Shown here: positions 1 through 34,351 of the stretch, in pieces
How the letters are laid out: each line of letters starts with the position of its first letter
How positions within the stretch are numbered: the first letter of the stretch is position 1
IMG/VR virus record: IMGVR_UViG_3300045988_172761
Coordinates: 1-34,351 of that record
Reading direction: 5' to 3' (one strand)
From: a virus
Length of the DNA stretch: 34,351 nt
Made by a program: the position numbers and the translations under genes
The notes under the pieces: model-generated
Told to the model about the DNA's origin: nothing
The model's input: only the letters and a program-made list of their open reading frames with translations
The model's database searches: none

Positions 1-25
1 AACCTCAAGTAGAGGTCGAGGGTTC
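1..25. repeat. 25-bp sequence identical to 34327..34351; circular-assembly overlap or permutation junction
   Basis: aacctcaagtagaggtcgagggttc occurs at both ends of the window. Confidence 0.9.
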
Positions 26-41
26 GGAGGCCGGGCGATGA
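1..41 (+). CDS. 3' end of terminase small subunit gene, continuing from 33828..34351 across the junction
   Basis: The open frame from 33828 runs off the window end. Read through the repeat, it terminates at TGA 39-41, which overlaps the TerL ATG at 38 as ATGA. Confidence 0.55.
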   Translation, partial: PQVEVEGSEAGR

Positions 42-1345
42 GCGCCGAGGAGATCCGGCTCACCGAGAAGCAGGCCGAGTACGTGCGCGAGGCCCACCAC
101 CGCTGGAACTTCGCCGTGGGCGCGGTGCGCTCCGGCAAGAGCCACCTGGCCGCGCGCTACACGATCCCCAGGTGCCTGCGGGCCGGGCACAACAGGCGCG
201 GCCTGAACCTTATCCTGGGCGCGACCAAGGAGAACGTCGAGCGCAACGTGCTGGAGCCCATGCGCGACATGTGGGGGCAGGCGCTGGTGGGCGACATCAA
301 CTCACGCAACTGGGCCACGGTCTTCGGCGAGAAGGTCTACTGCATCGGCGGCGAGAACGTCAAGCAGGTCAACCGCATACGCGGCTCCGAGATCAAGTTC
401 TGCTACGTCGACGAGGTCTGCGACGTGCACCCACAGGTCTTCGAGATGCTCAAGAGCCGACTCTCGCTGCCGTACTCGGAGTGCCACGCGGCCTGCAACC
501 CGGCGGGCCCCACGCACTTCGTGAAGCGGTTCCTGGACCAGGGCGACGCGGACCCCGACATCGACCTGTGGCACCAGGAGTACGCGATCTGGGACAACCC
601 CTTCCTGCCCGACAGCTACGTGCGCGCCCTGGAGGCCGAGTACCGGGGCACGGTCTACTACGACCGCTACATCCTGGGCCGGTGGGTCAAGGCGGAGGGG
701 CTGGTCTACCCCATGTGGGAGCAGGCCCTGGAGGACACCTTCGGGTACGCCCTGGAGGACGGCACCCCGGACCCCACGCTCCAGTGGTGCGTGAGCGTGG
801 ACTACGGCACCCAGAACGCCTTCGCGGCCCTGCTGTGGTGCAGGGACCGGGAGGGGACGTGGCACGCGGTGCGCGAGTTCTACTTCTCGGGCCGCGCGGA
901 GGGGCACCAGAGGACCGACCAGGACTACTGCCGGGACCTGCTCGACCTGACCGACGGCCTGCCGCGCCCGACGGAGGTGGTCGTGGACCCCTCGGCGACC
1001 TCCTTCATCGCGGCGCTCAGGCGCGTGCCCGGCCAGCCGTTCCGGGTGCGGCACGCCCGCAACGAGGTCGAGGACGGGATCCGCGACACCGCCACGTGCC
1101 TGCAGACCGGGCGCGTGAGGGTGTCCCGGGGGCTGCCCAACCTGGCGCGCGAGTTCGCGGGCTACGTCTGGGACGACTGCGAGCAGTGCGACCGCCCGGT
1201 CAAGGTCGACGACCACCTCATGGACGCGCTGCGCTACATGGTGAGGACCAAGCGGGCCCACCGCCCGCAGGAGGCGGCCTACGGGTCGCCGTTCGAGAGC
1301 GCGCCCGACAGGGCGCTGGACCTAGCGAGGAGAGTGAACGTCTAG
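38..1345 (+). CDS. terL: terminase large subunit (PBSX/SPP1-like, headful type)
   Basis: 435 aa. The N-terminal Walker-type ATPase region (AVRSGKSHLAARY) and a C-terminal nuclease region with conserved acidic residues fit the phage TerL family. It is coupled to the upstream TerS by an ATGA overlap. Confidence 0.9.
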   Translation: MSAEEIRLTEKQAEYVREAHHRWNFAVGAVRSGKSHLAARYTIPRCLRAGHNRRGLNLILGATKENVERNVLEPMRDMWGQALVGDINSRNWATVFGEKVYCIGGENVKQVNRIRGSEIKFCYVDEVCDVHPQVFEMLKSRLSLPYSECHAACNPAGPTHFVKRFLDQGDADPDIDLWHQEYAIWDNPFLPDSYVRALEAEYRGTVYYDRYILGRWVKAEGLVYPMWEQALEDTFGYALEDGTPDPTLQWCVSVDYGTQNAFAALLWCRDREGTWHAVREFYFSGRAEGHQRTDQDYCRDLLDLTDGLPRPTEVVVDPSATSFIAALRRVPGQPFRVRHARNEVEDGIRDTATCLQTGRVRVSRGLPNLAREFAGYVWDDCEQCDRPVKVDDHLMDALRYMVRTKRAHRPQEAAYGSPFESAPDRALDLARRVNV

Positions 1346-1346
1346 A

Positions 1347-2834
1347 ATGGCAGAGAGCGACGGCACCATCCGGGGCGACTCCCGGGTGCTCACATTCCAG
1401 GACCTGGAGCGGGCGCAGGACCGCCCGGCCCTGGTCATGGACGCCATCCGCAGGCACTGCGGCGGCCGAGCGTACCGTACGGCGCGGGTGGCGGACGAGT
1501 ACGACCGGCAACGCAACGTCACGGTACGGGACTACGTGCAGACCATCTTCGACCTGACCGGATCTAAGCTCGTGGACTTCACCGCGAGCAACTCCCGGAT
1601 CGCCAGCAACTTCTTCCACCGGCTCAACACCCAGCGGTGCCTGTACTCGCTGGGCCAGGGCGTGAGCTTCATCGGCCCGGGGGACGGCGGGGAGGACGCC
1701 ACCAAGGCGCTGCTGGGGCCGCACTTCGACCGGGACCTGGTCGACCTGGCCTACCGGGCGCTGATCCACGGCGTGAGCTTCGGGTTCTGGAACCTCGACC
1801 GCCTGCACGTCTTCCCCCTGACCGAGTTCGTGCCGTTCTGGGACGAGCGGGCGGGGACGCTGCGGGCGGGAGCGCGCTTCTGGAGGCTCGACCCCTCGCG
1901 CCCCATGCAGGTGGTGCTGTACGAGGAGGGCGGCTACACCCGCTTCGAGAGCCGCCAGGACGGCGGCGACCGCGACGCCGAGCGGCTGGTCATGGTCGAG
2001 GACCGGCGCCCCTACAAGGAGCGCGTGCAGTGGACCGAGGCCGGGGGCGAGGAGGTCGTCGCGGGCGAGAACTACTCGGCCCTGCCCGTCGTCCCCATGT
2101 GGGGCAGCCGCCTCCACCAGTCCACGCTGGTGGGCATGCGGGCTGCGATCGACAGCTACGACCTCATCCGCTCCGGCTTCGCCAACGACCTGACCGACTG
2201 CGCGCAGATCTACTGGACCATCAGCAACGCCGGCGGCATGACCGACGCGGACCTCGGGCGCTTCATGGACCGGCTGCGGCTCATGCACGTGGCCGTGACG
2301 GACTCCGACGAGGGGCAGGCGGCGACGCCGTCGGTCCAGGAGCCGCCCTACTCCGCCCGCAAGCAGTACCTGGACGACATCCGCGCCCAGATCTACGAGG
2401 ACTTCGGCGCGCTGGACGTGCACACGGTGGCCGCCGGCGCGACCAACGACCACATCGACGCGGCCTACCAGCCCATGGACGAGGAGGCGGCGGACTTCGA
2501 GCAGCAGGTCTCGGAGTTCATCCAGCAGGTCCTGTCCCTGATGGGGGTCGACGACAAGCCCACCTTCCACCGCAGCCGGATCTCGAACCAGGCCGAGCAG
2601 GTGAGCATGGTGGTGCAGGAGGCCCAGTGGCTCGACCAGGAGACCATCCTGCGCAAGCTGCCGAACGTCCGCCCCGACGAGGTGCCCGCGATCCTCGACC
2701 GCCTGGCCGGGGAGGAGCAGGGCCGCATGGGCGTGGCCCGGTCGATCGCCTCCGGCGACTTCGCGCAGAAGGCGTGGCAGGACGGCGCGGCCGAGCCCCC
2801 GGCCACCGGGAAGGACGACGGTGGCGAGGAGTGA
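1347..2834 (+). CDS. portal protein (SPP1 gp6-like)
   Basis: 495 aa, immediately after TerL, with SPP1-type portal-like sequence and an acidic C-terminus. Confidence 0.8.
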   Translation: MAESDGTIRGDSRVLTFQDLERAQDRPALVMDAIRRHCGGRAYRTARVADEYDRQRNVTVRDYVQTIFDLTGSKLVDFTASNSRIASNFFHRLNTQRCLYSLGQGVSFIGPGDGGEDATKALLGPHFDRDLVDLAYRALIHGVSFGFWNLDRLHVFPLTEFVPFWDERAGTLRAGARFWRLDPSRPMQVVLYEEGGYTRFESRQDGGDRDAERLVMVEDRRPYKERVQWTEAGGEEVVAGENYSALPVVPMWGSRLHQSTLVGMRAAIDSYDLIRSGFANDLTDCAQIYWTISNAGGMTDADLGRFMDRLRLMHVAVTDSDEGQAATPSVQEPPYSARKQYLDDIRAQIYEDFGALDVHTVAAGATNDHIDAAYQPMDEEAADFEQQVSEFIQQVLSLMGVDDKPTFHRSRISNQAEQVSMVVQEAQWLDQETILRKLPNVRPDEVPAILDRLAGEEQGRMGVARSIASGDFAQKAWQDGAAEPPATGKDDGGEE

Positions 2835-2926
2835 CGCCGCCCGGGTGCTCGCGGCGATAGAGGGGATGCGCCCCGCGCTCGCCGAGAGGCAGCGGGGCCG
2901 GGTGATCGAGGTGGAGGTGGCGCTGC

Positions 2927-4591
2927 ATGGCGGATCCCGCGCACGAGCAGACCGACGACATGATCGAGGAGATCCGGCAGCGGATCTCCCGCGAGTACCT
3001 GCGGGCCTATGAGGGGGCGGAGGAGAAGCTCGCCGACTACCTGCGCCGGTTCGAGGCCAAGGACCGGATCCACGCGGAGGCCGTGAGGCGGGGCGAGGAG
3101 ACCGAGGCTGACTACCGCGAGTGGCGGCGCGGCCAGATCCTGGTGGGTGAGAGGTGGCAGGAGCTGGTGGACACCCTGGCGGAGGACTACCGCAACGTCG
3201 ACCGCGTGGCGGCGTCGATCGTGAACGGCCACGCGCCGGACGCCTACGCCGTGAACCACGACTACGCCACCTTCCAGGTCGAGAAGGGCTCCAACCTGGA
3301 CACGTCCTACACGCTCTACGACCGCGCCACGGTGGAGCGCCTGATCCGCGACCAGCCGGACCTGCTGCCCGCCGTGAGGGTGGACGGAAAGCGCGACCTC
3401 GCGTGGAACCGGAGGCACATCGCCTCCGCCATCACCCAGGGCGTGCTGCAGGGCGAGAGCATGGACAAGGTGGCGCGCCGCGTCCGCTCCGTGGCCGACA
3501 TGGACTACCGCGCCGCCATGCGCACGGCCCGCACCGCCATGACCTCCGCCCAGAACGCCGGGCGCGTGGACGCGTACAGGCGCGCCGAGGGCATGGGGAT
3601 CCACGTGCGCAAGCAGTGGCTCGCCACGCTCGACGGCCGCACCCGCCACAGCCACAGGCAGCTCGACGGCGAGGTGGCGGGCATGGGGGAGAGCTTCAGC
3701 AACGGGCTGAGCTACCCCGGCGACCCCTCCGGGACGGGCAGCGAGGTCTACAACTGTCGGTGTACCCTGGTGCCCGTGGTGGACGGCGCGGACCCCTCCG
3801 AGGGCGTGAGGCACTCGAACCTGGGCGGCGTGAGCTACGAGGAGTGGCGCGGGGAGCGCGAGCGCCGCGCGCCCACGGGGGAGTCCGCCGTCGTACATAG
3901 ATACGAGGCGGCCGCCTCCGAGGGGTACGTCAAGTCGGGCTCATACCCCTCGTGGCTTCCGGGAACGGACTCGGCCGCTATGGAGGCGGTCGAGAGGTAC
4001 ACCAGCGACCAGTACCGCAGCGTCAACGGCTACCTGCGGCGGACGGGGGACTTCGCCCCGGATGGCAGGTACGGGAAGGCCCTCTCCCGCACCCCGGACG
4101 TGGAGTTCGCCCGAGCCAACCCGCTGGTTCGGCAGGAGGGCGAGAGTCTACCTGCCTTCCTGCGCAGGAGGAGGGAGGACGGGCTCTCCGACATCAGGGC
4201 GGCGGTCATGGCCGAGGACGCGGTGACCGCCACGGTGCGGGAGATGGACGCGCTGATAGATGGTTACGACCTCCCCAACGACGTGGTGCTGTTCCGGCGC
4301 GTGGACGCGAACGCCCTGCCGAACGACCCGCGATCCATAGTGGGCGGGACCTACGAGGACCGGGCGTACATGTCGACGTCCATCTTCGAGAGGAACAACT
4401 TCGTGGGGTCCGACGAGTACTTGATGAGGTTGAGGGTGCCCGCTGGAAGGGGTAGGGGCATGTACGTCAACGACATGTCCTCGTCCAAGGGCGAGCACGA
4501 ATTCGTGCTGGCGCGCGGGTCCAGGTTCCGCGTGGTATCCGTAACCGAGGAGGGAGGAAAGTTCGTGATAGACATGGAGCTTGAGGTATGA
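2927..4591 (+). CDS. minor head protein (SPP1 gp7 / Mu F-like) fused to a C-terminal ADP-ribosyltransferase toxin domain
   Basis: 554 aa. Residues ~100-290 carry MuF motifs (KQWLATLDGRTRHSHRQLDG ... VYNCRCTL). Residues ~345-554 carry ART hallmarks: YTSDQYRSVNGYLRR (Y-x-x-N-x-x-LR helix), the Arg motif VLFRRVD, the STS motif YMSTSIF, and the ExE motif GEHEF. Confidence 0.8.
   Translation: MADPAHEQTDDMIEEIRQRISREYLRAYEGAEEKLADYLRRFEAKDRIHAEAVRRGEETEADYREWRRGQILVGERWQELVDTLAEDYRNVDRVAASIVNGHAPDAYAVNHDYATFQVEKGSNLDTSYTLYDRATVERLIRDQPDLLPAVRVDGKRDLAWNRRHIASAITQGVLQGESMDKVARRVRSVADMDYRAAMRTARTAMTSAQNAGRVDAYRRAEGMGIHVRKQWLATLDGRTRHSHRQLDGEVAGMGESFSNGLSYPGDPSGTGSEVYNCRCTLVPVVDGADPSEGVRHSNLGGVSYEEWRGERERRAPTGESAVVHRYEAAASEGYVKSGSYPSWLPGTDSAAMEAVERYTSDQYRSVNGYLRRTGDFAPDGRYGKALSRTPDVEFARANPLVRQEGESLPAFLRRRREDGLSDIRAAVMAEDAVTATVREMDALIDGYDLPNDVVLFRRVDANALPNDPRSIVGGTYEDRAYMSTSIFERNNFVGSDEYLMRLRVPAGRGRGMYVNDMSSSKGEHEFVLARGSRFRVVSVTEEGGKFVIDMELEV
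3959..4591 (+). other. ADP-ribosyltransferase (C3/VIP2/exoenzyme-like) domain of the MuF fusion protein
   Basis: R / STS / ExE catalytic triad motifs in the canonical order and spacing. Confidence 0.7.
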
Positions 4592-4775
4592 AGGACAGGT
4601 TCGTGAGCCGTGCCGGGGAGTTCTCCCTGACCATGCCGGACAGACCCCGTAGGGCAGGGGAGGGGCCGGCGGAGGCCCTCGGGCGACACCCCGGGGCGCT
4701 GGTGCCGGGGCGCACCCCAGCTGGTCAGGGAGGGGCGCTCCGTGCCCCCGGAGAGGTATCGGGAGGGAGGCCGGC

Positions 4776-5114
4776 GTGGCGATCGACGGCGTGACGGTCA
4801 ACGAGGACAACACCGAGGAGGCCTCGCAGGGCATCCAACGGGCGATAGACCGCGCCCTGGAGGAGATCGGCCTGGCGGCGGAGGGCTACGCCAAGCGCGC
4901 GTGCCCGGTGGACACGGGCCGTCTGCGCAACTCCATCACCCACGTGGTCGAGGGCTCCGAGGACGCCGTGTACGTGGGCACGGACGTGGAGTACGCGCCC
5001 TACGTCGAGCTGGGCACCCGCCGCACGGCGGCGCAGCCGTTCCTGCGGCCGGCGGCGACCGGGCACGGCCCGACCTACCGCTCGATACTCGAGAGGAACC
5101 TGGAGGAGGGGTAG
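4776..5114 (+). CDS. HK97 gp10-like phage protein (head-tail region component)
   Basis: 112 aa with GTG start and RBS gggagggagg. The motif VDTGRLRNSI is typical of the HK97-gp10-like family. Confidence 0.55.
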   Translation: MAIDGVTVNEDNTEEASQGIQRAIDRALEEIGLAAEGYAKRACPVDTGRLRNSITHVVEGSEDAVYVGTDVEYAPYVELGTRRTAAQPFLRPAATGHGPTYRSILERNLEEG

Positions 5115-5126
5115 CGCGCGGGTACC

Positions 5127-5474
5127 GTGTTGCATCATAGCAACACCGGATGCAACACGGCGCAGCGCCGCGTGCGGCCGTCAATGCAACGCGGGATGCA
5201 ACGGCCCTCCCGCCCCAGGTCAGAGCGTGTTGCACCGCTGCAACTGTCAAGGCGTTGCATAGTTGCACGCGCGTCCGGTCGCGGCTGTTGTATTGTATTG
5301 CACCCCCTTTGGGGGTGCAATACAATACAACACGCCCGACGCCTGCAACGCAACGGGACAACTTGCCCTCCCGCCACCCCCGTGTTACAATTTACCGGAA
5401 GGGCCGCGAGGCACTGCGGCGAGCCGGGCCCGAGGGAGAGGGCCCTAATCCGAGGGAATGGAGCGAGCGAGACC
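5127..5474 (+). promoter_or_regulatory. non-coding region with >10 TGCAAC/GTTGCA repeats, a 47-bp hairpin (5286..5332) and an extended -10 TGTTACAAT (5383..5391); putative activator-dependent late promoter for the scaffold and capsid genes
   Basis: There is no credible ORF in this region. The repeats are visible directly. The TGnTACAAT element has no good -35. A small GGGCCC hairpin follows before the scaffold RBS. Confidence 0.5.
5286..5332. repeat. perfect inverted repeat (22-bp arms, 3-nt loop): tgttgtattgtattgcaccccc ttt gggggtgcaatacaatacaaca
   Basis: The palindrome was checked base by base. Confidence 0.85.
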
Positions 5475-6047
5475 ATGGCACTGACGAGGAAGCTCCTGCG
5501 ATCCATGGGGATCGAGGACGACAAGATCGACCAGATCATCGAGGCGCACGGCGAGACCGTGAGCGCGCTGAAGGACGAGCGCGACCAGTACCGCGACGCG
5601 GCGGAGGCCCTGCCGAGCGTGCAGAAGGAGCTGGACGACCTGAAGGCCAAGCCGGGCGACGGCTACAGGGAGAGGTACGAGAAGGAGCACGCCGACTTCG
5701 AGGCGTTCCGCGCGGAGACCGAGAAGGCCGCCGGGGAGCGCGAGAAGCGCGGGCTGTACCGCAAGCTCCTGCAGGGGGCCGGGGTGGACCCGCACCGCCT
5801 GGACGCCGTCATGCGCGTGGCCGACCTGTCGGGCGTCGTGGTCGAGGACGGGAAGATCAAGGACGCGGACGAGCTGGCCGAGGCCGCGAAGAAGGAGTGG
5901 TCCGACTTCATCGTGCGGACCGACACCAAGCCCGCGCAGGTGGACGACCCGCCCGCCGGGGGAAGCGACCCGGCCAAGAAGGAGCCGCACTCCATCGCGG
6001 AGGCCATGCGGCAGAGGATGGCGGCGGGAGCCGCCCACGAAGACTAA
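5475..6047 (+). CDS. head scaffolding protein
   Basis: ~190 aa, acidic, rich in Glu/Lys/Ala/Arg and predicted helical, directly upstream of the major capsid gene. The ATG at 5475 follows RBS gagggaatggag. The longer track ORF starting at 5127 covers the repeat region and is rejected. Confidence 0.6.
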   Translation: MALTRKLLRSMGIEDDKIDQIIEAHGETVSALKDERDQYRDAAEALPSVQKELDDLKAKPGDGYRERYEKEHADFEAFRAETEKAAGEREKRGLYRKLLQGAGVDPHRLDAVMRVADLSGVVVEDGKIKDADELAEAAKKEWSDFIVRTDTKPAQVDDPPAGGSDPAKKEPHSIAEAMRQRMAAGAAHED

Positions 6048-6059
6048 GGAGAACCCACT

Positions 6060-7055
6060 ATGGCGATCACCCTCGCCGAGGCCAAGGTCGGCATGGCCGA
6101 CAAGGTCGACCAGCAGGTGGTGGACACGTTCCGCCGCTCCTCACTGCTCCTCGACCGCCTCACGTTCGACAACTGCATCTCGCCCGGCACCGGCGGCTCG
6201 ACCCTGGGCTATCAGTACACGATGCTGAAGACCCCGGCCACCGCCGCCGTCCGCGCGATCAACACCGAGTACACCGCCAACGAGGCCAAGCGCGAGACCA
6301 AGCGCACGCAGGCCATCATCATGGGCGGCAGCTTCGAGATCGACCGCGTGATCCAGAACACGTCCGGCGTGATCGACGAGCTTAGCTTCCAGGCGGAGCA
6401 GAAGATCCAGGCCACGGCCAACTACTTCCACTACCTGGCGATCAACGGCACCGCCGACAAGTCCGGCGCGGGCCTGGTGACCAACACCTTCGACGGCCTG
6501 AAGAAGCTGCTCGCGGGCAGCTCCACCGAGTACGCCGCCACCGCCGACCTGACCACCTCGGCCAACGTGGACGCGAACTACAACGCGTTCCTGGACGAGC
6601 TGGACGACTTCATCTCCGGCCTCGACGGCTTGCCGGACATGCTGCTCATGAACCGCAAGATGCTCTCCAAGCTGCGCGGCATCGCGCGCCGCGCGGGCTA
6701 CTACGAGAGCACCAAGGACGACTTCGGGCGCACGGTGGAGACCTACAACGGCATCGAGCTGATGGACGCGGGCCAGTATTACGACGGCTCCAAGACCGTC
6801 GACACGGTCGCCGACACGGCGGCGGGCTCCGGCACCGCCGGCACCACCGAGATCTACGCGGTCAAGTTCGGCCTCGACGCCTTCTGCGGCATCTCCCCGC
6901 AGGGCAGCGGCGTGATCACGTCCTACATGCCCGACCTCACCGAGCCGGGCGCGGTCAAGAAGGGCGAGGTCGAGCTGGTCGCGGGCGTGGCGCTTAAGAA
7001 CTCGCTCAAGGCCGGCGTGATGCGCGGCATCCAGGTGGCACCCGCCACCAAGTAG
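6060..7055 (+). CDS. major capsid protein
   Basis: 331 aa, following the scaffold gene, with a strong RBS (aaggagaac). Size and position fit an SPP1/P22-like coat protein. Confidence 0.75.
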   Translation: MAITLAEAKVGMADKVDQQVVDTFRRSSLLLDRLTFDNCISPGTGGSTLGYQYTMLKTPATAAVRAINTEYTANEAKRETKRTQAIIMGGSFEIDRVIQNTSGVIDELSFQAEQKIQATANYFHYLAINGTADKSGAGLVTNTFDGLKKLLAGSSTEYAATADLTTSANVDANYNAFLDELDDFISGLDGLPDMLLMNRKMLSKLRGIARRAGYYESTKDDFGRTVETYNGIELMDAGQYYDGSKTVDTVADTAAGSGTAGTTEIYAVKFGLDAFCGISPQGSGVITSYMPDLTEPGAVKKGEVELVAGVALKNSLKAGVMRGIQVAPATK

Positions 7056-7074
7056 GAGAGGAGGTGGCGGTCTC

Positions 7075-7503
7075 GTGCTGGAGCAGGTCCTCGGCGAGAT
7101 TCACAACTGGTTCGTCCGCGAGGTGATCCCGGGTGAGTTCGAGGTCGCCGACGGCCAGCTGCGCATGCCGGGAGGCCGCGCGCTCCAGGACGGGCAGTAT
7201 CTCCGCGTGGTGGGGTCCGTCTTCGCGGACGGGCTCCACCAGTGGCCGGTGGGGGACCTGCCCCACGACGAGAGGTTCGAGGGCGAGGTGTGGGCGCTCG
7301 CGGTCCCCCAGGAGGTCGTGGACCTCGCGGGGGTGATCGACGACTGGGACGCCAAGAACGCGCCCGGCCCCTACGTCTCCGAGAGCTTCGGGGGCTACTC
7401 CTACACCCGGGCCACCAACGGCGCGACCGGTCAGGCCGCCGGGTGGCGCGACCGGTTCCGGCAGGAGCTGAACCGATGGAGGAAGGTGCCGGGATGTCGC
7501 TAG
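7075..7503 (+). CDS. head-tail connector / adaptor protein (gp6/gp15-like)
   Basis: 142 aa with GTG start after RBS ggagaggagg, at the expected position between capsid and head-closure genes. Confidence 0.45.
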   Translation: MLEQVLGEIHNWFVREVIPGEFEVADGQLRMPGGRALQDGQYLRVVGSVFADGLHQWPVGDLPHDERFEGEVWALAVPQEVVDLAGVIDDWDAKNAPGPYVSESFGGYSYTRATNGATGQAAGWRDRFRQELNRWRKVPGCR

Positions 7504-7841
7504 TGGACAACTTCAAGGTGCCCTGCACCCTGCTTGAGCGCTCGCGCGTGTCGGACGGGGAGGGCGGCTGGACCACCGGGTGGGTCGACGGCCCCACGTT
7601 CCAGGCCGCCATCGTGCGCGACTCCTCGCTCGCGGCCCGCGTGGCCGAGCGCGAGGGTCTGACCAACGTCTACACCGTGACCACCTCCCCTAACGCCGCG
7701 CTGGAGTTCCACGACGTTTTCAAGCGCAAGTCGGACGGCCAGGTGTTCCGCGTCACCTCGAATGGCGACGACAAGCGCACGCCGCCTGTCGCGTCGTTTC
7801 AGTTCGAGCAGGTGAGCGCCGAGGAATGGAGCCTGTCATGA
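7494..7841 (+). CDS. head closure / head-tail joining protein (SPP1 gp16-like)
   Basis: 115 aa (MSLVDNFKVPCTLLERSR...). The size and sequence flavour fit the Phage_H_T_join family. The ATG at 7494 follows RBS ggaggaagg. Confidence 0.5.
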   Translation: MSLVDNFKVPCTLLERSRVSDGEGGWTTGWVDGPTFQAAIVRDSSLAARVAEREGLTNVYTVTTSPNAALEFHDVFKRKSDGQVFRVTSNGDDKRTPPVASFQFEQVSAEEWSLS

Positions 7842-8206
7842 CCCCGGCCGCAGCGATCTATGATTTCATGGCCGGCTTCGGCATTCCCGCCTATGCGGCG
7901 GCTTCTGTGCCAGACGAGGCGGTGTTCCCGTATATCACGTACGAGCTCGCAGTCGACGACTTTTGGGGCGGGGAAGTTGCGTTGTACATGGACATCTGGT
8001 GCCGTGGTGACTCCGAGGCGGAGCCGAACGCGAAGGCGCGTGAAGTCTCAAAGGCACTAATCGGCTGCAAGTGTATCCCGTGTGACGGCGGCGGTGTCAT
8101 ACTGAAAAAAGGCTCGCCGTTCTGCCAGAGCATGGGCGACACGGCCGACGATAAGATCAAGCGTCGTCATATCAATTTGACGGCGGAGTTTATCACCTCG
8201 TTTTGA
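7838..8206 (+). CDS. neck / tail-completion (tail terminator-like) protein
   Basis: ~122 aa, sitting between the head-closure and major tail genes. Start chosen at ATGA overlap with the upstream stop; the track's alternative in-frame start is 7826. The GC content drops from this gene onward. Confidence 0.35.
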   Translation: MTPAAAIYDFMAGFGIPAYAAASVPDEAVFPYITYELAVDDFWGGEVALYMDIWCRGDSEAEPNAKAREVSKALIGCKCIPCDGGGVILKKGSPFCQSMGDTADDKIKRRHINLTAEFITSF

Positions 8207-8219
8207 GAGGACAAGTTAA

Positions 8220-8822
8220 ATGGCTAAGTTCACACAGATCCCGGCAGATACCTTCAAGAAGCTTCAGCTCAATGCCGGCATCCTCGCCACCGATTTCGAC
8301 CCGGCGACCGGCGAACTCACCGCGTCCAACATCGTCGGCGCGACGAGCGGCGGCGTGTCGTTCGAGGCCACGCCATCGTTCAGCGATTTCGGCGAGGACA
8401 TCGACAACTGCCCGAAGAACACGAAGGAACTCAAGATGCTCGACAGCTGGGAAGCCAAGCTGTCCGGCACGTTGGTGACGATGGACACGAAGGCGGCGAC
8501 GTCTGTCATCGGCGCTGCAGCCGTCGCGAGCGACGACCCGACCAAGGTCGTACCCCGCAATTCGGTCGACACCAAGGATTTCAAGAACCTCTGGTGGGTG
8601 GGCGACTACTCCGACGTCAATGAGGACGGCTCGGCTACCGGCAAGGCCGGTTTCATCGCGATCAAGCTCATCAACGCGCTGTCGACGGGCGGCTTCAAGA
8701 TCCAGTCTGGCGACAAGGCGAAGGGCACGTTCGAGTTCGAGTACACCGGCCACTACAGCATCGAGGACATCGACGTCGTCCCGTTTGAACTCTACATCAA
8801 GGCCGGCTCGGCTGATGCCTAG
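8220..8822 (+). CDS. major tail protein
   Basis: 200 aa, with a strong RBS and position upstream of the chaperone and TMP genes. Acidic, Thr/Ser-rich and predicted beta-rich. Confidence 0.6.
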   Translation: MAKFTQIPADTFKKLQLNAGILATDFDPATGELTASNIVGATSGGVSFEATPSFSDFGEDIDNCPKNTKELKMLDSWEAKLSGTLVTMDTKAATSVIGAAAVASDDPTKVVPRNSVDTKDFKNLWWVGDYSDVNEDGSATGKAGFIAIKLINALSTGGFKIQSGDKAKGTFEFEYTGHYSIEDIDVVPFELYIKAGSADA

Positions 8823-8848
8823 GCGTAAGCCCGAAGGAGGAGAAATAG

Positions 8849-9247
8849 ATGAAACTCAGTGACATCAAGGGTGACCGTGTTCTCGACGTCATCGCCGATG
8901 TAATCGACCCCATCGCGAACATGGCGCAGGACAAGGACGTCGCCGATATGTTCAAGCGTAAGGCCGTACCGGAAGGTATGGACGCGCGTGCGTTCTTCGC
9001 TGAGCGTATGCGCAAGGGCCTGCCCGTCCTGCTCAAGAGCCACAAGGCCGACATCATCGCTATCATGGCTGCGATCGAGGGTGTGACCCCTGAAGAGTAT
9101 ACCGATACGCTCGACCTCGCCAAGCTGTTCACCGACACTATGGAGCTTTTAACCGACAACGCATTCCTCGATTTTTTATCATCGTCGAAGACGGAGAAGG
9201 ACGTAGATGCGCCTGGCTCTGCCTCGGCGAATTTAACGGTCCTCTAA
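8849..9247 (+). CDS. tail assembly chaperone (gpG-like)
   Basis: 132 aa acidic protein directly upstream of the TMP, with RBS gaaggaggag. Confidence 0.5.
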   Translation: MKLSDIKGDRVLDVIADVIDPIANMAQDKDVADMFKRKAVPEGMDARAFFAERMRKGLPVLLKSHKADIIAIMAAIEGVTPEEYTDTLDLAKLFTDTMELLTDNAFLDFLSSSKTEKDVDAPGSASANLTVL

Positions 9248-9273
9248 GGGCCGACGTATTCGTCAAGTTCACG

Positions 9274-9468
9274 TTGGCCCGCTATAGGAGAGAACGGGAC
9301 GAGATGATGTTTAAGGTGTACGTCACCGACTCCCTACACCTCATGGGCCAGCATAAGTTTATCGGTCGCCGTTGGTATGACCAAGTACGGCCCAAGGTGT
9401 ATGAAGACATCGACGCCGCCGCTGTGGTGGCGGACGTTACTAAGAGGGCGGGGTTGGTGGTCGTATGA
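9274..9468 (+). CDS. small protein upstream of the tape measure gene (possible second chaperone-like ORF); the real start may be the ATG at 9304
   Basis: The frame is open from 9238. RBS aggaga precedes the ATG at 9304. Its stop overlaps the TMP start as ATGA. No slippery heptamer is present for a G/GT frameshift. Confidence 0.3.
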   Translation: MARYRRERDEMMFKVYVTDSLHLMGQHKFIGRRWYDQVRPKVYEDIDAAAVVADVTKRAGLVVV

Positions 9469-11600
9469 ATTTACTCGACCTCGCCGTCAAGATCACGTGC
9501 GACGACCAGGCGTCTGACGAGGTCGGCAAGATCGGCGACGGCATCAAGAACACATTGGGCACCGCCGCGAAGATCGGCGGCGCCGCGATCGCCGCAGCTG
9601 TCGCCGGGGTGGGCGCACTGACGAAGGCGTCCCTCGACGGCTATGCCGCCTACGAGCAAAATGTCGGCGGCATCCAAAAGCTCTTCGGCAATATGGGCCA
9701 GAGCCTCGAGGACTACGCCGCCATGACCGGTCAGACCACTGAGCAGGCAGCGGCCAAGTGGCAGGCGCTCGAGAACGCCCAGGGTAAGATGCTCCGACAG
9801 GCGAAGAACGCCTACGCCACGGCGGGGATGAGCGCGAACCAGTATATGGAGCAGGCGACTTCGTTCTCGGCCGCGCTCATCAACTCGCTGGGCGGGGACA
9901 CGGAGAAGGCTGCGGCACAGGCGCAGAAGGCCATGGTCGCCATGAGCGACAACGCCAACACCTTCGGTACGTCGATGCAGGATATCCAGTACGCGTACCA
10001 GGGCTTCGCCAAGCAGAACTACACGATGCTGGACAACTTGAAGCTCGGCTACGGCGGCACGCAGGAAGAGATGAAGCGCCTCATCTCAGACGCCAACGAA
10101 TATGCCAAGAGCATCGGGCAGGCCGGCGACCTGAGCATTGACAGTTTCAGTGACATTATCGAGGCAATCGACCTCGTCCAGCAGAAGCAGAACATCGCGG
10201 GCACGACGTCGCGCGAAGCCGCGACCACTATCGAGGGCTCCGTGAACATGATGAAGGCAGCGTGGGAGAACTGGCTCACGGCGCTCGGCTCGGGCGACTG
10301 GGACCTCGGCGAGGAGACTGACAGCCTCGTCGAGTCCATCGAGGCGGTCGCGACCAACGTCATACCGACGGTCGCCGACATCGTTTCGACGCTCATTGGC
10401 GAGATTCCCGGTCTCGTGGCAGTTGTCGGCCCAGAGCTCGCGGACGCACTGCTCGGCATCGTCGACTCGTCGGCGGACGCGCTTCGCAACGCCGCGCCCG
10501 CCGAGTTCGTCGCGGCGGTCGACTGGGTCGCGTCGCAGCTCATGGGGCCGCTCGGCGAGCTAGGTGAGGCGTTCACGTCGGTCTTCGGCGACGCCCTGTC
10601 CGGTGCGGGGGACGTGCTCGGCGGGCTCGCGGCGCAGGCGGGCGAGGTGCTCGTGCCGGCGCTCAGGGACAACCTCATCCCGGCATGCACCAACCTGCTC
10701 GAGGCAATAGAGCCGTTGATGGAGCCGATAGCCAACGTCGCGGGCGTCTTCGGCAACATCCTCGTCGCGGCGATCACCATCTTCGTCGACGCCCTGTCGC
10801 TGGTCATCCAGACCATCTCCGAGGTGATAGTCAGCGTGCAGATGCTCGCTGAGGGCGCGGGCGCCGGCATCGACGCGGCGATCGCCTTCTTCTCGCAGCT
10901 GCCCGGCGCAGTCGAAGGCTTCCTGCAGTCGGTCATCGGCTCGGTAGTCAGCTGGGCCTCCTCGATGTGGTCGCAGGCGTCCGCCGCCGGCAGCGGCTTC
11001 CTGTCGGCCATCGGCTCGTTCCTCTCCGCGCTGCCCGGCAACGTCGCCTCCTGGCTCTCCGGCGCCATCTCGACCGTCGTCGGATGGGTGTCGCAGTTCG
11101 CGAGCAACGCCACGAGTGCGGCGTCGCAGTTCGGCAGCAGGCTGCGCGACGGCCTCGCCGCGATCCCAGGCACGCTGGGCAATATCGGCGCGAACATCGT
11201 GCAGGGCCTCGTGAACGGCGTGCTCGGCGCGGCCCACAACCTCGTCAGCGCGGTCACCGGCGCCGTCGGGGACGCCATCCAGGGCGCGAAGAACCTGCTC
11301 GGCATCAAGTCACCGTCGCGCGTATTCCGCAGGATCGGCCAATACGTCATGCAGGGTGCGGCGCTCGGTGTCGACGACGACGCGGATTTGCTGCTGCAGT
11401 CCACGGACAACGCGATGCGCGGCATGATCTCGACGGCACAAGACATCAAGTACACACCCGATACCGGCAGTGCCGAGACAACGGCCTCGGTCATCGAGTG
11501 GCTTGCCGCGAATCTCGGCGACATAATCGCATCGTATACGCCGTACATCGGCATGAGGGACCTCGGCCGACTCGGGAGGAAGGCGATGGCATATGCGTAG
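9465..11600 (+). CDS. tail tape measure protein
   Basis: 711 aa, Ala/Gly-rich, helical and repetitive, in the position typical of a siphovirus TMP. Confidence 0.85.
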   Translation: MNLLDLAVKITCDDQASDEVGKIGDGIKNTLGTAAKIGGAAIAAAVAGVGALTKASLDGYAAYEQNVGGIQKLFGNMGQSLEDYAAMTGQTTEQAAAKWQALENAQGKMLRQAKNAYATAGMSANQYMEQATSFSAALINSLGGDTEKAAAQAQKAMVAMSDNANTFGTSMQDIQYAYQGFAKQNYTMLDNLKLGYGGTQEEMKRLISDANEYAKSIGQAGDLSIDSFSDIIEAIDLVQQKQNIAGTTSREAATTIEGSVNMMKAAWENWLTALGSGDWDLGEETDSLVESIEAVATNVIPTVADIVSTLIGEIPGLVAVVGPELADALLGIVDSSADALRNAAPAEFVAAVDWVASQLMGPLGELGEAFTSVFGDALSGAGDVLGGLAAQAGEVLVPALRDNLIPACTNLLEAIEPLMEPIANVAGVFGNILVAAITIFVDALSLVIQTISEVIVSVQMLAEGAGAGIDAAIAFFSQLPGAVEGFLQSVIGSVVSWASSMWSQASAAGSGFLSAIGSFLSALPGNVASWLSGAISTVVGWVSQFASNATSAASQFGSRLRDGLAAIPGTLGNIGANIVQGLVNGVLGAAHNLVSAVTGAVGDAIQGAKNLLGIKSPSRVFRRIGQYVMQGAALGVDDDADLLLQSTDNAMRGMISTAQDIKYTPDTGSAETTASVIEWLAANLGDIIASYTPYIGMRDLGRLGRKAMAYA

Positions 11601-12426
11601 CCTTGGCTACACCAGCGCGGTCACGCGCAGGCGCCACGACATGCAGTCAGAGCGCATCGTCGGCGGCGAGCCGAACGCGACGCGTGCGAACAGCTGGGAT
11701 TACAAGGTCGGCTACCGGGATCTGTCCTACGCGGCGCGCAAGGCGCGCAAGGAGACCGTGACGGTCGCGATGCGCGACCTCGCTGCGGCCGACGCCCTGC
11801 GCCTTGCCGCCGACGCAGACCTCGCGTCCATGAGGCCGGGCACACTCGACTTCGACGGCTGGGAGCAGCGCTGCTATATCGCGGGCGTCGAGGTCAAGGC
11901 CGTAAGCGGCGATGCGGCCAGCGTGAAGCTGGAGGTCGTGCTGCTGGACGGCGTCTGGCGCAAGAAAGAGTCCTACGAATTCCGCCCGGGCACAGGGTCC
12001 GGCACAGTCGGCGTAGGCCACGGCTACGCCTACGGTTACGCCTACGGCTATCCCTATAGCGAGGAGACGAGCCGCGAGATCGAGGTCGCGAGCATCGTCG
12101 CGTCTCCCTTCCGGATCATCATCTACGGGCCCGCAGTACGCCCATCAGTGACGGTGGGCGGAAACCGGTATCAAGTCTCGACCGATGTGCCGGACGGCGG
12201 ATATCTGCTTATTGACTCCATCGAGGGCGCCGTGACCAAGGTCGCCAAGAACGGCTACAAGACCAACGCCCTGCCGAACGCCGTGCTCGGCGGCGGCGCG
12301 GGCAGCGGCTCGTACATCTTCGAGGACATTCCGGCCGGCACGTCAACCGTGAGCTACGACGGTAGCTTCGGCTGGGATCTTGAGGTATACCGAGAGGACG
12401 GTGCGGTGCCATGGACCTCTTCGTGA
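11593..12426 (+). CDS. distal tail protein (Dit)
   Basis: 277 aa immediately after the TMP with an overlapping start. Contains a GYAYGYAYGY segment. Its position in the TMP-Dit-Tal order supports the call. Confidence 0.6.
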   Translation: MRSLGYTSAVTRRRHDMQSERIVGGEPNATRANSWDYKVGYRDLSYAARKARKETVTVAMRDLAAADALRLAADADLASMRPGTLDFDGWEQRCYIAGVEVKAVSGDAASVKLEVVLLDGVWRKKESYEFRPGTGSGTVGVGHGYAYGYAYGYPYSEETSREIEVASIVASPFRIIIYGPAVRPSVTVGGNRYQVSTDVPDGGYLLIDSIEGAVTKVAKNGYKTNALPNAVLGGGAGSGSYIFEDIPAGTSTVSYDGSFGWDLEVYREDGAVPWTSS

Positions 12427-13391
12427 CGGATCCGCAGGGGCGAACGGTCTCGCGCCTGCGCTCCTTCGAGCTTGATATGGCGTTCGGCGCCGATGAGAAC
12501 GACTTCGAGTTGTCAGCGCCAAAGGCTTCCGGTATCAAGCCGGGGAGCCGCATCTTCGTGCCGGGTACGGAGTACGGCGGCGTCATATCGATCCTGCGCC
12601 CGGCACGTACGCACTACGGCGACACGATCGCCTACAAGGGCCGCACCTGGCACGGAATCCTTGAGGACCACGTCATCTGCCCGCCGTCGGGCAAGGCGCG
12701 TCTGAGCGTGAGCGGCGACGCGAACGCGGTGCTGCGCCAGCTCGTGCAGGCGATGGGCCTCGGCGACCTCTTCAGCGCTGGAAGCTACGCCGGGATCAAC
12801 GTCTCCGGCGGCTTCCGCTACAAGGCGGGCTACACGGGCATCGTCGGGATGCTGGCGGCGTCTGGGGCGCGCCTCAAGGCGGTGTGGGACACGGCGGCCA
12901 TGAGGTGCGTGCTTTCGGCCGTGCCGGTGAGAGACTGGGGCGACGTGCCCGGTATCTCCGGCTCGACCGTGTACAGCGCCGAGCTGGACTACCGCAAGTA
13001 CAATCACCTCATCGCGCTGGGCAAAGGAGAGGGCGCGTCGCGCACCGTCTACCATCTCTACAGCGACGCCGCCGGGAACATCTCCGAGCACCAGACCATG
13101 ACGGGCCTCGACGAGAGATCTTACGTCTACGACTATAGCAACGCCGAGCTGGACGACCTCAGGGTCAAGGCGCGCGAGAAGCTGACCAAGCTGAGGCAGA
13201 CCGACGCCATCGACGTCGACCTCGACTCGGGCGCGGGCGTGGCCGTGGGCGACACGGTGACCGCGTACTCGCCCGCCGCTGGTGTCTCGACGCGTGGTAC
13301 CGTGACCAAGCTCGTCGTGAAGGTCGAGGACGGACACGCGACGGTCACGCCAGACTTCACGGCGTGGAAGGATGAGAAGGGATTCGAGTAA
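12411..13391 (+). CDS. tail-associated (Tal-like) baseplate protein, short form
   Basis: 326 aa after Dit with an overlapping start, resembling prophage-tail minor structural proteins. Confidence 0.5.
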   Translation: MDLFVTDPQGRTVSRLRSFELDMAFGADENDFELSAPKASGIKPGSRIFVPGTEYGGVISILRPARTHYGDTIAYKGRTWHGILEDHVICPPSGKARLSVSGDANAVLRQLVQAMGLGDLFSAGSYAGINVSGGFRYKAGYTGIVGMLAASGARLKAVWDTAAMRCVLSAVPVRDWGDVPGISGSTVYSAELDYRKYNHLIALGKGEGASRTVYHLYSDAAGNISEHQTMTGLDERSYVYDYSNAELDDLRVKAREKLTKLRQTDAIDVDLDSGAGVAVGDTVTAYSPAAGVSTRGTVTKLVVKVEDGHATVTPDFTAWKDEKGFE

Positions 13392-13401
13392 AGGAGAGAT
13401 C

Positions 13402-13668
13402 ATGTCGGTAACCGAGAACTTGAGCTGTTGGGAGTGCGACCGTTGTGGCGGGCAGCACGGCAGGTACACCGATGACAAGCTATACGTCGTCGGTGACGAC
13501 TGGAAGCAGCTCGGCTGGGAGCGCGTCAGCTACCAGTACGACGACGGGACGACTCGAGAGATTGTGCTCGGGCCGCTCTGTGCCAAGGAGTATCACGACC
13601 AGCGCAAGATGGTCGACTCCGAGATGAGGGCGTTCTTCAACGCCTTCGCCGAGAAGAAGGAGGGCTAA
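13402..13668 (+). CDS. small Cys-containing protein (CxxC..C, possible zinc-binding) within the tail module
   Basis: 88 aa. RBS aaggagag precedes the ATG at 13402. Motif CWECDRCGG ... C. Confidence 0.4.
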   Translation: MSVTENLSCWECDRCGGQHGRYTDDKLYVVGDDWKQLGWERVSYQYDDGTTREIVLGPLCAKEYHDQRKMVDSEMRAFFNAFAEKKEG

Positions 13669-13669
13669 C

Positions 13670-14491
13670 ATGGGCGTCAAGCTAATGACTGGCGCGACCG
13701 GCGAGCAGAACATTCAGGCGGCGGACGACCGCGAGTGCCTGGCGGGCATCACGGGCCGCGACTCCTACGTCTTCCCGACGGGGAGCAAGCTCAAGGCGAC
13801 GCTCGTCGACGCCAACACCGTCACGATCGGCACCGGAGCCGGTAGCCTCCAGGGGTCCCGCTTCCGGTGCTCGACCACGACTACGGTCACCATCCAGAGC
13901 GGCACGCAGGGGCAGTACCGCCGCGACATAATCGGCCTGCGTTTCTCCCGGGAGACGAGCGGCCGCGAGTCGGTGGAGTTCCAGGTGCTCACCGGCGAGC
14001 CGGCGTCGAGCGAGGGCGCGGCGAAGGATCCGGCGTACACAGCAGGCGATCTGCTCAAGGGAGACGCCGAGGCCTTCATGCCCCTCTATCGTGTCAAGCT
14101 GAGCGGCATCAACGCTGCCGACCCCGAGCCGCTGCTCTCCGTCCTCACGCCCCTCGCGGACCTCGGGGATTCCGTATCCCGGGCAGCGAACAAGCTCTAC
14201 CCCGTGAGCTTCATTTACCCCGGAACGACGGTGGACAGGGCCCGCGCCGACGACTACGGCCAGACCATCTCGCTCATGACCAAGGACACGTTCAAGCGCA
14301 TCTGCGGCCGCTACTTCGACCAGTCCAAGGACGTGATCGTGGCGATGAACGGCGACTACGTCTCCCAGAAGACGCTTCACGGCCTACATACGTATTATTC
14401 CCCTGCCTCGGGCGGCATCTGGGCCCGCTTCGAGGGCGTGAGCGTCGGCAGCAACGTGCGCATCAACTGGCTCATCGTGCTCGGGGCCTAG
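13670..14491 (+). CDS. putative tail fiber / receptor-binding protein
   Basis: 273 aa, beta-rich and Thr/Gly/Ser-rich, the last structural gene before the lysis genes. Confidence 0.4.
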   Translation: MGVKLMTGATGEQNIQAADDRECLAGITGRDSYVFPTGSKLKATLVDANTVTIGTGAGSLQGSRFRCSTTTTVTIQSGTQGQYRRDIIGLRFSRETSGRESVEFQVLTGEPASSEGAAKDPAYTAGDLLKGDAEAFMPLYRVKLSGINAADPEPLLSVLTPLADLGDSVSRAANKLYPVSFIYPGTTVDRARADDYGQTISLMTKDTFKRICGRYFDQSKDVIVAMNGDYVSQKTLHGLHTYYSPASGGIWARFEGVSVGSNVRINWLIVLGA

Positions 14492-14577
14492 CTGACCGTG
14501 GTCGGATACTATTTCTGTCAGCATCTCGGTGTCGTGCATGATCTAGCAACAATTGTTGTTTAAGAGGTATCGATTTA

Positions 14578-15015
14578 ATGCTTAACTACGTAATAACGAC
14601 TGCTGTGACCACGATTATGGGCACCGTGATCGGCTGGCTGTTGAACGCGGTCAAAACCAACACCGCGCACTTGCATGACGCGTCGCGCCGTGAACACGAA
14701 GAGCGTGTACAGAATCGCGCTATACTCGGCGAGCTGCTGTTTTACCGGCTCGAGGATCTGCACCGGCGCTTTGTCATCGAAGGGTACCCATGCTCGGCTG
14801 CGGAGAAACAGCAGGTGGACCGGGTGTACCGGCACTACCATGACGAGCTGGGGCTCAACGGCCCCGGCACCCACATGTACGAGGAGATCATGGAGGCGCA
14901 CCAGAGCTACTCGGTCGGCGAGGGGTGGTTGACAACGGCCTCCGCCGGTGCTACAATGCAGGGCAAGGAGATTGACCTAGGAGGTCGAGACAGTGGAGTA
15001 CATGATCCCCGATAA
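14578..15015 (+). CDS. membrane-anchored protein of unknown function upstream of the holin (one N-terminal TM helix)
   Basis: 145 aa. An AT-rich intergenic region precedes it. RBS aagagg. The hydrophobic N-terminus is VITTAVTTIMGTVIGWLL. Confidence 0.4.
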   Translation: MLNYVITTAVTTIMGTVIGWLLNAVKTNTAHLHDASRREHEERVQNRAILGELLFYRLEDLHRRFVIEGYPCSAAEKQQVDRVYRHYHDELGLNGPGTHMYEEIMEAHQSYSVGEGWLTTASAGATMQGKEIDLGGRDSGVHDPR

Positions 15016-15214
15016 GGTATACGCAGTGCTGAAGTGGGTGGGCCTGATCGCCCTGCCCGCCGTCGCCGCGTTCACCGGCACCGTGGGCATGGCCCTCGGG
15101 TGGGAGTATACGGACGTGGCCGTGACGGTTATCACCGCCACCGGCACCCTGGTGGGTGCGCTGCTTGGCGTGTCCACGGCCAGGGCCAGGGTCACCGCGA
15201 GCAAGGAGAAGTAG
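15002..15214 (+). CDS. holin (two TM helices)
   Basis: ~70 aa with two hydrophobic helices and a charged C-terminus, directly before the endolysin. Its stop is immediately followed by the endolysin RBS. Confidence 0.65.
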   Translation: MIPDKVYAVLKWVGLIALPAVAAFTGTVGMALGWEYTDVAVTVITATGTLVGALLGVSTARARVTASKEK

Positions 15215-15216
15215 CA

Positions 15217-16251
15217 ATGGCGCTTAAGTTCATCGACATCTCCAACTGGCAGGCCGGGCTCAACGTCGCCTCTGTGGCCCGCAACGGCGGGCTCGGGGGC
15301 GTGATCGTCAAGGCCACCGAAGGCCTCGGCTACGTCGACAAGTGTTGCGACACGTTCATCCAGCAGGCCGTGGCTGGGGGCATCCCGTTCGGCTTCTACC
15401 ACTTCGCCCGCAACAACGACGCCTCTGCTGAGGCGGAGTTCTTCCGCAACAACACGAGGGGCTACGAGGGCAGGGGCATCCCCGTCCTCGACTGGGAGGC
15501 GGGCCAGTCCGTCGCATGGGTCAATAAGTTCGTCGAGCATTACCACGCGTTGACCGGCGTGTGGCCTTGGGTGTACGCCAACGCTTGGCGCTTCAATCAG
15601 GGCACCGTCAACACCAACTGCGGCCGTTGGATCGCCGGCTACCCGTCTAACGGCATTACGGACATCAATTTCGGCATGAGCAACCCGTTCCCCTACGCCG
15701 TGAACGGCGGCGGGGTCTGTGCTTGGCAGTTCAGCTCCAGCGTCCGCATCGGCGGGTTTGGCGGCAACCTGGACGGCAACGTGTTCTACGGCGACGCCTC
15801 GGCGTGGGCCAAGTACGCCGGCGGCGATGGAACGCCTAGCGCCCCGACGGCTCCTAGTACCGCTAACGCCCCCTCCGGCTCCACGCTGGAGCTTGCCGTG
15901 GCGGCCATGCAGGGCAGGTACGGCAACGGCGACGCTCGTAAGTCGGCTCTTGGCTCTCGTTACAACGAGGTTCAGGACTTCATCAACCACATTCAGGCGG
16001 CCTCGACGCAGACGCTCGCCGACGAGGTGTGGCAGGGCAGATATGGCAACGGCGACGCTCGTCGGGCCGTCCTGGGCGATCGGTACGACGAGGTCATGGC
16101 CGTAGTCAATGGCGGTGGCAAGACCGTGGACCAGCTCGCGCAGGAGGTAATCCGTGGCGAGTGGGGAAACAACCCCAAGCGCCGACAGCGACTGAAGGCC
16201 GCAGGATACGACTACGACGCGGTGCAGGCGCGAGTCAACCAGTTGGTGTGA
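15217..16251 (+). CDS. endolysin: GH25 muramidase with three C-terminal Cpl-7-type cell-wall-binding repeats
   Basis: 344 aa. The GH25-like N-terminus reads FIDISNWQ ... GFYHFA. Three repeats of the form GRYGNGDARxxxLGxRYxEVxxxVN follow a Pro/Ala/Ser linker. RBS aaggagaag. Confidence 0.85.
   Translation: MALKFIDISNWQAGLNVASVARNGGLGGVIVKATEGLGYVDKCCDTFIQQAVAGGIPFGFYHFARNNDASAEAEFFRNNTRGYEGRGIPVLDWEAGQSVAWVNKFVEHYHALTGVWPWVYANAWRFNQGTVNTNCGRWIAGYPSNGITDINFGMSNPFPYAVNGGGVCAWQFSSSVRIGGFGGNLDGNVFYGDASAWAKYAGGDGTPSAPTAPSTANAPSGSTLELAVAAMQGRYGNGDARKSALGSRYNEVQDFINHIQAASTQTLADEVWQGRYGNGDARRAVLGDRYDEVMAVVNGGGKTVDQLAQEVIRGEWGNNPKRRQRLKAAGYDYDAVQARVNQLV
15886..16248 (+). repeat. three tandem Cpl-7-like repeats (~35-40 aa each) in the endolysin C-terminus
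   Basis: The repeat is visible at both protein and nucleotide level (cagggcaggtacggcaacggcgacgctcg occurs twice). Confidence 0.7.
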
Positions 16252-16311
16252 TCGACGCGGGTGGCTGGATGCCGCCCGCTCTCGTGTAGGCCCGAAGGAA
16301 GGAGAGCGGAG

Positions 16312-16710
16312 ATGCCCATGAGTCCGTTCCAGTATCCGCAGTACGGGGTGCCGGGGTTCCAGCCCCAGACCATGCAGCAGATGGTCGGACAGGGGTACTC
16401 CCCCGCGCCCTCCTTCCACCCTCAGCCCGGGATCTCCGGGAGGGTCGTCACGGGCCCAGGCGAGATCCAGGTGCAGGAGGTGCCGACAGACGGCACCGTG
16501 GCCTGGTTCCCCGCCGCCGACGGCTCATGCGTGTGGGGCAAGCGGTGGACCCCCGATGGCAGCATCCAGACCGTCCGCTACGTGGCGGAGGCCCAGGAGG
16601 CCGCCCCGCAGGCGGACCCTGTGGCACAGATCGACGCCAAGCTCGACCGCGCCCTGTCCATGCTGGACCACATCCTAGGGGAGGACGATCCCGATGCCGG
16701 GCAGCGCTAG
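16312..16710 (+). CDS. hypothetical protein (Pro/Gln-rich N-terminus)
   Basis: RBS aaggagag precedes the ATG at 16312. 132 aa. Confidence 0.4.
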   Translation: MPMSPFQYPQYGVPGFQPQTMQQMVGQGYSPAPSFHPQPGISGRVVTGPGEIQVQEVPTDGTVAWFPAADGSCVWGKRWTPDGSIQTVRYVAEAQEAAPQADPVAQIDAKLDRALSMLDHILGEDDPDAGQR

Positions 16711-16903
16711 AGACTTCGCCCTGGGTCTGCTGGGGCACATGCCCCAGGTCGCCAACAACCCGAACGCCCAGAGTATGGTAGACGTCATTCGAAGCGGCGA
16801 CTCCAAGAGGGGCGAGCAGATCGCCCGCAACCTGTGCGACACCTATGGCGTCAAGCCTGAGGACGCGGTGCGCCAGGCCCAGCAGTTCTTCCACATCCAG
16901 TGA
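16694..16903 (+). CDS. hypothetical small protein
   Basis: 69 aa, with a start overlapping the upstream stop. Confidence 0.35.
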   Translation: MPGSARDFALGLLGHMPQVANNPNAQSMVDVIRSGDSKRGEQIARNLCDTYGVKPEDAVRQAQQFFHIQ

Positions 16904-16980
16904 ACCATGGCGCGGAGAGCGCGCTTACCTATAGGACCCGCGACATGGGAGTAGTGTATTCCGAGAGGAAGGAATGAACC

Positions 16981-17802
16981 ATGTTCAGCAACTCTCCGAG
17001 CATCGCGGACATCGCCGCCGTGACCGACGGCAACCGCAACTCCGGCGGGTGGGGCGACGGTAACGGGTGGTGGGTGCTCATCATCCTGTTCGCCCTGTTC
17101 GGCTGGGGCGGCAACCGTGGCTTCGGCGGCGGCAACACCGGCGATTGTACGTTCAACGGAGGCGTCCCGAACGGCTTCGCGCTCGCGACCGACTTCGCGT
17201 CGCTCGAGCGCAAGATGGACGGCGTCAACAACGGCCTGTGCGACGGCTTCTATGCGACCGCGAACGGCATGAACACCGGCTTCGCCGCCGTCCAGAACGC
17301 ACTCTGCCAGGGCTTCAGCGGCGTCAACCAGGCTGTCGTGTCGCAGGGCTACGAGTCCCGCCTCGGCACGCAGGCGCTCCAGGCCCAGCTCGCCCAGTGC
17401 TGCTGCGACACGCAGGCCGCGATCCAGGCGAACACGACCCAGGGCGTCATGAACACGAACGCCGTCCAGCAGCAGGTCGCGTCTTGCTGCTGCGAGCAGG
17501 AGAAGCAGGCCATGCAGACCCGCTTCGACATGGCGCAGAACCAGTGCGCCACCCTCCAGGCCATCGACAAGGTGGGCGATCGCATCGTCGACTACATGGC
17601 CCAGGAGAAGATGCAGGCGCTCCGCGACGAGAACCAGGCCCTGCGCCTGGCCGCGTCCCAGAGCCAGCAGAACCAGTACCTGGTCGACCAGCTGCGTCCC
17701 TGCCCGCAGCCCGCGTACATCACGAGCAACCCGTGGGGCGCTAACGGCTACGGCGGATACGGGTATGGCGGGTGCTGCGGCACCGGCTGCGGCTGCAACT
17801 AG
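16981..17802 (+). CDS. membrane-anchored Gly/Cys-rich protein with CCC triplets and a C-terminal GYGGYGYGGCCGTGCGCN tail; function unknown
   Basis: 273 aa. RBS gaggaagg. One TM helix (WWVLIILFALFGW). Two CCC motifs (AQCCCD, SCCCEQ) sit within a Gln-rich predicted coiled region. The C-terminal Gly/Tyr/Cys tail is unusual. Confidence 0.5.
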   Translation: MFSNSPSIADIAAVTDGNRNSGGWGDGNGWWVLIILFALFGWGGNRGFGGGNTGDCTFNGGVPNGFALATDFASLERKMDGVNNGLCDGFYATANGMNTGFAAVQNALCQGFSGVNQAVVSQGYESRLGTQALQAQLAQCCCDTQAAIQANTTQGVMNTNAVQQQVASCCCEQEKQAMQTRFDMAQNQCATLQAIDKVGDRIVDYMAQEKMQALRDENQALRLAASQSQQNQYLVDQLRPCPQPAYITSNPWGANGYGGYGYGGCCGTGCGCN

Positions 17803-17810
17803 CGGACACC

Positions 17811-17843
17811 GGCGCGCGGGGCGGGAGCACCTCCCGCGCGCCG
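17811..17843 (+). terminator. GC-rich hairpin (10-bp stem ggcgcgcggg / cccgcgcgcc) after the Cys-rich protein gene; intrinsic terminator-like but without a T-tract
   Basis: The inverted repeat was verified in the sequence. Confidence 0.3.
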
Positions 17844-17863
17844 CCGTATGAGAGGAGAGGAAG

Positions 17864-18259
17864 ATGATCGTTCTGTCGAGCCCGACAGCCCAGACGATCC
17901 AGCCGGGCGCTGCGGCCACGTTCGCCAACTGCGTCATGCACACCGGCTGCGGCGAGTACCACCGCGCGGGTTCTGGGTCCGTGCGGCTCCGCTGCGGCGT
18001 GTACGCCCTCGAGTTCACCGGCAACGTGGGCGGGGCCGCCGGCACGCAGCCCAACCTGGTGATCGCCGTGGACGGCGAGCCGCTGCCGGAGACCACAATG
18101 ACCGCCACCGCCGCCCTGGGCACCGACGTGTACAACGTGCACGCCAGCACCAAGTTCTGCAGCCGCTTCAACGGCGCGTCCGTTACCGTGGTCAACGCCG
18201 GCACCACGCCGGTGACGCTCGCGGCCAACCCCGCGCTGGTGATCAAGCGCGAGTCGTGA
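17864..18259 (+). CDS. beta-rich protein resembling a BclA-C-terminal / C1q-TNF-like jelly-roll domain (tentative)
   Basis: 131 aa. RBS gagaggagagg. Alternating Val/Thr/Asn/Ala-rich strands with a C-terminal ...VNAGTTPVTLAANPALVIKRES. Confidence 0.35.
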   Translation: MIVLSSPTAQTIQPGAAATFANCVMHTGCGEYHRAGSGSVRLRCGVYALEFTGNVGGAAGTQPNLVIAVDGEPLPETTMTATAALGTDVYNVHASTKFCSRFNGASVTVVNAGTTPVTLAANPALVIKRES

Positions 18260-18269
18260 GGAGGACGCG

Positions 18270-18734
18270 ATGATCGACAAGATCTGTAAGATGAAGGACA
18301 AGCTCTGCGAGTACGCGCACCAGCAGATGCAGCAGGGCCTGGACCGCGTGGACACCCGCGAGATGGGTGCCGTGGTCGACATGATCAAGGACCTGGCCGA
18401 GGCCGAGAAGTCATGCGTGGAGGCCGACTACTACGAGTCGGTGGTCGAGGCCATGGAGGACGGCGGCGGCCGCTACGGCTACGACGAGGGCGGGTCCCCC
18501 GGCGGGCGCTCCGGCTATCGCGTGGAGTCACCCGACGGCGAGGGAGGCCGCATGGGCTACCGCAACCAGTACGGCAACTGGCCCGCCAACCCGGCCAACC
18601 GACGGCGCCGCATGCGCCGTCGCGGCTACACCGAGGAGTCGGTCGAGAACATCCGCTCCATGATGGAGGAGGCCGACCCGGCGCGCCGCGAGCAGCTCAA
18701 GCACGACCTTGAGGAACTGATGCGGGAGATGTAG
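18270..18734 (+). CDS. hypothetical acidic/Arg-rich protein (MIDKICKMKDKLCEYAHQQ...), resembling an uncharacterised Firmicute family
   Basis: 154 aa with a Cys pair near the N-terminus and an RRRRMRRRG stretch. RBS gaggagg. Confidence 0.4.
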   Translation: MIDKICKMKDKLCEYAHQQMQQGLDRVDTREMGAVVDMIKDLAEAEKSCVEADYYESVVEAMEDGGGRYGYDEGGSPGGRSGYRVESPDGEGGRMGYRNQYGNWPANPANRRRRMRRRGYTEESVENIRSMMEEADPARREQLKHDLEELMREM

Positions 18735-18736
18735 AC

Positions 18737-19096
18737 ATGATAGGGCCGATCGTCATAAACGGCGACGTGTGGAGGCCCCAGTTGGTGGACCCCGGCGACC
18801 CGAGACTTCGGGACCGCACGGGGTCCGCCCGTATAGCGACCACCGACCCCTCCACGCGCCGCGTGTACCTGTCCCGGGATCTGCGCGGGCCGTTCCTGGA
18901 CCAGGTGCTGCTGCACGAGGCGGGGCACTGCGCCATGATCAGCTACGGGCTGCTGGAGGGCCTGCACCGGATCGTGCCGGGGGAGTCGTGGGTCGACGTC
19001 GAGGAGTGGGCGTGCAACTTCCTGGCGAACTACGGCCGGGAGGTGGTGCAGGCGGTGAACGCGGCGCTGCCCAGGCCGGTGGCGCTCGCGTCGTGA
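18737..19096 (+). CDS. putative small zinc metallopeptidase (HExxH motif LLHEAGHCAM)
   Basis: 119 aa with an HEAGH motif after a conserved-looking VYLSRDL segment. Confidence 0.45.
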   Translation: MIGPIVINGDVWRPQLVDPGDPRLRDRTGSARIATTDPSTRRVYLSRDLRGPFLDQVLLHEAGHCAMISYGLLEGLHRIVPGESWVDVEEWACNFLANYGREVVQAVNAALPRPVALAS

Positions 19097-19107
19097 GGGG
19101 AGGGGAC

Positions 19108-19422
19108 GTGCTGGACCTGTCTATCATCGAGGACGAGATAGCGGCGCTTGAGGAGGAGGGCAGCACCGACTACGAGACCTGCGGGATGCTGTCGTGCCTG
19201 TACTCGGTGCGCGACAACCTGCGGTCCCGCGCACGCGCGGAGGAGGGCCACGAGGGGCCCTCCTCCGAGTTCCTGGCCGCCTGCGTCGGGATCGACGTGC
19301 CGAGCCTTATGTCGGTGCTCGACGAGCACATGTCCGCGCTGCGCGTGGTGTACCCCGCCGAGTACCAGGCGGTGATGTCGAGGATCCGCCTACTCCACGA
19401 CGCCCATCAGGCGCAGGATTAG
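19108..19422 (+). CDS. hypothetical acidic protein, last gene of the plus-strand block
   Basis: GTG start after RBS gaggggagggga. ~104 aa. It converges with the minus-strand operon. Confidence 0.3.
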   Translation: MLDLSIIEDEIAALEEEGSTDYETCGMLSCLYSVRDNLRSRARAEEGHEGPSSEFLAACVGIDVPSLMSVLDEHMSALRVVYPAEYQAVMSRIRLLHDAHQAQD

Positions 19423-19662
19423 CTCCGCGTCCTCGACGCTCGCCACCGCGCCCACCACCGCGCCCGCGCGGATCCACTCGGACAGCCTCCAGAGCTGGAT
19501 CCTGGTCGGGCGCTCCGCGCGGTCACGCTTGCACTCGAAGGCCACCATGCGCCCGCCCACGCAGCCGATCACGTCCGGGGTGCCGCGCTCTGTGTAAATG
19601 CCCCCATGGACGTTGATCGCCTTGGAGCGCGGGAGGGAGCCGAGGTACCGCAGGAGCGGCAC
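19390..19662 (-). CDS. VRR-NUC domain nuclease
   Basis: ~91 aa from the GTG at 19662. Motif GTPDVIGCVGGRMVAFECKRDRAERPTRIQL fits the VRR-NUC pattern (PD..(D/E)xK-like). The longer track ORF from 19827 has an implausible Pro/Arg-rich N-terminus. Confidence 0.5.
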   Translation of the reverse strand: MPLLRYLGSLPRSKAINVHGGIYTERGTPDVIGCVGGRMVAFECKRDRAERPTRIQLWRLSEWIRAGAVVGAVASVEDAELILRLMGVVE

Positions 19663-19693
19663 CACGACCCCCTCGTACTCCAGGCGCTCGTCC

Positions 19694-20143
19694 CTAGCCC
19701 CGCTGCCGGGCAAGGTGCCCTCCGCCCACGGGAGCCTCCCCGTGCCCCTCGGAGGCGGCGTCGGGACACTCGTACCGGGCCCTCTCCTCGCGTGTCGCGG
19801 AGAGGCGTCCTGCCACCTCGGAGACATACTCGGGGCGGGTCGGGATGTCCTGCATGGCCGGGAGGTGGTCCTCCGTCCACAGGGCCATCAGCAGGTTGGT
19901 GGCCGCAGCCACCAAGTGGTCCTCGTCGGTCTGGCCGTCCATGTACTTGAAGACGTGCCGCATGGCCGAGTCGAGGAAGCAGTGCATGGGCAGGCCCCTC
20001 TCCCAGTTGCGCTCCTCGTGGTCCGCGAGCGAGTTCTCCATGTGCCGCGCCACGCGCAGCAGGGCCGAGTGCGGCAACAGGTCGCACCTTCCCTTGCCGC
20101 CGGTGTCGCGCACGGCCCCCGTCTCATACCTCACGCCGATCAC
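19694..20143 (-). CDS. DUF550-like (MazZ-like) nucleotide pyrophosphohydrolase
   Basis: 149 aa with a GTGA overlap to the dUTPase stop. The segment DLLPHSALLRVARHMENSLADHEERNWERGLPMHCFLDSAMRHVFKYMDGQTDEDHLVAAATNLLMALWTEDH matches my recollection of the DUF550 consensus (R.DLIP..AL..LA...G..KYG.NW.KG.......S..RH...W..GE.D..SG..HL.A...N). Confidence 0.5.
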   Translation of the reverse strand: MIGVRYETGAVRDTGGKGRCDLLPHSALLRVARHMENSLADHEERNWERGLPMHCFLDSAMRHVFKYMDGQTDEDHLVAAATNLLMALWTEDHLPAMQDIPTRPEYVSEVAGRLSATREERARYECPDAASEGHGEAPVGGGHLARQRG

Positions 20144-20574
20144 TCCCCCGTGGACCCGAAGCCGCCCTCGCCGCGACCGTCCGGGCTGCCGGGCAGCACG
20201 TCGACCTCCGACCACCGCACGTCCTCGATCACGTGGAAGAGCACCTGCGCCAGTCGCATCCCCGGGCGAACCTCCATCGGCTCGTCTCCCATGTTGTGCA
20301 CGCACACGAACAGCTCCCCCCGGTAGCCGTTGTCGATTATCCCCTCGTTGACCAGCAGGCGGTGCTTGCGGAGGCTGGAGCTGCGGCCCGTGATCCTGGC
20401 GTACAGGCGCGGGGGCATGGAGATGTAGATGTCGGTGTGCACGTCCACGGTCTCTCCGGGCCCGACCGTCACCGGGCGGCTCGCGTACAGATCCCACCCC
20501 GCGTCGCCGGAGTGGCGCTTGAAGGGGCGGCGCGCCCCCTCCCCCAGCCTGTAGTCCACGTAGCGCGCGGCCAT
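20140..20574 (-). CDS. dut: dUTPase-like (trimeric dUTP diphosphatase fold)
   Basis: 144 aa with all five dUTPase motifs: GDAGWDLYA, GRSSSLRKH, IDNGYRGEL, GMRLAQVLF and RGEGGFGSTG. Confidence 0.8.
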   Translation of the reverse strand: MAARYVDYRLGEGARRPFKRHSGDAGWDLYASRPVTVGPGETVDVHTDIYISMPPRLYARITGRSSSLRKHRLLVNEGIIDNGYRGELFVCVHNMGDEPMEVRPGMRLAQVLFHVIEDVRWSEVDVLPGSPDGRGEGGFGSTGE

Positions 20575-21626
20575 CACTCCGCCACCTCCGCGACGCTGTC
20601 GGGGCCGGTGCCGAAGTAGCGCACGCGGCCCGTCAGGCCGGCGGCCTCCAGGAACTCCGACATGGGCGCGCTGTCGCGCACCTGCGAGACGCTGCGCGTG
20701 CCCGCGAGCGCGGGGTCCACGTAGTCGCAGAAGGTGAGAGCGACCTCGGTCGGGGCGTTCAGCAGCTCCGACTGCCGGAACAGCTCCGGGTCCCAGTGGG
20801 CCACGCGGCGGACCTTGTGGGTCACCGTCGTGCGCTCCACGACCTGGTGCCCGACGCGCTCCGAGATCTCGCCCCACTCGGTCTCGCCCTCCATGGGGCC
20901 GGAGTTGCCCGCCACGCGGATGGGGAACGTGCGACAGACCATCAGCACGTCGGTCAGTCGCGACGGGGCCACCCCGACCTCCGAGATCATGCCCGCCGCG
21001 TTGGTGTCGACGCTGGTGCAGTAGGGCCAATGGGAGTGCAGCAGGCTGAGGCCCGAGCCCTGCGTGCCCTCGATCAGCACGTCCTCCCCGGCGTCCTGCC
21101 ACCCCGCGATCAGGCCCGGGGTGTTGTTCACGCAGCACACGCTGAGGCCGTAGTCGTCGCACACGTCCCCGAACAGGCGGAACTTCTCCGGGTCGCGCTC
21201 CAGGCGGGCGATCCTGGCGGGGCCCACCCCCTCACCGGTGGAGCCGATACGGCGGTGCATCTCGCCGTTGATCCCGCCCTCCTGCTCGTGGAACCTCTCA
21301 TCGAGGATCCCGGCGCAGGAGTCGATGTACAGGCGGCTCAGGAAGTCCGGGTAGTACTGCAGGATGTGCACCAGCTCGTTCATCAGCAGGCGCATGTTTA
21401 GCAGCGCCCCGCGCCCGATCACGATCTTGGCCTCCGGGTTGATCCACCCGCACGGGATCGACTGCATGACGTGCTTAGCGCCGTGCCAGTAGATCGTGTG
21501 GCCGGCGTTGGGGGAGCCCACGCGCACGTGGACGCTGTAGCGGTCGGCCACGTGGCGGGCGATCGCCCCCTTGCCCTCGCTGCCGTACTGGCCGCCCACC
21601 AGGGCGCACATCTTTCCTCTAGACAT
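20574..21626 (-). CDS. purZ: adenylosuccinate synthetase homologue, short form (PurZ-like, 2-aminoadenine pathway)
   Basis: 350 aa. The PurA-like P-loop reads MCALVGGQYGSEGKGA, with a GSTGEGVGPA motif. It is ~80 aa shorter than cellular PurA, as PurZ is, and sits next to the DUF550, HD and PolA genes. Confidence 0.65.
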   Translation of the reverse strand: MSRGKMCALVGGQYGSEGKGAIARHVADRYSVHVRVGSPNAGHTIYWHGAKHVMQSIPCGWINPEAKIVIGRGALLNMRLLMNELVHILQYYPDFLSRLYIDSCAGILDERFHEQEGGINGEMHRRIGSTGEGVGPARIARLERDPEKFRLFGDVCDDYGLSVCCVNNTPGLIAGWQDAGEDVLIEGTQGSGLSLLHSHWPYCTSVDTNAAGMISEVGVAPSRLTDVLMVCRTFPIRVAGNSGPMEGETEWGEISERVGHQVVERTTVTHKVRRVAHWDPELFRQSELLNAPTEVALTFCDYVDPALAGTRSVSQVRDSAPMSEFLEAAGLTGRVRYFGTGPDSVAEVAE

Positions 21627-22011
21627 CTAAAACCACCTTTCTGACGCTGTGCTCCAGGCACTTCAGCGCCTCGTCGTATCCCCTCTCCGCCATGGTCTTG
21701 CGGAATCGGGCGTCCTTGTCGTCCATGTACACGTCCGCGTACACCTTGCGGGTGCCGTTAGGGTACAGGTCCCTGTACTGCGCCCTGTTGCTGGGGGCGT
21801 TGTCGTTCACCGCGCAGAAGTGCAGCCCCCGGTCCTCGCACCAGCGCACCGCCTCCACGAGCTTGTCGTCGGCGCGGCTGGTCCACAGCACCACCTCGTG
21901 GCCCGCGTCGGCGATCTCGCGCACCAGCGAGATTATCCGGTAGTTCGGGGCCCCGATCTCCGGGAACTCGTCCCGGCACAGCACCCCGTCGAAGTCCACC
22001 GCCACGATCAC
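21619..22011 (-). CDS. HAD-superfamily-like small hydrolase (DxDG motif VAVDFDGVL)
   Basis: 130 aa from a GTG preceded by RBS ggggaggggg. The N-terminal region before it in the track ORF is a GC artefact. Confidence 0.4.
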   Translation of the reverse strand: MIVAVDFDGVLCRDEFPEIGAPNYRIISLVREIADAGHEVVLWTSRADDKLVEAVRWCEDRGLHFCAVNDNAPSNRAQYRDLYPNGTRKVYADVYMDDKDARFRKTMAERGYDEALKCLEHSVRKVVLDV

Positions 22012-22124
22012 GGGGCGACACCCCCTCCCCAGGCCATCGACACCAGCCACACCAGCCCCCAGGCCAGCAGGCGCAGGGCCCGCACGGCCAGCGCCGCTAT
22101 GATCGCCAGCGTGGCCATGGTCAT
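22008..22124 (-). CDS. possible small membrane peptide (38 aa, one or two TM helices)
   Basis: Hydrophobic ORF between the PolA and HAD genes. There is no clear RBS. Confidence 0.15.
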   Translation of the reverse strand: MTMATLAIIAALAVRALRLLAWGLVWLVSMAWGGGVAP

Positions 22125-22186
22125 CAGCGCCACCAGCGCGCAGGCCAGCACCCTGGCCCACAGCGGGGCGCCTCCTCCCTCGTCCG

Positions 22187-24031
22187 TCACGATATCCCCT
22201 CCCGGGCCTCTGGGGCGCAGTCCGGTACCGGCGCCTCGCCGAGCCATGTCGGGCCGCCGTCCCAGTCATGGAACGTGCCCCAGGACCCTCCGTACTCGAT
22301 GTCCACCCCGACCGCCGGGACGAACTCGAAGTCCTCCATTATCAGCTTGATGGTTGGCAGCGCCACGTCGAGCGCCCCCTCCGGCACCTCGAATATCACC
22401 GAGTCGTGCACCTGCATCAGCAGGTGGCCCCCTATGTCGTGGATGGCCGGGTACAGGCGCGAGATCGCCACGCGGACGATCTCGGCCACGCCGCCCTGGA
22501 TCAGGTTGGACATAGCCTTGTGAGGGTCGGCCTCCGGCACGTTGAAGTGCCGGATGCGGCCCGTCCACATCTCGATGTAGCCGTACTGCTTGGCGAACTC
22601 CTCGCACTGGGACATCAGGCGGCGGAAGCCCGGGTACAGCGCGTGGTAACGCTCCAGGTAGTCGCGCGCCTGCTCCACTGGCTCCTTGAGGTTGTCCGCC
22701 AGCTTGCGGGCCCCGATGCCGTAGATGACCGAGAAGTTGAGGCGCTTCGCCGCGTTGCGCGGGATCCCCAGCAGCTCCGCCGTGGCGGAGTGCAGGTCCG
22801 CGCCGTCCTCGATCAGCTTGCGCATGGTCGGGTCCTGTGTGTAGTGCGTGACCAGGCGCATCTCGGCCTGCTTGTAGTCCGCCTGAATCATCACCATGCC
22901 GGGCCGGGCCGTGAACACGTCCTTGACCTTGAAGACCTCGGTGGCCTTGGCCACGGCCTGCAGGTTCGGGTGCGAGCACGACAGGCGGCCCGTGTAGGTG
23001 CCGATCAGGTTGAGGTTGCAGTGCAGCACGTCATCCTCGTCGGCCTGCTCCAGGTACGGCGTGTAGTATCGGCTGTTCACCGACAGCCACCCGCGCGCCT
23101 CCTGCACCAGCCGCGCGCGCTCCGCGCCCTCCCCGCCCGCGTCGATCAGGTCCTGCAGCACCGCCGCCGCGCTGGAGGTCGTCCCCAGGAACTCGCACAC
23201 GCGCTTGGGGCTGTTGGGGTTCAGGTCGAACCCAGCGGCCTCGTGCAGGGCCTTCACGGCCCTGGTGGCGTTGCCCTCGGCCTCGGCGCGGTAGTGCTCC
23301 AGCATGGGGCGGTCCACGTGCATGCCGCGCTGCTCCATCTGCACCACTACATAGTCGTAGTAGCACGCCTGGCGGAAGATCTCCTCCAGGCCCTGGGCAC
23401 GCAGCGCCTCGCGCAGGTAGCCCATGAGCTGCCGGGTGAGGCGCACGTCGTCGCAGGCGTAGGGTTCCACGTCGGCGGGTGGCAGGACATACATCATGGA
23501 CTTCACGTTGTGCTCGGCCCTGGGGGAGCGGCTGCACTCCAGGCCGAGGCGTCGGCACTCCTCGAACACCCTGTCCTCCAGGATCGACTCCTGCAGGGAC
23601 CCGTCCCCGATCCTATATCGGTCGCACACCTCCTTCAGCTTGAACGACGGCTCGTTCTCGTTGATCAGGTGCAGGGCGAGCATGGCGTCCTCGAACTTGG
23701 GCGGGATCGCGATCCCCTCCGCCGCCAGCATGTGCAGGTCGAAGCCGTAATTGAAGCCTAGGTACGTGCGGTGCTCGTCCGAGAGATAGCGCCCCAGGAA
23801 GCCGTCAGGATCCAGCAGCCCATCGGGCAGGTTGGCACCCTGCTCGTGCCGGAACGGGAAGTAGTACGCCTCGGTGCTGGTGTCGACGGAGATCCCTATC
23901 ACGCGGTCCCGGGCCCGGCCCGGACGCCCGAAGGCGTCCAGGCCGGTGGTCTCGGTGTCTACGCAGGGGTCCATGCACGCCAGGAGGTCAGGGGCTACCT
24001 CGCGCAGCTTGTCCAGCGTGTCGACCAGCAT
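22187..24031 (-). CDS. family A DNA polymerase (PolA-like, DpoZ candidate) with 3'-5' exonuclease domain
   Basis: 614 aa. The exonuclease motif is VDTETTGLD, motif A is DYKQAEMRLV and motif C is QVHDSVIFE. Confidence 0.9.
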   Translation of the reverse strand: MLVDTLDKLREVAPDLLACMDPCVDTETTGLDAFGRPGRARDRVIGISVDTSTEAYYFPFRHEQGANLPDGLLDPDGFLGRYLSDEHRTYLGFNYGFDLHMLAAEGIAIPPKFEDAMLALHLINENEPSFKLKEVCDRYRIGDGSLQESILEDRVFEECRRLGLECSRSPRAEHNVKSMMYVLPPADVEPYACDDVRLTRQLMGYLREALRAQGLEEIFRQACYYDYVVVQMEQRGMHVDRPMLEHYRAEAEGNATRAVKALHEAAGFDLNPNSPKRVCEFLGTTSSAAAVLQDLIDAGGEGAERARLVQEARGWLSVNSRYYTPYLEQADEDDVLHCNLNLIGTYTGRLSCSHPNLQAVAKATEVFKVKDVFTARPGMVMIQADYKQAEMRLVTHYTQDPTMRKLIEDGADLHSATAELLGIPRNAAKRLNFSVIYGIGARKLADNLKEPVEQARDYLERYHALYPGFRRLMSQCEEFAKQYGYIEMWTGRIRHFNVPEADPHKAMSNLIQGGVAEIVRVAISRLYPAIHDIGGHLLMQVHDSVIFEVPEGALDVALPTIKLIMEDFEFVPAVGVDIEYGGSWGTFHDWDGGPTWLGEAPVPDCAPEAREGIS

Positions 24032-24032
24032 C

Positions 24033-24500
24033 CTACTTGCCCATCTCGGAGAGCGGGATCACGCGCGAGATCTGGGAGCGCTTGTTGCCGTTGTACTCGG
24101 TGTCCTCGACGACCGCGCCGCACTCCTTGCCGATCACGTCCGAGCGCTTGAACTTCACCACGCTGCCGGTCTGGCCGATGCCGAGCGCCACCACGGTCTC
24201 GGCCACCTTCCACATGGCCGCCGGGGTGATCGCGGTGAAGACCTTGAGCATGCGCCCGTCGTGCCCGCCGCCGACGATCTCGAAGTCCCAGACGAACATC
24301 GGGTTACCGCCTTTGGACACCGACTGCCGGACGTCCGCGCAGCGCACGCGGTAGGTCCCCTCGGGGATTAGGCCCGAGGACTCGACCTCGGTCAGGTCGA
24401 CGGCGAACTCGTCGGAGGACGCCTGCGCGGCGGCCCCTCCGGGCCCCGGCATGGGGGTGCTGGTGGCGGTGCTGGGCATGAATGGGTTGTTGTTAGCCAT
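24033..24500 (-). CDS. DUF669-family phage protein (SSB-like partner of Sak4)
   Basis: 155 aa. RBS gaaggag. Motifs GTYRVRCADV and MFVWDFEIVGG. It lies adjacent to the AAA_24 ATPase, as DUF669 genes typically do. Confidence 0.55.
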   Translation of the reverse strand: MANNNPFMPSTATSTPMPGPGGAAAQASSDEFAVDLTEVESSGLIPEGTYRVRCADVRQSVSKGGNPMFVWDFEIVGGGHDGRMLKVFTAITPAAMWKVAETVVALGIGQTGSVVKFKRSDVIGKECGAVVEDTEYNGNKRSQISRVIPLSEMGK

Positions 24501-24511
24501 GGTTACTCCTT

Positions 24512-25303
24512 CTACTCGTGGCTGCTTACTGACTGATAGATACCCATGAGCTGCGCGAGGTTCGGGTCGCGCACCACCGGGCCTATGGCCTCGGCGAACT
24601 CGCTGCCGCGCGTCTTGGCGGCGTAGTTGTTCATGGGCTGGGTGAGCATGTAGCGGTGGGTCTCGGTGCGGAAGCCCTCCCCCTCCGGCACCTGCTCGTC
24701 GGCGGTGTAGAGATACCAGACGAAGTCCATGTAGCCCATGACCGAGGTCGACAGCTTCTCGGTGAGGTTGGGCTTGGACTCCTCCAGCACGTTGGTGCCG
24801 GGGCGCATGCGGTCCTTGCGGTGCGCGATGTAGATCACGTTCACCGGGAGGTCGCGGAACCCGCGCAGGACGCGGGCGATCTGCTTGCCCGCCAGGCCGT
24901 AATCCTCCAGGTACACCTGGTCGATTGTATACGTCCGGTCCTTCTTCTTGCGGCTCGCGTACTCGGACGTGGTGATACCCTCCAGGGCGAGCGTCTGCAG
25001 CTCCGTCACGTTGTCGATGACGACGGTCTTGGTCGTGGCGTACTTCTCGTCCCTCGCCGCCAGCGAGTGCAGCTCCCGCTCCAGGTCGGTGACCGACCGC
25101 ACGTCGGTGGCGTGGATGTCGCCGCGCTGGGCCAGCGTCATCATGCCGCCGTCGATGTTGAACACGTGCACGTCCGCCATGTAGGGGCTGTCCTGCGCCG
25201 TGCCGGCGAGGAAGGTCTTGCCCGAGCCGGGGTCGCCGTAGATCATGATGTTCATCTTGTCGGTGAACGAGGAGGGGGTGATCAGGTACGCGTCACTCGC
25301 CAT
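24512..25303 (-). CDS. Sak4-like AAA_24 family ATPase (RecA-fold ssDNA annealing/recombination protein)
   Basis: 263 aa with Walker A IYGDPGSGKT. RBS gaggagg. Confidence 0.75.
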   Translation of the reverse strand: MASDAYLITPSSFTDKMNIMIYGDPGSGKTFLAGTAQDSPYMADVHVFNIDGGMMTLAQRGDIHATDVRSVTDLERELHSLAARDEKYATTKTVVIDNVTELQTLALEGITTSEYASRKKKDRTYTIDQVYLEDYGLAGKQIARVLRGFRDLPVNVIYIAHRKDRMRPGTNVLEESKPNLTEKLSTSVMGYMDFVWYLYTADEQVPEGEGFRTETHRYMLTQPMNNYAAKTRGSEFAEAIGPVVRDPNLAQLMGIYQSVSSHE

Positions 25304-25613
25304 CGTCTACCTCCTCGCCGCCCGGGCACGCGGAACACCCACCGCAGCAGTCGGCGCACGACTCGGGGTCGTCGCCCTCCCCGCAGCCCGCATCCTCCGG
25401 CGCGATCGGGCGCTTGCGCTCCTGCAGGACGTTCTGGCACCCGCAGTGCGGGCAGTCGATCGCGTCGTACCACGCGGTCTCCACCTCTCCTGTGATCACC
25501 GCGACGACCCCGCCGCGCTCCACGTCCCGGGCCACGTACGTCTCCTCCGCGATCAGCGGGAAGTCGCGCCCGCAGATATCGCAGGTGACCATACCCTTGA
25601 TCTTGCTCTTCAT
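25293..25613 (-). CDS. zinc-ribbon protein with an acidic Cys-rich C-terminal tail (CADCCGGCSACPGG)
   Basis: 106 aa starting at MKSKIKG with RBS gaggagac. Two CxxC pairs: CDIC and CPHC. Confidence 0.45.
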   Translation of the reverse strand: MKSKIKGMVTCDICGRDFPLIAEETYVARDVERGGVVAVITGEVETAWYDAIDCPHCGCQNVLQERKRPIAPEDAGCGEGDDPESCADCCGGCSACPGGEEVDDGE

Positions 25614-25626
25614 CCGAGTCTCCTCT

Positions 25627-26199
25627 CTACTTCTCGTCCACGTACGTCGCGGCCTCGTCGGCCACGTGCAGCAGCCAGGCCAGCGGGTTAGCCGCGTAGA
25701 CCGGGCTGGGGTTGCTGTAGCTGGTCGCGTCGAACTGCCCCATGTGGCAGTTGATCGCCGCCGCCTCCTCCGGGGACAGCTCCACGAAGTGCTGCACCAG
25801 GTAGACGCTCTTGGACCCGTGCCCACCGAAGGGGAACTTCTCCTCGAACTTGTAGCAGGGCACGCGGTGCCACTGCCCGCGCTCGTCCTTGACGTTGCGG
25901 AAGTCCCGCACGTAGCAGTCCGCCTTGCACACGTCGTGCAGCAGGGCGCACAGAGCCATCGACTCCTTGGCCAGGCCGAACCCGAGGCCGGCGTCGAGCT
26001 GCAGCAGGCGGTCGCACACCGCCAGCGAGTGCTCCACCAGCCCGCCCTCGTGCGCCCCGTGCCAGCGGGTACTGGCGGGGGCCTGGAAGAAGTCCGAGCC
26101 CTCCAGCCAGGCGATCAGGGCCTCCACCCCCTCCCTGCCGGTCGCGCGCAGCCTGTCCTCGAACTCGGAGGCGGCGTCGCTCAGAACCTCGTTTGCCAT
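25627..26199 (-). CDS. HD-domain phosphohydrolase (DatZ-like dNTP triphosphohydrolase candidate)
   Basis: 190 aa. HD motifs are HEGGLVEHSL and LLHDVCK. RBS agaggagaag. It is the first gene of the operon behind promoter 26230..26259. Confidence 0.75.
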   Translation of the reverse strand: MANEVLSDAASEFEDRLRATGREGVEALIAWLEGSDFFQAPASTRWHGAHEGGLVEHSLAVCDRLLQLDAGLGFGLAKESMALCALLHDVCKADCYVRDFRNVKDERGQWHRVPCYKFEEKFPFGGHGSKSVYLVQHFVELSPEEAAAINCHMGQFDATSYSNPSPVYAANPLAWLLHVADEAATYVDEK

Positions 26200-26229
26200 G
26201 TCTTCTCCTCTCTACTGGATGGCGGGACC

Positions 26230-26259
26230 ATCGTATCACGACCCTGCCCACCCTGTCAA
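26230..26259 (-). promoter_or_regulatory. sigma70-type promoter TTGACA-N18-TACGAT
   Basis: -35 at 26254..26259 and -10 at 26230..26235 on the minus strand. It lies inside a 20-bp repeat (26253..26272) shared with 29430..29449. Confidence 0.45.
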
Positions 26260-26264
26260 GTGGT

Positions 26265-27338
26265 CTATTTCCGGTGCTCTTTCCGAGTGTACTGGCGCTG
26301 CCGCACGTCGTCCGCGTCGTACCCGCGCAGCTCCACCTGGCACAGGTCGCGGAACTGGCAGCCCCGACAGTTCCAGGGGAACATGGAGCGGCGGCTGCCG
26401 CCCTTCGAGGAGCGGCGGACGCCCCACGAGGCGGGAACGACCACCTGATCCCAGATCGCGCGCACGGTCTCGGGGGAGCGCAGCTCGTAGGTCTCGCGGA
26501 ACCACTCCACGTCCGCGAGCTTCCCCTCCATCTCCGCGTAGTCGGCGGGGTCCAGCCCCTGCTGCTCCACGAACGCGCGGTAGTGGGCCCACGTGGTTCG
26601 CACGCGGGCGCGGGACACCCCGCTCTTGGTGAGCGCCGGGTCGGCGGCGGGCACGTTCAGGTGCTGCCAGGTGAGCGTGCCCACCACGTCCGCCCCCATG
26701 CGCTCGCAGGCCCTCATGTACACCGCGTTCTGCAGCGAGAACTGCTCCTCCTCAGGATCCTCCAGCTGCGAGCGAAACTTGTAGTCCACGCACCAGGCGT
26801 GGCCGGTCTCGCGGTCGCGCAGGATCGCGTCGACGTAGCCGTGCAGGCCCTTGGATCCCGCGCAGGGGACCAGGAAGTGCAGCTCCAGGGCGGGGCGCTC
26901 CTGACCGTCGCCGCCGACCACGGTCAGCACCTCCCAGCGCGCGGGGTCGAACTCGGCGAGCGCCTGCCCGAACACCGCGAGCGCGTCCTGGAGGCGCTGC
27001 TGGAACTCCGGCAACTCCTCGGGCAGCAGGTCCACCCCCGACAGGTACCGGTCGTGCTCCTCGCGTATCCGGGCCTCCCCCACGCCGATCAGCTCCCGCA
27101 GGTCGCCGTCGGCGACGGCCCCGTGCTCCACCATCCACGCGTGGCGCATGGCCGCCTCGAACCCGGCGTGGCAGAGCTTGCCGATCGTCAGGTACGGGCG
27201 CTCCACGCGGGGCGCTAGCCCCTCCAGGTAGCCGTACTCCCACCTCTTGGCGCAGGCCATCCAGCTCTGCAGCTGCGTGGCCGACACCATCCCCTCGGGC
27301 GACGCGCCCTCGGGGTACAGGCACTTGGTCTCTCTCAT
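26265..27338 (-). CDS. PD-(D/E)XK exonuclease, Cas4/RecB-like, with C-terminal Cys cluster
   Basis: 357 aa from MRETKCLYPE (RBS aggaggaccgag; ATGA overlap with the PrimPol stop). A nuclease core (DYKF) and a C-terminal C..CxxC..C Cys cluster (MFPWNCRGCQFRDLC) are present. The N-terminal extension in the track is a GC artefact. Confidence 0.65.
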   Translation of the reverse strand: MRETKCLYPEGASPEGMVSATQLQSWMACAKRWEYGYLEGLAPRVERPYLTIGKLCHAGFEAAMRHAWMVEHGAVADGDLRELIGVGEARIREEHDRYLSGVDLLPEELPEFQQRLQDALAVFGQALAEFDPARWEVLTVVGGDGQERPALELHFLVPCAGSKGLHGYVDAILRDRETGHAWCVDYKFRSQLEDPEEEQFSLQNAVYMRACERMGADVVGTLTWQHLNVPAADPALTKSGVSRARVRTTWAHYRAFVEQQGLDPADYAEMEGKLADVEWFRETYELRSPETVRAIWDQVVVPASWGVRRSSKGGSRRSMFPWNCRGCQFRDLCQVELRGYDADDVRQRQYTRKEHRK

Positions 27339-29140
27339 CCCTCGGTCCTCCTGAACTTTCCGTCCGGCATCCTCTCCACCATGCCCGCCGCCTCCAGCTG
27401 CCGGATCTGCCGGGAGACGGTGGACCTGTTCTTGCCCGTGGCCTGGACAAGCTCCGCCTGGGTCATCGGCGACTCGCGGATGATGTCCAGCAGCGAAGCC
27501 TGGGCGGGCTTGCGCTGCCCCTGTCCCGGGGCCGCCTGATAGTCGCGCACGTCCACGCGGTAGCGCATGGGGTGCACCGTGCTGATGTCGAAGGTGAGCG
27601 ACACCGGCGGCTGGTTGCCCATGACCTTCGAGTGCCTGCGCACCACCACCTCGTTGTCGGCTAGGCGCGGGTTGCGTCGGATCTGCCAGCCCGCCTCCAG
27701 GAAGGCGTTCAGGAACTGCGATCCCCACGAGTCCTCGCGGGCCGTGCTGTCGGGGTCGATGTTCTTCCGCGAGTGGTGAGCGATCAAAAACGAGCACCCG
27801 TAGCGGTCGCGCCAGGTCTTGAGCACCATCATCTGATTGGCGAGATCGGCCATGTAGCCGTCCACCGAGGAGGTGGTGGAGTACAGGGGGTCGATCAGCA
27901 CGACCTTGGGGTGGATCGCCTCTATCTGCTTCTCCAGCTCCTCCAGCACACGCTCGTTATCGAACCGCAGCATGCGGGAGGGGTGCACGTAGATCGGCAA
28001 GTCCGGCATGACCGGTATCCTCCACTCGTCGCCGTCGATGTCCTCCAGCGAGCTGGTCTTCTGCTCCACGATCAGCGCCAGGCGGTCGGTCAGGCCCGCA
28101 TGGCTGTCCTCCTGCTGGATGATCATCGTGGGGCCGGGGTCGTTGACGCGGTAGCGCCCAAGGAACGGCACGCCCGCCGACACCGACACCGCCAGGTCGA
28201 GAAGCAGCCAGGTCTTGTAGCTCTCGGGCGGGCTGACCAGGAACGTGATCGACGCGTCCGGCAGCCAGTCGTCCACGAGCCAGTGCACGCCGCCGCCGCC
28301 GTAGCCCTTCACGTAGTCCACCATCCGCATCACGTCGAAGGTCGACCCCTCCGCCCGCTCCTCCGCCGTGCGGTCGTCCTCGAACTGCACGGAGGTGAAC
28401 TGCTCGCCGCCCAGCGCGTGGGACCGCTCGATGGAGCGCACCGTGGTGCGCACCTCACGGGCGGGCATCGGCGGGTCGTTGCGCTCGTTCCACTCCTGCA
28501 GCAGCGCCTCCACGATGTCGCTCTCCAGGCCCTTCTTGAAGAAGTACCCGGCCAGTCGCGCGCACGTGTCGTTGCGCCCTCCCTCGGACACCCCGCGCAG
28601 GGCCTCGGCGATCCAGCCGTCGCCCTCGCGGGAGGAGGGCTGCGCCCGCATGTCCAGCAGCTCGCGCGGGAACGGCCCCGGCGCGCCCTGCTCCACCCAC
28701 TCGTAGCGGTTGCCGCTCGCGTGGCGGGTCGGGGGCAGCACGATGAAGCCGCCGTCGGCGCGCAGGTCCGCGCCCTCGAAGATCCGCACCCGGTTGGAGA
28801 CCCGGCCCACGCCCTGGGGGTAGGAGTAGAACAGGTGATAGCCGCCCGACCCGGTGCGGCTCACCATCCGGGTGGGCCACCTGCGCAGCAACTCCCCCAC
28901 GGGGGTCGGGCAGTCGGCCTCGACGTCCAGCACCACCATGCCGGATACCTTGCCGGTGACCACTCCCACGCCCGCCCCGGTCAGCGCGGCGAACCACTGC
29001 TCGACCTGCCGGCGCGGGGCCCGCTGGTGGGTGTACTGCAGCCAGTTGCCCATGTAGGGGCGCTTCTCGTCCGGGCGCACGGGGAGCACGGACCACCCCC
29101 GGTCCACGTACTCCAGCGCCAGCCTACTCGTCTCGTCCAC
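27335..29140 (-). CDS. bifunctional primase-polymerase (PrimPol N-domain) + P-loop NTPase + C-terminal winged HTH
   Basis: 601 aa. The N-terminus (LPVRPDEKRPY, GGYHLFY) is PrimPol-like. The middle carries a RecA-like P-loop (SPPESYKT) with DxxQ/HH motifs. The C-terminus has a MarR-like wHTH (TQAELVQATGKNRSTVSRQIRQLE). Confidence 0.7.
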   Translation of the reverse strand: MDETSRLALEYVDRGWSVLPVRPDEKRPYMGNWLQYTHQRAPRRQVEQWFAALTGAGVGVVTGKVSGMVVLDVEADCPTPVGELLRRWPTRMVSRTGSGGYHLFYSYPQGVGRVSNRVRIFEGADLRADGGFIVLPPTRHASGNRYEWVEQGAPGPFPRELLDMRAQPSSREGDGWIAEALRGVSEGGRNDTCARLAGYFFKKGLESDIVEALLQEWNERNDPPMPAREVRTTVRSIERSHALGGEQFTSVQFEDDRTAEERAEGSTFDVMRMVDYVKGYGGGGVHWLVDDWLPDASITFLVSPPESYKTWLLLDLAVSVSAGVPFLGRYRVNDPGPTMIIQQEDSHAGLTDRLALIVEQKTSSLEDIDGDEWRIPVMPDLPIYVHPSRMLRFDNERVLEELEKQIEAIHPKVVLIDPLYSTTSSVDGYMADLANQMMVLKTWRDRYGCSFLIAHHSRKNIDPDSTAREDSWGSQFLNAFLEAGWQIRRNPRLADNEVVVRRHSKVMGNQPPVSLTFDISTVHPMRYRVDVRDYQAAPGQGQRKPAQASLLDIIRESPMTQAELVQATGKNRSTVSRQIRQLEAAGMVERMPDGKFRRTEG

Positions 29141-29360
29141 TGCCTACCTCCGCAGGGTCCACGAAGATCTCGTAGGTGTGCACCTTGTACACCCCGGCGT
29201 ACTTCTCGATCGCGTCCTGGCTCAGGCCCCGGCTGCAGTTCTCGTGGCGCGAGATCGCGGCCACCGAGATGCCGGTGAGCGTGGACACCTCATCCTGCGT
29301 CAGGCGCGAGCGGTCGCGCAGCTCGCGCAGCCTGTTGCGGGGGGCCCCGTTGTCCTTCAT
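29124..29360 (-). CDS. XRE-family HTH transcriptional regulator (Cro/CI-type fold)
   Basis: 78 aa from MKDNG with RBS agaggagagag. The HTH reads LTQDEVSTLTGISVAAISRHEN. Confidence 0.65.
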   Translation of the reverse strand: MKDNGAPRNRLRELRDRSRLTQDEVSTLTGISVAAISRHENCSRGLSQDAIEKYAGVYKVHTYEIFVDPAEVGSGRDE

Positions 29361-29381
29361 ACTCTCTCCTCTCTGATCGGT

Positions 29382-29406
29382 TGCACCGTTGCACCGTTGC
29401 AACGAC
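29382..29406. promoter_or_regulatory. three direct TGCAAC repeats (TGCAAC-GG-TGCAAC-GG-TGCAAC on the minus strand) at the transcription start / 5' UTR of the XRE gene; candidate operator
   Basis: On the plus strand: gttgcaccgttgcaccgttgcaacg. The same hexamer populates the two late intergenic regions. Confidence 0.4.
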
Positions 29407-29436
29407 ATTGTATAAACGCGTCAAGTCGACTGTCAA
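29407..29436 (-). promoter_or_regulatory. sigma70-type promoter TTGACA-N18-TACAAT for the XRE gene and downstream operon
   Basis: -35 at 29431..29436, -10 at 29407..29412. Confidence 0.45.
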
Positions 29437-29441
29437 GTGGT

Positions 29442-30872
29442 CTATTTCCTCATATACCCGAAGTCGAAGCTACCGTCGCGCACCGCGTCGATCACGTCCC
29501 TCTTGGCCCGGAGGCTCGCGTACACGCCCTCGTCCACGGTCCCCTCGGCCACCAGGTGCACGAACTGCGCAGGGCGCGACTGTCCCGGGCGGCGTATGCG
29601 GGCGCGGCTCTGCTCGTAGAGCGCAAGCGAGTGCGGCAGCGACCAGTACAGCGCGCGACTGGAGGCGGTGAGGTCCACCCCCTCGGCCCCGGCCTGTATC
29701 TGGACGGCCAGGAGGCCGCCCTCGGAGGCCCCCCACTCGTCGGCCCGGTGCTCGCGCCCGGACAGCTCGAAGAAGGGCCTCCCGAGGGCCTCCGAGAGCC
29801 TCCGAGAGGCGTCCAAGTCATGCGTGAACGTGCAGAACACCACCAGCCGGTCGCCCGGGGGCAGGTCGCGCGCCCAGTCCAGCGCCGCGTCGTACTTGGC
29901 CGCGTTCAGCTCGCGCAGCTCCCCCGCCTCGCCCGGGCCGGGCTGGACCTCGCAGAACCCGGAGGTGATCTGCTGCATGCGCAGCAGCCGCACCAGTACG
30001 TTGCTCGCGGTGGCGAACCCGCCCCCGCACTCGGCCACGAAGTCGCGCTGGAGGTCCCGCAGCGCCCGCATGTCGCGGGAGGGGAGGCTCACCGGAAGCA
30101 CCTGGTCGGGCAGGGCGTCGGGCAGCTTGGCGCGGTCGGCCACGTCCTCCAGGCTGCATGTGTAGGCGATCGAGCGGAAGCGGCCCATGAGGTCCCGCTG
30201 GTTCTTGTACCCGACGATGAAGTTGCGATCGGGCCCGCCCATCACGGCGTAGGCCTGCAGGAAGCGCTCGTGGTTGGTGCCGAAGATCGAGCGGTCGAGG
30301 AAGCGGTACTGGCCGTACACGTCGAGGGGCGAGTTCGCCATGGGCGTGCCCGACAGGCACAGGCGGTAGCGCACGCGCCTGCCGAGCATCGCCAGGTACT
30401 TGGACACCTTCGAGCCCGCCGCCTTGGCGCGGTGGCTCTCGTCGAGCACCACCATCTGCAGCATGCCCCGCTCCGCCACCTGGCACAGCAAGTCCCCGAG
30501 CGGGGCCCTCCACACCGACTCGTAGTTGACTATGAACGCCTGGACGGCCCCCACGCGGTCGTGCCCACGGGTCAGGGCGTCGCGGGCCCGGTCGGCGAAC
30601 GCCCGGACCGTCTCGCCCGGGCGCTTGCACACGACCCTCCAGCAGCGGCCCGTGGCCGGCCCGAACCGCTCCACCTGCCGCAGCCACACCGGCACCACGG
30701 CCTTGGGGCACACCACGAGCACCTTGACCACGTCCGGGCGCGCGCCCATGACCTCGATCGCCACGCGGGTCTTGCCGCACCCCATGCCCATGTCTAGCAT
30801 GGTCGCCGGGCGCGCGAGGGCGAACTCGACGGCCTCGGCCTGCGCGGGCCAGAGGGGAGGGACCTCAGCCAT
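29442..30872 (-). CDS. SNF2-family DEAD/DEAH-box helicase
   Basis: 477 aa from MAEVPPLWPAQ with RBS ggggagggg. Walker A is GMGCGKT, DEAH-type motif VLDESHRAK, plus a C-terminal helicase domain. The track's upstream extension is rejected. Confidence 0.8.
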   Translation of the reverse strand: MAEVPPLWPAQAEAVEFALARPATMLDMGMGCGKTRVAIEVMGARPDVVKVLVVCPKAVVPVWLRQVERFGPATGRCWRVVCKRPGETVRAFADRARDALTRGHDRVGAVQAFIVNYESVWRAPLGDLLCQVAERGMLQMVVLDESHRAKAAGSKVSKYLAMLGRRVRYRLCLSGTPMANSPLDVYGQYRFLDRSIFGTNHERFLQAYAVMGGPDRNFIVGYKNQRDLMGRFRSIAYTCSLEDVADRAKLPDALPDQVLPVSLPSRDMRALRDLQRDFVAECGGGFATASNVLVRLLRMQQITSGFCEVQPGPGEAGELRELNAAKYDAALDWARDLPPGDRLVVFCTFTHDLDASRRLSEALGRPFFELSGREHRADEWGASEGGLLAVQIQAGAEGVDLTASSRALYWSLPHSLALYEQSRARIRRPGQSRPAQFVHLVAEGTVDEGVYASLRAKRDVIDAVRDGSFDFGYMRK

Positions 30873-30903
30873 TCCGCACCCCTCCCCGTACGCCTCGCGG
30901 CGC

Positions 30904-31425
30904 TTATTGTTGCCGGTCATCCGCGCCCACCTCCGCGAGCACCTTGGCCCGGCGCACGATGTCGACGGCCATCGCCGCAACCCGTCCGTCGCGCCCGGGG
31001 ACGGTGCCGCGCTTCTCCAGGTAGGCTCTCGGCGCAAGCTTCGCGTCCTCCTCCAGCTTCTCCCAGCTATCGGGGCGCGTGAGGTGGAGGTTACTCACGT
31101 CGGCATACCTCATACCACCGTCCTTGTTTGTGCAGGAAGCCCGCCATTGCATTGCGTAAGGTTCGTTCCAGAGCTTGAAAATGCTGACTTCCAACTCTCT
31201 TCCGTCGTCTCCGTACATCACCTTCGTAGTTAGCGGCACGACCTCGCCGTCCGCGTCCCTTGGCGCGGGCACGCCCTTGGCCCATGACGAGTTCTCGAGC
31301 TCGGCCTCGATCTCGCGGCACAGCCTGTCGGCGCCGTCGATCGACAGCTCGAACTGGCCGCTTCCGCACGTCGCCTGATTCGTGATCGCCTGGCGCAGGC
31401 GCGCCGCGCCGGTCCTCTCCTCCAT
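30904..31425 (-). CDS. hypothetical protein; contains a low-GC patch (~31090-31260)
   Basis: 173 aa ORF with coding-like composition. Confidence 0.4.
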   Translation of the reverse strand: MEERTGAARLRQAITNQATCGSGQFELSIDGADRLCREIEAELENSSWAKGVPAPRDADGEVVPLTTKVMYGDDGRELEVSIFKLWNEPYAMQWRASCTNKDGGMRYADVSNLHLTRPDSWEKLEEDAKLAPRAYLEKRGTVPGRDGRVAAMAVDIVRRAKVLAEVGADDRQQ

Positions 31426-31426
31426 G

Positions 31427-31615
31427 TCAGTCCTCCCTCTCCTCCGCCGCGTCCCGCAGCGCGCAGTCGACCGCCGCGACCAGCAGGGGCAGCAGCAGCG
31501 CCCCGTACTCGCCGCCCACGGCCCAGTACCCCCGGTCCGCGTAGGCGATCGCCGACCACCACGCGAACAGCGCGACCGCCGCGACGCAGCTCAGCCCGTA
31601 CACTACCTTCCTCAT
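31427..31615 (-). CDS. small membrane protein (two predicted TM helices)
   Basis: 62 aa (VVYGLSCVAAVALFAWW ... LLLPLLVAAV). Confidence 0.35.
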   Translation of the reverse strand: MRKVVYGLSCVAAVALFAWWSAIAYADRGYWAVGGEYGALLLPLLVAAVDCALRDAAEERED

Positions 31616-31629
31616 CCCGGTCTCCTTCC

Positions 31630-31842
31630 CTAGAGTATGAACGCGTCCGTGCCCATGCCGTCCGCCCAGTTGTGGACGAGCTCGCGGGCGATGTCGTAGC
31701 CCGGCTGCGGGGCCAGGCCCTCACTGGCCAGGCGGTCCATGGCCTCGCGCACCTGGAACTCGCGCGGGGTCCCGACCGCCCGCACGACCCTGCCCTCCGG
31801 GTCGCGGTACACGTAAAGGATCCTCTTCCTGCTCTCCGCCAC
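31630..31842 (-). CDS. hypothetical protein
   Basis: 70 aa, tightly packed in the early operon. Confidence 0.35.
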   Translation of the reverse strand: MAESRKRILYVYRDPEGRVVRAVGTPREFQVREAMDRLASEGLAPQPGYDIARELVHNWADGMGTDAFIL

Positions 31843-31844
31843 GG

Positions 31845-32069
31845 CTACTCCTCCTCGAACTCAAAGAAGTCCAGCGGGCGATCCGCGTCCTCCCCGCCGG
31901 GCCAGTACTGGTTGCTGAACCCGACGGCCGGGCGGTCCTCGCCCCGCCTCGGGTACAGCGCCAGGCTCAGGTACCCGCTGGTGCCGCCGTACTCCTCGAC
32001 CACTCCCCGGACCTCGCGCAGCAGCCCGGCGATCCGGGCCTCGGCCTCCTCCCTCTCCACGTCACTCAC
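31845..32069 (-). CDS. hypothetical acidic protein
   Basis: 74 aa. Confidence 0.3.
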   Translation of the reverse strand: MSDVEREEAEARIAGLLREVRGVVEEYGGTSGYLSLALYPRRGEDRPAVGFSNQYWPGGEDADRPLDFFEFEEE

Positions 32070-32517
32070 CTCCCGTCGGCTGCACCGCGCACGCGCGCGG
32101 ATCCTCCCTGCGCCCCTGCGCCAGGGCGCAGTCGGCGCTGCGGGCGATCACCGCCCGGGGCACCATCCCGCTGCCCGGGCACCACACCCTCCAGCGGCGC
32201 GGGGCGTCCGTCGCGGCGCTCACCGCCGCGCGCCACCCGCGATCGCGGTAGCGCCGGGCCCGCGCGCAGGCCTCGGCGTAGCCGGGCTCGCGGACCTCGA
32301 ACACGGGCTCCCCCGCTCTCGGCGGGACGACCTCCACCACGTACTCCATCGCTACCCCCTCCTTCTCCAGGTCGTCGTCCAGGTCGTGGTCGGGCACCCA
32401 CACGCCCGACCCGGCGAGCCTCCACGCCCACCCGCGCCACACCCGGAGGCCCGCCGCCTCCGCCCTGCGGGCCGCCCGGTTGCGGCGCCCCAGGTACTCC
32501 CTCAGATCCTTCCTCAT
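32062..32517 (-). CDS. hypothetical protein
   Basis: 151 aa with RBS gggaggagagg, downstream of promoter 32544..32572. Confidence 0.4.
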   Translation of the reverse strand: MRKDLREYLGRRNRAARRAEAAGLRVWRGWAWRLAGSGVWVPDHDLDDDLEKEGVAMEYVVEVVPPRAGEPVFEVREPGYAEACARARRYRDRGWRAAVSAATDAPRRWRVWCPGSGMVPRAVIARSADCALAQGRREDPRACAVQPTGGE

Positions 32518-32543
32518 GTCCTCTCCTCCCTGTCGGCGAGACC

Positions 32544-32572
32544 ATCATAGCACGTGTGGGCGGGGTTGTCAA
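32544..32572 (-). promoter_or_regulatory. sigma70-type promoter TTGACA-N17-TATGAT overlapping the palindrome TGTCAAG-N6-CTTGACA, within a GGGGCGG...CCGCCCC hairpin (32556..32598)
   Basis: -35 at 32567..32572, -10 at 32544..32549. The flanking GC inverted repeat may also terminate the upstream gene's transcript. Confidence 0.45.
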
Positions 32573-32603
32573 GTACTCTCTTGACAGACTCCGCCCCACG
32601 GCC

Positions 32604-33224
32604 TCAGCAGCCAGGCAGGCGGTACCCCGCCGCGCGCAGCACCTGCTCGCCCCTCTCGGTGAGGCGCATGGCCTTCGCCCTCCGCGAGCGCCCGGTCGCG
32701 CCGTCCTCGCGCGGCTCGGCCCAGACCCGGATCAGGCCCTTCTCGCGCAGGGTGCTGACCATCGCGCCGAAGGGCATGCCGCCGACGCCCATCTCGTCGA
32801 GCAGCACGTCGGTCCACACGGTGCCGTCGCCCCCGGCCCAGCAGGGGCAGCCGCCCGCGGCCCGCAGGAACTCGCACTGCCGCGCGGTCAGCGTCACGCC
32901 CGACGGCGCGTGCTCGAAGGCCACGTCGCGGCTGCGGCGCCCGCGCGGGCGCCCCTCCCGGGCCCCCGAGGCCCCCCCGTCGGCCCCGGGCGCGGGGTCC
33001 GGCACCTGGGCCGGGGCGGCGTCCCCGCGGGCCCCGGAGGCCGCCCCGGAGGCCTCGTCGGCCACCCTCGCCAGGCGCGCGCCCAGCTCCTCGTAGTGCG
33101 CCCCGCGCGCCTCGTCGAACTCGGCGCGGGACACGCGCCTGCCGTCCCGGAAGCAGTAGCCGCCCCGCGTCCTGCGCCACCTGCTGCCGCCCTGCTCGAA
33201 CGTTACCTCCGCCTGCTGTGCCAT
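32604..33224 (-). CDS. hypothetical protein, first substantial early gene
   Basis: 206 aa with RBS ggaggacgac. Contains GGCPCWAGG. No recognisable domain. Confidence 0.45.
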   Translation of the reverse strand: MAQQAEVTFEQGGSRWRRTRGGYCFRDGRRVSRAEFDEARGAHYEELGARLARVADEASGAASGARGDAAPAQVPDPAPGADGGASGAREGRPRGRRSRDVAFEHAPSGVTLTARQCEFLRAAGGCPCWAGGDGTVWTDVLLDEMGVGGMPFGAMVSTLREKGLIRVWAEPREDGATGRSRRAKAMRLTERGEQVLRAAGYRLPGC

Positions 33225-33233
33225 GTCGTCCTC

Positions 33234-33329
33234 CTATCCCGCGCGCCCCGTCATGCAGCGCCTGGTGCGCCCGGACACGCGGCGCGGGCTGTCCTTGACT
33301 ACCACCCTGAACTGCCTGTAGTTCCCCAT
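33234..33329 (-). CDS. possible 31-aa basic leader peptide / small protein (MGNYRQFRVVVKDSPRRVSGRTRRCMTGRAG)
   Basis: A strong RBS ggagggagg sits 6 nt before the ATG, directly after promoter 33371..33399. Confidence 0.25.
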   Translation of the reverse strand: MGNYRQFRVVVKDSPRRVSGRTRRCMTGRAG

Positions 33330-33370
33330 CTCGGGCCTCCCTCCTGTCAACTTCCCTCTTGACATAAATA

Positions 33371-33399
33371 ATCGTACCATGCCCGCAGGACATTGTCAA
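33371..33399 (-). promoter_or_regulatory. sigma70-type promoter TTGACA-N17-TACGAT driving the leftward early operon, embedded in TGTCAAG-N6-CTTGACA and TGTCAA-N8-TTGACA inverted repeats (33345..33412)
   Basis: -35 at 33394..33399, -10 at 33371..33376. A divergent TTGACA is also present on the plus strand. Confidence 0.45.
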
Positions 33400-33439
33400 G
33401 TCTCGACTTGACACTTCTACACAAGGTCTACACACGCCG

Positions 33440-33827
33440 ACCAGCAGCGGACGGGGCGCGTTGCATTGCACCGTTGCGCGGTGTTGCACCGGTGCACGCG
33501 CGGCCCCGGGAGGGGTCGTCGCGCGCCCTCGCGTTGCTACAATGCAACAGAGAATGCAACGCGACATGCTCTCTTGACACCTGTCAACGCCCGCGAGCGC
33601 CCCGCACGCCCTCCGACCTGGGGCGCCTCCACGCACTGTCAAGTGTTGCATGATTGCACACCGCGTTGGTTGCGTGTGTTGCATTGCATTGCAATCCCCT
33701 TGGGGATGCAATGCAATGCAACACGCAACGCCGGCCGTGCAACGGCGCACGCGCGGGGTGGACGGGGCGGCGCGGGCGTGTTACAATGCGGGGAGAGCGC
33801 AGAGAGGAGGTGGGCGCGCTGCCCTAC
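33440..33827 (+). promoter_or_regulatory. non-coding region with ~15 TGCAAC/GTTGCA repeats, a TTGACA-CC-TGTCAA palindrome, a 49-bp hairpin (33666..33714) and an extended -10 TGTTACAAT (33779..33787); putative activator-dependent late promoter upstream of terS
   Basis: The architecture parallels 5127..5474. It also contains gttgctacaatgcaac and gtgcacgcgcg elements shared with that region. Confidence 0.5.
33666..33714. repeat. near-perfect inverted repeat (gtgttgcattgcattgcaatcccc tt ggggatgcaatgcaatgcaacac; one bulged base)
   Basis: Verified by reverse-complementing the arms. Confidence 0.8.
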
Positions 33828-34351
33828 ATGGAGTTTCCCAAGAGCAACCGGGGCGCGATCGAGCGCAAGCGGTTCTGGCTGTCGGACGACGGCCTGGCGC
33901 TGATCGCGGGCTTCCGCCGCGAGGGCATGACCATGGAGGAGATCTACAACGGCCAGGTCGGGGTGTCCTCGACCACGTGGCGCTCGTGGCTCGCCTCCAG
34001 CGACGGGCTGCGCGAGGCGATCGCCCAGACCGACGAGCAGGTCAACTGCCTGGTGGAGCGCGCGCTGCTGCGCCGCGCCCTGGGCTACGAGGTCGTGGAG
34101 GAGGACGAGGAGCTGGTGGAGGGCGAGATGCGCGTGGTGCGCCGCCGCCACCGGCACGTGCCGCCCGACACCAAGGCCCAGCTCGCGTGGCTCTACTCGC
34201 GCCGCGCCGACCGTTGGCGCGCGAGCCAGGACCCGCGCGACGCCACGACCGAGCAGCTGCGCGCGGTGGACGCCGTGGTGGTGTCGATCGCCCACGCCTC
34301 GGTCCTGCCGGATGGCGCGGACCCTCAACCTCAAGTAGAGGTCGAGGGTTC
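33828..34351 (+). CDS. terS: terminase small subunit (HTH-containing), truncated by the window end and continuing at 1..41
   Basis: This ORF is missing from the six-frame track because it has no in-window stop. Translation reads MEFPKSNRGAIERKRFWLSDDGLALIAGFRREGMTMEEIYNGQVGVSS...; the size, the position before terL and the N-terminal HTH-like segment fit TerS. RBS agagaggagg. Confidence 0.65.
   Translation, partial: MEFPKSNRGAIERKRFWLSDDGLALIAGFRREGMTMEEIYNGQVGVSSTTWRSWLASSDGLREAIAQTDEQVNCLVERALLRRALGYEVVEEDEELVEGEMRVVRRRHRHVPPDTKAQLAWLYSRRADRWRASQDPRDATTEQLRAVDAVVVSIAHASVLPDGADPQPQVEVEG
34327..34351. repeat. 25-bp sequence identical to 1..25
   Basis: Direct comparison. Confidence 0.9.

Follow-up and report, generated by a model that had tools for sequence, protein, structure and literature searches.

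The gene at positions 2927 to 4591 encodes a MuF-family polymorphic effector, in which an SPP1-gp7/MuF head module is joined to an intact R-S-E ADP-ribosyltransferase (ART). It lies in a 34,351-nucleotide stretch of viral DNA (IMG/VR record IMGVR_UViG_3300045988_172761), called the window below. The ART tail and about 22 codons of a small downstream ORF form a cassette that closely related phages swap by recombination. The architecture itself has been published. Because MuF-ART fusions are already known, have been studied in experiments and are annotated as a matter of routine (PMC5576092, PMC11699363, PMC7302621), the gene opens no new class.

The two modules of the fusion protein

The gene is preceded by a ribosome-binding site (GGAGGTGG), and its product shares the start MADPAHE with its homologues. 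An identical database protein (P0001) bears the JGI name SPP1 gp7 family head morphogenesis protein. The parts of the gene and of its product are as follows.

2927..4591, + strand: MuF-ART fusion gene, ATG start, 554 aa plus stop (ORF listing; Pfam Phage_Mu_F and ADPrib_exo_Tox)
2927..3865, + strand: conserved MuF/SPP1-gp7 module, residues 1-313 (DNA identity of 80-100% to relatives regardless of tail)
3797..3961, + strand: linker of low model confidence, residues 291-345 (pLDDT 30-46)
3962..4588, + strand: ADP-ribosyltransferase domain of R-S-E type with C3/Vip2/Certhrax fold, residues 346-554 (PF03496, PDB sequence matches, model, Foldseek)
3998..4039, + strand: N-terminal ART helix Y358..R371 (YTSDQYRSVNGYLR), aligned with Vip2 'DGYARQDYKEINNYLR'
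4046..4216, + strand: inserted helical segment, residues ~374-430 (about 45-55 aa), lying after the first ART helix and before the catalytic arginine
4295..4297, + strand: catalytic arginine R457, invariant in 23 sequences and aligned with the arginine of Lmo0066 'LYRG'
4373..4381, + strand: S483-T-S485 motif, S483 invariant, aligned with Vip2 'YMSTSL'
4493..4501, + strand: E523-H-E525 (ExE, ARTT loop), E525 invariant, aligned with Vip2 'SEKE'

The first-pass annotation had proposed a MuF/SPP1-gp7 head domain followed by a C-terminal ADP-ribosyltransferase, and profile searches bear out both halves, with scores well above anything chance would give. Pfam Phage_Mu_F (PF04233) matches residues 164-281 (nt 3416-3769) with an E-value of 2e-19 and 70.8 bits, against a cut-off of 29.6. 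The NCBIfam model TIGR01641, phageSPP1_gp7, scores 51.6 bits against a cut-off of 39.65, and SPP1 gene 7 is matched by tblastn across residues 1-317 at 27% identity (E 1e-15). By profile and by gene position, the module belongs to the SPP1 gp7 / Phage Mu F minor head protein family. Its closest relatives are proteins of Firmicutes phages. In the alignment of relatives, C277, R278 and C279 of the NCRC motif (nt 3752-3763) are invariant.

A linker of about 55 residues, flexible according to the AlphaFold model, joins the MuF module to the ART. At about residues 303-308 it holds the junction motif SYEEW(R/K), where tails diverge. Nearly all tail families open with (E/Q)W(R/K), and divergence follows right after it.

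The C-terminal domain belongs to the PF03496 R-S-E family by profile, by motif order and by fold. ADPrib_exo_Tox (PF03496) matches residues 431-542 at E 5.8e-17, with 62.1 bits against a cut-off of 23.4, and phrog_3895, 'ADP-ribosyltransferase exoenzyme toxin', matches the domain at E 1.5e-18. PDB sequence matches include Lmo0066, Vip2, Certhrax and C3larvin. The domain is modelled with a pLDDT of about 80-90. Foldseek finds 110 fold matches in the PDB at E<=1e-3, and the best 50 of the 110 are all R-S-E ADP-ribosyltransferases, headed by 8za7_B, Certhrax, VahC, C3bot, Vip2 and C2-I. The Foldseek probability is 1.00 for C3bot, Vip2, Certhrax, C2-I and Lmo0066, and target-normalised TM values for single-domain targets are 0.6-0.75. 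Sequence identity in the fold alignments to known R-S-E enzymes is 14-20%. Comparison of a structure model with C3 had been suggested as a check; the model resembles C3, Vip2 and Certhrax in its fold, and no non-ART fold was found.

All motifs stand at the places and in the order first quoted: NCRC at residues 276-279, YTSDQYRSVNGYLRR at 358-372, FRRV at 456-459, STS at 483-485 and EHE at 523-525. ExE and STS can be aligned to the catalytic positions of Vip2, and the arginine to that of Lmo0066. Relatives of the domain were collected by exhaustive HMMER search, and the invariance of R457, S483 and E525 was counted over 23 of them; Y358 and R371 are invariant in the alignment as well. The FRRV arginine and the ExE motif of the first-pass annotation are thus both present, each with a qualification. 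R457 is the invariant one of the two arginines in FRRV, and position 523 is glutamate only in the protein's own ART subgroup, while a sister subgroup has Q-x-E. With its catalytic residues intact, the domain is predicted to be an NAD+-dependent transferase. Arginine is the likely acceptor because the ARTT loop is E-x-E, the E-x-E rule being the sole basis for this assignment.

The helical insertion is modelled as helices with a pLDDT of about 86-92. In the alignment, sister ART subgroups are without it. It is kept in a wider MuF-linked ART subfamily that is 27-35% identical and has the motifs W/F-AP-DG-KYGS, PGES and RR.

Exchange of tails and the small downstream ORF

Three features around the end of the fusion gene describe the unit that is exchanged.

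3867..4655, + strand: swapped cassette, made up of the ART tail and the opening ~22 codons of the small ORF behind it (sliding DNA identity)
4588..4794, + strand: small ORF of 68 aa, a candidate partner or immunity peptide, with an ATGA overlap with the ART stop codon
4656..4775, + strand: GC-rich intergenic stretch, common to tail-less relatives, alignable with loci L004 and L013, and holding the ribosome-binding site of the next gene

A MuF module at least 75% identical is found in 96 relatives, 23 of which lack a tail. The tails of the other 73 fall into 11 unrelated families, and MuF modules that carry different tails or none are 75-93% identical. A constant MuF module with unrelated C-terminal domains in close homologues is the mark of the polymorphic MuF toxins (Jamet 2017), and it is found here. 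Protein similarity breaks off at query residues 304-343, mostly 308-325. At the DNA level, the breakpoints are sharp and lie at about 3867 and 4655: between them, sliding identity to relatives with another tail or none is about 40-50% (unalignable), against 80-98% outside. Third-position GC (GC3) is 0.883 in the cassette and 0.977 in the MuF module (Fisher p 7e-6). The reverse combination also occurs. For instance, two relatives (P0005 and P0090) have MuF modules that are 44% identical and tails that are 86% identical. The earlier label of polymorphic toxin is confirmed by these tail families, by the breakpoints and by the sharing of a tail between such distant backbones.

Most of the 11 tail families resemble no recognisable family. 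When tails without a Pfam match were tested as divergent ARTs, clusters 5, 6 and 10 gave no match, and cluster 7 gave a weak one only (E 6e-4, probability 28%). No further loci with the same tail type were found in IMG/VR (single sequence; alignment A2) or in JGI metagenomes (alignment A2).

It had also been claimed that no obvious immunity gene follows and that the downstream ORF is of low complexity. The low complexity holds for most of the ORF, and this remainder is best read, from its sequence, as read-through of the shared intergenic region. For the start, the claim is too strong. The first ~22 codons (about 4588-4655, MKDRFVSRAGEFSLTMP...), the only cassette-specific part, are linked to the cassette, change mostly synonymously and are transferred together with the tail. 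In a conservation test on 6 loci, the first 17 aa are conserved at all 6, and the variable columns number 4/3/9 by codon position. In-frame length differences are seen in 5 of the 6. At locus L010, the start of the mini-ORF accompanies the tail on a MuF backbone of just 44% identity, and it is missing in the tail-less L004 and in L013. GC3 of the whole ORF is 0.78, against 0.93-0.98 in the neighbouring genes. The start of the ORF is therefore put forward as a candidate partner or immunity peptide.

Other tails come with small ORFs of their own, and coupled ORFs of 82 and 91 aa accompany remote members of the ART subfamily described above. No Pfam family was found for ORF 4588..4794 or for the small ORFs of other cassettes, and those of loci L014 and L015 cannot be aligned to each other. 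A likeness between small ORFs ('KDRFVSRAGEF' and 'KDKFDGEEVEF') is too short to be taken as a match. The toxin-immunity logic of competition fits the cassette-linked small ORFs as well as a takeover effector does. A conserved RNA structure in 4650-4780 was ruled out, as its stability is no greater than that of shuffled sequence (z +1.17), and no terminator is predicted in this shared stretch.

Genome context and proposed role

The fusion gene lies in a head and packaging module with the following neighbours.

38..1345, + strand: terminase large subunit (Pfam Terminase_3, Terminase_6N)
1347..2834, + strand: SPP1-type portal gene, immediately before the fusion gene, its product presumably the partner on which MuF docks (Pfam SPP1_portal, E 1.7e-22)
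4776..5114, + strand: HK97-gp10-like / Neck1-type gene, directly downstream (PF04883, E 5e-10; phrog_5, E 2.3e-22)

The order of genes, which is terminase large subunit, SPP1-type portal, MuF-ART, gp10-like, scaffold and capsid, is the same at 11 related loci. The phage has a GC content of 69% and appears to be a lytic siphophage, since the scanned ORFs of the window yielded no integrase, recombinase or repressor domain and since it has replication genes of its own. The window carries PolA, primase-polymerase, SNF2 helicase, HD and PurZ-like genes, and the genome may contain 2-aminoadenine. The window probably lacks a few kb of the complete genome, as the contigs of relatives measure 33-38 kb, and has many small ORFs without annotation, so that a lysogeny module may have been missed. 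No tRNA and no Rfam family was found in the window. Neither an ARH or macro gene nor a prohead protease gene is present.

The protein is rather probably a capsid-delivered enzyme, by analogy with known systems: it would be packaged, ejected with the DNA and ADP-ribosylate host proteins early, in an apparently lytic siphophage. SPP1 gp7 is sent to the procapsid interior by the portal and aids the initiation of infection (PMC6316719), and the delivery of MuF toxins is a published proposal (PMC5576092). The MuF module would bind the portal as SPP1 gp7 does, so that a few copies of the fusion would come to lie inside the procapsid. Because there is no prohead protease gene, the enzyme would probably stay tethered to MuF. 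It would leave the capsid together with the DNA at infection and use host NAD+ for mono-ADP-ribosylation of host proteins early on. The outcome may be a takeover of the kind known from T4 Alt, or anti-defence, and the fast turnover of tails may reflect an arms race with the host.

A broader version of this proposal is tentative and, taken whole, doubtful. It holds that the MuF C-terminus is a hypervariable slot for injected takeover or anti-defence effectors rather than competition toxins, and that the ART with its insertion acts on one particular host target. In that case the mini-peptide (M[K/S]DRFVS..GEF.LT.P) would be an unusually short cognate inhibitor or a packaging chaperone.

Two models of MuF toxin role have been published, namely competitor inhibition and lysis-lysogeny modulation (Jamet 2017, PMC5576092). 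Applied here, they would make the protein a classical toxin of a temperate phage, used by lysogens against non-immune competitors or as a lysis-lysogeny modulator, with the mini-ORF as immunity. The architecture, the polymorphism of the tails and the cassette-linked small ORFs do follow the MuF toxin-immunity pattern (PMC5576092, PMC11699363). This is nevertheless unlikely for a phage that has its own replication machinery and in whose scanned ORFs no integrase or repressor was detected. Among 185,579 species representatives, no close prophage copy was found, and the one distant match, in a Lachnospiraceae MAG, is 49% identical. The mini-ORF is cassette-specific over those ~22 codons only, and tail-less variants are common.

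It is quite improbable that the ART acts late in the producing cell, for instance on host or phage proteins during assembly, or is freed at lysis, with MuF as mere expression or scaffold context. The gene does sit in the late packaging operon, and its ATGA-coupled partner ORF suggests that activity needs control in the producing cell. However, many unrelated enzymes have been fused repeatedly to the C-terminus of the portal-binding MuF, and capsid targeting is the simplest explanation for this (PMC6316719, PMC9503650).

It is also improbable that the enzyme modifies something other than protein arginine, for instance a different residue, a small molecule or nucleic acid, in the manner of the pierisin/Scabin class or by RNAylation like that of T4 ModB. 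DNA-modifying enzymes exist among R-S-E ARTs, the subfamily-specific insertion could form an unusual substrate site, and the Q-x-E of a sister subgroup shows that specificity is shifting within the family. Against this, E-x-E is present here and in every member of the insertion-bearing subfamily, and the nearest structures are protein-modifying toxins.

Finally, a Bxa-like effector, freed by lysing gut bacteria to ADP-ribosylate animal-host proteins to the benefit of the bacterial population, has Bxa as its precedent (PMC11699363), a closest capsid homologue (71% identity) from human faecal samples and gut-virome MuF proteins as closest viral structures, but it is very improbable, as Bxa is prophage-encoded and benefits a surviving lysogen while the phage here looks lytic, and as the Bxa PHROG match is weak (residues 516-551 only, E 1e-4).

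Comparison with known systems and meaning

T4 Alt is an ART that travels in the phage head, enters the cell along with the DNA and modifies arginines of host proteins as infection begins. The same mode of action is proposed here (PMC5576092, PMC9503650), with the likeness confined to function. Alt is a head protein in its own right, with its own packaging targeting, whereas the product described here is a MuF fusion, and no T4 Alt match is found among the best 50 viral fold matches.

That MuF-toxin fusions are a described class, as the first-pass annotation held, is well documented (Jamet 2017; Bxa, EFV, Percival and Goodman). About 14% of the toxin domains surveyed by Jamet et al. (2017, PMC5576092) are ARTs, and the EFV toxin of an Enterococcus faecalis V583 prophage is a MuF toxin with demonstrated ART activity (PMC5576092). 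[quoted passage not shown] In the survey, MuF toxins were found only in temperate phages or prophages, mostly of Firmicutes; the present gene comes from an apparently lytic phage of high GC content, as judged from the ORFs scanned in a window that may lack a few kb. Since lytic actinophages with MuF-ART are already known (PMC7302621), 'temperate' is a descriptive and not a defining feature of MuF toxins.

Bxa of the Bacteroides stercoris phage PhiBxa is an arginine-specific MuF-ART (Alexei et al. 2024, PMC11699363). It is likewise an E-x-E-type fusion of a polymorphic family with adjacent small ORFs, which in Bxa are neutralising. Bxa is accompanied by an ARH-type hydrolase (BAH) and the inhibitor Bsi and is prophage-encoded, while no ARH or macro gene occurs here. 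The similarity between the two proteins is marginal (phrog_16625, E 1e-4, 36 residues).

The lytic Microbacterium phages Percival, IAmGroot, Goodman and Johann carry MuF-VIP2 fusions (PMC7302621). The fusions have the same two-domain architecture, and the phages are lytic siphophages of high GC content; Goodman and Johann have a PurA-like gene, PolA and a primase-polymerase as well. Their ARTs are 29-35% identical over part of the domain only, and nothing in them detectably resembles the region of the helical insertion. The present MuF module is nearest to Firmicutes phage proteins.

C3, Vip2, iota, Certhrax and Lmo0066 have the same fold and the same positions of the catalytic R, S-T-S and E-x-E. 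They differ from the MuF-ART, which has the extra helical insertion and would be delivered by a phage capsid, whereas they rely on secretion or binary-toxin translocation. According to the title of PDB entry 8za7, the partner of Lmo0066 is an ARH immunity protein; the phage has no such gene.

The architecture, the injection hypothesis and the toxin-immunity logic were all published before. To these the gene adds a well-supported MuF-ART, predicted to be catalytically intact, in an uncultivated high-GC phage lineage. It is also a very clear natural case of cassette swapping at the MuF C-terminus, with many tails, tail-less forms and defined breakpoints on backbones that are 75-93% identical. 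The tails of its relatives can be mined for new capsid-delivered effectors and small partner ORFs, and the finding supports the view that MuF-borne effectors occur beyond temperate phages.

The fusion protein and its catalytic domain

The gene under study lies behind genes for the terminase large subunit and an SPP1-type portal. It is followed, in order, by an HK97-gp10-like gene, a scaffold gene and a capsid gene. The features of this region are:

2927..4591, plus strand: MuF-ADP-ribosyltransferase (ART) fusion gene, 554 aa, ATG start
4588..4794: small open reading frame (ORF), overlapping the fusion stop codon as ATGA
4776-5114: HK97-gp10-like, Neck1-type (tail completion) gene, between the MuF and scaffold genes
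5115-5477: 360 nt of non-coding sequence separating the gp10-like gene from the scaffold gene

The start codon is preceded by GGAGGTGG, and the protein start, MADPAHE, is shared with homologues. Pfam detects two domains that score well over their gathering thresholds, Phage_Mu_F (residues 164-281, E 2e-19) and ADPrib_exo_Tox (residues 431-542, E 5.8e-17). The protein exceeds the NCBIfam cut-off of TIGR01641 (SPP1 gp7), and its PHROGs matches include head-morphogenesis and minor-head families as well as "ADP-ribosyltransferase exoenzyme toxin". Both domains proposed in the first-pass annotation are thus recovered, and the motifs it named lie at the residues it gave:

276-279: NCRC
358-372: YTSDQYRSVNGYLRR
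456-459: FRRV
483-485: STS
523-525: EHE

The catalytic set is intact. When the protein is compared with PDB sequences using phmmer, its YxxxN.YLR helix aligns with "YKEINNYLR" of Vip2, "YMSTSIF" with Vip2 "YMSTSLS", "GEHEFVL" with Vip2 "SEKEILL", and "LFRR" with "LYRG" of Lmo0066. Across 23 aligned relatives that bear an ART, no variation occurs at R457, S483 or E525, nor at Y358, R371, G473 or D478. Residue 523 is Glu only in the window's ART subgroup; one sister subgroup has Q-x-E.

In an AlphaFold model built on this alignment, residues 350-554 reach pLDDT 80-90, the helical MuF module is modelled with moderate confidence, and the flexible linker at residues 291-345 stays below pLDDT 50. 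The best Foldseek matches in the PDB are exclusively R-S-E ADP-ribosyltransferases, led by Lmo0066 (8za7), Certhrax, VahC, C3bot, Vip2, C2-I and SpvB, with target-normalised TM of 0.6-0.75 against single-domain targets. A non-ART fold and unalignable motifs, the two outcomes that would have spoken against an ART, were both looked for; the motif alignments, the model and the fold matches show neither.

In the window's ART subgroup, the first helix and R457 are separated by an insertion of about 45-55 residues (~374-430), modelled as confident helices. Searched exhaustively with HMMER, 1.84 billion representatives yielded 1,480 ART relatives. Among the best 150, identity to the window's ART is at most 44%, and only about 8 cover the whole domain. 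Five of six full-coverage matches scanned against Pfam are themselves MuF fusions. The insertion recurs in these MuF-linked ARTs, where W/F-AP-DG-KYGS, PGES and RR are its conserved motifs, and all insertion-bearing ones compared have E-x-E. Two such relatives are on contigs of 31% and 36% GC.

One homologue, P0088 (812 aa), has an insertion of ~260 aa splitting the MuF NC|RC motif (…EVYNC-FLGDVSV…SSIIPGMDNGIFAIAKN-CRCTMVP…). The insertion resembles an intein sitting in the best-conserved motif of MuF.

Exchange of C-terminal tails

Among the best 120 full-length matches, those lacking an ART lose similarity to the query between residues 304 and 343, most often at 308-325. The N-terminal module is at least 75% identical to the window's in 96 matches, of which 23 are tail-less and 73 carry tails belonging to 11 mutually unrelated families. 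The label of polymorphic toxin given in the first-pass annotation therefore holds. The ART family itself comprises at least three subgroups with less than 40% identity between them. Most non-ART tails fall outside every Pfam family. HExxH motifs, or weak matches to ATLF (anthrax lethal factor) or peptidases, occur in some, and one has a weak ART-like match.

The ten further families on the same MuF module (relatives P0008-P0120, mostly without a Pfam match) are candidate new capsid-borne effectors. They include:

cluster 2: 295-387 aa (e.g. P0011)
cluster 5: ~165 aa (P0010)
clusters 3, 4, 12 and 15: HExxH, metallopeptidase-like
cluster 8: 84-86 aa

Directly before the divergence point of all tail families is a junction motif conserved among homologues, (G)(M/V)SYEEW(R/K), at window 3833-3850 (residues ~303-308). 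SYEEW(R/K) resembles demarcation motifs of other polymorphic toxin systems. At the DNA level, relatives with a different tail or none are 80-100% identical to the window up to nt 3866, unalignable beyond it, and 80-98% identical again from about 4650-4710. For the window's protein (P0001) and its homologue P0005, identity is 91% over MuF and 53% over the tail; for P0005 and P0090 it is 44% over MuF and 86% over the tail. These comparisons indicate that tails are exchanged directly between MuF backbones. GC3 is 0.883 in the tail versus 0.977 in the MuF module (p 7e-6), consistent with acquisition from a lower-GC source.

The exchanged cassette extends into the small ORF, whose GC3 of 0.78 is atypical. 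Comparison of the loci reveals this ORF as a chimera: only about 4588-4655 (~22 codons) is cassette-specific, and the remainder is a GC-rich intergenic stretch also found in tail-less relatives. The intergenic stretch has no excess structure over shuffled sequence. The N-terminus, M[K/S]DRFVS[R/K/E][A/P/Q]GEF[S/V]LT[M/L/V]P, is kept in all six loci with the window's tail type, with 4, 3 and 9 variable columns at codon positions 1, 2 and 3. In five of the six, gap lengths differ solely by multiples of three. In L010, a locus with a divergent backbone, this N-terminus was co-transferred with the tail onto a MuF only 44% identical; there the frame is lost in the shared 3' stretch, past the cassette-specific part.

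Other cassettes have different coupled ORFs of 61 aa (Cys-rich; L009), 52 aa (L011) and 74 aa (L012), whereas the tail type of L013 and the tail-less L004 lack one. In distant members of the window's ART subfamily, the ORFs coupled through ATGA measure 91 and 82 aa. Cassette-linked ORFs of this kind show the positional signature of toxin-partner pairs known from MuF toxins (PMC5576092, PMC11699363). The window's ~22 specific codons are a candidate, unproven, partner peptide. No ARH or macro-domain gene was found.

The location of the gp10-like gene is kept in all related loci, and lying between MuF and scaffold is unusual for a connector gene. The non-coding stretch after it is dense in direct and inverted TTGCA/TGCAAC-type motifs. 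It contains a near-perfect 30-nt hairpin (5278-5340) and a sigma-70-like promoter with extended -10 at 5363-5391 (TTGCCC, 17 nt, TG-TACAAT; one found, 0.1 expected). Its make-up suggests a regulated late promoter or operator array. Some relatives share the stretch, with a gap of ~340-380 nt in L004, L008, L009 and L011-L013; in others the gap is only ~95 nt (L002, L003 and L007) or ~125 nt (L010).

The phage and the proposed role of the fusion

The minus-strand half encodes PolA, a primase-polymerase/helicase, an SNF2 helicase, a PD-(D/E)XK nuclease, AAA_24, DUF669, an HD protein and a short adenylosuccinate-synthetase homologue; the plus strand carries an endolysin gene. The scanned ORFs contain no integrase, recombinase or repressor domain, and no close prophage copy was found in 185,579 species-representative genomes. 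Together with its own replication genes, this makes the phage look lytic, although the window may be a few kb short.

No deposited phage is close at the DNA level. The sole matches, ~80-130 nt at 81-88% identity, fall at window 9929-10082, inside tape-measure genes of Microbacterium phages. Firmicutes and human-faecal phages supply the sequences closest to the MuF and capsid proteins. G+C is 0.59-0.60 in window 8001-10000 (major-tail and chaperone region) versus 0.65-0.72 elsewhere.

One group of genes is a lead towards a modified genome:

20574-21626, 22187-24031 and 25627-26199, minus strand: PurZ-like, PolA and HD genes

PurZ, DpoZ and DatZ genes are typical of 2-aminoadenine (Z-genome) phages. 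Here, the 350-aa synthetase homologue adjoins a family-A DNA polymerase with 3'-5' exonuclease and the HD-domain protein. It matches phrog_1211 (E 8.7e-68) and scores 233 bits against NCBIfam PurZ, under the 300 cut-off; it is also under that of the archaeal-type PurA model, and DpoZ_1 scores 183 bits, under 500. Among phage sequences, the synthetase homologue is closest to the "PurA-like" genes found in Microbacterium, Gordonia, Arthrobacter, Vibrio and Acinetobacter phages.

SPP1 gp7 is targeted to the procapsid interior by the portal and supports infection initiation (PMC6316719), and MuF toxins have been hypothesised to be packaged and to enter with the DNA (PMC5576092, PMC9503650). By extension, a few MuF-ART copies would be packaged and delivered into the host together with the DNA. 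From E-x-E and the MuF-ART Bxa (PMC11699363), ADP-ribosylation is expected on arginine. Because the phage looks lytic, an Alt-like takeover or anti-defence role is favoured over bacterial competition.

A 2017 catalogue put MuF-ART fusions at ~14% of MuF toxins and showed EFV to be active (PMC5576092); a further survey followed in 2022 (PMC9503650). Bxa has been studied biochemically (PMC11699363). Lytic Microbacterium phages are also known to carry such fusions (PMC7302621), and "ADP-ribosyltransferase domain and MuF-like fusion protein" serves there as a standard annotation. Two of these phages, Goodman and Johann, have the PurA-like, PolA and primase-polymerase context in common with the window. 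The architecture is thus already known, and the window adds one more such fusion. What it contributes is a view of cassette turnover across one lineage, with defined breakpoints and coupled mini-ORFs.

Follow-up and report, generated by a model that had tools for sequence, protein, structure and literature searches.

A non-coding island upstream of a phage scaffold gene combines a promoter with a conserved repeat and palindrome module

The scaffold-side island and its promoter

The window analysed here is the whole 34,351-nt stretch of the IMG/VR virus record IMGVR_UViG_3300045988_172761, and the locus described lies among its head genes. An HK97 gp10-like gene (4776-5114, stop codon 5112-5114) is separated from the scaffold gene (ATG 5475) by a non-coding gap of 360 bp, 5115-5474, with a GC content of 62-64%. 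Codon-position GC is flat over 5127-5474 (0.62/0.64/0.66), as compared with 0.72/0.40/0.97 in the scaffold gene, and an independent gene caller left the same 360-bp gap uncalled in the identical ENA contig; both findings support the non-coding island that the initial annotation had placed among the head genes. On these grounds, the minus-strand ORF 5135-5650 and the 5' part of the ORF 5127-6047 are artefacts. The latter, however, had been set aside as a whole, and its 5475-6047 part is the real scaffold gene (Pfam Phage_scaffold).

The island is a composite of two layers, a promoter with its leader and an add-on module of repeats and a palindrome. The first layer begins with a plus-strand promoter of the sigma-A/sigma-70 type at 5363-5391, composed of a -35 TTGCCC, a 17-nt spacer and an extended -10, TGtTACAAT (TGTTACAAT). 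The extended -10, which had been noticed before at 5383-5391, is the only promoter-like match within 4000-7000, where 0.2 are expected. The -35 of the window agrees at three of six positions; lower-GC relatives have TTGACA or TTGACC, and their promoter, TTGACA-17/18-TGnTATAAT, is near consensus. Transcription would start near 5398, as judged from the position of the -10. Most of the 27 listed scaffold-side modules have an extended -10 of this type, as do clades that lack the repeats, and its combination with a structured leader occurs at the same place in relatives of 43-68% GC, repeat-less clades included.

The conserved, purine-rich 5' leader of the scaffold mRNA (5398-5474, plus strand) comprises hairpin 1 (5403-5420), hairpin 2 (5426-5445, GGGCCC-gagggaga-GGGCCC), the stretch TAATCCGAGGGAATGGAGCGA and a Shine-Dalgarno sequence GGAG (5460-5463) ahead of the start codon. 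In 20 relatives, hairpin 2 is built from more than 12 different stem sequences around an 8-nt purine-rich loop; these hairpins were hand-picked and hand-trimmed, and their 100% pairing is therefore partly by construction. MAFFT with RNAalifold did not align the leader hairpin because the linker is variable. Taken together, the host sigma-A-type promoter at 5363-5391 and the structured leader at 5398-5474 very probably drive and shape scaffold-capsid expression, and the hairpin before the scaffold gene is in itself a separate candidate for a translational or stability element.

The repeat and palindrome module in this genome and its relatives

The second layer is marked by the hexamer TGCAAC, of which the whole window holds 25 exact copies against 10.0±3.3 in shuffled sequences (0 of 100 shuffles reach 25). 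Three clusters account for 21 of the 25: 5129-5349, 29380-29403 and 33460-33743. The first contains nine exact copies, so that the figure of more than ten given earlier for the island holds only if T[GA]CAA[CT] variants are admitted, which brings the number to 16.

Within the island, the distal array (block A, 5125-5202, plus strand) is invariant in an alignment of seven sequences. It opens with a perfect 12-nt inverted pair, CCGTGTTGCATC (5125-5136) and GATGCAACACGG (5149-5160), which forms a GTTGCA-N-TGCAAC dyad, and it continues with direct repeats, AGCAAC at 5139 and TGCAAC at 5151, 5185 and 5197, paired 12 bp apart (5139/5151 and 5185/5197). A GTTGYA-N2-4-TRCAAC dyad is present upstream in 19 of the 27 scaffold-side modules. 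Next comes a conserved GC-rich spacer box read from the sequences (5203-5226, plus strand, GGCCCTCCCGCCCCAGGTCAGAGCG); similar boxes, CCCTC(C/T)GACCTG(C/G)GG, occur in the terS-side copy described below and in relatives. The proximal array (block B, 5227-5267, plus strand) consists of GTGTTGCACCGCTGCAAC, then TGTCAAGG, a half-site of a second motif, TGTCAAG, and then CGTTGCATAGTTGCA, and its pattern TGTCAAG..GTTG.A...TTGCA shows no variation among the seven aligned modules. Finally, the palindrome is flanked by the half-sites TGCAAC-GCAACG (5344-5355, plus strand), whose position is tied to the palindrome and not to the promoter. Half-sites run in both orientations, and one relative (L165) has six in a row at 10-12 bp spacing.

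Several other identities for these elements were considered and discarded. TGCAAC does not serve as the -35 of an ECF sigma factor, as no matching -10 lies at the right distance; it is not a parS-like site, given that searches turned up no ParB-like gene; and a minus-strand promoter at CTTGACAG (5245-5252) lacks a -10.

The palindrome reported at 5286-5332 is indeed perfect over 47 bp, TGTTGTATTGTATTGCACCCCC-TTT-GGGGGTGCAATACAATACAACA, with 22-nt arms, a 3-nt loop and an imperfect extension to 5278-5340. Each arm is composed of three 5-bp units, (G/A)TTG(C/T). Across the family, pairing reaches 99.2% over the 17 outer pairs, where 24 cells are compensatory and none shows a one-sided change, a level that none of 500 shuffles attained, and none of the 357 pair cells is a G-U (G-T) wobble. 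The length is mostly 47±1 bp (43-52 in the palindromes listed, with a search pattern that permitted 36-56 bp). At the centre the sequence varies while self-complementarity is kept, and loops occur in both flipped states, TTT and AAA. The arms and centre covary with strict Watson-Crick symmetry, which indicates that pairing of the DNA strands matters and that the self-complementarity of the palindrome is under selection. Certain palindromes are asymmetric by one 5-bp unit and are still 47 bp long, which points to the two ends being recognised on linear duplex DNA, at a set distance from each other, more than to a hairpin alone. In addition, the arm sequence is kept across phages of 41-68% GC and is better conserved than the neighbouring proteins; this breadth of GC content implies a reader encoded by the phage rather than by the host.

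A second copy of the module lies upstream of terS (33440-33827, plus strand). It contains arrays at 33458-33497 and 33531-33562, a TTGACA/TGTCAA pair at 33573-33587, block B at 33633-33660, a palindrome at 33677-33723 (extended 33668-33732), a half-site at 33738-33743 and TGtTACAAT at 33779-33787. The parallel between the two copies had been pointed out from inspection; aligned together with five regions from relatives, 5115-5474 and 33440-33827 match block by block with many invariant columns. The island is accordingly a dedicated cis element and not chance sequence, as was initially argued. The third TGCAAC cluster (29380-29403, minus strand; GTTGCACC GTTGCACC GTTGCAAC) directly follows the -10 of the promoter for the XRE-PrimPol operon (TTGACA-18-TACAAT, 29433-29407, minus strand), a position that resembles that of an operator. 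Such a cluster at the XRE-PrimPol promoter is also found in L163 and L167, and not in L165, L169, L170 or L172.

A motif-first scan placed the palindrome at three recurrent sites in about 25 IMG/VR contigs: between the gp10 and scaffold genes, ahead of terS, and in the interval that separates the PrimPol gene from the next replication gene. There are two modules in this genome and two to three per genome across relatives, always co-oriented with transcription. The copy after the PrimPol gene, found in L211-L213 and L215-L217, fills the 157-bp gap between the PrimPol and PDDEXK genes in L215; it ends 25-30 nt before the next start codon and for that reason is not followed by a promoter. Among homologous modules the end of the palindrome is 1-193 bp from the -35, and the flanking TGCAAC keeps a constant distance to the palindrome, not to the -35. 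Synteny and orientation of the module are retained across genomes whose scaffold proteins are 31-50% identical, with other genes inserted beside it in some of them (a GIY-YIG gene in L172/L173, another ORF in L084/L085). A sister clade of 57% GC has no scaffold-side copy, only the extended -10 of a weaker promoter; it also lacks the PrimPol module and carries repeats of its own upstream of terS, GTGTGACAG and TATGCACAG, and for these last two reasons it cannot discriminate between the candidate DNA-binding proteins.

The phages that bear the module range from 41 to 68% GC and form a gut/rumen family, sampled in human gut and other metagenomes, that appears to be uncultured. In a megablast search with 12 kb, cultured phages matched only over short tape-measure stretches, and tblastn with the PrimPol protein gave no cultured relative above 34% identity, the best INPHARED match being below 34%. 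No relatives were retrieved from IMG/VR with TerS as the query, nor any match with a two-sequence alignment of the early winged-helix protein, which yielded poor peptide patterns. A scan of genome contigs returned one match, in a contig of a Coriobacteriaceae MAG.

Candidate proteins and possible roles of the module

Two phage proteins are candidates for reading the module. The first is a predicted early winged-helix protein of 206 aa (32604-33224, minus strand), in which beta-hairpins at the N terminus are followed by a long helix, a disordered linker and, at the C terminus, a winged helix of the MarR type. It has no match in Pfam, PHROG or NCBIfam; the segment GAMVSTLREKGL is invariant, and conservation within the protein peaks at the predicted recognition segment. 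All related loci that extend far enough carry the gene, among them L127, to which the scaffold protein had led independently.

The second candidate is the PrimPol replication protein (27335-29140, minus strand), which joins PrimPol (AEP), PriCT_1 and AAA_25 helicase domains to a C-terminal winged helix of the MarR/HTH_5 type (residues 544-600, Pfam); no SF3 helicase family was found in it, the central domain being AAA_25. Among PDB sequences it matches only the prim-pol domain of pRN1 ORF904 (1rni, 1ro0, 3m1m). A small XRE repressor gene (29124-29360) precedes the PrimPol gene, which in turn overlaps the next gene, PDDEXK (26265-27338). Both winged-helix proteins have conserved recognition helices: in PrimPol the invariant one is RSTVSRQIRQLE, and the helix RST(V/I)SRQIRQLE is kept in most relatives, with KST in L225 and PST in some others. 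In a single case, L225, this KST accompanies palindrome arms made of GTTCC units. A second palindrome, of the GGAAC type, in L226-L228 was discarded, as it lies inside the PolA exonuclease coding sequence. The phage also has genes for a PurZ-like enzyme, an HD protein and a family-A polymerase.

What is conserved here is a DNA-level protein-assembly module, with half-sites (one dyad and phased direct repeats) arranged around a self-complementary palindrome. A site of replication start is at least as likely as a transcription switch. Our favoured reading, plausible rather than probable, is that the module is a stem-loop or iteron-type initiation or priming site for the pRN1-ORF904-like PrimPol-helicase-winged-helix protein. 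In support of this notion, the recurrent palindrome directly after the PrimPol gene would correspond by analogy to the position of the pRN1 stem-loop origin; the arrays resemble iterons, with a dyad and direct repeats 10-12 bp apart; TGCAAC sites that overlap the beginning of the PrimPol operon transcript, seen in the window and in L163 and L167, suggest autoregulation; and the module is unphased with promoters that in relatives are near consensus. The homology of the replication protein to ORF904, the symmetry kept in the palindrome arms and the implied phage-encoded reader point the same way. The terS-side copy coincides with the minimum of cumulative GC skew, a signal confounded with gene orientation, and with the divergence point of two gene blocks. 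On the other hand, two to three origin-like sites are unusual in a genome of 34-40 kb, and two copies stand exactly upstream of late-operon promoters, as a transcription regulator would predict. The island has no AT-rich unwinding element next to its arrays, and the pRN1-like position is empty in the window because the PrimPol and PDDEXK genes overlap. The AAA_25 helicase domain is RepA/RecA-like, unlike the SF3 helicase of pRN1, and the asymmetric palindromes that keep the 47-bp length also count against this reading.

The observations cover the anatomy of the module, its copy number, placement, orientation and covariation, and the homology of the replication protein, whereas we infer the protein bound at the module, the extrusion of a cruciform and the origin function alike, in the following scheme. 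A winged-helix protein would sit on the TGCAAC/TACAAC half-sites, and the palindrome would be extruded as a hairpin or cruciform, aided by negative supercoiling behind the adjacent strong promoters that point outwards; the module at 33440-33827 lies between divergent promoters. The extruded palindrome could then act as the loading and priming site for the helicase-primase, and forks would depart co-directionally with transcription. Whichever role applies, a palindrome kept symmetric by compensatory change in two to three copies per genome offers a testable handle on replication start or late-gene timing.

A regulatory role of the repeat module, for instance as an operator platform, is still tenable. 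The MarR-like winged-helix protein might bind the arrays and the palindrome and thereby switch or time the terS and scaffold late operons, perhaps with the XRE protein acting through TGTCAAG sites in an early/late switch like that of phi29 p4; the three sites at 29380-29403 would let the same winged-helix protein repress the XRE-PrimPol promoter. We hold this to be possible and only somewhat less likely than a replication start. It accords with the placement of both window copies directly upstream of, and co-oriented with, sigma-A-type late-operon promoters, with the GTTGCA-N4-TGCAAC dyad, a classic dimer operator, with sites at +1 to +30 of the XRE-PrimPol promoter, where a repressor would bind, and with the weak TTGCCC of the window. 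The winged-helix gene is moreover the first sizeable early gene adjoining the terS-side copy and occurs in all related loci that extend far enough, and the strong conservation of its predicted recognition segment parallels the invariant DNA motif.

However, a classical late-gene activator site is doubtful, because the distance to the promoter varies over 1-193 bp, the near-consensus promoters of relatives should need no activator, and the third copy leaves no space for a promoter behind it. In addition, the promoter of the sister clade is weaker while the module is missing there, and another strong promoter of the window (14922-14957) has no array. For these reasons, of the earlier proposal that the region boosts transcription of the scaffold and capsid genes we retain the promoter, present here and conserved in relatives, but not the repeats and palindrome as its activator sites. 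The strict Watson-Crick covariation of arms and centre would be unneeded for a dimer that accepts C and T variants, and the co-occurrence of the winged-helix gene does not discriminate, because XRE, SNF2 and PrimPol genes always co-occur too.

It seems unlikely that the module represents a selfish or mobile palindromic repeat, or a DNA-transaction site of some other kind (terminase recognition, recombination hot spot), settling in intergenic gaps. The patchy distribution, with no scaffold-side copy in the sister clade and a third copy in some genomes only, would suit such an element, as would the GIY-YIG gene or other ORF beside the module in some relatives, and pac or cos sites are often found at the terS-side position. 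These features have to be set against the conservation of synteny and orientation despite the divergence of the scaffold proteins, the lack of terminal duplications and of a transposase, and the single match of the contig scan; furthermore, neither the scaffold-side position nor the one behind the PrimPol gene would call for a packaging site.

A variant of the initiation site, which we regard as very unlikely, is that the palindromes are cruciform-type sites replacing the AT-rich unwinding element in a 2-aminoadenine (Z) genome. If A were replaced by Z, A:T-rich DNA would no longer melt easily, and single strands would become accessible to the PrimPol-helicase where promoter-driven supercoiling extrudes a palindrome; with several such sites, each oriented like transcription, no fork would run head-on into RNA polymerase. 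This idea draws mainly on the PurZ-like match; no PDB chain matches the HD protein in sequence, which leaves it without an identifiable solved relative.

Most improbable is an RNA-level element, in which the transcribed palindrome would be a terminator or insulator lacking a U-tract, or a processing or stabilising hairpin, between the terS-gp10 and scaffold-capsid transcripts: the hairpin is highly stable (-49.5 kcal/mol, folding z-score -11.5), the scaffold-side and third copies lie within co-directional transcription units and, in the scaffold-side and terS-side copies, the palindrome is succeeded by a new promoter, but neither strand has the T/U run of an intrinsic terminator, even in relatives of 41-50% GC, the terS-side copy has no upstream co-directional operon, G-U wobbles normally tolerated in RNA helices are absent, the arm sequence itself is conserved beyond structure, the flanking half-sites are phased at 10-12 bp as on DNA, and Rfam gave no match in the whole window, with only sub-threshold miRNA hairpins in 5100-5500.

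Comparison with known replication and late-control systems

In transcription-assisted phage origins, such as the T7 primary origin, T4 oriF and oriG, and lambda ori, transcription runs into or across the origin. The window likewise has a candidate initiation site beside strong promoters; its promoter, however, points away from the palindrome, and therefore only supercoiling could couple transcription and palindrome.

Activators of late promoters include phi29 p4 at A3 and A2b-A2c, Mu C/Mor, P2 Ogr, TP901-1 Alt and the RinA/Ltr family upstream of terS. Like the window, these systems place arrays or dyads upstream of late promoters, of which one precedes terS, have additional sites located so as to repress an earlier promoter, and encode a small DNA-binding protein nearby. 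Their site-to-promoter distance is fixed, unlike that of the present module, and they offer no known counterpart to a perfect 47-bp palindrome with compensatory evolution. Moreover, the poor or absent -35 of activator-dependent late promoters is not seen in the near-consensus promoters of the relatives' modules, and the 206-aa protein belongs to no known late-activator family, its fold being that of a generic MarR-type winged helix.

Closer parallels are found among replication origins. RSF1010 oriV combines iterons with ssiA and ssiB, which are used by the RepB' primase, and phage P4 has ori and crr together with the alpha primase-helicase, which carries a C-terminal winged helix (in part from PMC4234260). 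Common to them and the window are a large inverted repeat with a spacer and repeated sites of the initiator type, a second cluster several kb from the first (on a circular map the distance here is about 6 kb), and a primase-helicase bearing a winged helix. It differs from these systems in having 6-bp half-sites in both orientations instead of 20-22-bp iterons, in lacking an AT-rich unwinding segment and in sites that abut late promoters.

The plasmid pRN1 has an essential stem-loop origin downstream of orf904, replication is restored when the symmetry of the stem is restored, and a similar stem-loop was noted by the same authors in the Bordetella phage BIP-1 (PMC4234260). In pRN1, as in the window, a small HTH repressor gene (orf56) is followed by the gene of a PrimPol-helicase with a C-terminal winged helix (orf904), and the prim-pol domain is homologous to that of the window protein; as in the relatives, a long self-complementary element stands right after the replication gene and selection acts on stem symmetry. 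The helicase of pRN1 is of the SF3 type, whereas that of the window is AAA_25, and its stem-loop of about 100 nt is conserved in structure only, whereas the palindrome here spans 47 bp with conserved sequence. In contrast to pRN1, half-site arrays flank the palindrome here, the module is present two to three times per genome, and in the window the origin-like position after the replication gene lacks a palindrome while the two copies precede late operons. Should the module prove to be a replication-initiation site, it would provide defined binding motifs and an example of multiple origins co-oriented with transcription, and would extend to a large phage group the idea, drawn from pRN1 and BIP-1, that PrimPol-helicase-winged-helix proteins assemble at stem-loops.

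The island before the scaffold gene and its promoter

The interval 5115-5474, between the HK97 gp10-like gene (4776-5114, +) and the scaffold gene (5475-6047, +), is non-coding, as the initial annotation had held: GC is flat across codon positions (0.62/0.64/0.66, vs 0.72/0.40/0.97 in the scaffold gene), and a gene caller left the identical gap on an identical ENA contig. It contains a perfect 47-bp palindrome (5286-5332; 22-nt arms, 3-nt loop) and, at 5363-5391, the extended -10 promoter TTGCCC-17-TGtTACAAT, the sole promoter-like site within 4000-7000. The claim of more than ten TGCAAC repeats requires qualification, since nine copies (5129-5349) are exact and 16 are reached only by counting TACAAC, TGCAAT and TACAAT. 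Exact copies of TGCAAC number 25 over the window, vs 10.0±3.3 in shuffles, with further clusters in 33460-33743 (eight) and 29380-29403 (four). Block-by-block alignment bears out the parallel drawn with 33440-33827, upstream of terS; both regions share the order dyad and direct repeats, TGTCAAG box with two GTTGCA, palindrome, CAACGCC and -10. The TGCAAC arrays and palindrome are hereafter the module, with scaffold-side (5125-5355) and terS-side copies.

Related loci (L-numbers) were gathered with the capsid protein (80 IMG/VR loci) and the scaffold protein (80 metagenome loci) as queries, through homologues of an early protein, and by a motif-first scan for palindrome ends (37 stretches). Judged from this comparison, the promoter and leader of the scaffold-capsid operon are old. 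The gp10-scaffold spacer has an extended -10 in every clade (TGgTATTAT, TGtTACAAT or TGcTACAAT), even in 43-62% GC clades where it spans only ~100 bp, followed by hairpins with loops reading GARG.A.., a CCGAAG(A/G)AA(A/T)GGAG tract and ATG. The scaffold-mRNA 5' leader (5398-5474), conserved at the same position in L002, L034, L040, L044, L127 and L176-L210, shows a 4-6-bp hairpin with an 8-nt purine-rich loop (GARGAAMN) and then CCGAAGAAAAGGAG. For the hairpin adjoining the Shine-Dalgarno tract, 20 relatives between them show more than 12 different stem sequences, and leader stems co-vary across phages of 41-68% GC; the hairpins were picked by eye, so the pairing percentage is partly by construction. 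The leader, which matched no Rfam family, could act on translation or on transcript stability.

While a promoter before the scaffold gene is well supported, the suggestion that the repeats and palindrome are activator sites is weakened by several observations. Most scaffold-side and terS-side palindromes are followed by a sigma-A-type promoter, and the distance from palindrome to -35 varies from 1 to 193 bp across relatives, which in lower-GC phages carry a near-consensus promoter (TTGACA-17/18-TGnTATAAT). A third copy of the module, after the PrimPol gene in relatives, leaves no room for a promoter because the next start codon is only 25-30 nt away. In addition, the clade without the module has a weaker promoter, and the near-consensus TTGACA-17-TGcTACAAT at 14922-14957 (+), in the late region ahead of a gene at ~14993/15034, has no TGCAAC array. 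In the terS-side module, the distal array includes a second extended -10-like element, TGcTACAAT (33535-33543, +), which is kept in L163, L167, L171 and L172 and not in L169 and L170, and from which a short transcript could run into the palindrome.

Distribution and covariation of the module

Only part of the group has the module. It is present in the closest relatives of the window (L083-L085; scaffold identity 85-88%) and also in far more distant phages, down to 41% GC. The motif-first scan placed the palindrome between gp10 and the scaffold gene in 23 loci, upstream of terS in 10, and between the PrimPol gene and the next replication gene in six, several contigs having two or three copies; arrays are always upstream of the palindrome relative to local transcription. 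The single bacterial-genome match is a Coriobacteriaceae MAG. The interval from gp10 to the module carries an inserted GIY-YIG endonuclease gene in L172:3545-4105 and L173:1103-1663, and a different, unassigned ORF in L084/L085; the distal array is shortened in L084, L085 and L172. A sister clade of 57% GC, with a capsid protein 82% identical, has upstream of terS a ~800-bp non-coding region in which an AT-rich core is flanked by repeats other than TGCAAC, GTGTGACAG and TATGCACAG (L098:2500-3290, L108:2700-3500); it looks origin-like and stands at the genomic position of the terS-side module.

Most palindromes measure 47±1 bp (listed range 43-52, with a search pattern allowing 36-56), and a few are offset by one 5-bp unit with the 47-bp length kept. 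Each arm comprises three 5-bp units, (G/A)TTG(C/T), whose C/T choice varies between phages, and even between the two window palindromes (T,T,C vs C,C,C), and is mirrored in the opposite arm. When 21 distinct palindromes are compared, Watson-Crick pairing stands at 99.2% over the 17 outer pairs, with 24 compensatory cells and no one-sided (wobble) change, and none of 500 shuffles scored as high. The centre is variable in sequence, keeps its self-complementarity and has its loop in both flipped states. The absence of wobble pairs, the lack of a T run after the hairpin, low-GC relatives included, and the 10-12 bp spacing between adjacent half-sites point to an element acting as DNA rather than RNA.

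Candidate readers and genome context

The genome is siphovirus-like, ~34 kb and 68% GC, and belongs to a phage family apparently without a cultured member (PrimPol by tblastn: none above 34% identity). On the + strand lie TerL (38-1345), an SPP1-type portal (1347-2834), a MuF-like head protein (2927-4591), an SU10-type major capsid protein (6060-7055) followed by tail genes, and a terS-like gene starting at 33828. The MuF-like protein has a C-terminal ADP-ribosyltransferase exotoxin domain (Pfam ADPrib_exo_Tox, E = 6e-17) and may be an injected effector. The terS-like ORF is open at the window end (34349-34351 / 1-37) and, with the ends joined directly, is in frame with TerL with no stop between, suggesting that the junction of a presumably circularly permuted assembly has probably lost or duplicated a few bases. 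The early/replication block runs leftwards from ~33330 (-), with small genes of unassigned function, an SNF2 helicase, an XRE HTH protein (29124-29360), a PrimPol/PriCT_1/AAA_25/winged-helix protein (27335-29140), and PD-(D/E)XK nuclease, AAA_24 and DUF669 proteins. Also in this block, a short PurZ-like adenylosuccinate synthetase (20574-21626, -; best PDB matches 7vf6, archaeal PurA, phiVC8 PurZ (6fm1) and S-2L PurZ (7odx)) lies near an HD-domain protein (25627-26199, -; no PDB chain matched by sequence) and a family-A polymerase (22187-24031, -), so that the phage may have a 2-aminoadenine (Z) genome.

Because the same arm sequence occurs in phages of hosts of 41-68% GC, its reader should be phage-encoded. 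One candidate is a 206-aa early protein (32604-33224, -) that matched no Pfam, PHROG or NCBIfam family. Its model (mean pLDDT 81, above 90 in the C-terminal domain) predicts beta-hairpins, a long helix, a disordered linker and a MarR-type winged helix; its segment GAMVSTLREKGL shows no change in 38 homologues and almost none in relatives of only 28-45% identity. Every locus reaching far enough has a homologue, including L127, which was found independently of this protein. The PrimPol protein supplies the other candidate in its C-terminal winged helix, which likewise has a conserved helix; both proteins are absent from the sister clade. The sole variant palindrome (L225:1780-1830, after PrimPol) has GTTCC units instead of GTTGC, and the PrimPol recognition helix of that locus reads KST, not RST, a single case that could help to decide between the candidates.

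Another motif, TGTCAAG(TC), makes up TGTCAAGTC-type palindromes that overlap two -35 elements, one in the early promoter (33385-33405, -) and one in the XRE-PrimPol promoter (29416-29440, -). These look like the XRE (Cro-like) operator, and XRE probably reads this motif. Single half-sites lie inside both window modules (5245-5252, 33570-33587, 33634-33642).

Possible replication site or operator

We rank first, tentatively, the idea that the module would serve as a replication-initiation or priming site with iteron-like half-site arrays. This reading draws on TGCAAC sites at the PrimPol operon promoter, the coincidence of the cumulative GC-skew minimum with the terS-side copy (confounded by gene orientation), an orientation co-directional with transcription, and a layout resembling pRN1. 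In this regard, the only PDB sequence relatives of the window replication protein are the prim-pol domain of pRN1 ORF904. In pRN1 the minimal replicon consists of a gene for a small repressor, orf904, which encodes prim-pol, helicase and C-terminal winged-helix domains, and, directly after orf904, a large stem-loop whose stem must be symmetric for replication; Bordetella phage BIP-1 was seen to have the same arrangement, and such proteins were proposed to assemble on stem-loops (PMC4234260). The third module position in relatives corresponds to this layout, and the two window copies carry the same palindrome.

An operator platform comes close behind, as a possible reading that accommodates both the position of the module ahead of two late operons and the sites at 29380-29403, which resemble repressor sites, yet leaves the strict palindromic covariation, the variable spacing and the promoter-less third copy unexplained. 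A selfish repeat or packaging site is improbable, and an RNA terminator or processing element more so still.

The module fits none of the specific families tested, namely stem-loop origin, iteron origin, late activator and terminator. It differs from intrinsic terminators in having no U-tract, from activator-dependent late promoters in having no fixed activator spacing or match to a known regulator family, and from iteron origins in lacking an AT-rich unwinding element. Unlike pRN1, the window has a replication protein with a non-SF3 helicase and lacks a stem-loop after the gene for it. In its working, the module would resemble stem-loop or iteron origins, or else phage operator arrays.

Follow-up and report, generated by a model that had tools for sequence, protein, structure and literature searches.

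Does the replication operon of this phage carry genes for the use of 2-aminoadenine (Z) in place of adenine, and if so, which of the known gene sets does it resemble? The window, that is, the whole 34,351-nucleotide stretch analysed, is the complete genome (about 34 kb) of an uncultured siphovirus-like phage that is targeted by CRISPR spacers found in a Collinsella gut MAG, and its host is probably Collinsella, which belongs to the Coriobacteriia of the human gut. The original prediction described a complete Z module of PurZ-like, DUF550/MazZ-like, DatZ-like and DpoZ-like genes in a single operon. We put the probability that the operon carries a Z gene set of a known type, the PurZ0 type, at about 75%; the PurZ-group synthetase stood, whereas three of the four helper genes differ from those originally named. 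We establish directly to which families the proteins of the module belong, that their active-site residues are conserved, and the synteny and operon structure of the genes.

Structure of the transcription unit

All five open reading frames on which the prediction was built are present on the minus strand, at the coordinates given in Table 1. That they belong to a single operon was borne out by start and stop codons that overlap from the polymerase gene to the last gene and by a promoter-like site ahead of the HD gene. Read from the sequence, GTGA overlaps join PolA to the 60-aa protein, the 60-aa protein to HAD, and Dut to DUF5664; HAD and PurZ overlap by 8 nt, the stop of PurZ and the start of Dut share the sequence TGATG, and DUF5664 overlaps the nuclease gene by 20 nt. 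The promoter-like site, which is the predicted start of the transcription unit, matches 10 of 12 hexamer positions in addition to its extended -10 TG, and the 16 kb scanned contained six of these sites where shuffles gave an expectation of 0.5. From this site down to position 19390, no terminator-like site was found on the minus strand. The gene order of the window recurs across dozens of metagenomic relatives, indicating that the arrangement is not due to chance, and the order PolA-HAD-PurZ-Dut-DUF5664 is kept even where PurZ identity is as low as 57%.

Table 1. Features of the minus-strand unit, listed in the direction of transcription
Feature	Coordinates	Strand	Evidence and remarks
Promoter-like site, sigma-70-like	26230..26259	-	TTGACA, 18 nt, TG-TACGAT; just upstream of HD gene
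HD-domain protein, 190 aa	25627..26199	-	PF01966 HD, 2.2e-6
Small Cys-rich protein (CxxC...CxxC), about 106 aa	25293..25613	-	ORF; no match in Pfam and PHROG searches; 106-aa gene at equivalent place in relative L007
Sak4-like AAA_24 ssDNA-annealing ATPase	24512..25303	-	PF13479 7e-25; phrog_124
DUF669 protein, SSB-like phage family	24033..24500	-	PF05037 1e-10; phrog_378, phrog_3724
Family-A DNA polymerase (PolA)	22187..24031	-	PF00476 + PF01612 (PolA with 3'-5' exonuclease)
Hydrophobic, membrane-like protein, 60 aa	22008..22190	-	Start and stop overlap both neighbours; 60-aa gene also there in L007
Capless HAD-superfamily phosphatase, 130 aa, DFDGV motif	21619..22011	-	phrog_24386, phrog_1238
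Predicted PurZ0-type dSMP (2-aminoadenylosuccinate) synthetase, 350 aa	20574..21626	-	PF00709 adenylosuccinate synthetase, E=3.5e-44; phrog_1211
Predicted DutZ-type dUTPase-fold dNTP pyrophosphatase, 144 aa	20140..20574	-	PF00692 1.1e-26
DUF5664 protein, 149 aa	19694..20143	-	PF18909 2.3e-17; phrog_18716, phrog_801
PD-(D/E)XK / VRR-NUC-like endonuclease, 107 aa, last gene of unit	19390..19713	-	phrog_93 3.7e-11, phrog_843; TTG start at 19713; 107-aa gene at equivalent place in L007

The synthetase and its Dut partner

The families to which the synthetase and Dut belong, PF00709 and PF00692, are generic, and although the top PDB match of the synthetase is the phage PurA-like 7vf6, the second-best is a genuine archaeal PurA. 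Together with the retention of all five canonical dUTPase motifs in Dut, this would suit a phage with ordinary nucleotide metabolism, in which a PurA homologue boosts adenylate, a dUTPase excludes uracil, and virions package DNA with normal adenine. The active site of the synthetase argues otherwise. Ser16 (motif GSEGKG) stands where true PurA has the catalytic Asp13, a residue that is 99% conserved there. The alignment comprised 149 sequences: the window protein, the nearest representatives of clusters at 50% identity, six reference enzymes and four close relatives. Ser occupies this site in 146 of them and Gly in two, and one is a fragment that does not cover it. Ser in place of Asp13 is reported for 100% of phage PurZ/PurZ0 (PMC12884076). 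Furthermore, the residues that form the dGMP pocket and aspartate loop in the crystal structure of S-2L PurZ (Y21, G22, S23, N49, A50, T132, Q190, Y203, C204, T205, R240, V241, T273-T276 and R280; PMC8342488) are all identical in the window (Y14, G15, S16, N40, A41, T130, Q189, Y202, C203, T204, R237, V238, T266-T269 and R273), the dGMP-contacting TTVT loop included. The proposed check of PurZ-specific active-site substitutions was positive, and on these residues the synthetase is a member of the PurZ group.

It does not, however, belong to the classical PurZ subgroup. Where classical enzymes carry GSTGKG in the P-loop and bind adenine through N-F-x-(Q/N), the window has GSEGKG and T298-F-C-D301; at the residues that contact the NTP base, this amounts to E17 for T, T298 for N and D301 for Q/N. 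GSEGKG, E17, T298 and D301 are the same in the PurZ0 of Ghobes, Wayne and Galactica. In NJ trees the window synthetase did not group with the three classical PurZ enzymes, and its clade lay on the PurZ0 side, but apart from the actinophage PurZ0 clade, when the tree was midpoint-rooted, with neither an Asp-type outgroup nor ML. The diagnostic residues point to an enzyme of PurZ0 type, and since the guanine-binding Asp301 is kept, GTP is probably the phosphate donor. On which of PurZ0 and PurZ prefers ATP and which GTP, the NAR 2026 text says the reverse of the bioRxiv summary, and the assignment of the donor therefore follows residue logic.

The dUTPase-fold gene had been regarded as an extra, but it is instead the hallmark partner of PurZ0; dutZ is present in all 98 PurZ0 genomes in the literature. 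Among 50,697 phage records, the best tblastn matches of the window Dut were the Duts of PurZ-encoding actinophages; it is 45% identical to Ghobes gp55 and 40% identical to the DutZ domain of Wayne. All 63 PurZ-linked Duts formed one NJ clade (bootstrap 69, a moderate value) with 10 unlinked Duts outside, and the window Dut clustered with those of Ghobes, Wayne, Galactica, Theresita and Goodman. The window Dut shares with the PurZ-linked Duts a signature of D44, G63, S66, S67, L68, R69, L88 and F89 that is absent from the 10 unlinked ones. In at least 48 of 69 IMG/VR loci a Dut gene follows PurZ within 2.5 kb, and the PurZ-Dut pair is conserved over 36-75% identity. Given that the Ghobes and Wayne DutZ, as well as the Wayne DUF5664 protein, are reported to hydrolyse dATP and dGTP, we predict that Dut is a DutZ-type dATP/dGTP pyrophosphatase, although it could be mainly a dUTPase because it keeps all five canonical motifs. 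Both the conserved pairing and the shared Dut residues speak, like the synthetase active site, against ordinary nucleotide metabolism, which we consider improbable.

Helper genes

With a synthetase, a nucleotide pyrophosphohydrolase, an HD protein, a family-A polymerase and a dUTPase fold, all five fold classes occur in one operon, as would be expected if the phage had a cluster like that of S-2L or phiVC8, with an ATP-using PurZ, a DUF550/MazZ dGTPase, DatZ, a dZTP-selecting DpoZ and an accessory dUTPase. This classical arrangement is already contradicted at the level of protein families, and we regard it as very improbable indeed. The gene described as DUF550/MazZ-like is real but matches PF18909 only (DUF5664 / dGTP_diPhyd_N; 63.2 bits, the Pfam cut-off being 27). 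The proposed Pfam search for DUF550 gave no PF04447 match to its product, and MazZ/DUF550 queries gave no phmmer match anywhere in the window; PF04447 does match the true S-2L MazZ and, in the SH-Ab 15497 enzyme, the C-terminal half. The protein can be aligned with Wayne gp50 at 25-28% identity, with R62, H63, D73, H76 and D99 invariant, and that Wayne-phage DUF5664 member is a characterised dATP/dGTP/dUTP pyrophosphatase. Its nearest cultured homologue is gp7 of Bacillus phage 1020A (52-56% identical), and in the phage regions of the closest homologues, the 1020A stretch included, no PurZ gene is annotated nearby. The product is predicted to be a second dATP/dGTP pyrophosphohydrolase.

The HD protein, proposed as DatZ-like, does have an HD domain, but not one of the YfbR-like / HD_3 type (PF12917/PF13023) that is homologous to the DatZ of S-2L, phiVC8 and SH-Ab. 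It matches the HD domain of the YhaM (Cbf1) 3'-5' exonuclease (PDB 9h3f), at only 17-18% identity; the matched chain has 212 residues. Nor is its association with PurZ conserved: an HD protein of this type occurs in only 13 of the 58 PurZ loci having enough upstream sequence, and is absent from L023, L027-L029, L041 and L062, which retain the module. YhaM is a larger OB-fold-containing protein of which the window protein covers only part. Homologues were found in Dp-1, Lak and Faecalibacterium phages, and the HD protein, which has a YhaM-type fold, probably serves the recombination/replication set as a nuclease or phosphohydrolase.

For the polymerase, the assignment to family A holds, with 3'-5' exonuclease motifs intact, but neither DpoZ cluster was matched. 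Its identity to the DpoZ of phiVC8, SH-Ab, Wayne and Ghobes is 24.7-25.6%, which does not set these four apart from generic phage PolA, and its best cultured-phage matches, DS1 and Shocker, reach only 29-30%. In motif B (AKRLNFSVIYG) it has Tyr where these four DpoZ have Phe, and Phe at this position (B4) is common to both DpoZ clusters (PMC10201439). Tyr is also found in 44 of 44 metagenomic PolAs of the window type that lie in PurZ loci and have a readable motif B, nearly all of them directly upstream of PurZ. By sequence, the window PolA represents a third PurZ-linked lineage, outside the phiVC8-like cluster 18 and the Wayne-like cluster 19.

Between PolA and PurZ, the HAD gene is conserved in the window clade and is present in L007-L029, L041, L057 and L062, with D6, D8, T44, K89, D93 and D98 invariant in homologues of 130 aa. 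The structure model (pLDDT 90) gave as its top Foldseek match BT_0820 (PDB 2obb; E=2.5e-7, TM 0.64-0.68, 29% identity), followed by KdsC, MDP-1 and T4 PNKP phosphatases. BT_0820, from Bacteroides thetaiotaomicron, is a capless HAD-like protein that is itself uncharacterised and so provides no substrate assignment; HAD is a candidate dAMP/dNMP phosphatase.

Known Z clusters and the proposed route to Z

A close parallel is the Z-cluster of Arthrobacter phage Wayne (Korravirus), which comprises DpoZ-1, PurZ0, DUF5664-1 and a DmtZ-DutZ fusion (PMC12884076). The gene families are the same and their order nearly so (PolA, then PurZ0, then DUF5664 and Dut), the PurZ0 diagnostic residues match, the Duts share a clade, and both phages have a stand-alone DUF5664 protein without DUF550. 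However, identity is only 32% for PurZ, 40% for Dut and 25-28% for DUF5664, the window lacks a DmtZ/NDT domain, its PolA is of a different lineage with Tyr at B4, HAD and the 60-aa membrane-like protein intervene between PolA and PurZ, and the probable host belongs to the gut Coriobacteriia rather than to the soil Micrococcales. Gordonia phage Ghobes (PurZ0, DmtZ gp53, DutZ gp55 and a phage PurB) has the closest characterised DutZ and a PurZ0 35% identical to that of the window, likewise with Dut downstream, but encodes DmtZ and an adenylosuccinate lyase of its own and no DUF5664, whereas the window has DUF5664 and HAD and neither DmtZ nor PurB. With the classical cluster of cyanophage S-2L, vibriophage phiVC8 and Acinetobacter phage SH-Ab 15497 (PurZ, DatZ and MazZ/DUF550, with or without DpoZ), the window shares the predicted chemistry of the committed step, Ser replacing Asp13 in a dGMP pocket that is otherwise identical too, and the logic of dATP depletion and dGMP supply; it differs in having no DatZ-type HD protein or DUF550/MazZ and a polymerase related to the phiVC8-like DpoZ only at the family-A level.

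We propose that the opening step of the module would both starve the polymerase of dATP and feed the synthetase step, in which the PurZ0-like enzyme would join dGMP and aspartate to give N6-succino-2-amino-dAMP (dSMP), and that the phage PolA would insert dZTP opposite T. We infer each enzymatic activity, and Z in the virion DNA, from characterised homologues that are 28-45% identical. No DatZ, DmtZ or NDT gene was found within the window and no recognised DpoZ among its genes, and exclusion of A might therefore be incomplete. An active module could then make dZTP and lower dATP while mixed A/Z DNA is packaged, a reading consistent with the canonical motif B of PolA and with the production by DutZ and DUF5664 of dAMP that, to judge from the published pathway, host kinases could recycle. 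Partial substitution nevertheless seems unlikely: S-2L is fully substituted without a DpoZ, DmtZ is also missing from 13 of the 98 known PurZ0 genomes, and the phage encodes two predicted dATP pyrophosphatases and a conserved HAD phosphatase that could remove dAMP. In the favoured reading, that of a PurZ0 gene set for Z in place of adenine, the HAD phosphatase beside PurZ may, speculatively, stand in for the missing DmtZ by disposing of dAMP, and PolA may depend, as in S-2L, on depletion of dATP rather than on an intrinsic selectivity for Z.

Gene content and predicted transcription of the module

The open reading frames of the original prediction are all present where it placed them, and its central idea, a gene module for 2-aminoadenine (Z) DNA, proves right, but its parts list needs correction. 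Pfam and PHROGs bear out the PurA-like, dUTPase, PolA and HD fold classes, whereas the gene called DUF550/MazZ encodes a DUF5664 protein (PF18909, not PF04447). Judged by sequence, the locus is a PurZ0/DutZ/DUF5664 module of a kind described in 2021-2026 and not the classical set; the enzyme activities, and the presence of Z in the virion DNA, are inferred from homology and synteny.

Feature coordinates in the window (the DUF4406 gene is numbered in its own contig)
Feature	Position	Strand	Domains and remarks
Large terminase, SPP1-type portal, MuF-ADP-ribosyltransferase fusion, scaffold, major capsid		+	structural genes
Minor head protein fusion	2906-4591	+	Phage_Mu_F (PF04233); C-terminal ADP-ribosyltransferase exoenzyme/toxin domain (PF03496, E=6e-17)
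Replication block	~33.2 kb down to 19.39 kb	-	
Nuclease	19390-19713	-	
DUF5664	19694-20143	-	PF18909
dUTPase (Dut)	20140-20574	-	PF00692
PurA-like synthetase	20574-21626	-	PF00709; phrog_1211 "2-aminooxy adenylosuccinate synthetase"
HAD phosphatase	21619-22011	-	
60-aa ORF	22008-22190	-	
PolA with 3'-5' exonuclease	22187-24031	-	PF00476 + PF01612
HD protein	25627-26199	-	PF01966
Promoter, near-consensus, extended -10	26259-26230	-	directly 5' of HD gene
Prim-Pol protein	27335-29140	-	Prim-Pol, PriCT_1, AAA_25 (RecA/DnaB-like) ATPase, C-terminal MarR-type winged helix
Promoter	29436-29407	-	
Promoter	32572-32544	-	
Promoter	33399-33371	-	
Terminase-small-subunit-like ORF	33654-34349		just ahead of large terminase gene at window start
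Protospacers	2217-2245, 6726-6755, 19812-19840, 20341-20370, 21321-21350		
DUF4406 gene of contig L008	6823-7167		PF14359, 114 aa; between Sak4-like and DUF669 genes

The proposal that these genes form one operon is well supported, since start and stop codons overlap at the junctions inspected (PolA/60-aa, 60-aa/HAD, HAD/PurZ, PurZ/Dut, Dut/DUF5664 and DUF5664/nuclease), a promoter precedes the HD gene, and no minus-strand terminator was found between that promoter and position 19390. It is one of four near-consensus sigma-70 promoters that stand ahead of gene blocks in the replication arm, all with TTGACA and spacers of 17-18 nt, and three with the extended -10 TG. Six promoter-like sites were found on the minus strand of 18500-34351, against 0.5 expected from shuffles, a striking excess given the 68% G+C content of the window.

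The first and last 25 nt of the window are identical (1-25 and 34327-34351), which argues for a complete circular assembly of ~34.3 kb; the window probably represents a whole genome, ~34,326 bp long and assembled as circular or terminally redundant. Megablast of a 6.9-kb region against 50,697 phage records returned no match, and cultured relatives are therefore not close at the DNA level. Neither an integrase nor PurB was seen in the subset of window ORFs scanned. The minor head protein is fused to an ADP-ribosyltransferase domain, a protein that may be an ejected effector.

The synthetase and its predicted nucleotide-pool partners

Among PDB sequences, the synthetase ranks the phage "PurA-like" protein 7vf6 first, followed by the short archaeal PurA of Pyrococcus and then the PurZ of phiVC8, with S-2L PurZ further down. 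We aligned it with three classical PurZ, three actinophage PurZ0, four of its close relatives and, from a library of 1.84 billion proteins, the nearest cluster representatives. The Asp13 site holds Ser in 146 of the aligned sequences, Gly in two, and lies outside one fragment; no Asp-type PurA occurs among them. Residues of the dGMP pocket and aspartate loop, as defined by the crystal structure of S-2L PurZ (PMC8342488), are all identical in the window protein. The PurZ-specific active-site substitutions that should set this protein apart from PurA are thus in place, with Ser at the Asp13 site and the S-2L dGMP pocket fully kept.

Three positions discriminate within PurZ. The classical, ATP-using enzymes have GSTGKG, Asn305 and Gln308/Asn297, whereas the window synthetase has Glu17, Thr298 and Asp301, the same as the PurZ0 of the actinophages Ghobes, Wayne and Galactica. 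In classical PurZ, the residue aligned with Asp301 is a Gln or Asn that contacts adenine. We take Asp301 to be the equivalent of the guanine-binding Asp333 of PurA, and GTP is therefore the predicted phosphate donor; two secondary sources say opposite things about the ATP or GTP preference of PurZ0 and PurZ. In a neighbor-joining tree (midpoint-rooted, built without an Asp-type outgroup), the window clade is separate from both classical PurZ and actinophage PurZ0 and is nested in a very large radiation of GSEGKG-type sequences. A further Ser-type PurZ-like clade consists of proteins of 490-570 aa (P0181, P0182, P0197, P0222, P0238, P0270 and others) in which a P-loop nucleotide-kinase-like domain (AAA_18/AAA_33/AAA_17) forms the N-terminus; no description of such kinase-PurZ fusions was found in the literature searched.

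Phages with PurZ0 do not use DatZ or MazZ; a Dut-like enzyme, DutZ, hydrolyses both dATP and dGTP, the Wayne lineage adds a stand-alone DUF5664 enzyme that does the same, and an NDT-family DmtZ is also frequent (PMC12884076, NAR 2026). In that study dutZ was present in 98 of 98 PurZ0 genomes. The window Dut shares 45% identity with Ghobes gp55 and 40% with the Dut domain of Wayne, and in a set of 673 phage records it best matches the Duts of actinophages that encode PurZ. In a neighbor-joining tree, 63 PurZ-linked Duts (one from the window, 57 from metagenomic loci and five from cultured phages) form a single clade that leaves out ten Duts from other contexts (bootstrap 69%). By per-column counts, D44, G63, T/S67, R69 and F89 are common to the PurZ-linked Duts and absent from all ten unlinked ones, and S66 and L88 are also common to the former and rare in the latter; an automatic search returned no strictly discriminating column, because the unlinked Duts are variable. 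The window Dut carries every one of these states. Additionally, Dut lies within 2.5 kb downstream of PurZ in at least 48 of 69 IMG/VR loci with enough downstream sequence, while a DatZ-type HD gene occurs in one of 53 IMG/VR PurZ loci and MazZ/DUF550 in none of the 53. Given its place in the DutZ clade, its linkage to PurZ and what is published on PurZ0 phages, the dUTPase gene once regarded as an accessory extra is instead a core partner of PurZ0.

The 149-aa DUF5664 protein matches only PF18909 in Pfam, as does the characterised Wayne gp50; in the SH-Ab enzyme DUF5664 is fused to DUF550, and S-2L MazZ consists of DUF550 only. It is 28% identical to gp50, with an Arg-His pair, Asp, His and Asp invariant, and phmmer against PDB sequences gave no match at E<=10. 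Among cultured phages, the nearest homologues belong to Bacillus phage 1020A (52-56% identity) and Faecalibacterium phage FP_oengus, with no annotated PurZ gene in the surrounding stretches that were inspected. Here the domain seems to have been recruited independently once more, which agrees with the multiple acquisitions already on record (PMC12884076).

Polymerase, HAD phosphatase and HD protein

The polymerase has intact exonuclease and polymerase motifs. At ~25% identity to both DpoZ clusters, with best cultured relatives at 29-30% and a canonical Tyr in motif B at a position where both DpoZ clusters share Phe, it does not support the DpoZ label of the original prediction. The same Tyr is found in 44 of 44 homologues from metagenomic PurZ loci with a readable motif B, nearly all of them encoded directly upstream of PurZ. 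On these comparisons, the enzyme represents a third lineage of PolA in stable linkage with PurZ, over PurZ identities of ~46% to 96%. In S-2L, a selective polymerase is dispensable once dATP is removed. The replication block also encodes a single 601-aa protein that combines Prim-Pol with an ATPase. Because PrimPol replicates Z-DNA in S-2L, this protein, like PolA, is a candidate for the handling of Z templates.

Two genes lie between PolA and PurZ. The first encodes a strongly hydrophobic 60-aa protein, is joined to PolA and HAD by GTGA overlaps and is kept in the related contig L007; the product is a membrane-like peptide within a nucleotide-metabolism operon. The second encodes a 130-aa capless HAD phosphatase with the nucleophile motif DFDGV and invariant Asp6, Asp8, Thr44, Lys89, Asp93 and Asp98. 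The best match of its predicted structure (pLDDT 90) is the uncharacterised BT_0820, followed by KdsC, MDP-1 and the T4 PNKP phosphatases. DutZ and DUF5664 would make dAMP, which host kinases could recycle. With no DmtZ found in the window, a role for the HAD protein as dAMP phosphatase is an attractive hypothesis.

A related contig, L008 (SRR25030046, 74% PurZ identity), carries both this HAD gene and a gene for DUF4406, a family related to nucleoside 2-deoxyribosyltransferases. Mutual exclusion of HAD and NDT, as substitutes for one another, was considered and dropped: the pattern could not be told apart from phylogeny, and L008 has both. The DUF4406 gene may supply a DmtZ-like function in part of the clade. 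L008 also has an additional 147-aa gene between Dut and DUF5664, and the window has neither this gene nor DUF4406.

Assignment of the HD protein to DatZ does not stand. BLASTP against three characterised DatZ enzymes gave no match, PF12917/PF13023 is found in all three of these and not in the HD protein, and the gene is confined to the closest relatives, missing from a sister subclade that keeps PolA-HAD-PurZ-Dut-DUF5664. A phmmer search against PDB gave noise only. In phages, it has homologues in Streptococcus phage Dp-1, the Lak megaphages, Faecalibacterium phages and faecal contigs, none of them from a genus prominent among the PurZ matches. Given flanking genes for a PD-(D/E)XK nuclease and a Sak4-like annealase, we read the HD protein as belonging to the recombination/replication set. 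It is possibly a 3'-exonuclease, and might conceivably be a dNTPase other than DatZ.

Probable host and clade

The sole match in 185,579 species genomes is a contig (L088, CAAGEH010000001.1) of the human-gut MAG 'uncultured Collinsella sp. HGM04145', and its positions 1-12662 hold a CRISPR array. The array has 46 copies of the 36-nt repeat GTTTTGGAGCAGTGCCGATCTAACTGGTAATTAAAC, with spacers of 29-31 nt. With 0-2 mismatches, four ordinary spacers correspond to sites in the capsid, portal, DUF5664 and Dut genes of the window. A chimeric "spacer" of 1,010 nt, both ends of which lie at repeat borders, points to a fifth protospacer, this one in PurZ. The insert has 96% identity to window 20341-21352 and fits exactly between a pair of repeats; it appears to be a chimera, produced in assembly, that bridges two spacers. 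A Collinsella prophage is ruled out: the match spans only 1,012 nt, its two ends coincide with CRISPR repeat borders, and the contig segment itself is a CRISPR array. Gram-positive cell-wall binding modules (CW_7, LysM and ChW) occur in the endolysins of relatives; together with the spacers, these make Collinsella, a common human-gut bacterium, the likely host. A CRISPR system has thus taken spacers from a phage predicted to carry Z-DNA. No link of PurZ to Collinsella or to gut phages was found in the literature searched.

The clade comprises at least 120 protein clusters at >=69% identity and dozens of contigs of 34-50 kb. The clade that houses the module is new, abundant and uncultured; the polymerase is of a different lineage, DmtZ is missing, and a HAD phosphatase is added. 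The full reading, to which we give a probability of only about 0.3, is that of a large undescribed clade of human-gut Collinsella (Coriobacteriia) phages with Z-DNA, in which PurZ0/DutZ/DUF5664 are combined with a PolA of a third, independent lineage that keeps the canonical motif B, and with a capless HAD protein, not an NDT-family DmtZ, disposing of dAMP.

Z-DNA lets phages resist many restriction enzymes, and synthetic genetics draws on such phages for enzymes. The locus leaves the known mechanism unchanged; it takes the PurZ0-type pathway beyond cultured soil actinophages, into a clade that is abundant and uncultured, its PurZ-linked polymerase lineage is a test case for whether Z selectivity is needed, and its HAD protein is a candidate new dAMP-disposal enzyme. 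For annotation pipelines, fold class alone is insufficient for the labels "DUF550/MazZ", "DatZ" and "DpoZ". If the full reading is true, 2-aminoadenine genomes would be a common part of the human gut virome, with one more reinvention each of the polymerase and of dAMP removal.

Follow-up and report, generated by a model that had tools for sequence, protein, structure and literature searches.

What is the role of a noncoding stretch that is crowded with TGCAAC hexamers, holds a long palindrome and lies directly upstream of terS in an uncultured phage? The initial annotation had read this stretch (positions 33440-33827, here region A) as the classic layout of an activator-dependent late promoter that recurs at 5127-5474 (region B, upstream of the scaffold and capsid genes), with one DNA-binding protein, possibly an XRE-family regulator, activating both late promoters and repressing its own gene. 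The window, i.e., the whole stretch of DNA analysed (34,351 nt), is a circular phage genome of 34.3 kb with a 25-bp terminal overlap. Its PurZ-like, DpoZ-like and HD genes hint at possible 2-aminoadenine DNA. The features referred to in the text are:

33458-33500, unstranded: distal site cluster GCGTTGCATTGCACCGTTGCGCGGTGTTGCACCGGTGCAC, with GTTGCA at 33460 and 33483; kept with rearrangements in the close relatives L333-L335
33531-33560, unstranded: operator-like triple site GTTGCT-ACAA-TGCAAC-AGAGAA-TGCAAC; conserved in L333-L335
33574-33587, unstranded: palindrome TTGACA-CC-TGTCAA, confirmed; intact in just two of four close relatives
33597-33626, plus strand: G+C-rich imperfect stem GCGCCCC...GGGGCGC
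33637-33659, unstranded: block TGTCAA-GT-GTTGCA-TGA-TTGCAC, directly left of the large palindrome; its region B counterpart lies at 5245-5267
33676-33724, plus strand: near-perfect palindrome or hairpin of 49 nt, from inverted-repeat search, single-stranded DNA folding and clade-wide conservation
33738-33743, plus strand: TGCAAC half-site on the promoter side, 3' of the palindrome; a degenerate GCAACG lies at 33725-33730
33759-33787, plus strand: terS promoter, sigma-70-type (TGGACG, 17 nt, TG-n-TACAAT), 9/12 with extended -10
33828-34351, plus strand: terS, 179 aa, running on across the circular junction to base 41 and overlapping the start of terL
5127-5158, unstranded: site array GTGTTGCA-TCAT-AGCAAC-ACCGGA-TGCAAC; conserved in L333-L335
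5185-5202, unstranded: TGCAAC-N6-TGCAAC; conserved in L333-L335
5229-5244, unstranded: GTTGCA-CCGC-TGCAAC; conserved in L333-L335
5245-5267, unstranded: TGTCAA-GGC-GTTGCA-TA-GTTGCA; conserved in L333-L335
5278-5340, plus strand: palindrome or hairpin with core 5287-5333; T-A pairs where region A has C-G
5344-5355, plus strand: TGCAAC-GCAACG half-sites, 3' of the region B palindrome
5363-5391, plus strand: promoter of the scaffold/capsid operon, sigma-70-type (TTGCCC, 17 nt, TG-n-TACAAT), 9/12
27338-29140, minus strand: primase-helicase, 601 aa, with Prim-Pol, PriCT_1, AAA_25 and a C-terminal MarR/ArsR-type winged helix; candidate binder
29127-29360, minus strand: XRE-family HTH protein, 78 aa; candidate binder of the initial annotation
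29380-29403, minus strand: GTTGCAAC palindrome and TGCAAC-GG tandem repeats (period 8, 2.8 copies), at about +4 to +27 of the XRE/Prim-Pol promoter
32607-33224, minus strand: early protein, 206 aa; third candidate binder

A cis-module shared by uncultured phages

The description of region A as free of credible reading frames held: all ORFs in 33393-33827 are flat in G+C over the codon positions (0.58-0.71), and terS has a GC3 of 0.95 and a ribosome-binding site, AGAGAGGAG, at 33801-33809. In region B, the scaffold gene starts with the ATG at 5475, behind a conserved leader of 83 nt shared with relatives, whose scaffold homologues match Pfam Phage_scaffold. The architecture does recur, as had been proposed, and regions A and B are two copies of one conserved cis-module.

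A DNA similarity search with positions 33300-34351 gave 0 matches among GenBank phages, and a search for related loci with terS as query found none. Protein searches with terL and the primase-helicase returned distant relatives only, all below 50% identity, which points to a lineage without a cultured member. The hairpins of relatives were located by exact pattern scans for the hairpin arm. All true copies in IMG/VR, JGI metagenomes and ENA contigs fell in relatives of this phage, with G+C contents of 43-69%; two metagenome loci with hairpin-like matches (L402 and L448) were rejected as pentamer satellite DNA. Among the matches listed in a scan of genome contigs, chance ones dominated, many of them in Nostoc, and no prophage or host was identified. 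TGCAAC arrays are also present in three unrelated contigs (L012, L024 and L051).

The hairpins occupy three syntenic sites: 5' of terS, whose homologues adjoin the hairpin in relatives; 5' of the scaffold gene; and, in relatives only, 3' of the primase-helicase gene, directly or with one gene between. This third hairpin lies within the early operon, ~15 nt 5' of a ribosome-binding site and with no promoter beside it. The window itself has no hairpin site beside its primase gene, and the module count per genome is two to three. At gathering score, Rfam gave no match for the whole window, and below threshold it gave generic miRNA-hairpin matches only, on 33665-33737. The cis-module is a sharply delimited, lineage-specific element, near-invariant in sequence across uncultured phages of 43-69% G+C; it is absent from Rfam and has no relative that is cultured or annotated. 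Public versions of the relatives' terS that extend through the hairpin are likely mis-annotations, which are corrected here.

Since region A lies immediately 5' of terS, the module might be a packaging signal (pac or cos), with the small terminase subunit binding repeats 5' of its own gene. Small terminases do bind short-repeat arrays, e.g., SPP1 pac and lambda cosB. Instead of a single terS-linked site that co-evolves with terS, however, we found a near-identical module 5 kb away at the scaffold gene and a third in the replication module of relatives. Moreover, terS is only 38-65% identical among relatives while the motif is invariant, and L323 has retained the module even with a terL of only 29% identity and without a detected terS homologue. 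A packaging signal is therefore very improbable. The Butyrivibrio phage Ceridwen shares the synteny of the head module and has a different replication module; motif clusters and hairpin are both absent from it, and terminators are predicted at the equivalent intergenic positions.

Short binding sites and a large palindrome

The window contains 25 exact copies of TGCAAC/GTTGCA, against 10.0 ± 3.3 expected from dinucleotide shuffles (0 of 100 shuffles reached 25). Eight lie in region A, nine in region B, four at 29380-29403 and four elsewhere, with local Poisson P values of 6e-13, 3e-15 and 1e-10 for the three clusters; 21 of the 25 fall in 2.2% of the window. Away from the clusters, hexamer density in the window and in relatives corresponds to background (185 copies against 156 expected), and site avoidance was rejected because the hexamer is not depleted there. 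This agrees with the proposal that enrichment is confined to three loci. The initial figure of ~15 copies in region A applies to the five-letter core TTGCA/TGCAA (8 + 7) and not to exact hexamers, of which there are eight. Each cluster was counted as 8-9 hexamers plus six pentamer units, and among the noncoding repeats of the window we found no further array suited to an origin.

A de novo search for k-mers overrepresented beside the hairpins yielded ATRCAACAC, enriched up to 44-fold. This short site, with the core TRCAAC, is mostly arranged as inverted pairs (GTTGYA-N3-4-TRCAAC), next to which additional half-sites lie at distances of 8 or 12 bp. Across relatives, the spacing peaks of inverted pairs are 2, 9-10 and 22 bp, those of direct pairs are 8, 12 and 17 bp, and everted pairs are rare. 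The triple site at 33531-33560, an inverted pair with a 4-bp spacer and a third half-site 12 bp further, displays the main peaks (inverted 9-10 bp, direct 12 bp). At the Y/R position of the small palindromes there was no covariation (C..A 12, T..G 6, matched 16). Given the spacing peaks and the lack of covariation, the GTTGYA-N3-4-TRCAAC palindromes behave as putative double-stranded DNA binding sites. The 'TGCTACAAT' at 33535 was rejected as a -10 element, as it is part of the GTTGCT-ACAA-TGCAAC binding-site palindrome.

The two longest inverted repeats of the window are the hairpins at 33676-33724 and 5287-5333 (extendable to 5278-5340), with folding z scores of -7.0 and -10.5 as single-stranded DNA; the first was confirmed at the 49 nt originally given for it. 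It carries three TTGCA units per arm at 5-nt spacing, with one extra A in the 5' arm, and its apex consists of a CCCC/GGGG stem with a 2-4-nt loop at CTTG (33697-33700). The flanks 33666-33675 and 33725-33732 lengthen the region A stem. Across the clade, the palindrome measures ~48 nt with a stem of 22-24 bp, of which the lower part is near-invariant and the apical part variable but paired. The apical insert takes 31 distinct sequences in 35 elements, 27 of which are more self-complementary than 95% of shuffles, and as the 35 elements share ancestry, these counts overstate independent events. Paired C-G to T-A changes separate region A from region B and the window from L335. On the strength of the apical complementarity and these paired changes, the large palindrome looks like a structure in which intrastrand pairing is kept. 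Arm-to-arm template-switch correction in quasi-palindromes can mimic such compensatory change without selection for structure. RNAalifold on a MAFFT alignment shifted the register by one 5-nt unit owing to the internally repetitive arms, so per-sequence folds were used and no covariance model.

The hairpin also has a polarity. The sense strand forms the more stable hairpin in 29 of 35 elements, among them all six from the site located on the other strand of the genome; relative to the genome background (54% against 36%), this bias has a binomial P of 0.003, and strand-biased mutation could be a partial cause. Site units are more numerous downstream than upstream in 29/35 elements, the reverse holding in two. 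The polarity is not absolute, since the element of L212 is inverted relative to its flanking genes. Strand-specific hairpin, conserved lower stem and tolerant upper stem, as in ssi-type single-strand priming hairpins such as RSF1010 ssiA/ssiB and G4 oric, are all present. For the smaller stem at 33597-33626, changes among close relatives are not compensatory, and at this position low-G+C relatives carry a small hairpin with a T-rich tail behind it.

Promoters, candidate binders and the role of the module

The extended -10 element TGTTACAAT occurs at 33779 and 5383 and nowhere else in the window, as expected from the first description, which had also stated that no usable -35 is present. This second point was not upheld: TGGACG (33759-33764) and TTGCCC (5363-5368) match 4/6 at 17-bp spacing, and both promoters reach 9/12 with the TG. 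Their counterparts in the relatives scanned reach 12/12 (L234, L240), 11/12 (L258, L253) and 9/12 (L224). Those at 11-12/12 have the form TTGACA-17/18-TGnTATAAT, and the same consensus was seen by eye in further relatives. From the hairpin centre to the -35, the distance is mostly 50-81 nt, with a range from ~40 (L271) to ~200 nt (L077, L213), and the downstream TRCAAC is missing in L253 and L271.

These data bear on the originally proposed late activator, possibly XRE, that would bind TGCAAC, drive two -35-less late promoters and repress its own gene. Consistent with it, the two array-linked promoters have the weakest -35 (4/6) among seven promoter-like sites in the window, the arrays lie 5' of the -35 in the position of an activator, and the motif is found at the XRE promoter. 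However, neither a missing -35 nor a fixed activator-site position was found: the relatives' promoters score 9-12/12, four of five at 11-12, their distance to the hairpin varies and no activator gene adjoins terS. The XRE promoter lacks the motif in L001, L216, L222 and L323, the XRE recognition helix varies while the motif is constant, and the intrastrand pairing kept in the palindrome is left without explanation. A classic activator-dependent late promoter is thus quite unlikely.

Could the hairpin act in RNA? It might terminate or attenuate transcription without the help of a U-tract, serve as a site of RNase III processing or of stabilisation, or act in antitermination, forming with the promoter a cassette like the PeSLs of T4-type phages, whose order of stem-loop, sigma-70 promoter, Shine-Dalgarno and start codon is the same (PMC4122927). 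The greater stability on the sense strand, the position of the relatives' early-operon copy ~15 nt 5' of a ribosome-binding site and the terminators predicted for Ceridwen at equivalent intergenic positions agree with this. On the other hand, scans of 33200-33900 and 5050-5550 found nothing terminator-like, no T-run follows any copy of the hairpin in the window or relatives, and neither the window nor the relatives scanned showed a convincing rightward promoter that would feed the terS-proximal hairpin. In L240 and L253, canonical terminators precede the arrays, and for this reason the large hairpin is probably seldom transcribed there. An RNA element would also leave the flanking sites in two orientations, their helical phasing and their lack of covariation unaccounted for, and no Rfam family matches. 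We regard this alternative as unlikely.

If the sites act in double-stranded DNA, which protein binds them? Considering both orientations and the preferred spacings, one sequence-specific candidate protein for all three loci is the simplest reading, and this part of the initial proposal stands; the choice of XRE is weak. The hexamer is indeed present at the XRE promoter: the GTTGCAAC palindrome and three tandem TGCAAC-GG units lie between the promoter of the XRE/Prim-Pol operon (TTGACA-18-TACAAT, 29436-29407, minus strand) and the ribosome-binding site of the XRE gene. Three units in the window correspond to two in L334 and one in L333. The case for XRE as binder is weak because this motif is limited to the G+C-rich subclade, in one to three copies, and because the start of the recognition helix varies among relatives (58-74% identity of the protein) while the motif is constant; a comparison of recognition-helix variants with early-promoter operators gave no clear match pattern.

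The winged helix of the primase-helicase (residues ~540-601, bases 27338-27523) appears to be the best candidate binder. It follows a variable Pro/Gly/Gln linker, and its recognition helix, RST(V/I)SRQIRQLEAAG, is invariant but for one V/I position in 6/6 relatives recovered. In the 206-aa early protein, the C-terminal region (...VGAMVSTLREKGL...) is winged-helix-like by eye, and the protein has no Pfam or PHROG match. Candidate target DNAs for the putative binders are GTTGCATCATAGCAACACCGGATGCAAC, the linear palindrome and the folded hairpin.

Any of these three early proteins might also use the arrays as repressor operators, much as in multi-site repression of the stoperator or omega type. 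It would silence or insulate the intrinsically strong late promoters, along with its own operon, and titration or inactivation of the protein would lift this block. In every relative, arrays stand directly 5' of the two late promoters. At 29380-29403, the motif copies overlie the beginning of the XRE/primase transcript, as is usual for a repressor, and the inverted-repeat geometry fits a dimeric HTH protein. Near-consensus late promoters would call for negative rather than positive control, and orientation to transcription is kept, as in stoperators (PMC9283540). Nevertheless, the -35 and -10 elements of both late promoters are free of overlapping sites, more than ten sites per promoter are unusually many, and other consensus promoters of the window (14929, 26259, 32572) have no arrays. 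Repression would further leave unexplained the sense-strand stability bias, the promoter-less hairpin in the relatives' early operon and, barring template-switch correction, apical complementarity with changing sequence. We consider a pure operator array, the main rival of the reading favoured below, possible but less likely than not.

Overall, the module resembles a site where a phage DNA-binding protein is loaded and exerts control, more than it resembles an activator-dependent late promoter of the classic kind. The reading that we favour, with a probability of about 0.4, is an iteron and hairpin loading site for the phage's Prim-Pol/helicase/winged-helix protein. The hexamers would be iterons for a phage-encoded DNA-binding domain, with the winged helix tethered to the hexameric primase-helicase as best candidate. 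At the core, the palindrome would form its structure on the sense strand when this is exposed; in the case of replication outward from the terS-proximal site, the sense strand is the lagging-strand template. Once folded, the palindrome may act as the loading or priming site for the primase-helicase. A strong promoter firing away from it, or a divergent pair in the case of the terS site, would generate negative supercoiling and ease opening. At the TGCAAC repeats of its own operon, the same protein may cause autorepression, and at the arrays it may gate or insulate the two late promoters.

Several observations support a loading site: the clustering of repeated sites in noncoding DNA, as in iteron origins, with the motif confined to these clusters; hairpins at syntenic sites only, one of which, in relatives, follows the primase-helicase gene; the double-stranded-site behaviour of the small palindromes next to the structure-like large one and its polarity; the conserved recognition helix of the primase-helicase; the canonical terminators ahead of the arrays in L240 and L253; the lack of motif clusters and hairpin in Ceridwen with its different replication module; and the retention of the module in L323 despite the 29%-identical terL. 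The cumulative GC-skew minimum at ~33.6 kb, inside the terS-proximal site, is compatible with an origin yet confounded with the switch in gene orientation, just as strand polarity is confounded with transcription direction. The loading-site reading is weakened by hexamers far shorter than classical 17-22-bp iterons, by the window having no site at its primase gene and by the missing A+T-rich unwinding element. We found none beside the palindromes in the window, where the 45 nt from palindrome to -10 are ~80% G+C, and in relatives only the promoters are A+T-rich. In addition, two to three origin-like sites in 34 kb, always 5' of late promoters, would more naturally suggest transcription control.

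More speculative, and in our view doubtful, is that the palindromes are strand-specific loading or priming hairpins for a single-chain primase-helicase-winged-helix protein in a small multi-origin phage, possibly with 2-aminoadenine DNA, whose initiator gates the late promoters and its own operon. In a bolder variant, palindromes and protein roadblocks would replace A+T-rich unwinding elements and U-tract terminators, the reason being that dZ:rU hybrids and Z:T pairs resist melting; the canonical terminators in L240 and L253 weaken this variant.

If the primase-helicase does bind, one compact protein would couple origin recognition, priming, unwinding and promoter control, and this would account for replication and late-gene cassettes travelling together during packaging-gene exchange. 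The module offers a testable handle on how this lineage starts replication, on late-gene timing, or on both, comprising three candidate binders, a 9-nt site and a hairpin of defined polarity.

Comparison with known systems

PeSL cassettes of T4-type phages place an intergenic stem-loop just 5' of a sigma-70-like promoter, Shine-Dalgarno and start codon (PMC2839356, PMC4122927). At two of our phages' three sites, the parts stand in this order, and like PeSLs, the module is kept at module junctions despite a change of neighbouring genes (L323). PeSL stems are short, sequence-variable and read as terminators. In contrast, the phage stem of 22-24 bp has a near-invariant lower part and no U-tract, with hexamer arrays on its flanks; it occurs only two or three times in a genome, and at the third phage site there is no promoter.

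The omega protein of pSM19035 binds contiguous heptad arrays, commonly with the heptads in direct or converging orientation and rarely with diverging ones. The TRCAAC sites follow the same preference. Stoperators of cluster A mycobacteriophages likewise involve one protein and many short sites, located at promoters as well as within operons, whose orientation matters, but these are single asymmetric 13-bp sites at ~30 places (PMC9283540, PMC6550527). Rather than one-orientation asymmetric sites spread over many gaps, we found both orientations in three clusters, and neither stoperators nor omega sites include a conserved long palindrome.

At the IncQ (RSF1010) oriV, RepC reportedly binds iterons, the RepB' primase recognises the ssiA/ssiB palindrome and RepA is the helicase. 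The phage module resembles oriV in its short-repeat clusters and large palindrome, and its hairpins would be strand-specific priming sites. On the phage side, an archaeo-eukaryotic-type primase (Prim-Pol), the AAA_25 helicase, which we take to belong to the RepA-like family, and a DNA-binding domain are joined in one chain. The module differs in its 6-9-bp rather than 20-bp repeats, in a copy number of two to three where oriV is single, in having no A+T-rich segment and in the strong promoter beside each copy.

In P4 alpha protein (ori, crr) and SaPI Rep, a C-terminal winged-helix or specificity domain of the primase-helicase binds short iterons, which are split over ori and crr in P4 or lie just 3' of the rep gene in SaPI. 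The phage shares with them a primase-helicase with C-terminal winged helix and, in relatives, a site 3' of the primase gene. Unlike the phage sites, neither the P4 iterons (TGTTCACC) nor the SaPI hexamers surround a long palindrome. The sequences are unrelated, and the type of primase differs (Toprim in P4).

Finally, SV40 GAGGC pentamers, papillomavirus E1 sites and HSV oriS/oriL are palindromic core origins with overlapping short initiator sites. The initiator at such viral core origins is a hexameric helicase and also a transcription regulator, and HSV has several origins per genome. The phage module shares the 5-6 bp units on both arms of a palindrome and the location between or beside divergent promoters; as these are eukaryotic viruses with unrelated proteins, the likeness is architectural only. 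The proposed dual role as initiator and operator-bound regulator recalls both omega of pSM19035 and SV40 T antigen, of which the phage initiator would, if this reading is true, be the bacterial-virus counterpart.

Gene layout and hexamer clusters in the window

The two ends of the window (68% G+C) carry the same 25-base direct repeat (AACCTCAAGTAGAGGTCGAGGGTTC; 1-25 and 34327-34351), and we therefore regard it as a circular assembly of ~34,326 bp.

Gene layout of the window
33828, across the junction, to base 41, plus: terS, 179 aa; its stop overlaps the terL ATG
38-1345, plus: terL
after terL, plus: SPP1-type portal gene
2927-4591, plus: MuF/ADP-ribosyltransferase fusion; C-terminal toxin domain PF03496, 5.8e-17
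4776-5114, plus: HK97-gp10-like protein
ATG at 5475, after a 360-bp gap, plus: scaffold
downstream of scaffold, plus: major capsid protein, tail genes, GH25 lysin
33224 down to ~19400, minus: gene block, comprising
from its start at 33224, minus: 206-aa protein and several small proteins
within the block, minus: SNF2 helicase gene and 78-aa XRE gene
within the block, minus: 601-aa Prim-Pol/PriCT_1/AAA_25/winged-helix protein (primase-helicase)
within the block, minus: PD-(D/E)XK nuclease, HD protein, AAA_24, DUF669
within the block, minus: family A DNA polymerase and short PurA/PurZ-like enzyme

Given this layout, the region flagged by the initial annotation (33440-33827, upstream of terS; region A) falls in the 604-bp gap from which the early and the late operon diverge. 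The window has 25 exact copies of TGCAAC/GTTGCA versus 10.0 +/- 3.3 in shuffles: eight copies in region A, nine in 5127-5474 upstream of the scaffold gene (region B), four at 29380-29403 and four elsewhere (Poisson P of the local counts in the three clusters <= 1e-10). The predicted confinement to three loci was thus borne out, with 21 of 25 copies in clusters and background density outside them. The ~15 copies claimed for region A hold for the 5-mer core only. At the third locus (minus strand, 29436-29360), TTGACA-18-TACAAT is followed by GTTGCAAC-GG-TGCAAC-GG-TGCAAC, a ribosome-binding site and the start of the gene for XRE, a helix-turn-helix protein; the hexamer does therefore recur here, between promoter and gene start.

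No inverted repeat of the genome is longer than the hairpin of region A (33676-33724) or its twin in region B (5287-5333). The shared architecture proposed for the two regions is supported. Folded as single-stranded DNA, both give z scores of -7 to -10.5 versus shuffles on either strand. TGTTACAAT occurs twice in the window, at 33779 and 5383. Codon-position G+C is flat in all ORFs of region A, versus a GC3 of 0.95 in terS, in agreement with the view that it holds no credible ORF. Public gene calls in three close relatives (L333 8488-9183, L334 8385-8981, L335 8728-9315) lengthen terS upstream by 16-52 codons, through the promoter into the palindrome; these starts are probably wrong, because the matching window stretch has flat codon-position G+C.

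Several other features of the layout were noted. The C-terminal end of MuF appears variable, since the MuF proteins of relatives range from 321 to 685 aa. The PurA/PurZ-like enzyme (20577-21626, minus; 233 bits on NCBIfam PurZ, under the cut-off of 300; phrog_1211, 8.7e-68) is accompanied by the family A polymerase (22190-24031, minus; sub-threshold matches to the DpoZ models) and a gene for an HD-domain protein (25630-26199, minus); the set resembles that of 2-aminoadenine (Z-genome) phages, a putative assignment. The first early ORF past the leftward promoter (33234-33329, minus; MGNYRQFRVVVKDSPRRVSGRTRRCMTGRAG) has just 31 codons and appears to be a truncated copy; its counterpart in close relatives has 66-67 aa and an identical beginning. 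Between the converging ends of the late and early operons, a 12-bp inverted repeat without mismatches (CGGAGGAGGGCC N6 GGCCCTCCTCCG, 19238-19267) may be a bidirectional transcription stop, though without a T-run. Close relatives have DNA methyltransferase genes with no counterpart in the window (L333 15351-15923, an MT-A70 gene that separates XRE from its TGCAAC-bearing promoter; L334 18731-19456, a D12-class gene ahead of the polymerase).

Conservation of the palindrome and its flanking sites

No close relative was found among GenBank phages. Exact hairpin-arm scans of IMG/VR gave many chance matches, and true loci were taken as those with both arms as a palindrome (30); all 30 encode homologues of window proteins (30-79% identity; G+C 42-66%). 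A JGI metagenome scan added six palindrome loci, while two hairpin-like loci were rejected as false positives from satellite DNA. Searching with the 206-aa protein returned 74 homologues, many on 33-38-kb contigs, and both regions were kept in all three contigs examined. No Rfam family matches the element. The head-module synteny, with the long gap ahead of the scaffold gene, extends to Butyrivibrio phage Ceridwen, which has another replication module; motif clusters and hairpin are both absent from it. In all loci, the hairpin is confined to three syntenic places.

Syntenic places of the hairpin
Site 1: ahead of terS
Site 2: in the gap that separates the gp10-like gene from the scaffold gene
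Site 3 (relatives only): within the early operon, past the primase-helicase gene; ~15 nt beyond the hairpin come a TRCAAC and the next gene's ribosome-binding site

The large palindrome behaves differently from the small sites around it. Its lower stem (GTGTTGYATTGYATTGCA / TGCAATRCAATRCAACAC) hardly varies across elements. The apical 13-23 nt comprise 31 distinct sequences in 35 elements with self-complementarity kept, exceeding 95% of shuffles in 27 of 35 (the remainder are mostly weak CATT/AATG-type stems), and paired C-G to T-A changes distinguish region A from region B as well as the window from L335. The element has a polarity: read in the direction of the flanking genes, its 3' side is richer in units in 29 elements versus 2. 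Hairpin stability favours the sense strand in 29/35 elements (mean difference 3.6 kcal/mol), including all six site-3 copies, where sense is the opposite genomic strand; random 80-nt stretches of the genome give a background of 54% vs 36% (P ~0.003 if shared ancestry is ignored). In contig L212 (IMGVR_UViG_3300011005_000116, 1950-2021), the site-2 element and flanks are inverted relative to L210-type phages, with the neighbouring genes unflipped. Palindrome arms also resemble a promoter, TTG(Y)AA-17-TACAAT (9/12 matching -35 and -10 bases at L234 845-873 and L240 7517-7489; ~8/12 at 5298-5326 in region B), which may merely follow from the likeness of the motifs, or may be a weak promoter inside the palindrome.

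K-mer enrichment in the flanks, hairpin core excluded, yielded ATRCAACAC (TGCAAC 19.6-fold, TACAAC 14.6-fold, 7-mers up to 44-fold). Converging site pairs peak at spacings of 2 bp (GTTGCAAC), 9-10 bp (GTTGYA-N3-4-TRCAAC, 49 cases) and 22 bp, direct pairs at 8, 12 and 17 bp; few pairs diverge. Within the small palindromes, Y and R change independently of each other (C..A 12, T..G 6, matched 16), which fits double-stranded protein sites rather than RNA stems. Dense arrays of the same hexamer also occur in unrelated IMG/VR contigs of 63-65% G+C (L012 ~300-450, L024 14450-14612, L051 2150-2350), ahead of a small-protein gene whose product reads like a helix-turn-helix (MQKLVALNENGRRIGESHPRAKL...); they may represent independent use of the hexamer.

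Promoters and level of action

The initial annotation had interpreted region A as an activator-dependent late promoter with no usable -35. In fact, a -35 hexamer with 4/6 matches lies 17 bp from each -10 element, and both sites were called promoter-like in the scan. No other promoter-like site of the window has a -35 hexamer as weak as these two next to the arrays. However, the promoter downstream of the hairpin matches 12/12 bases in L234 and L240, 11/12 in L258 and L253, and 9/12 in L224, and TTGACA-17/18-TGnTATAAT was seen by eye in L218, L220, L271, L313 and L323. Such near-consensus promoters need no activator, so the main argument for this model falls and we consider it quite unlikely. 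The -35 to hairpin-centre distance is mostly 50-81 nt, with extremes of ~40 and ~200 nt. The window holds seven promoter-like sites versus 1-2 expected by chance; the five beyond the late promoters score 10-11/12 and all lie in intergenic gaps.

Other sigma-70-like sites in the window
14929-14957, plus: lysin, no array
26259-26230, minus: HD gene, no array
32572-32544, minus: second early promoter, no array
29436-29407, minus: XRE promoter
33399-33371, minus: leftward early promoter

The XRE-promoter motif is present in the window, L334, L333 and L211 and absent from L001, L216, L222 and L323, dropping from three units to one among close relatives. Three TGTCAA-N8-TTGACA palindromes (32567-32586, 33345-33364, 33394-33413) look like operators for a different regulator: two lie on either side of the leftward early promoter core and the third overlaps the -35 of the second early promoter. 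They are shared by G+C-rich relatives, with TTGCACAA...TTGTGCAA in their place in low-G+C relatives. The 83-nt scaffold leader (5392-5474), conserved in L077, L210, L213 and L239, contains a stem-loop, GAGACA-type repeats and ...CCCGAAGAAAAGGAGA ahead of the ATG, and may be a translational control element.

An RNA-level hairpin or a PeSL-like terminator-promoter cassette would account for the order of parts, which agrees with that described for PeSLs (PMC4122927), but the flanking sites and the missing U-tract do not fit, making it unlikely. No T-run follows any hairpin copy in the window or relatives, and no rightward promoter able to transcribe the site-1 hairpin was found in the window or scanned relatives. 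In L240 and L253, a canonical hairpin with T-run separates the upstream gene from the arrays, so the large hairpin is not needed as a terminator there, and is probably not transcribed much. Together with the helically phased sites in two orientations, this points to an element working at the DNA level. Repressor or insulator operator arrays would explain position and geometry well but leave the structure of the palindrome unexplained; we regard them as the main rival, somewhat less probable than the leading reading. Given the conserved intrastrand pairing and the polarity, a simple operator seems less apt than a cruciform or a hairpin formed on exposed single-stranded DNA.

A candidate loading site and known systems

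A terminase recognition site is very improbable; terS shows poor conservation, and L323 retains the module with no terS homologue detected. The 206-aa protein shows 28-45% identity over its aligned C-terminal part, with a fairly constant putative recognition segment, and XRE 58-74%, with variable residues at the recognition-helix start. The primase-helicase ends in a winged helix reading RST(V/I)SRQIRQLEAAG in all relatives recovered, behind a variable Pro/Gly/Gln linker. Since an invariant site would pair with an invariant reader, we infer that the primase-helicase is the favoured binder.

Our leading reading, with a probability of about 0.4, is that the hexamer arrays would act as iterons for this protein and the palindrome as a structure-forming core for loading or priming. 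Negative supercoiling would come from the promoters that fire away from the palindrome, and the hairpin polarity would correspond to the lagging-strand template if forks depart site 1 both ways. The cumulative GC-skew minimum at ~33.6 kb fits this reading, and no other candidate origin array was found in the window. Against it stand the number and position of sites, the very short repeats and the fact that transcription direction confounds both skew and polarity; an A+T-rich element is lacking. Quasi-palindrome template-switch correction and strand-biased mutation may also yield structure-like signals.

Short-repeat arrays with a palindrome serving a phage DNA-binding protein are a known kind of element. 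As far as our searches show, this form has not been described: a 9-nt site and a hairpin of 48 nt and fixed polarity, each arm of which holds three 5-nt units, in 2-3 syntenic copies each beside a sigma-70-type promoter (close to consensus in the majority of scanned relatives), conserved over 43-69% G+C within an uncultured lineage. The proposed combination of repeats, palindrome and primase/helicase has an analogue in IncQ oriV, with its iterons, ssiA/ssiB palindrome, RepA helicase and RepB' primase, which belongs to the same superfamily as the phage Prim-Pol protein. Further analogues are P4, whose alpha protein uses a winged helix to bind short iterons at ori and crr, two loci that lie apart; SaPI origins, just 3' of rep; and the SV40, papillomavirus and HSV origins, where 5-6-bp units lie on palindrome arms between divergent promoters and the initiator doubles as a transcription regulator.
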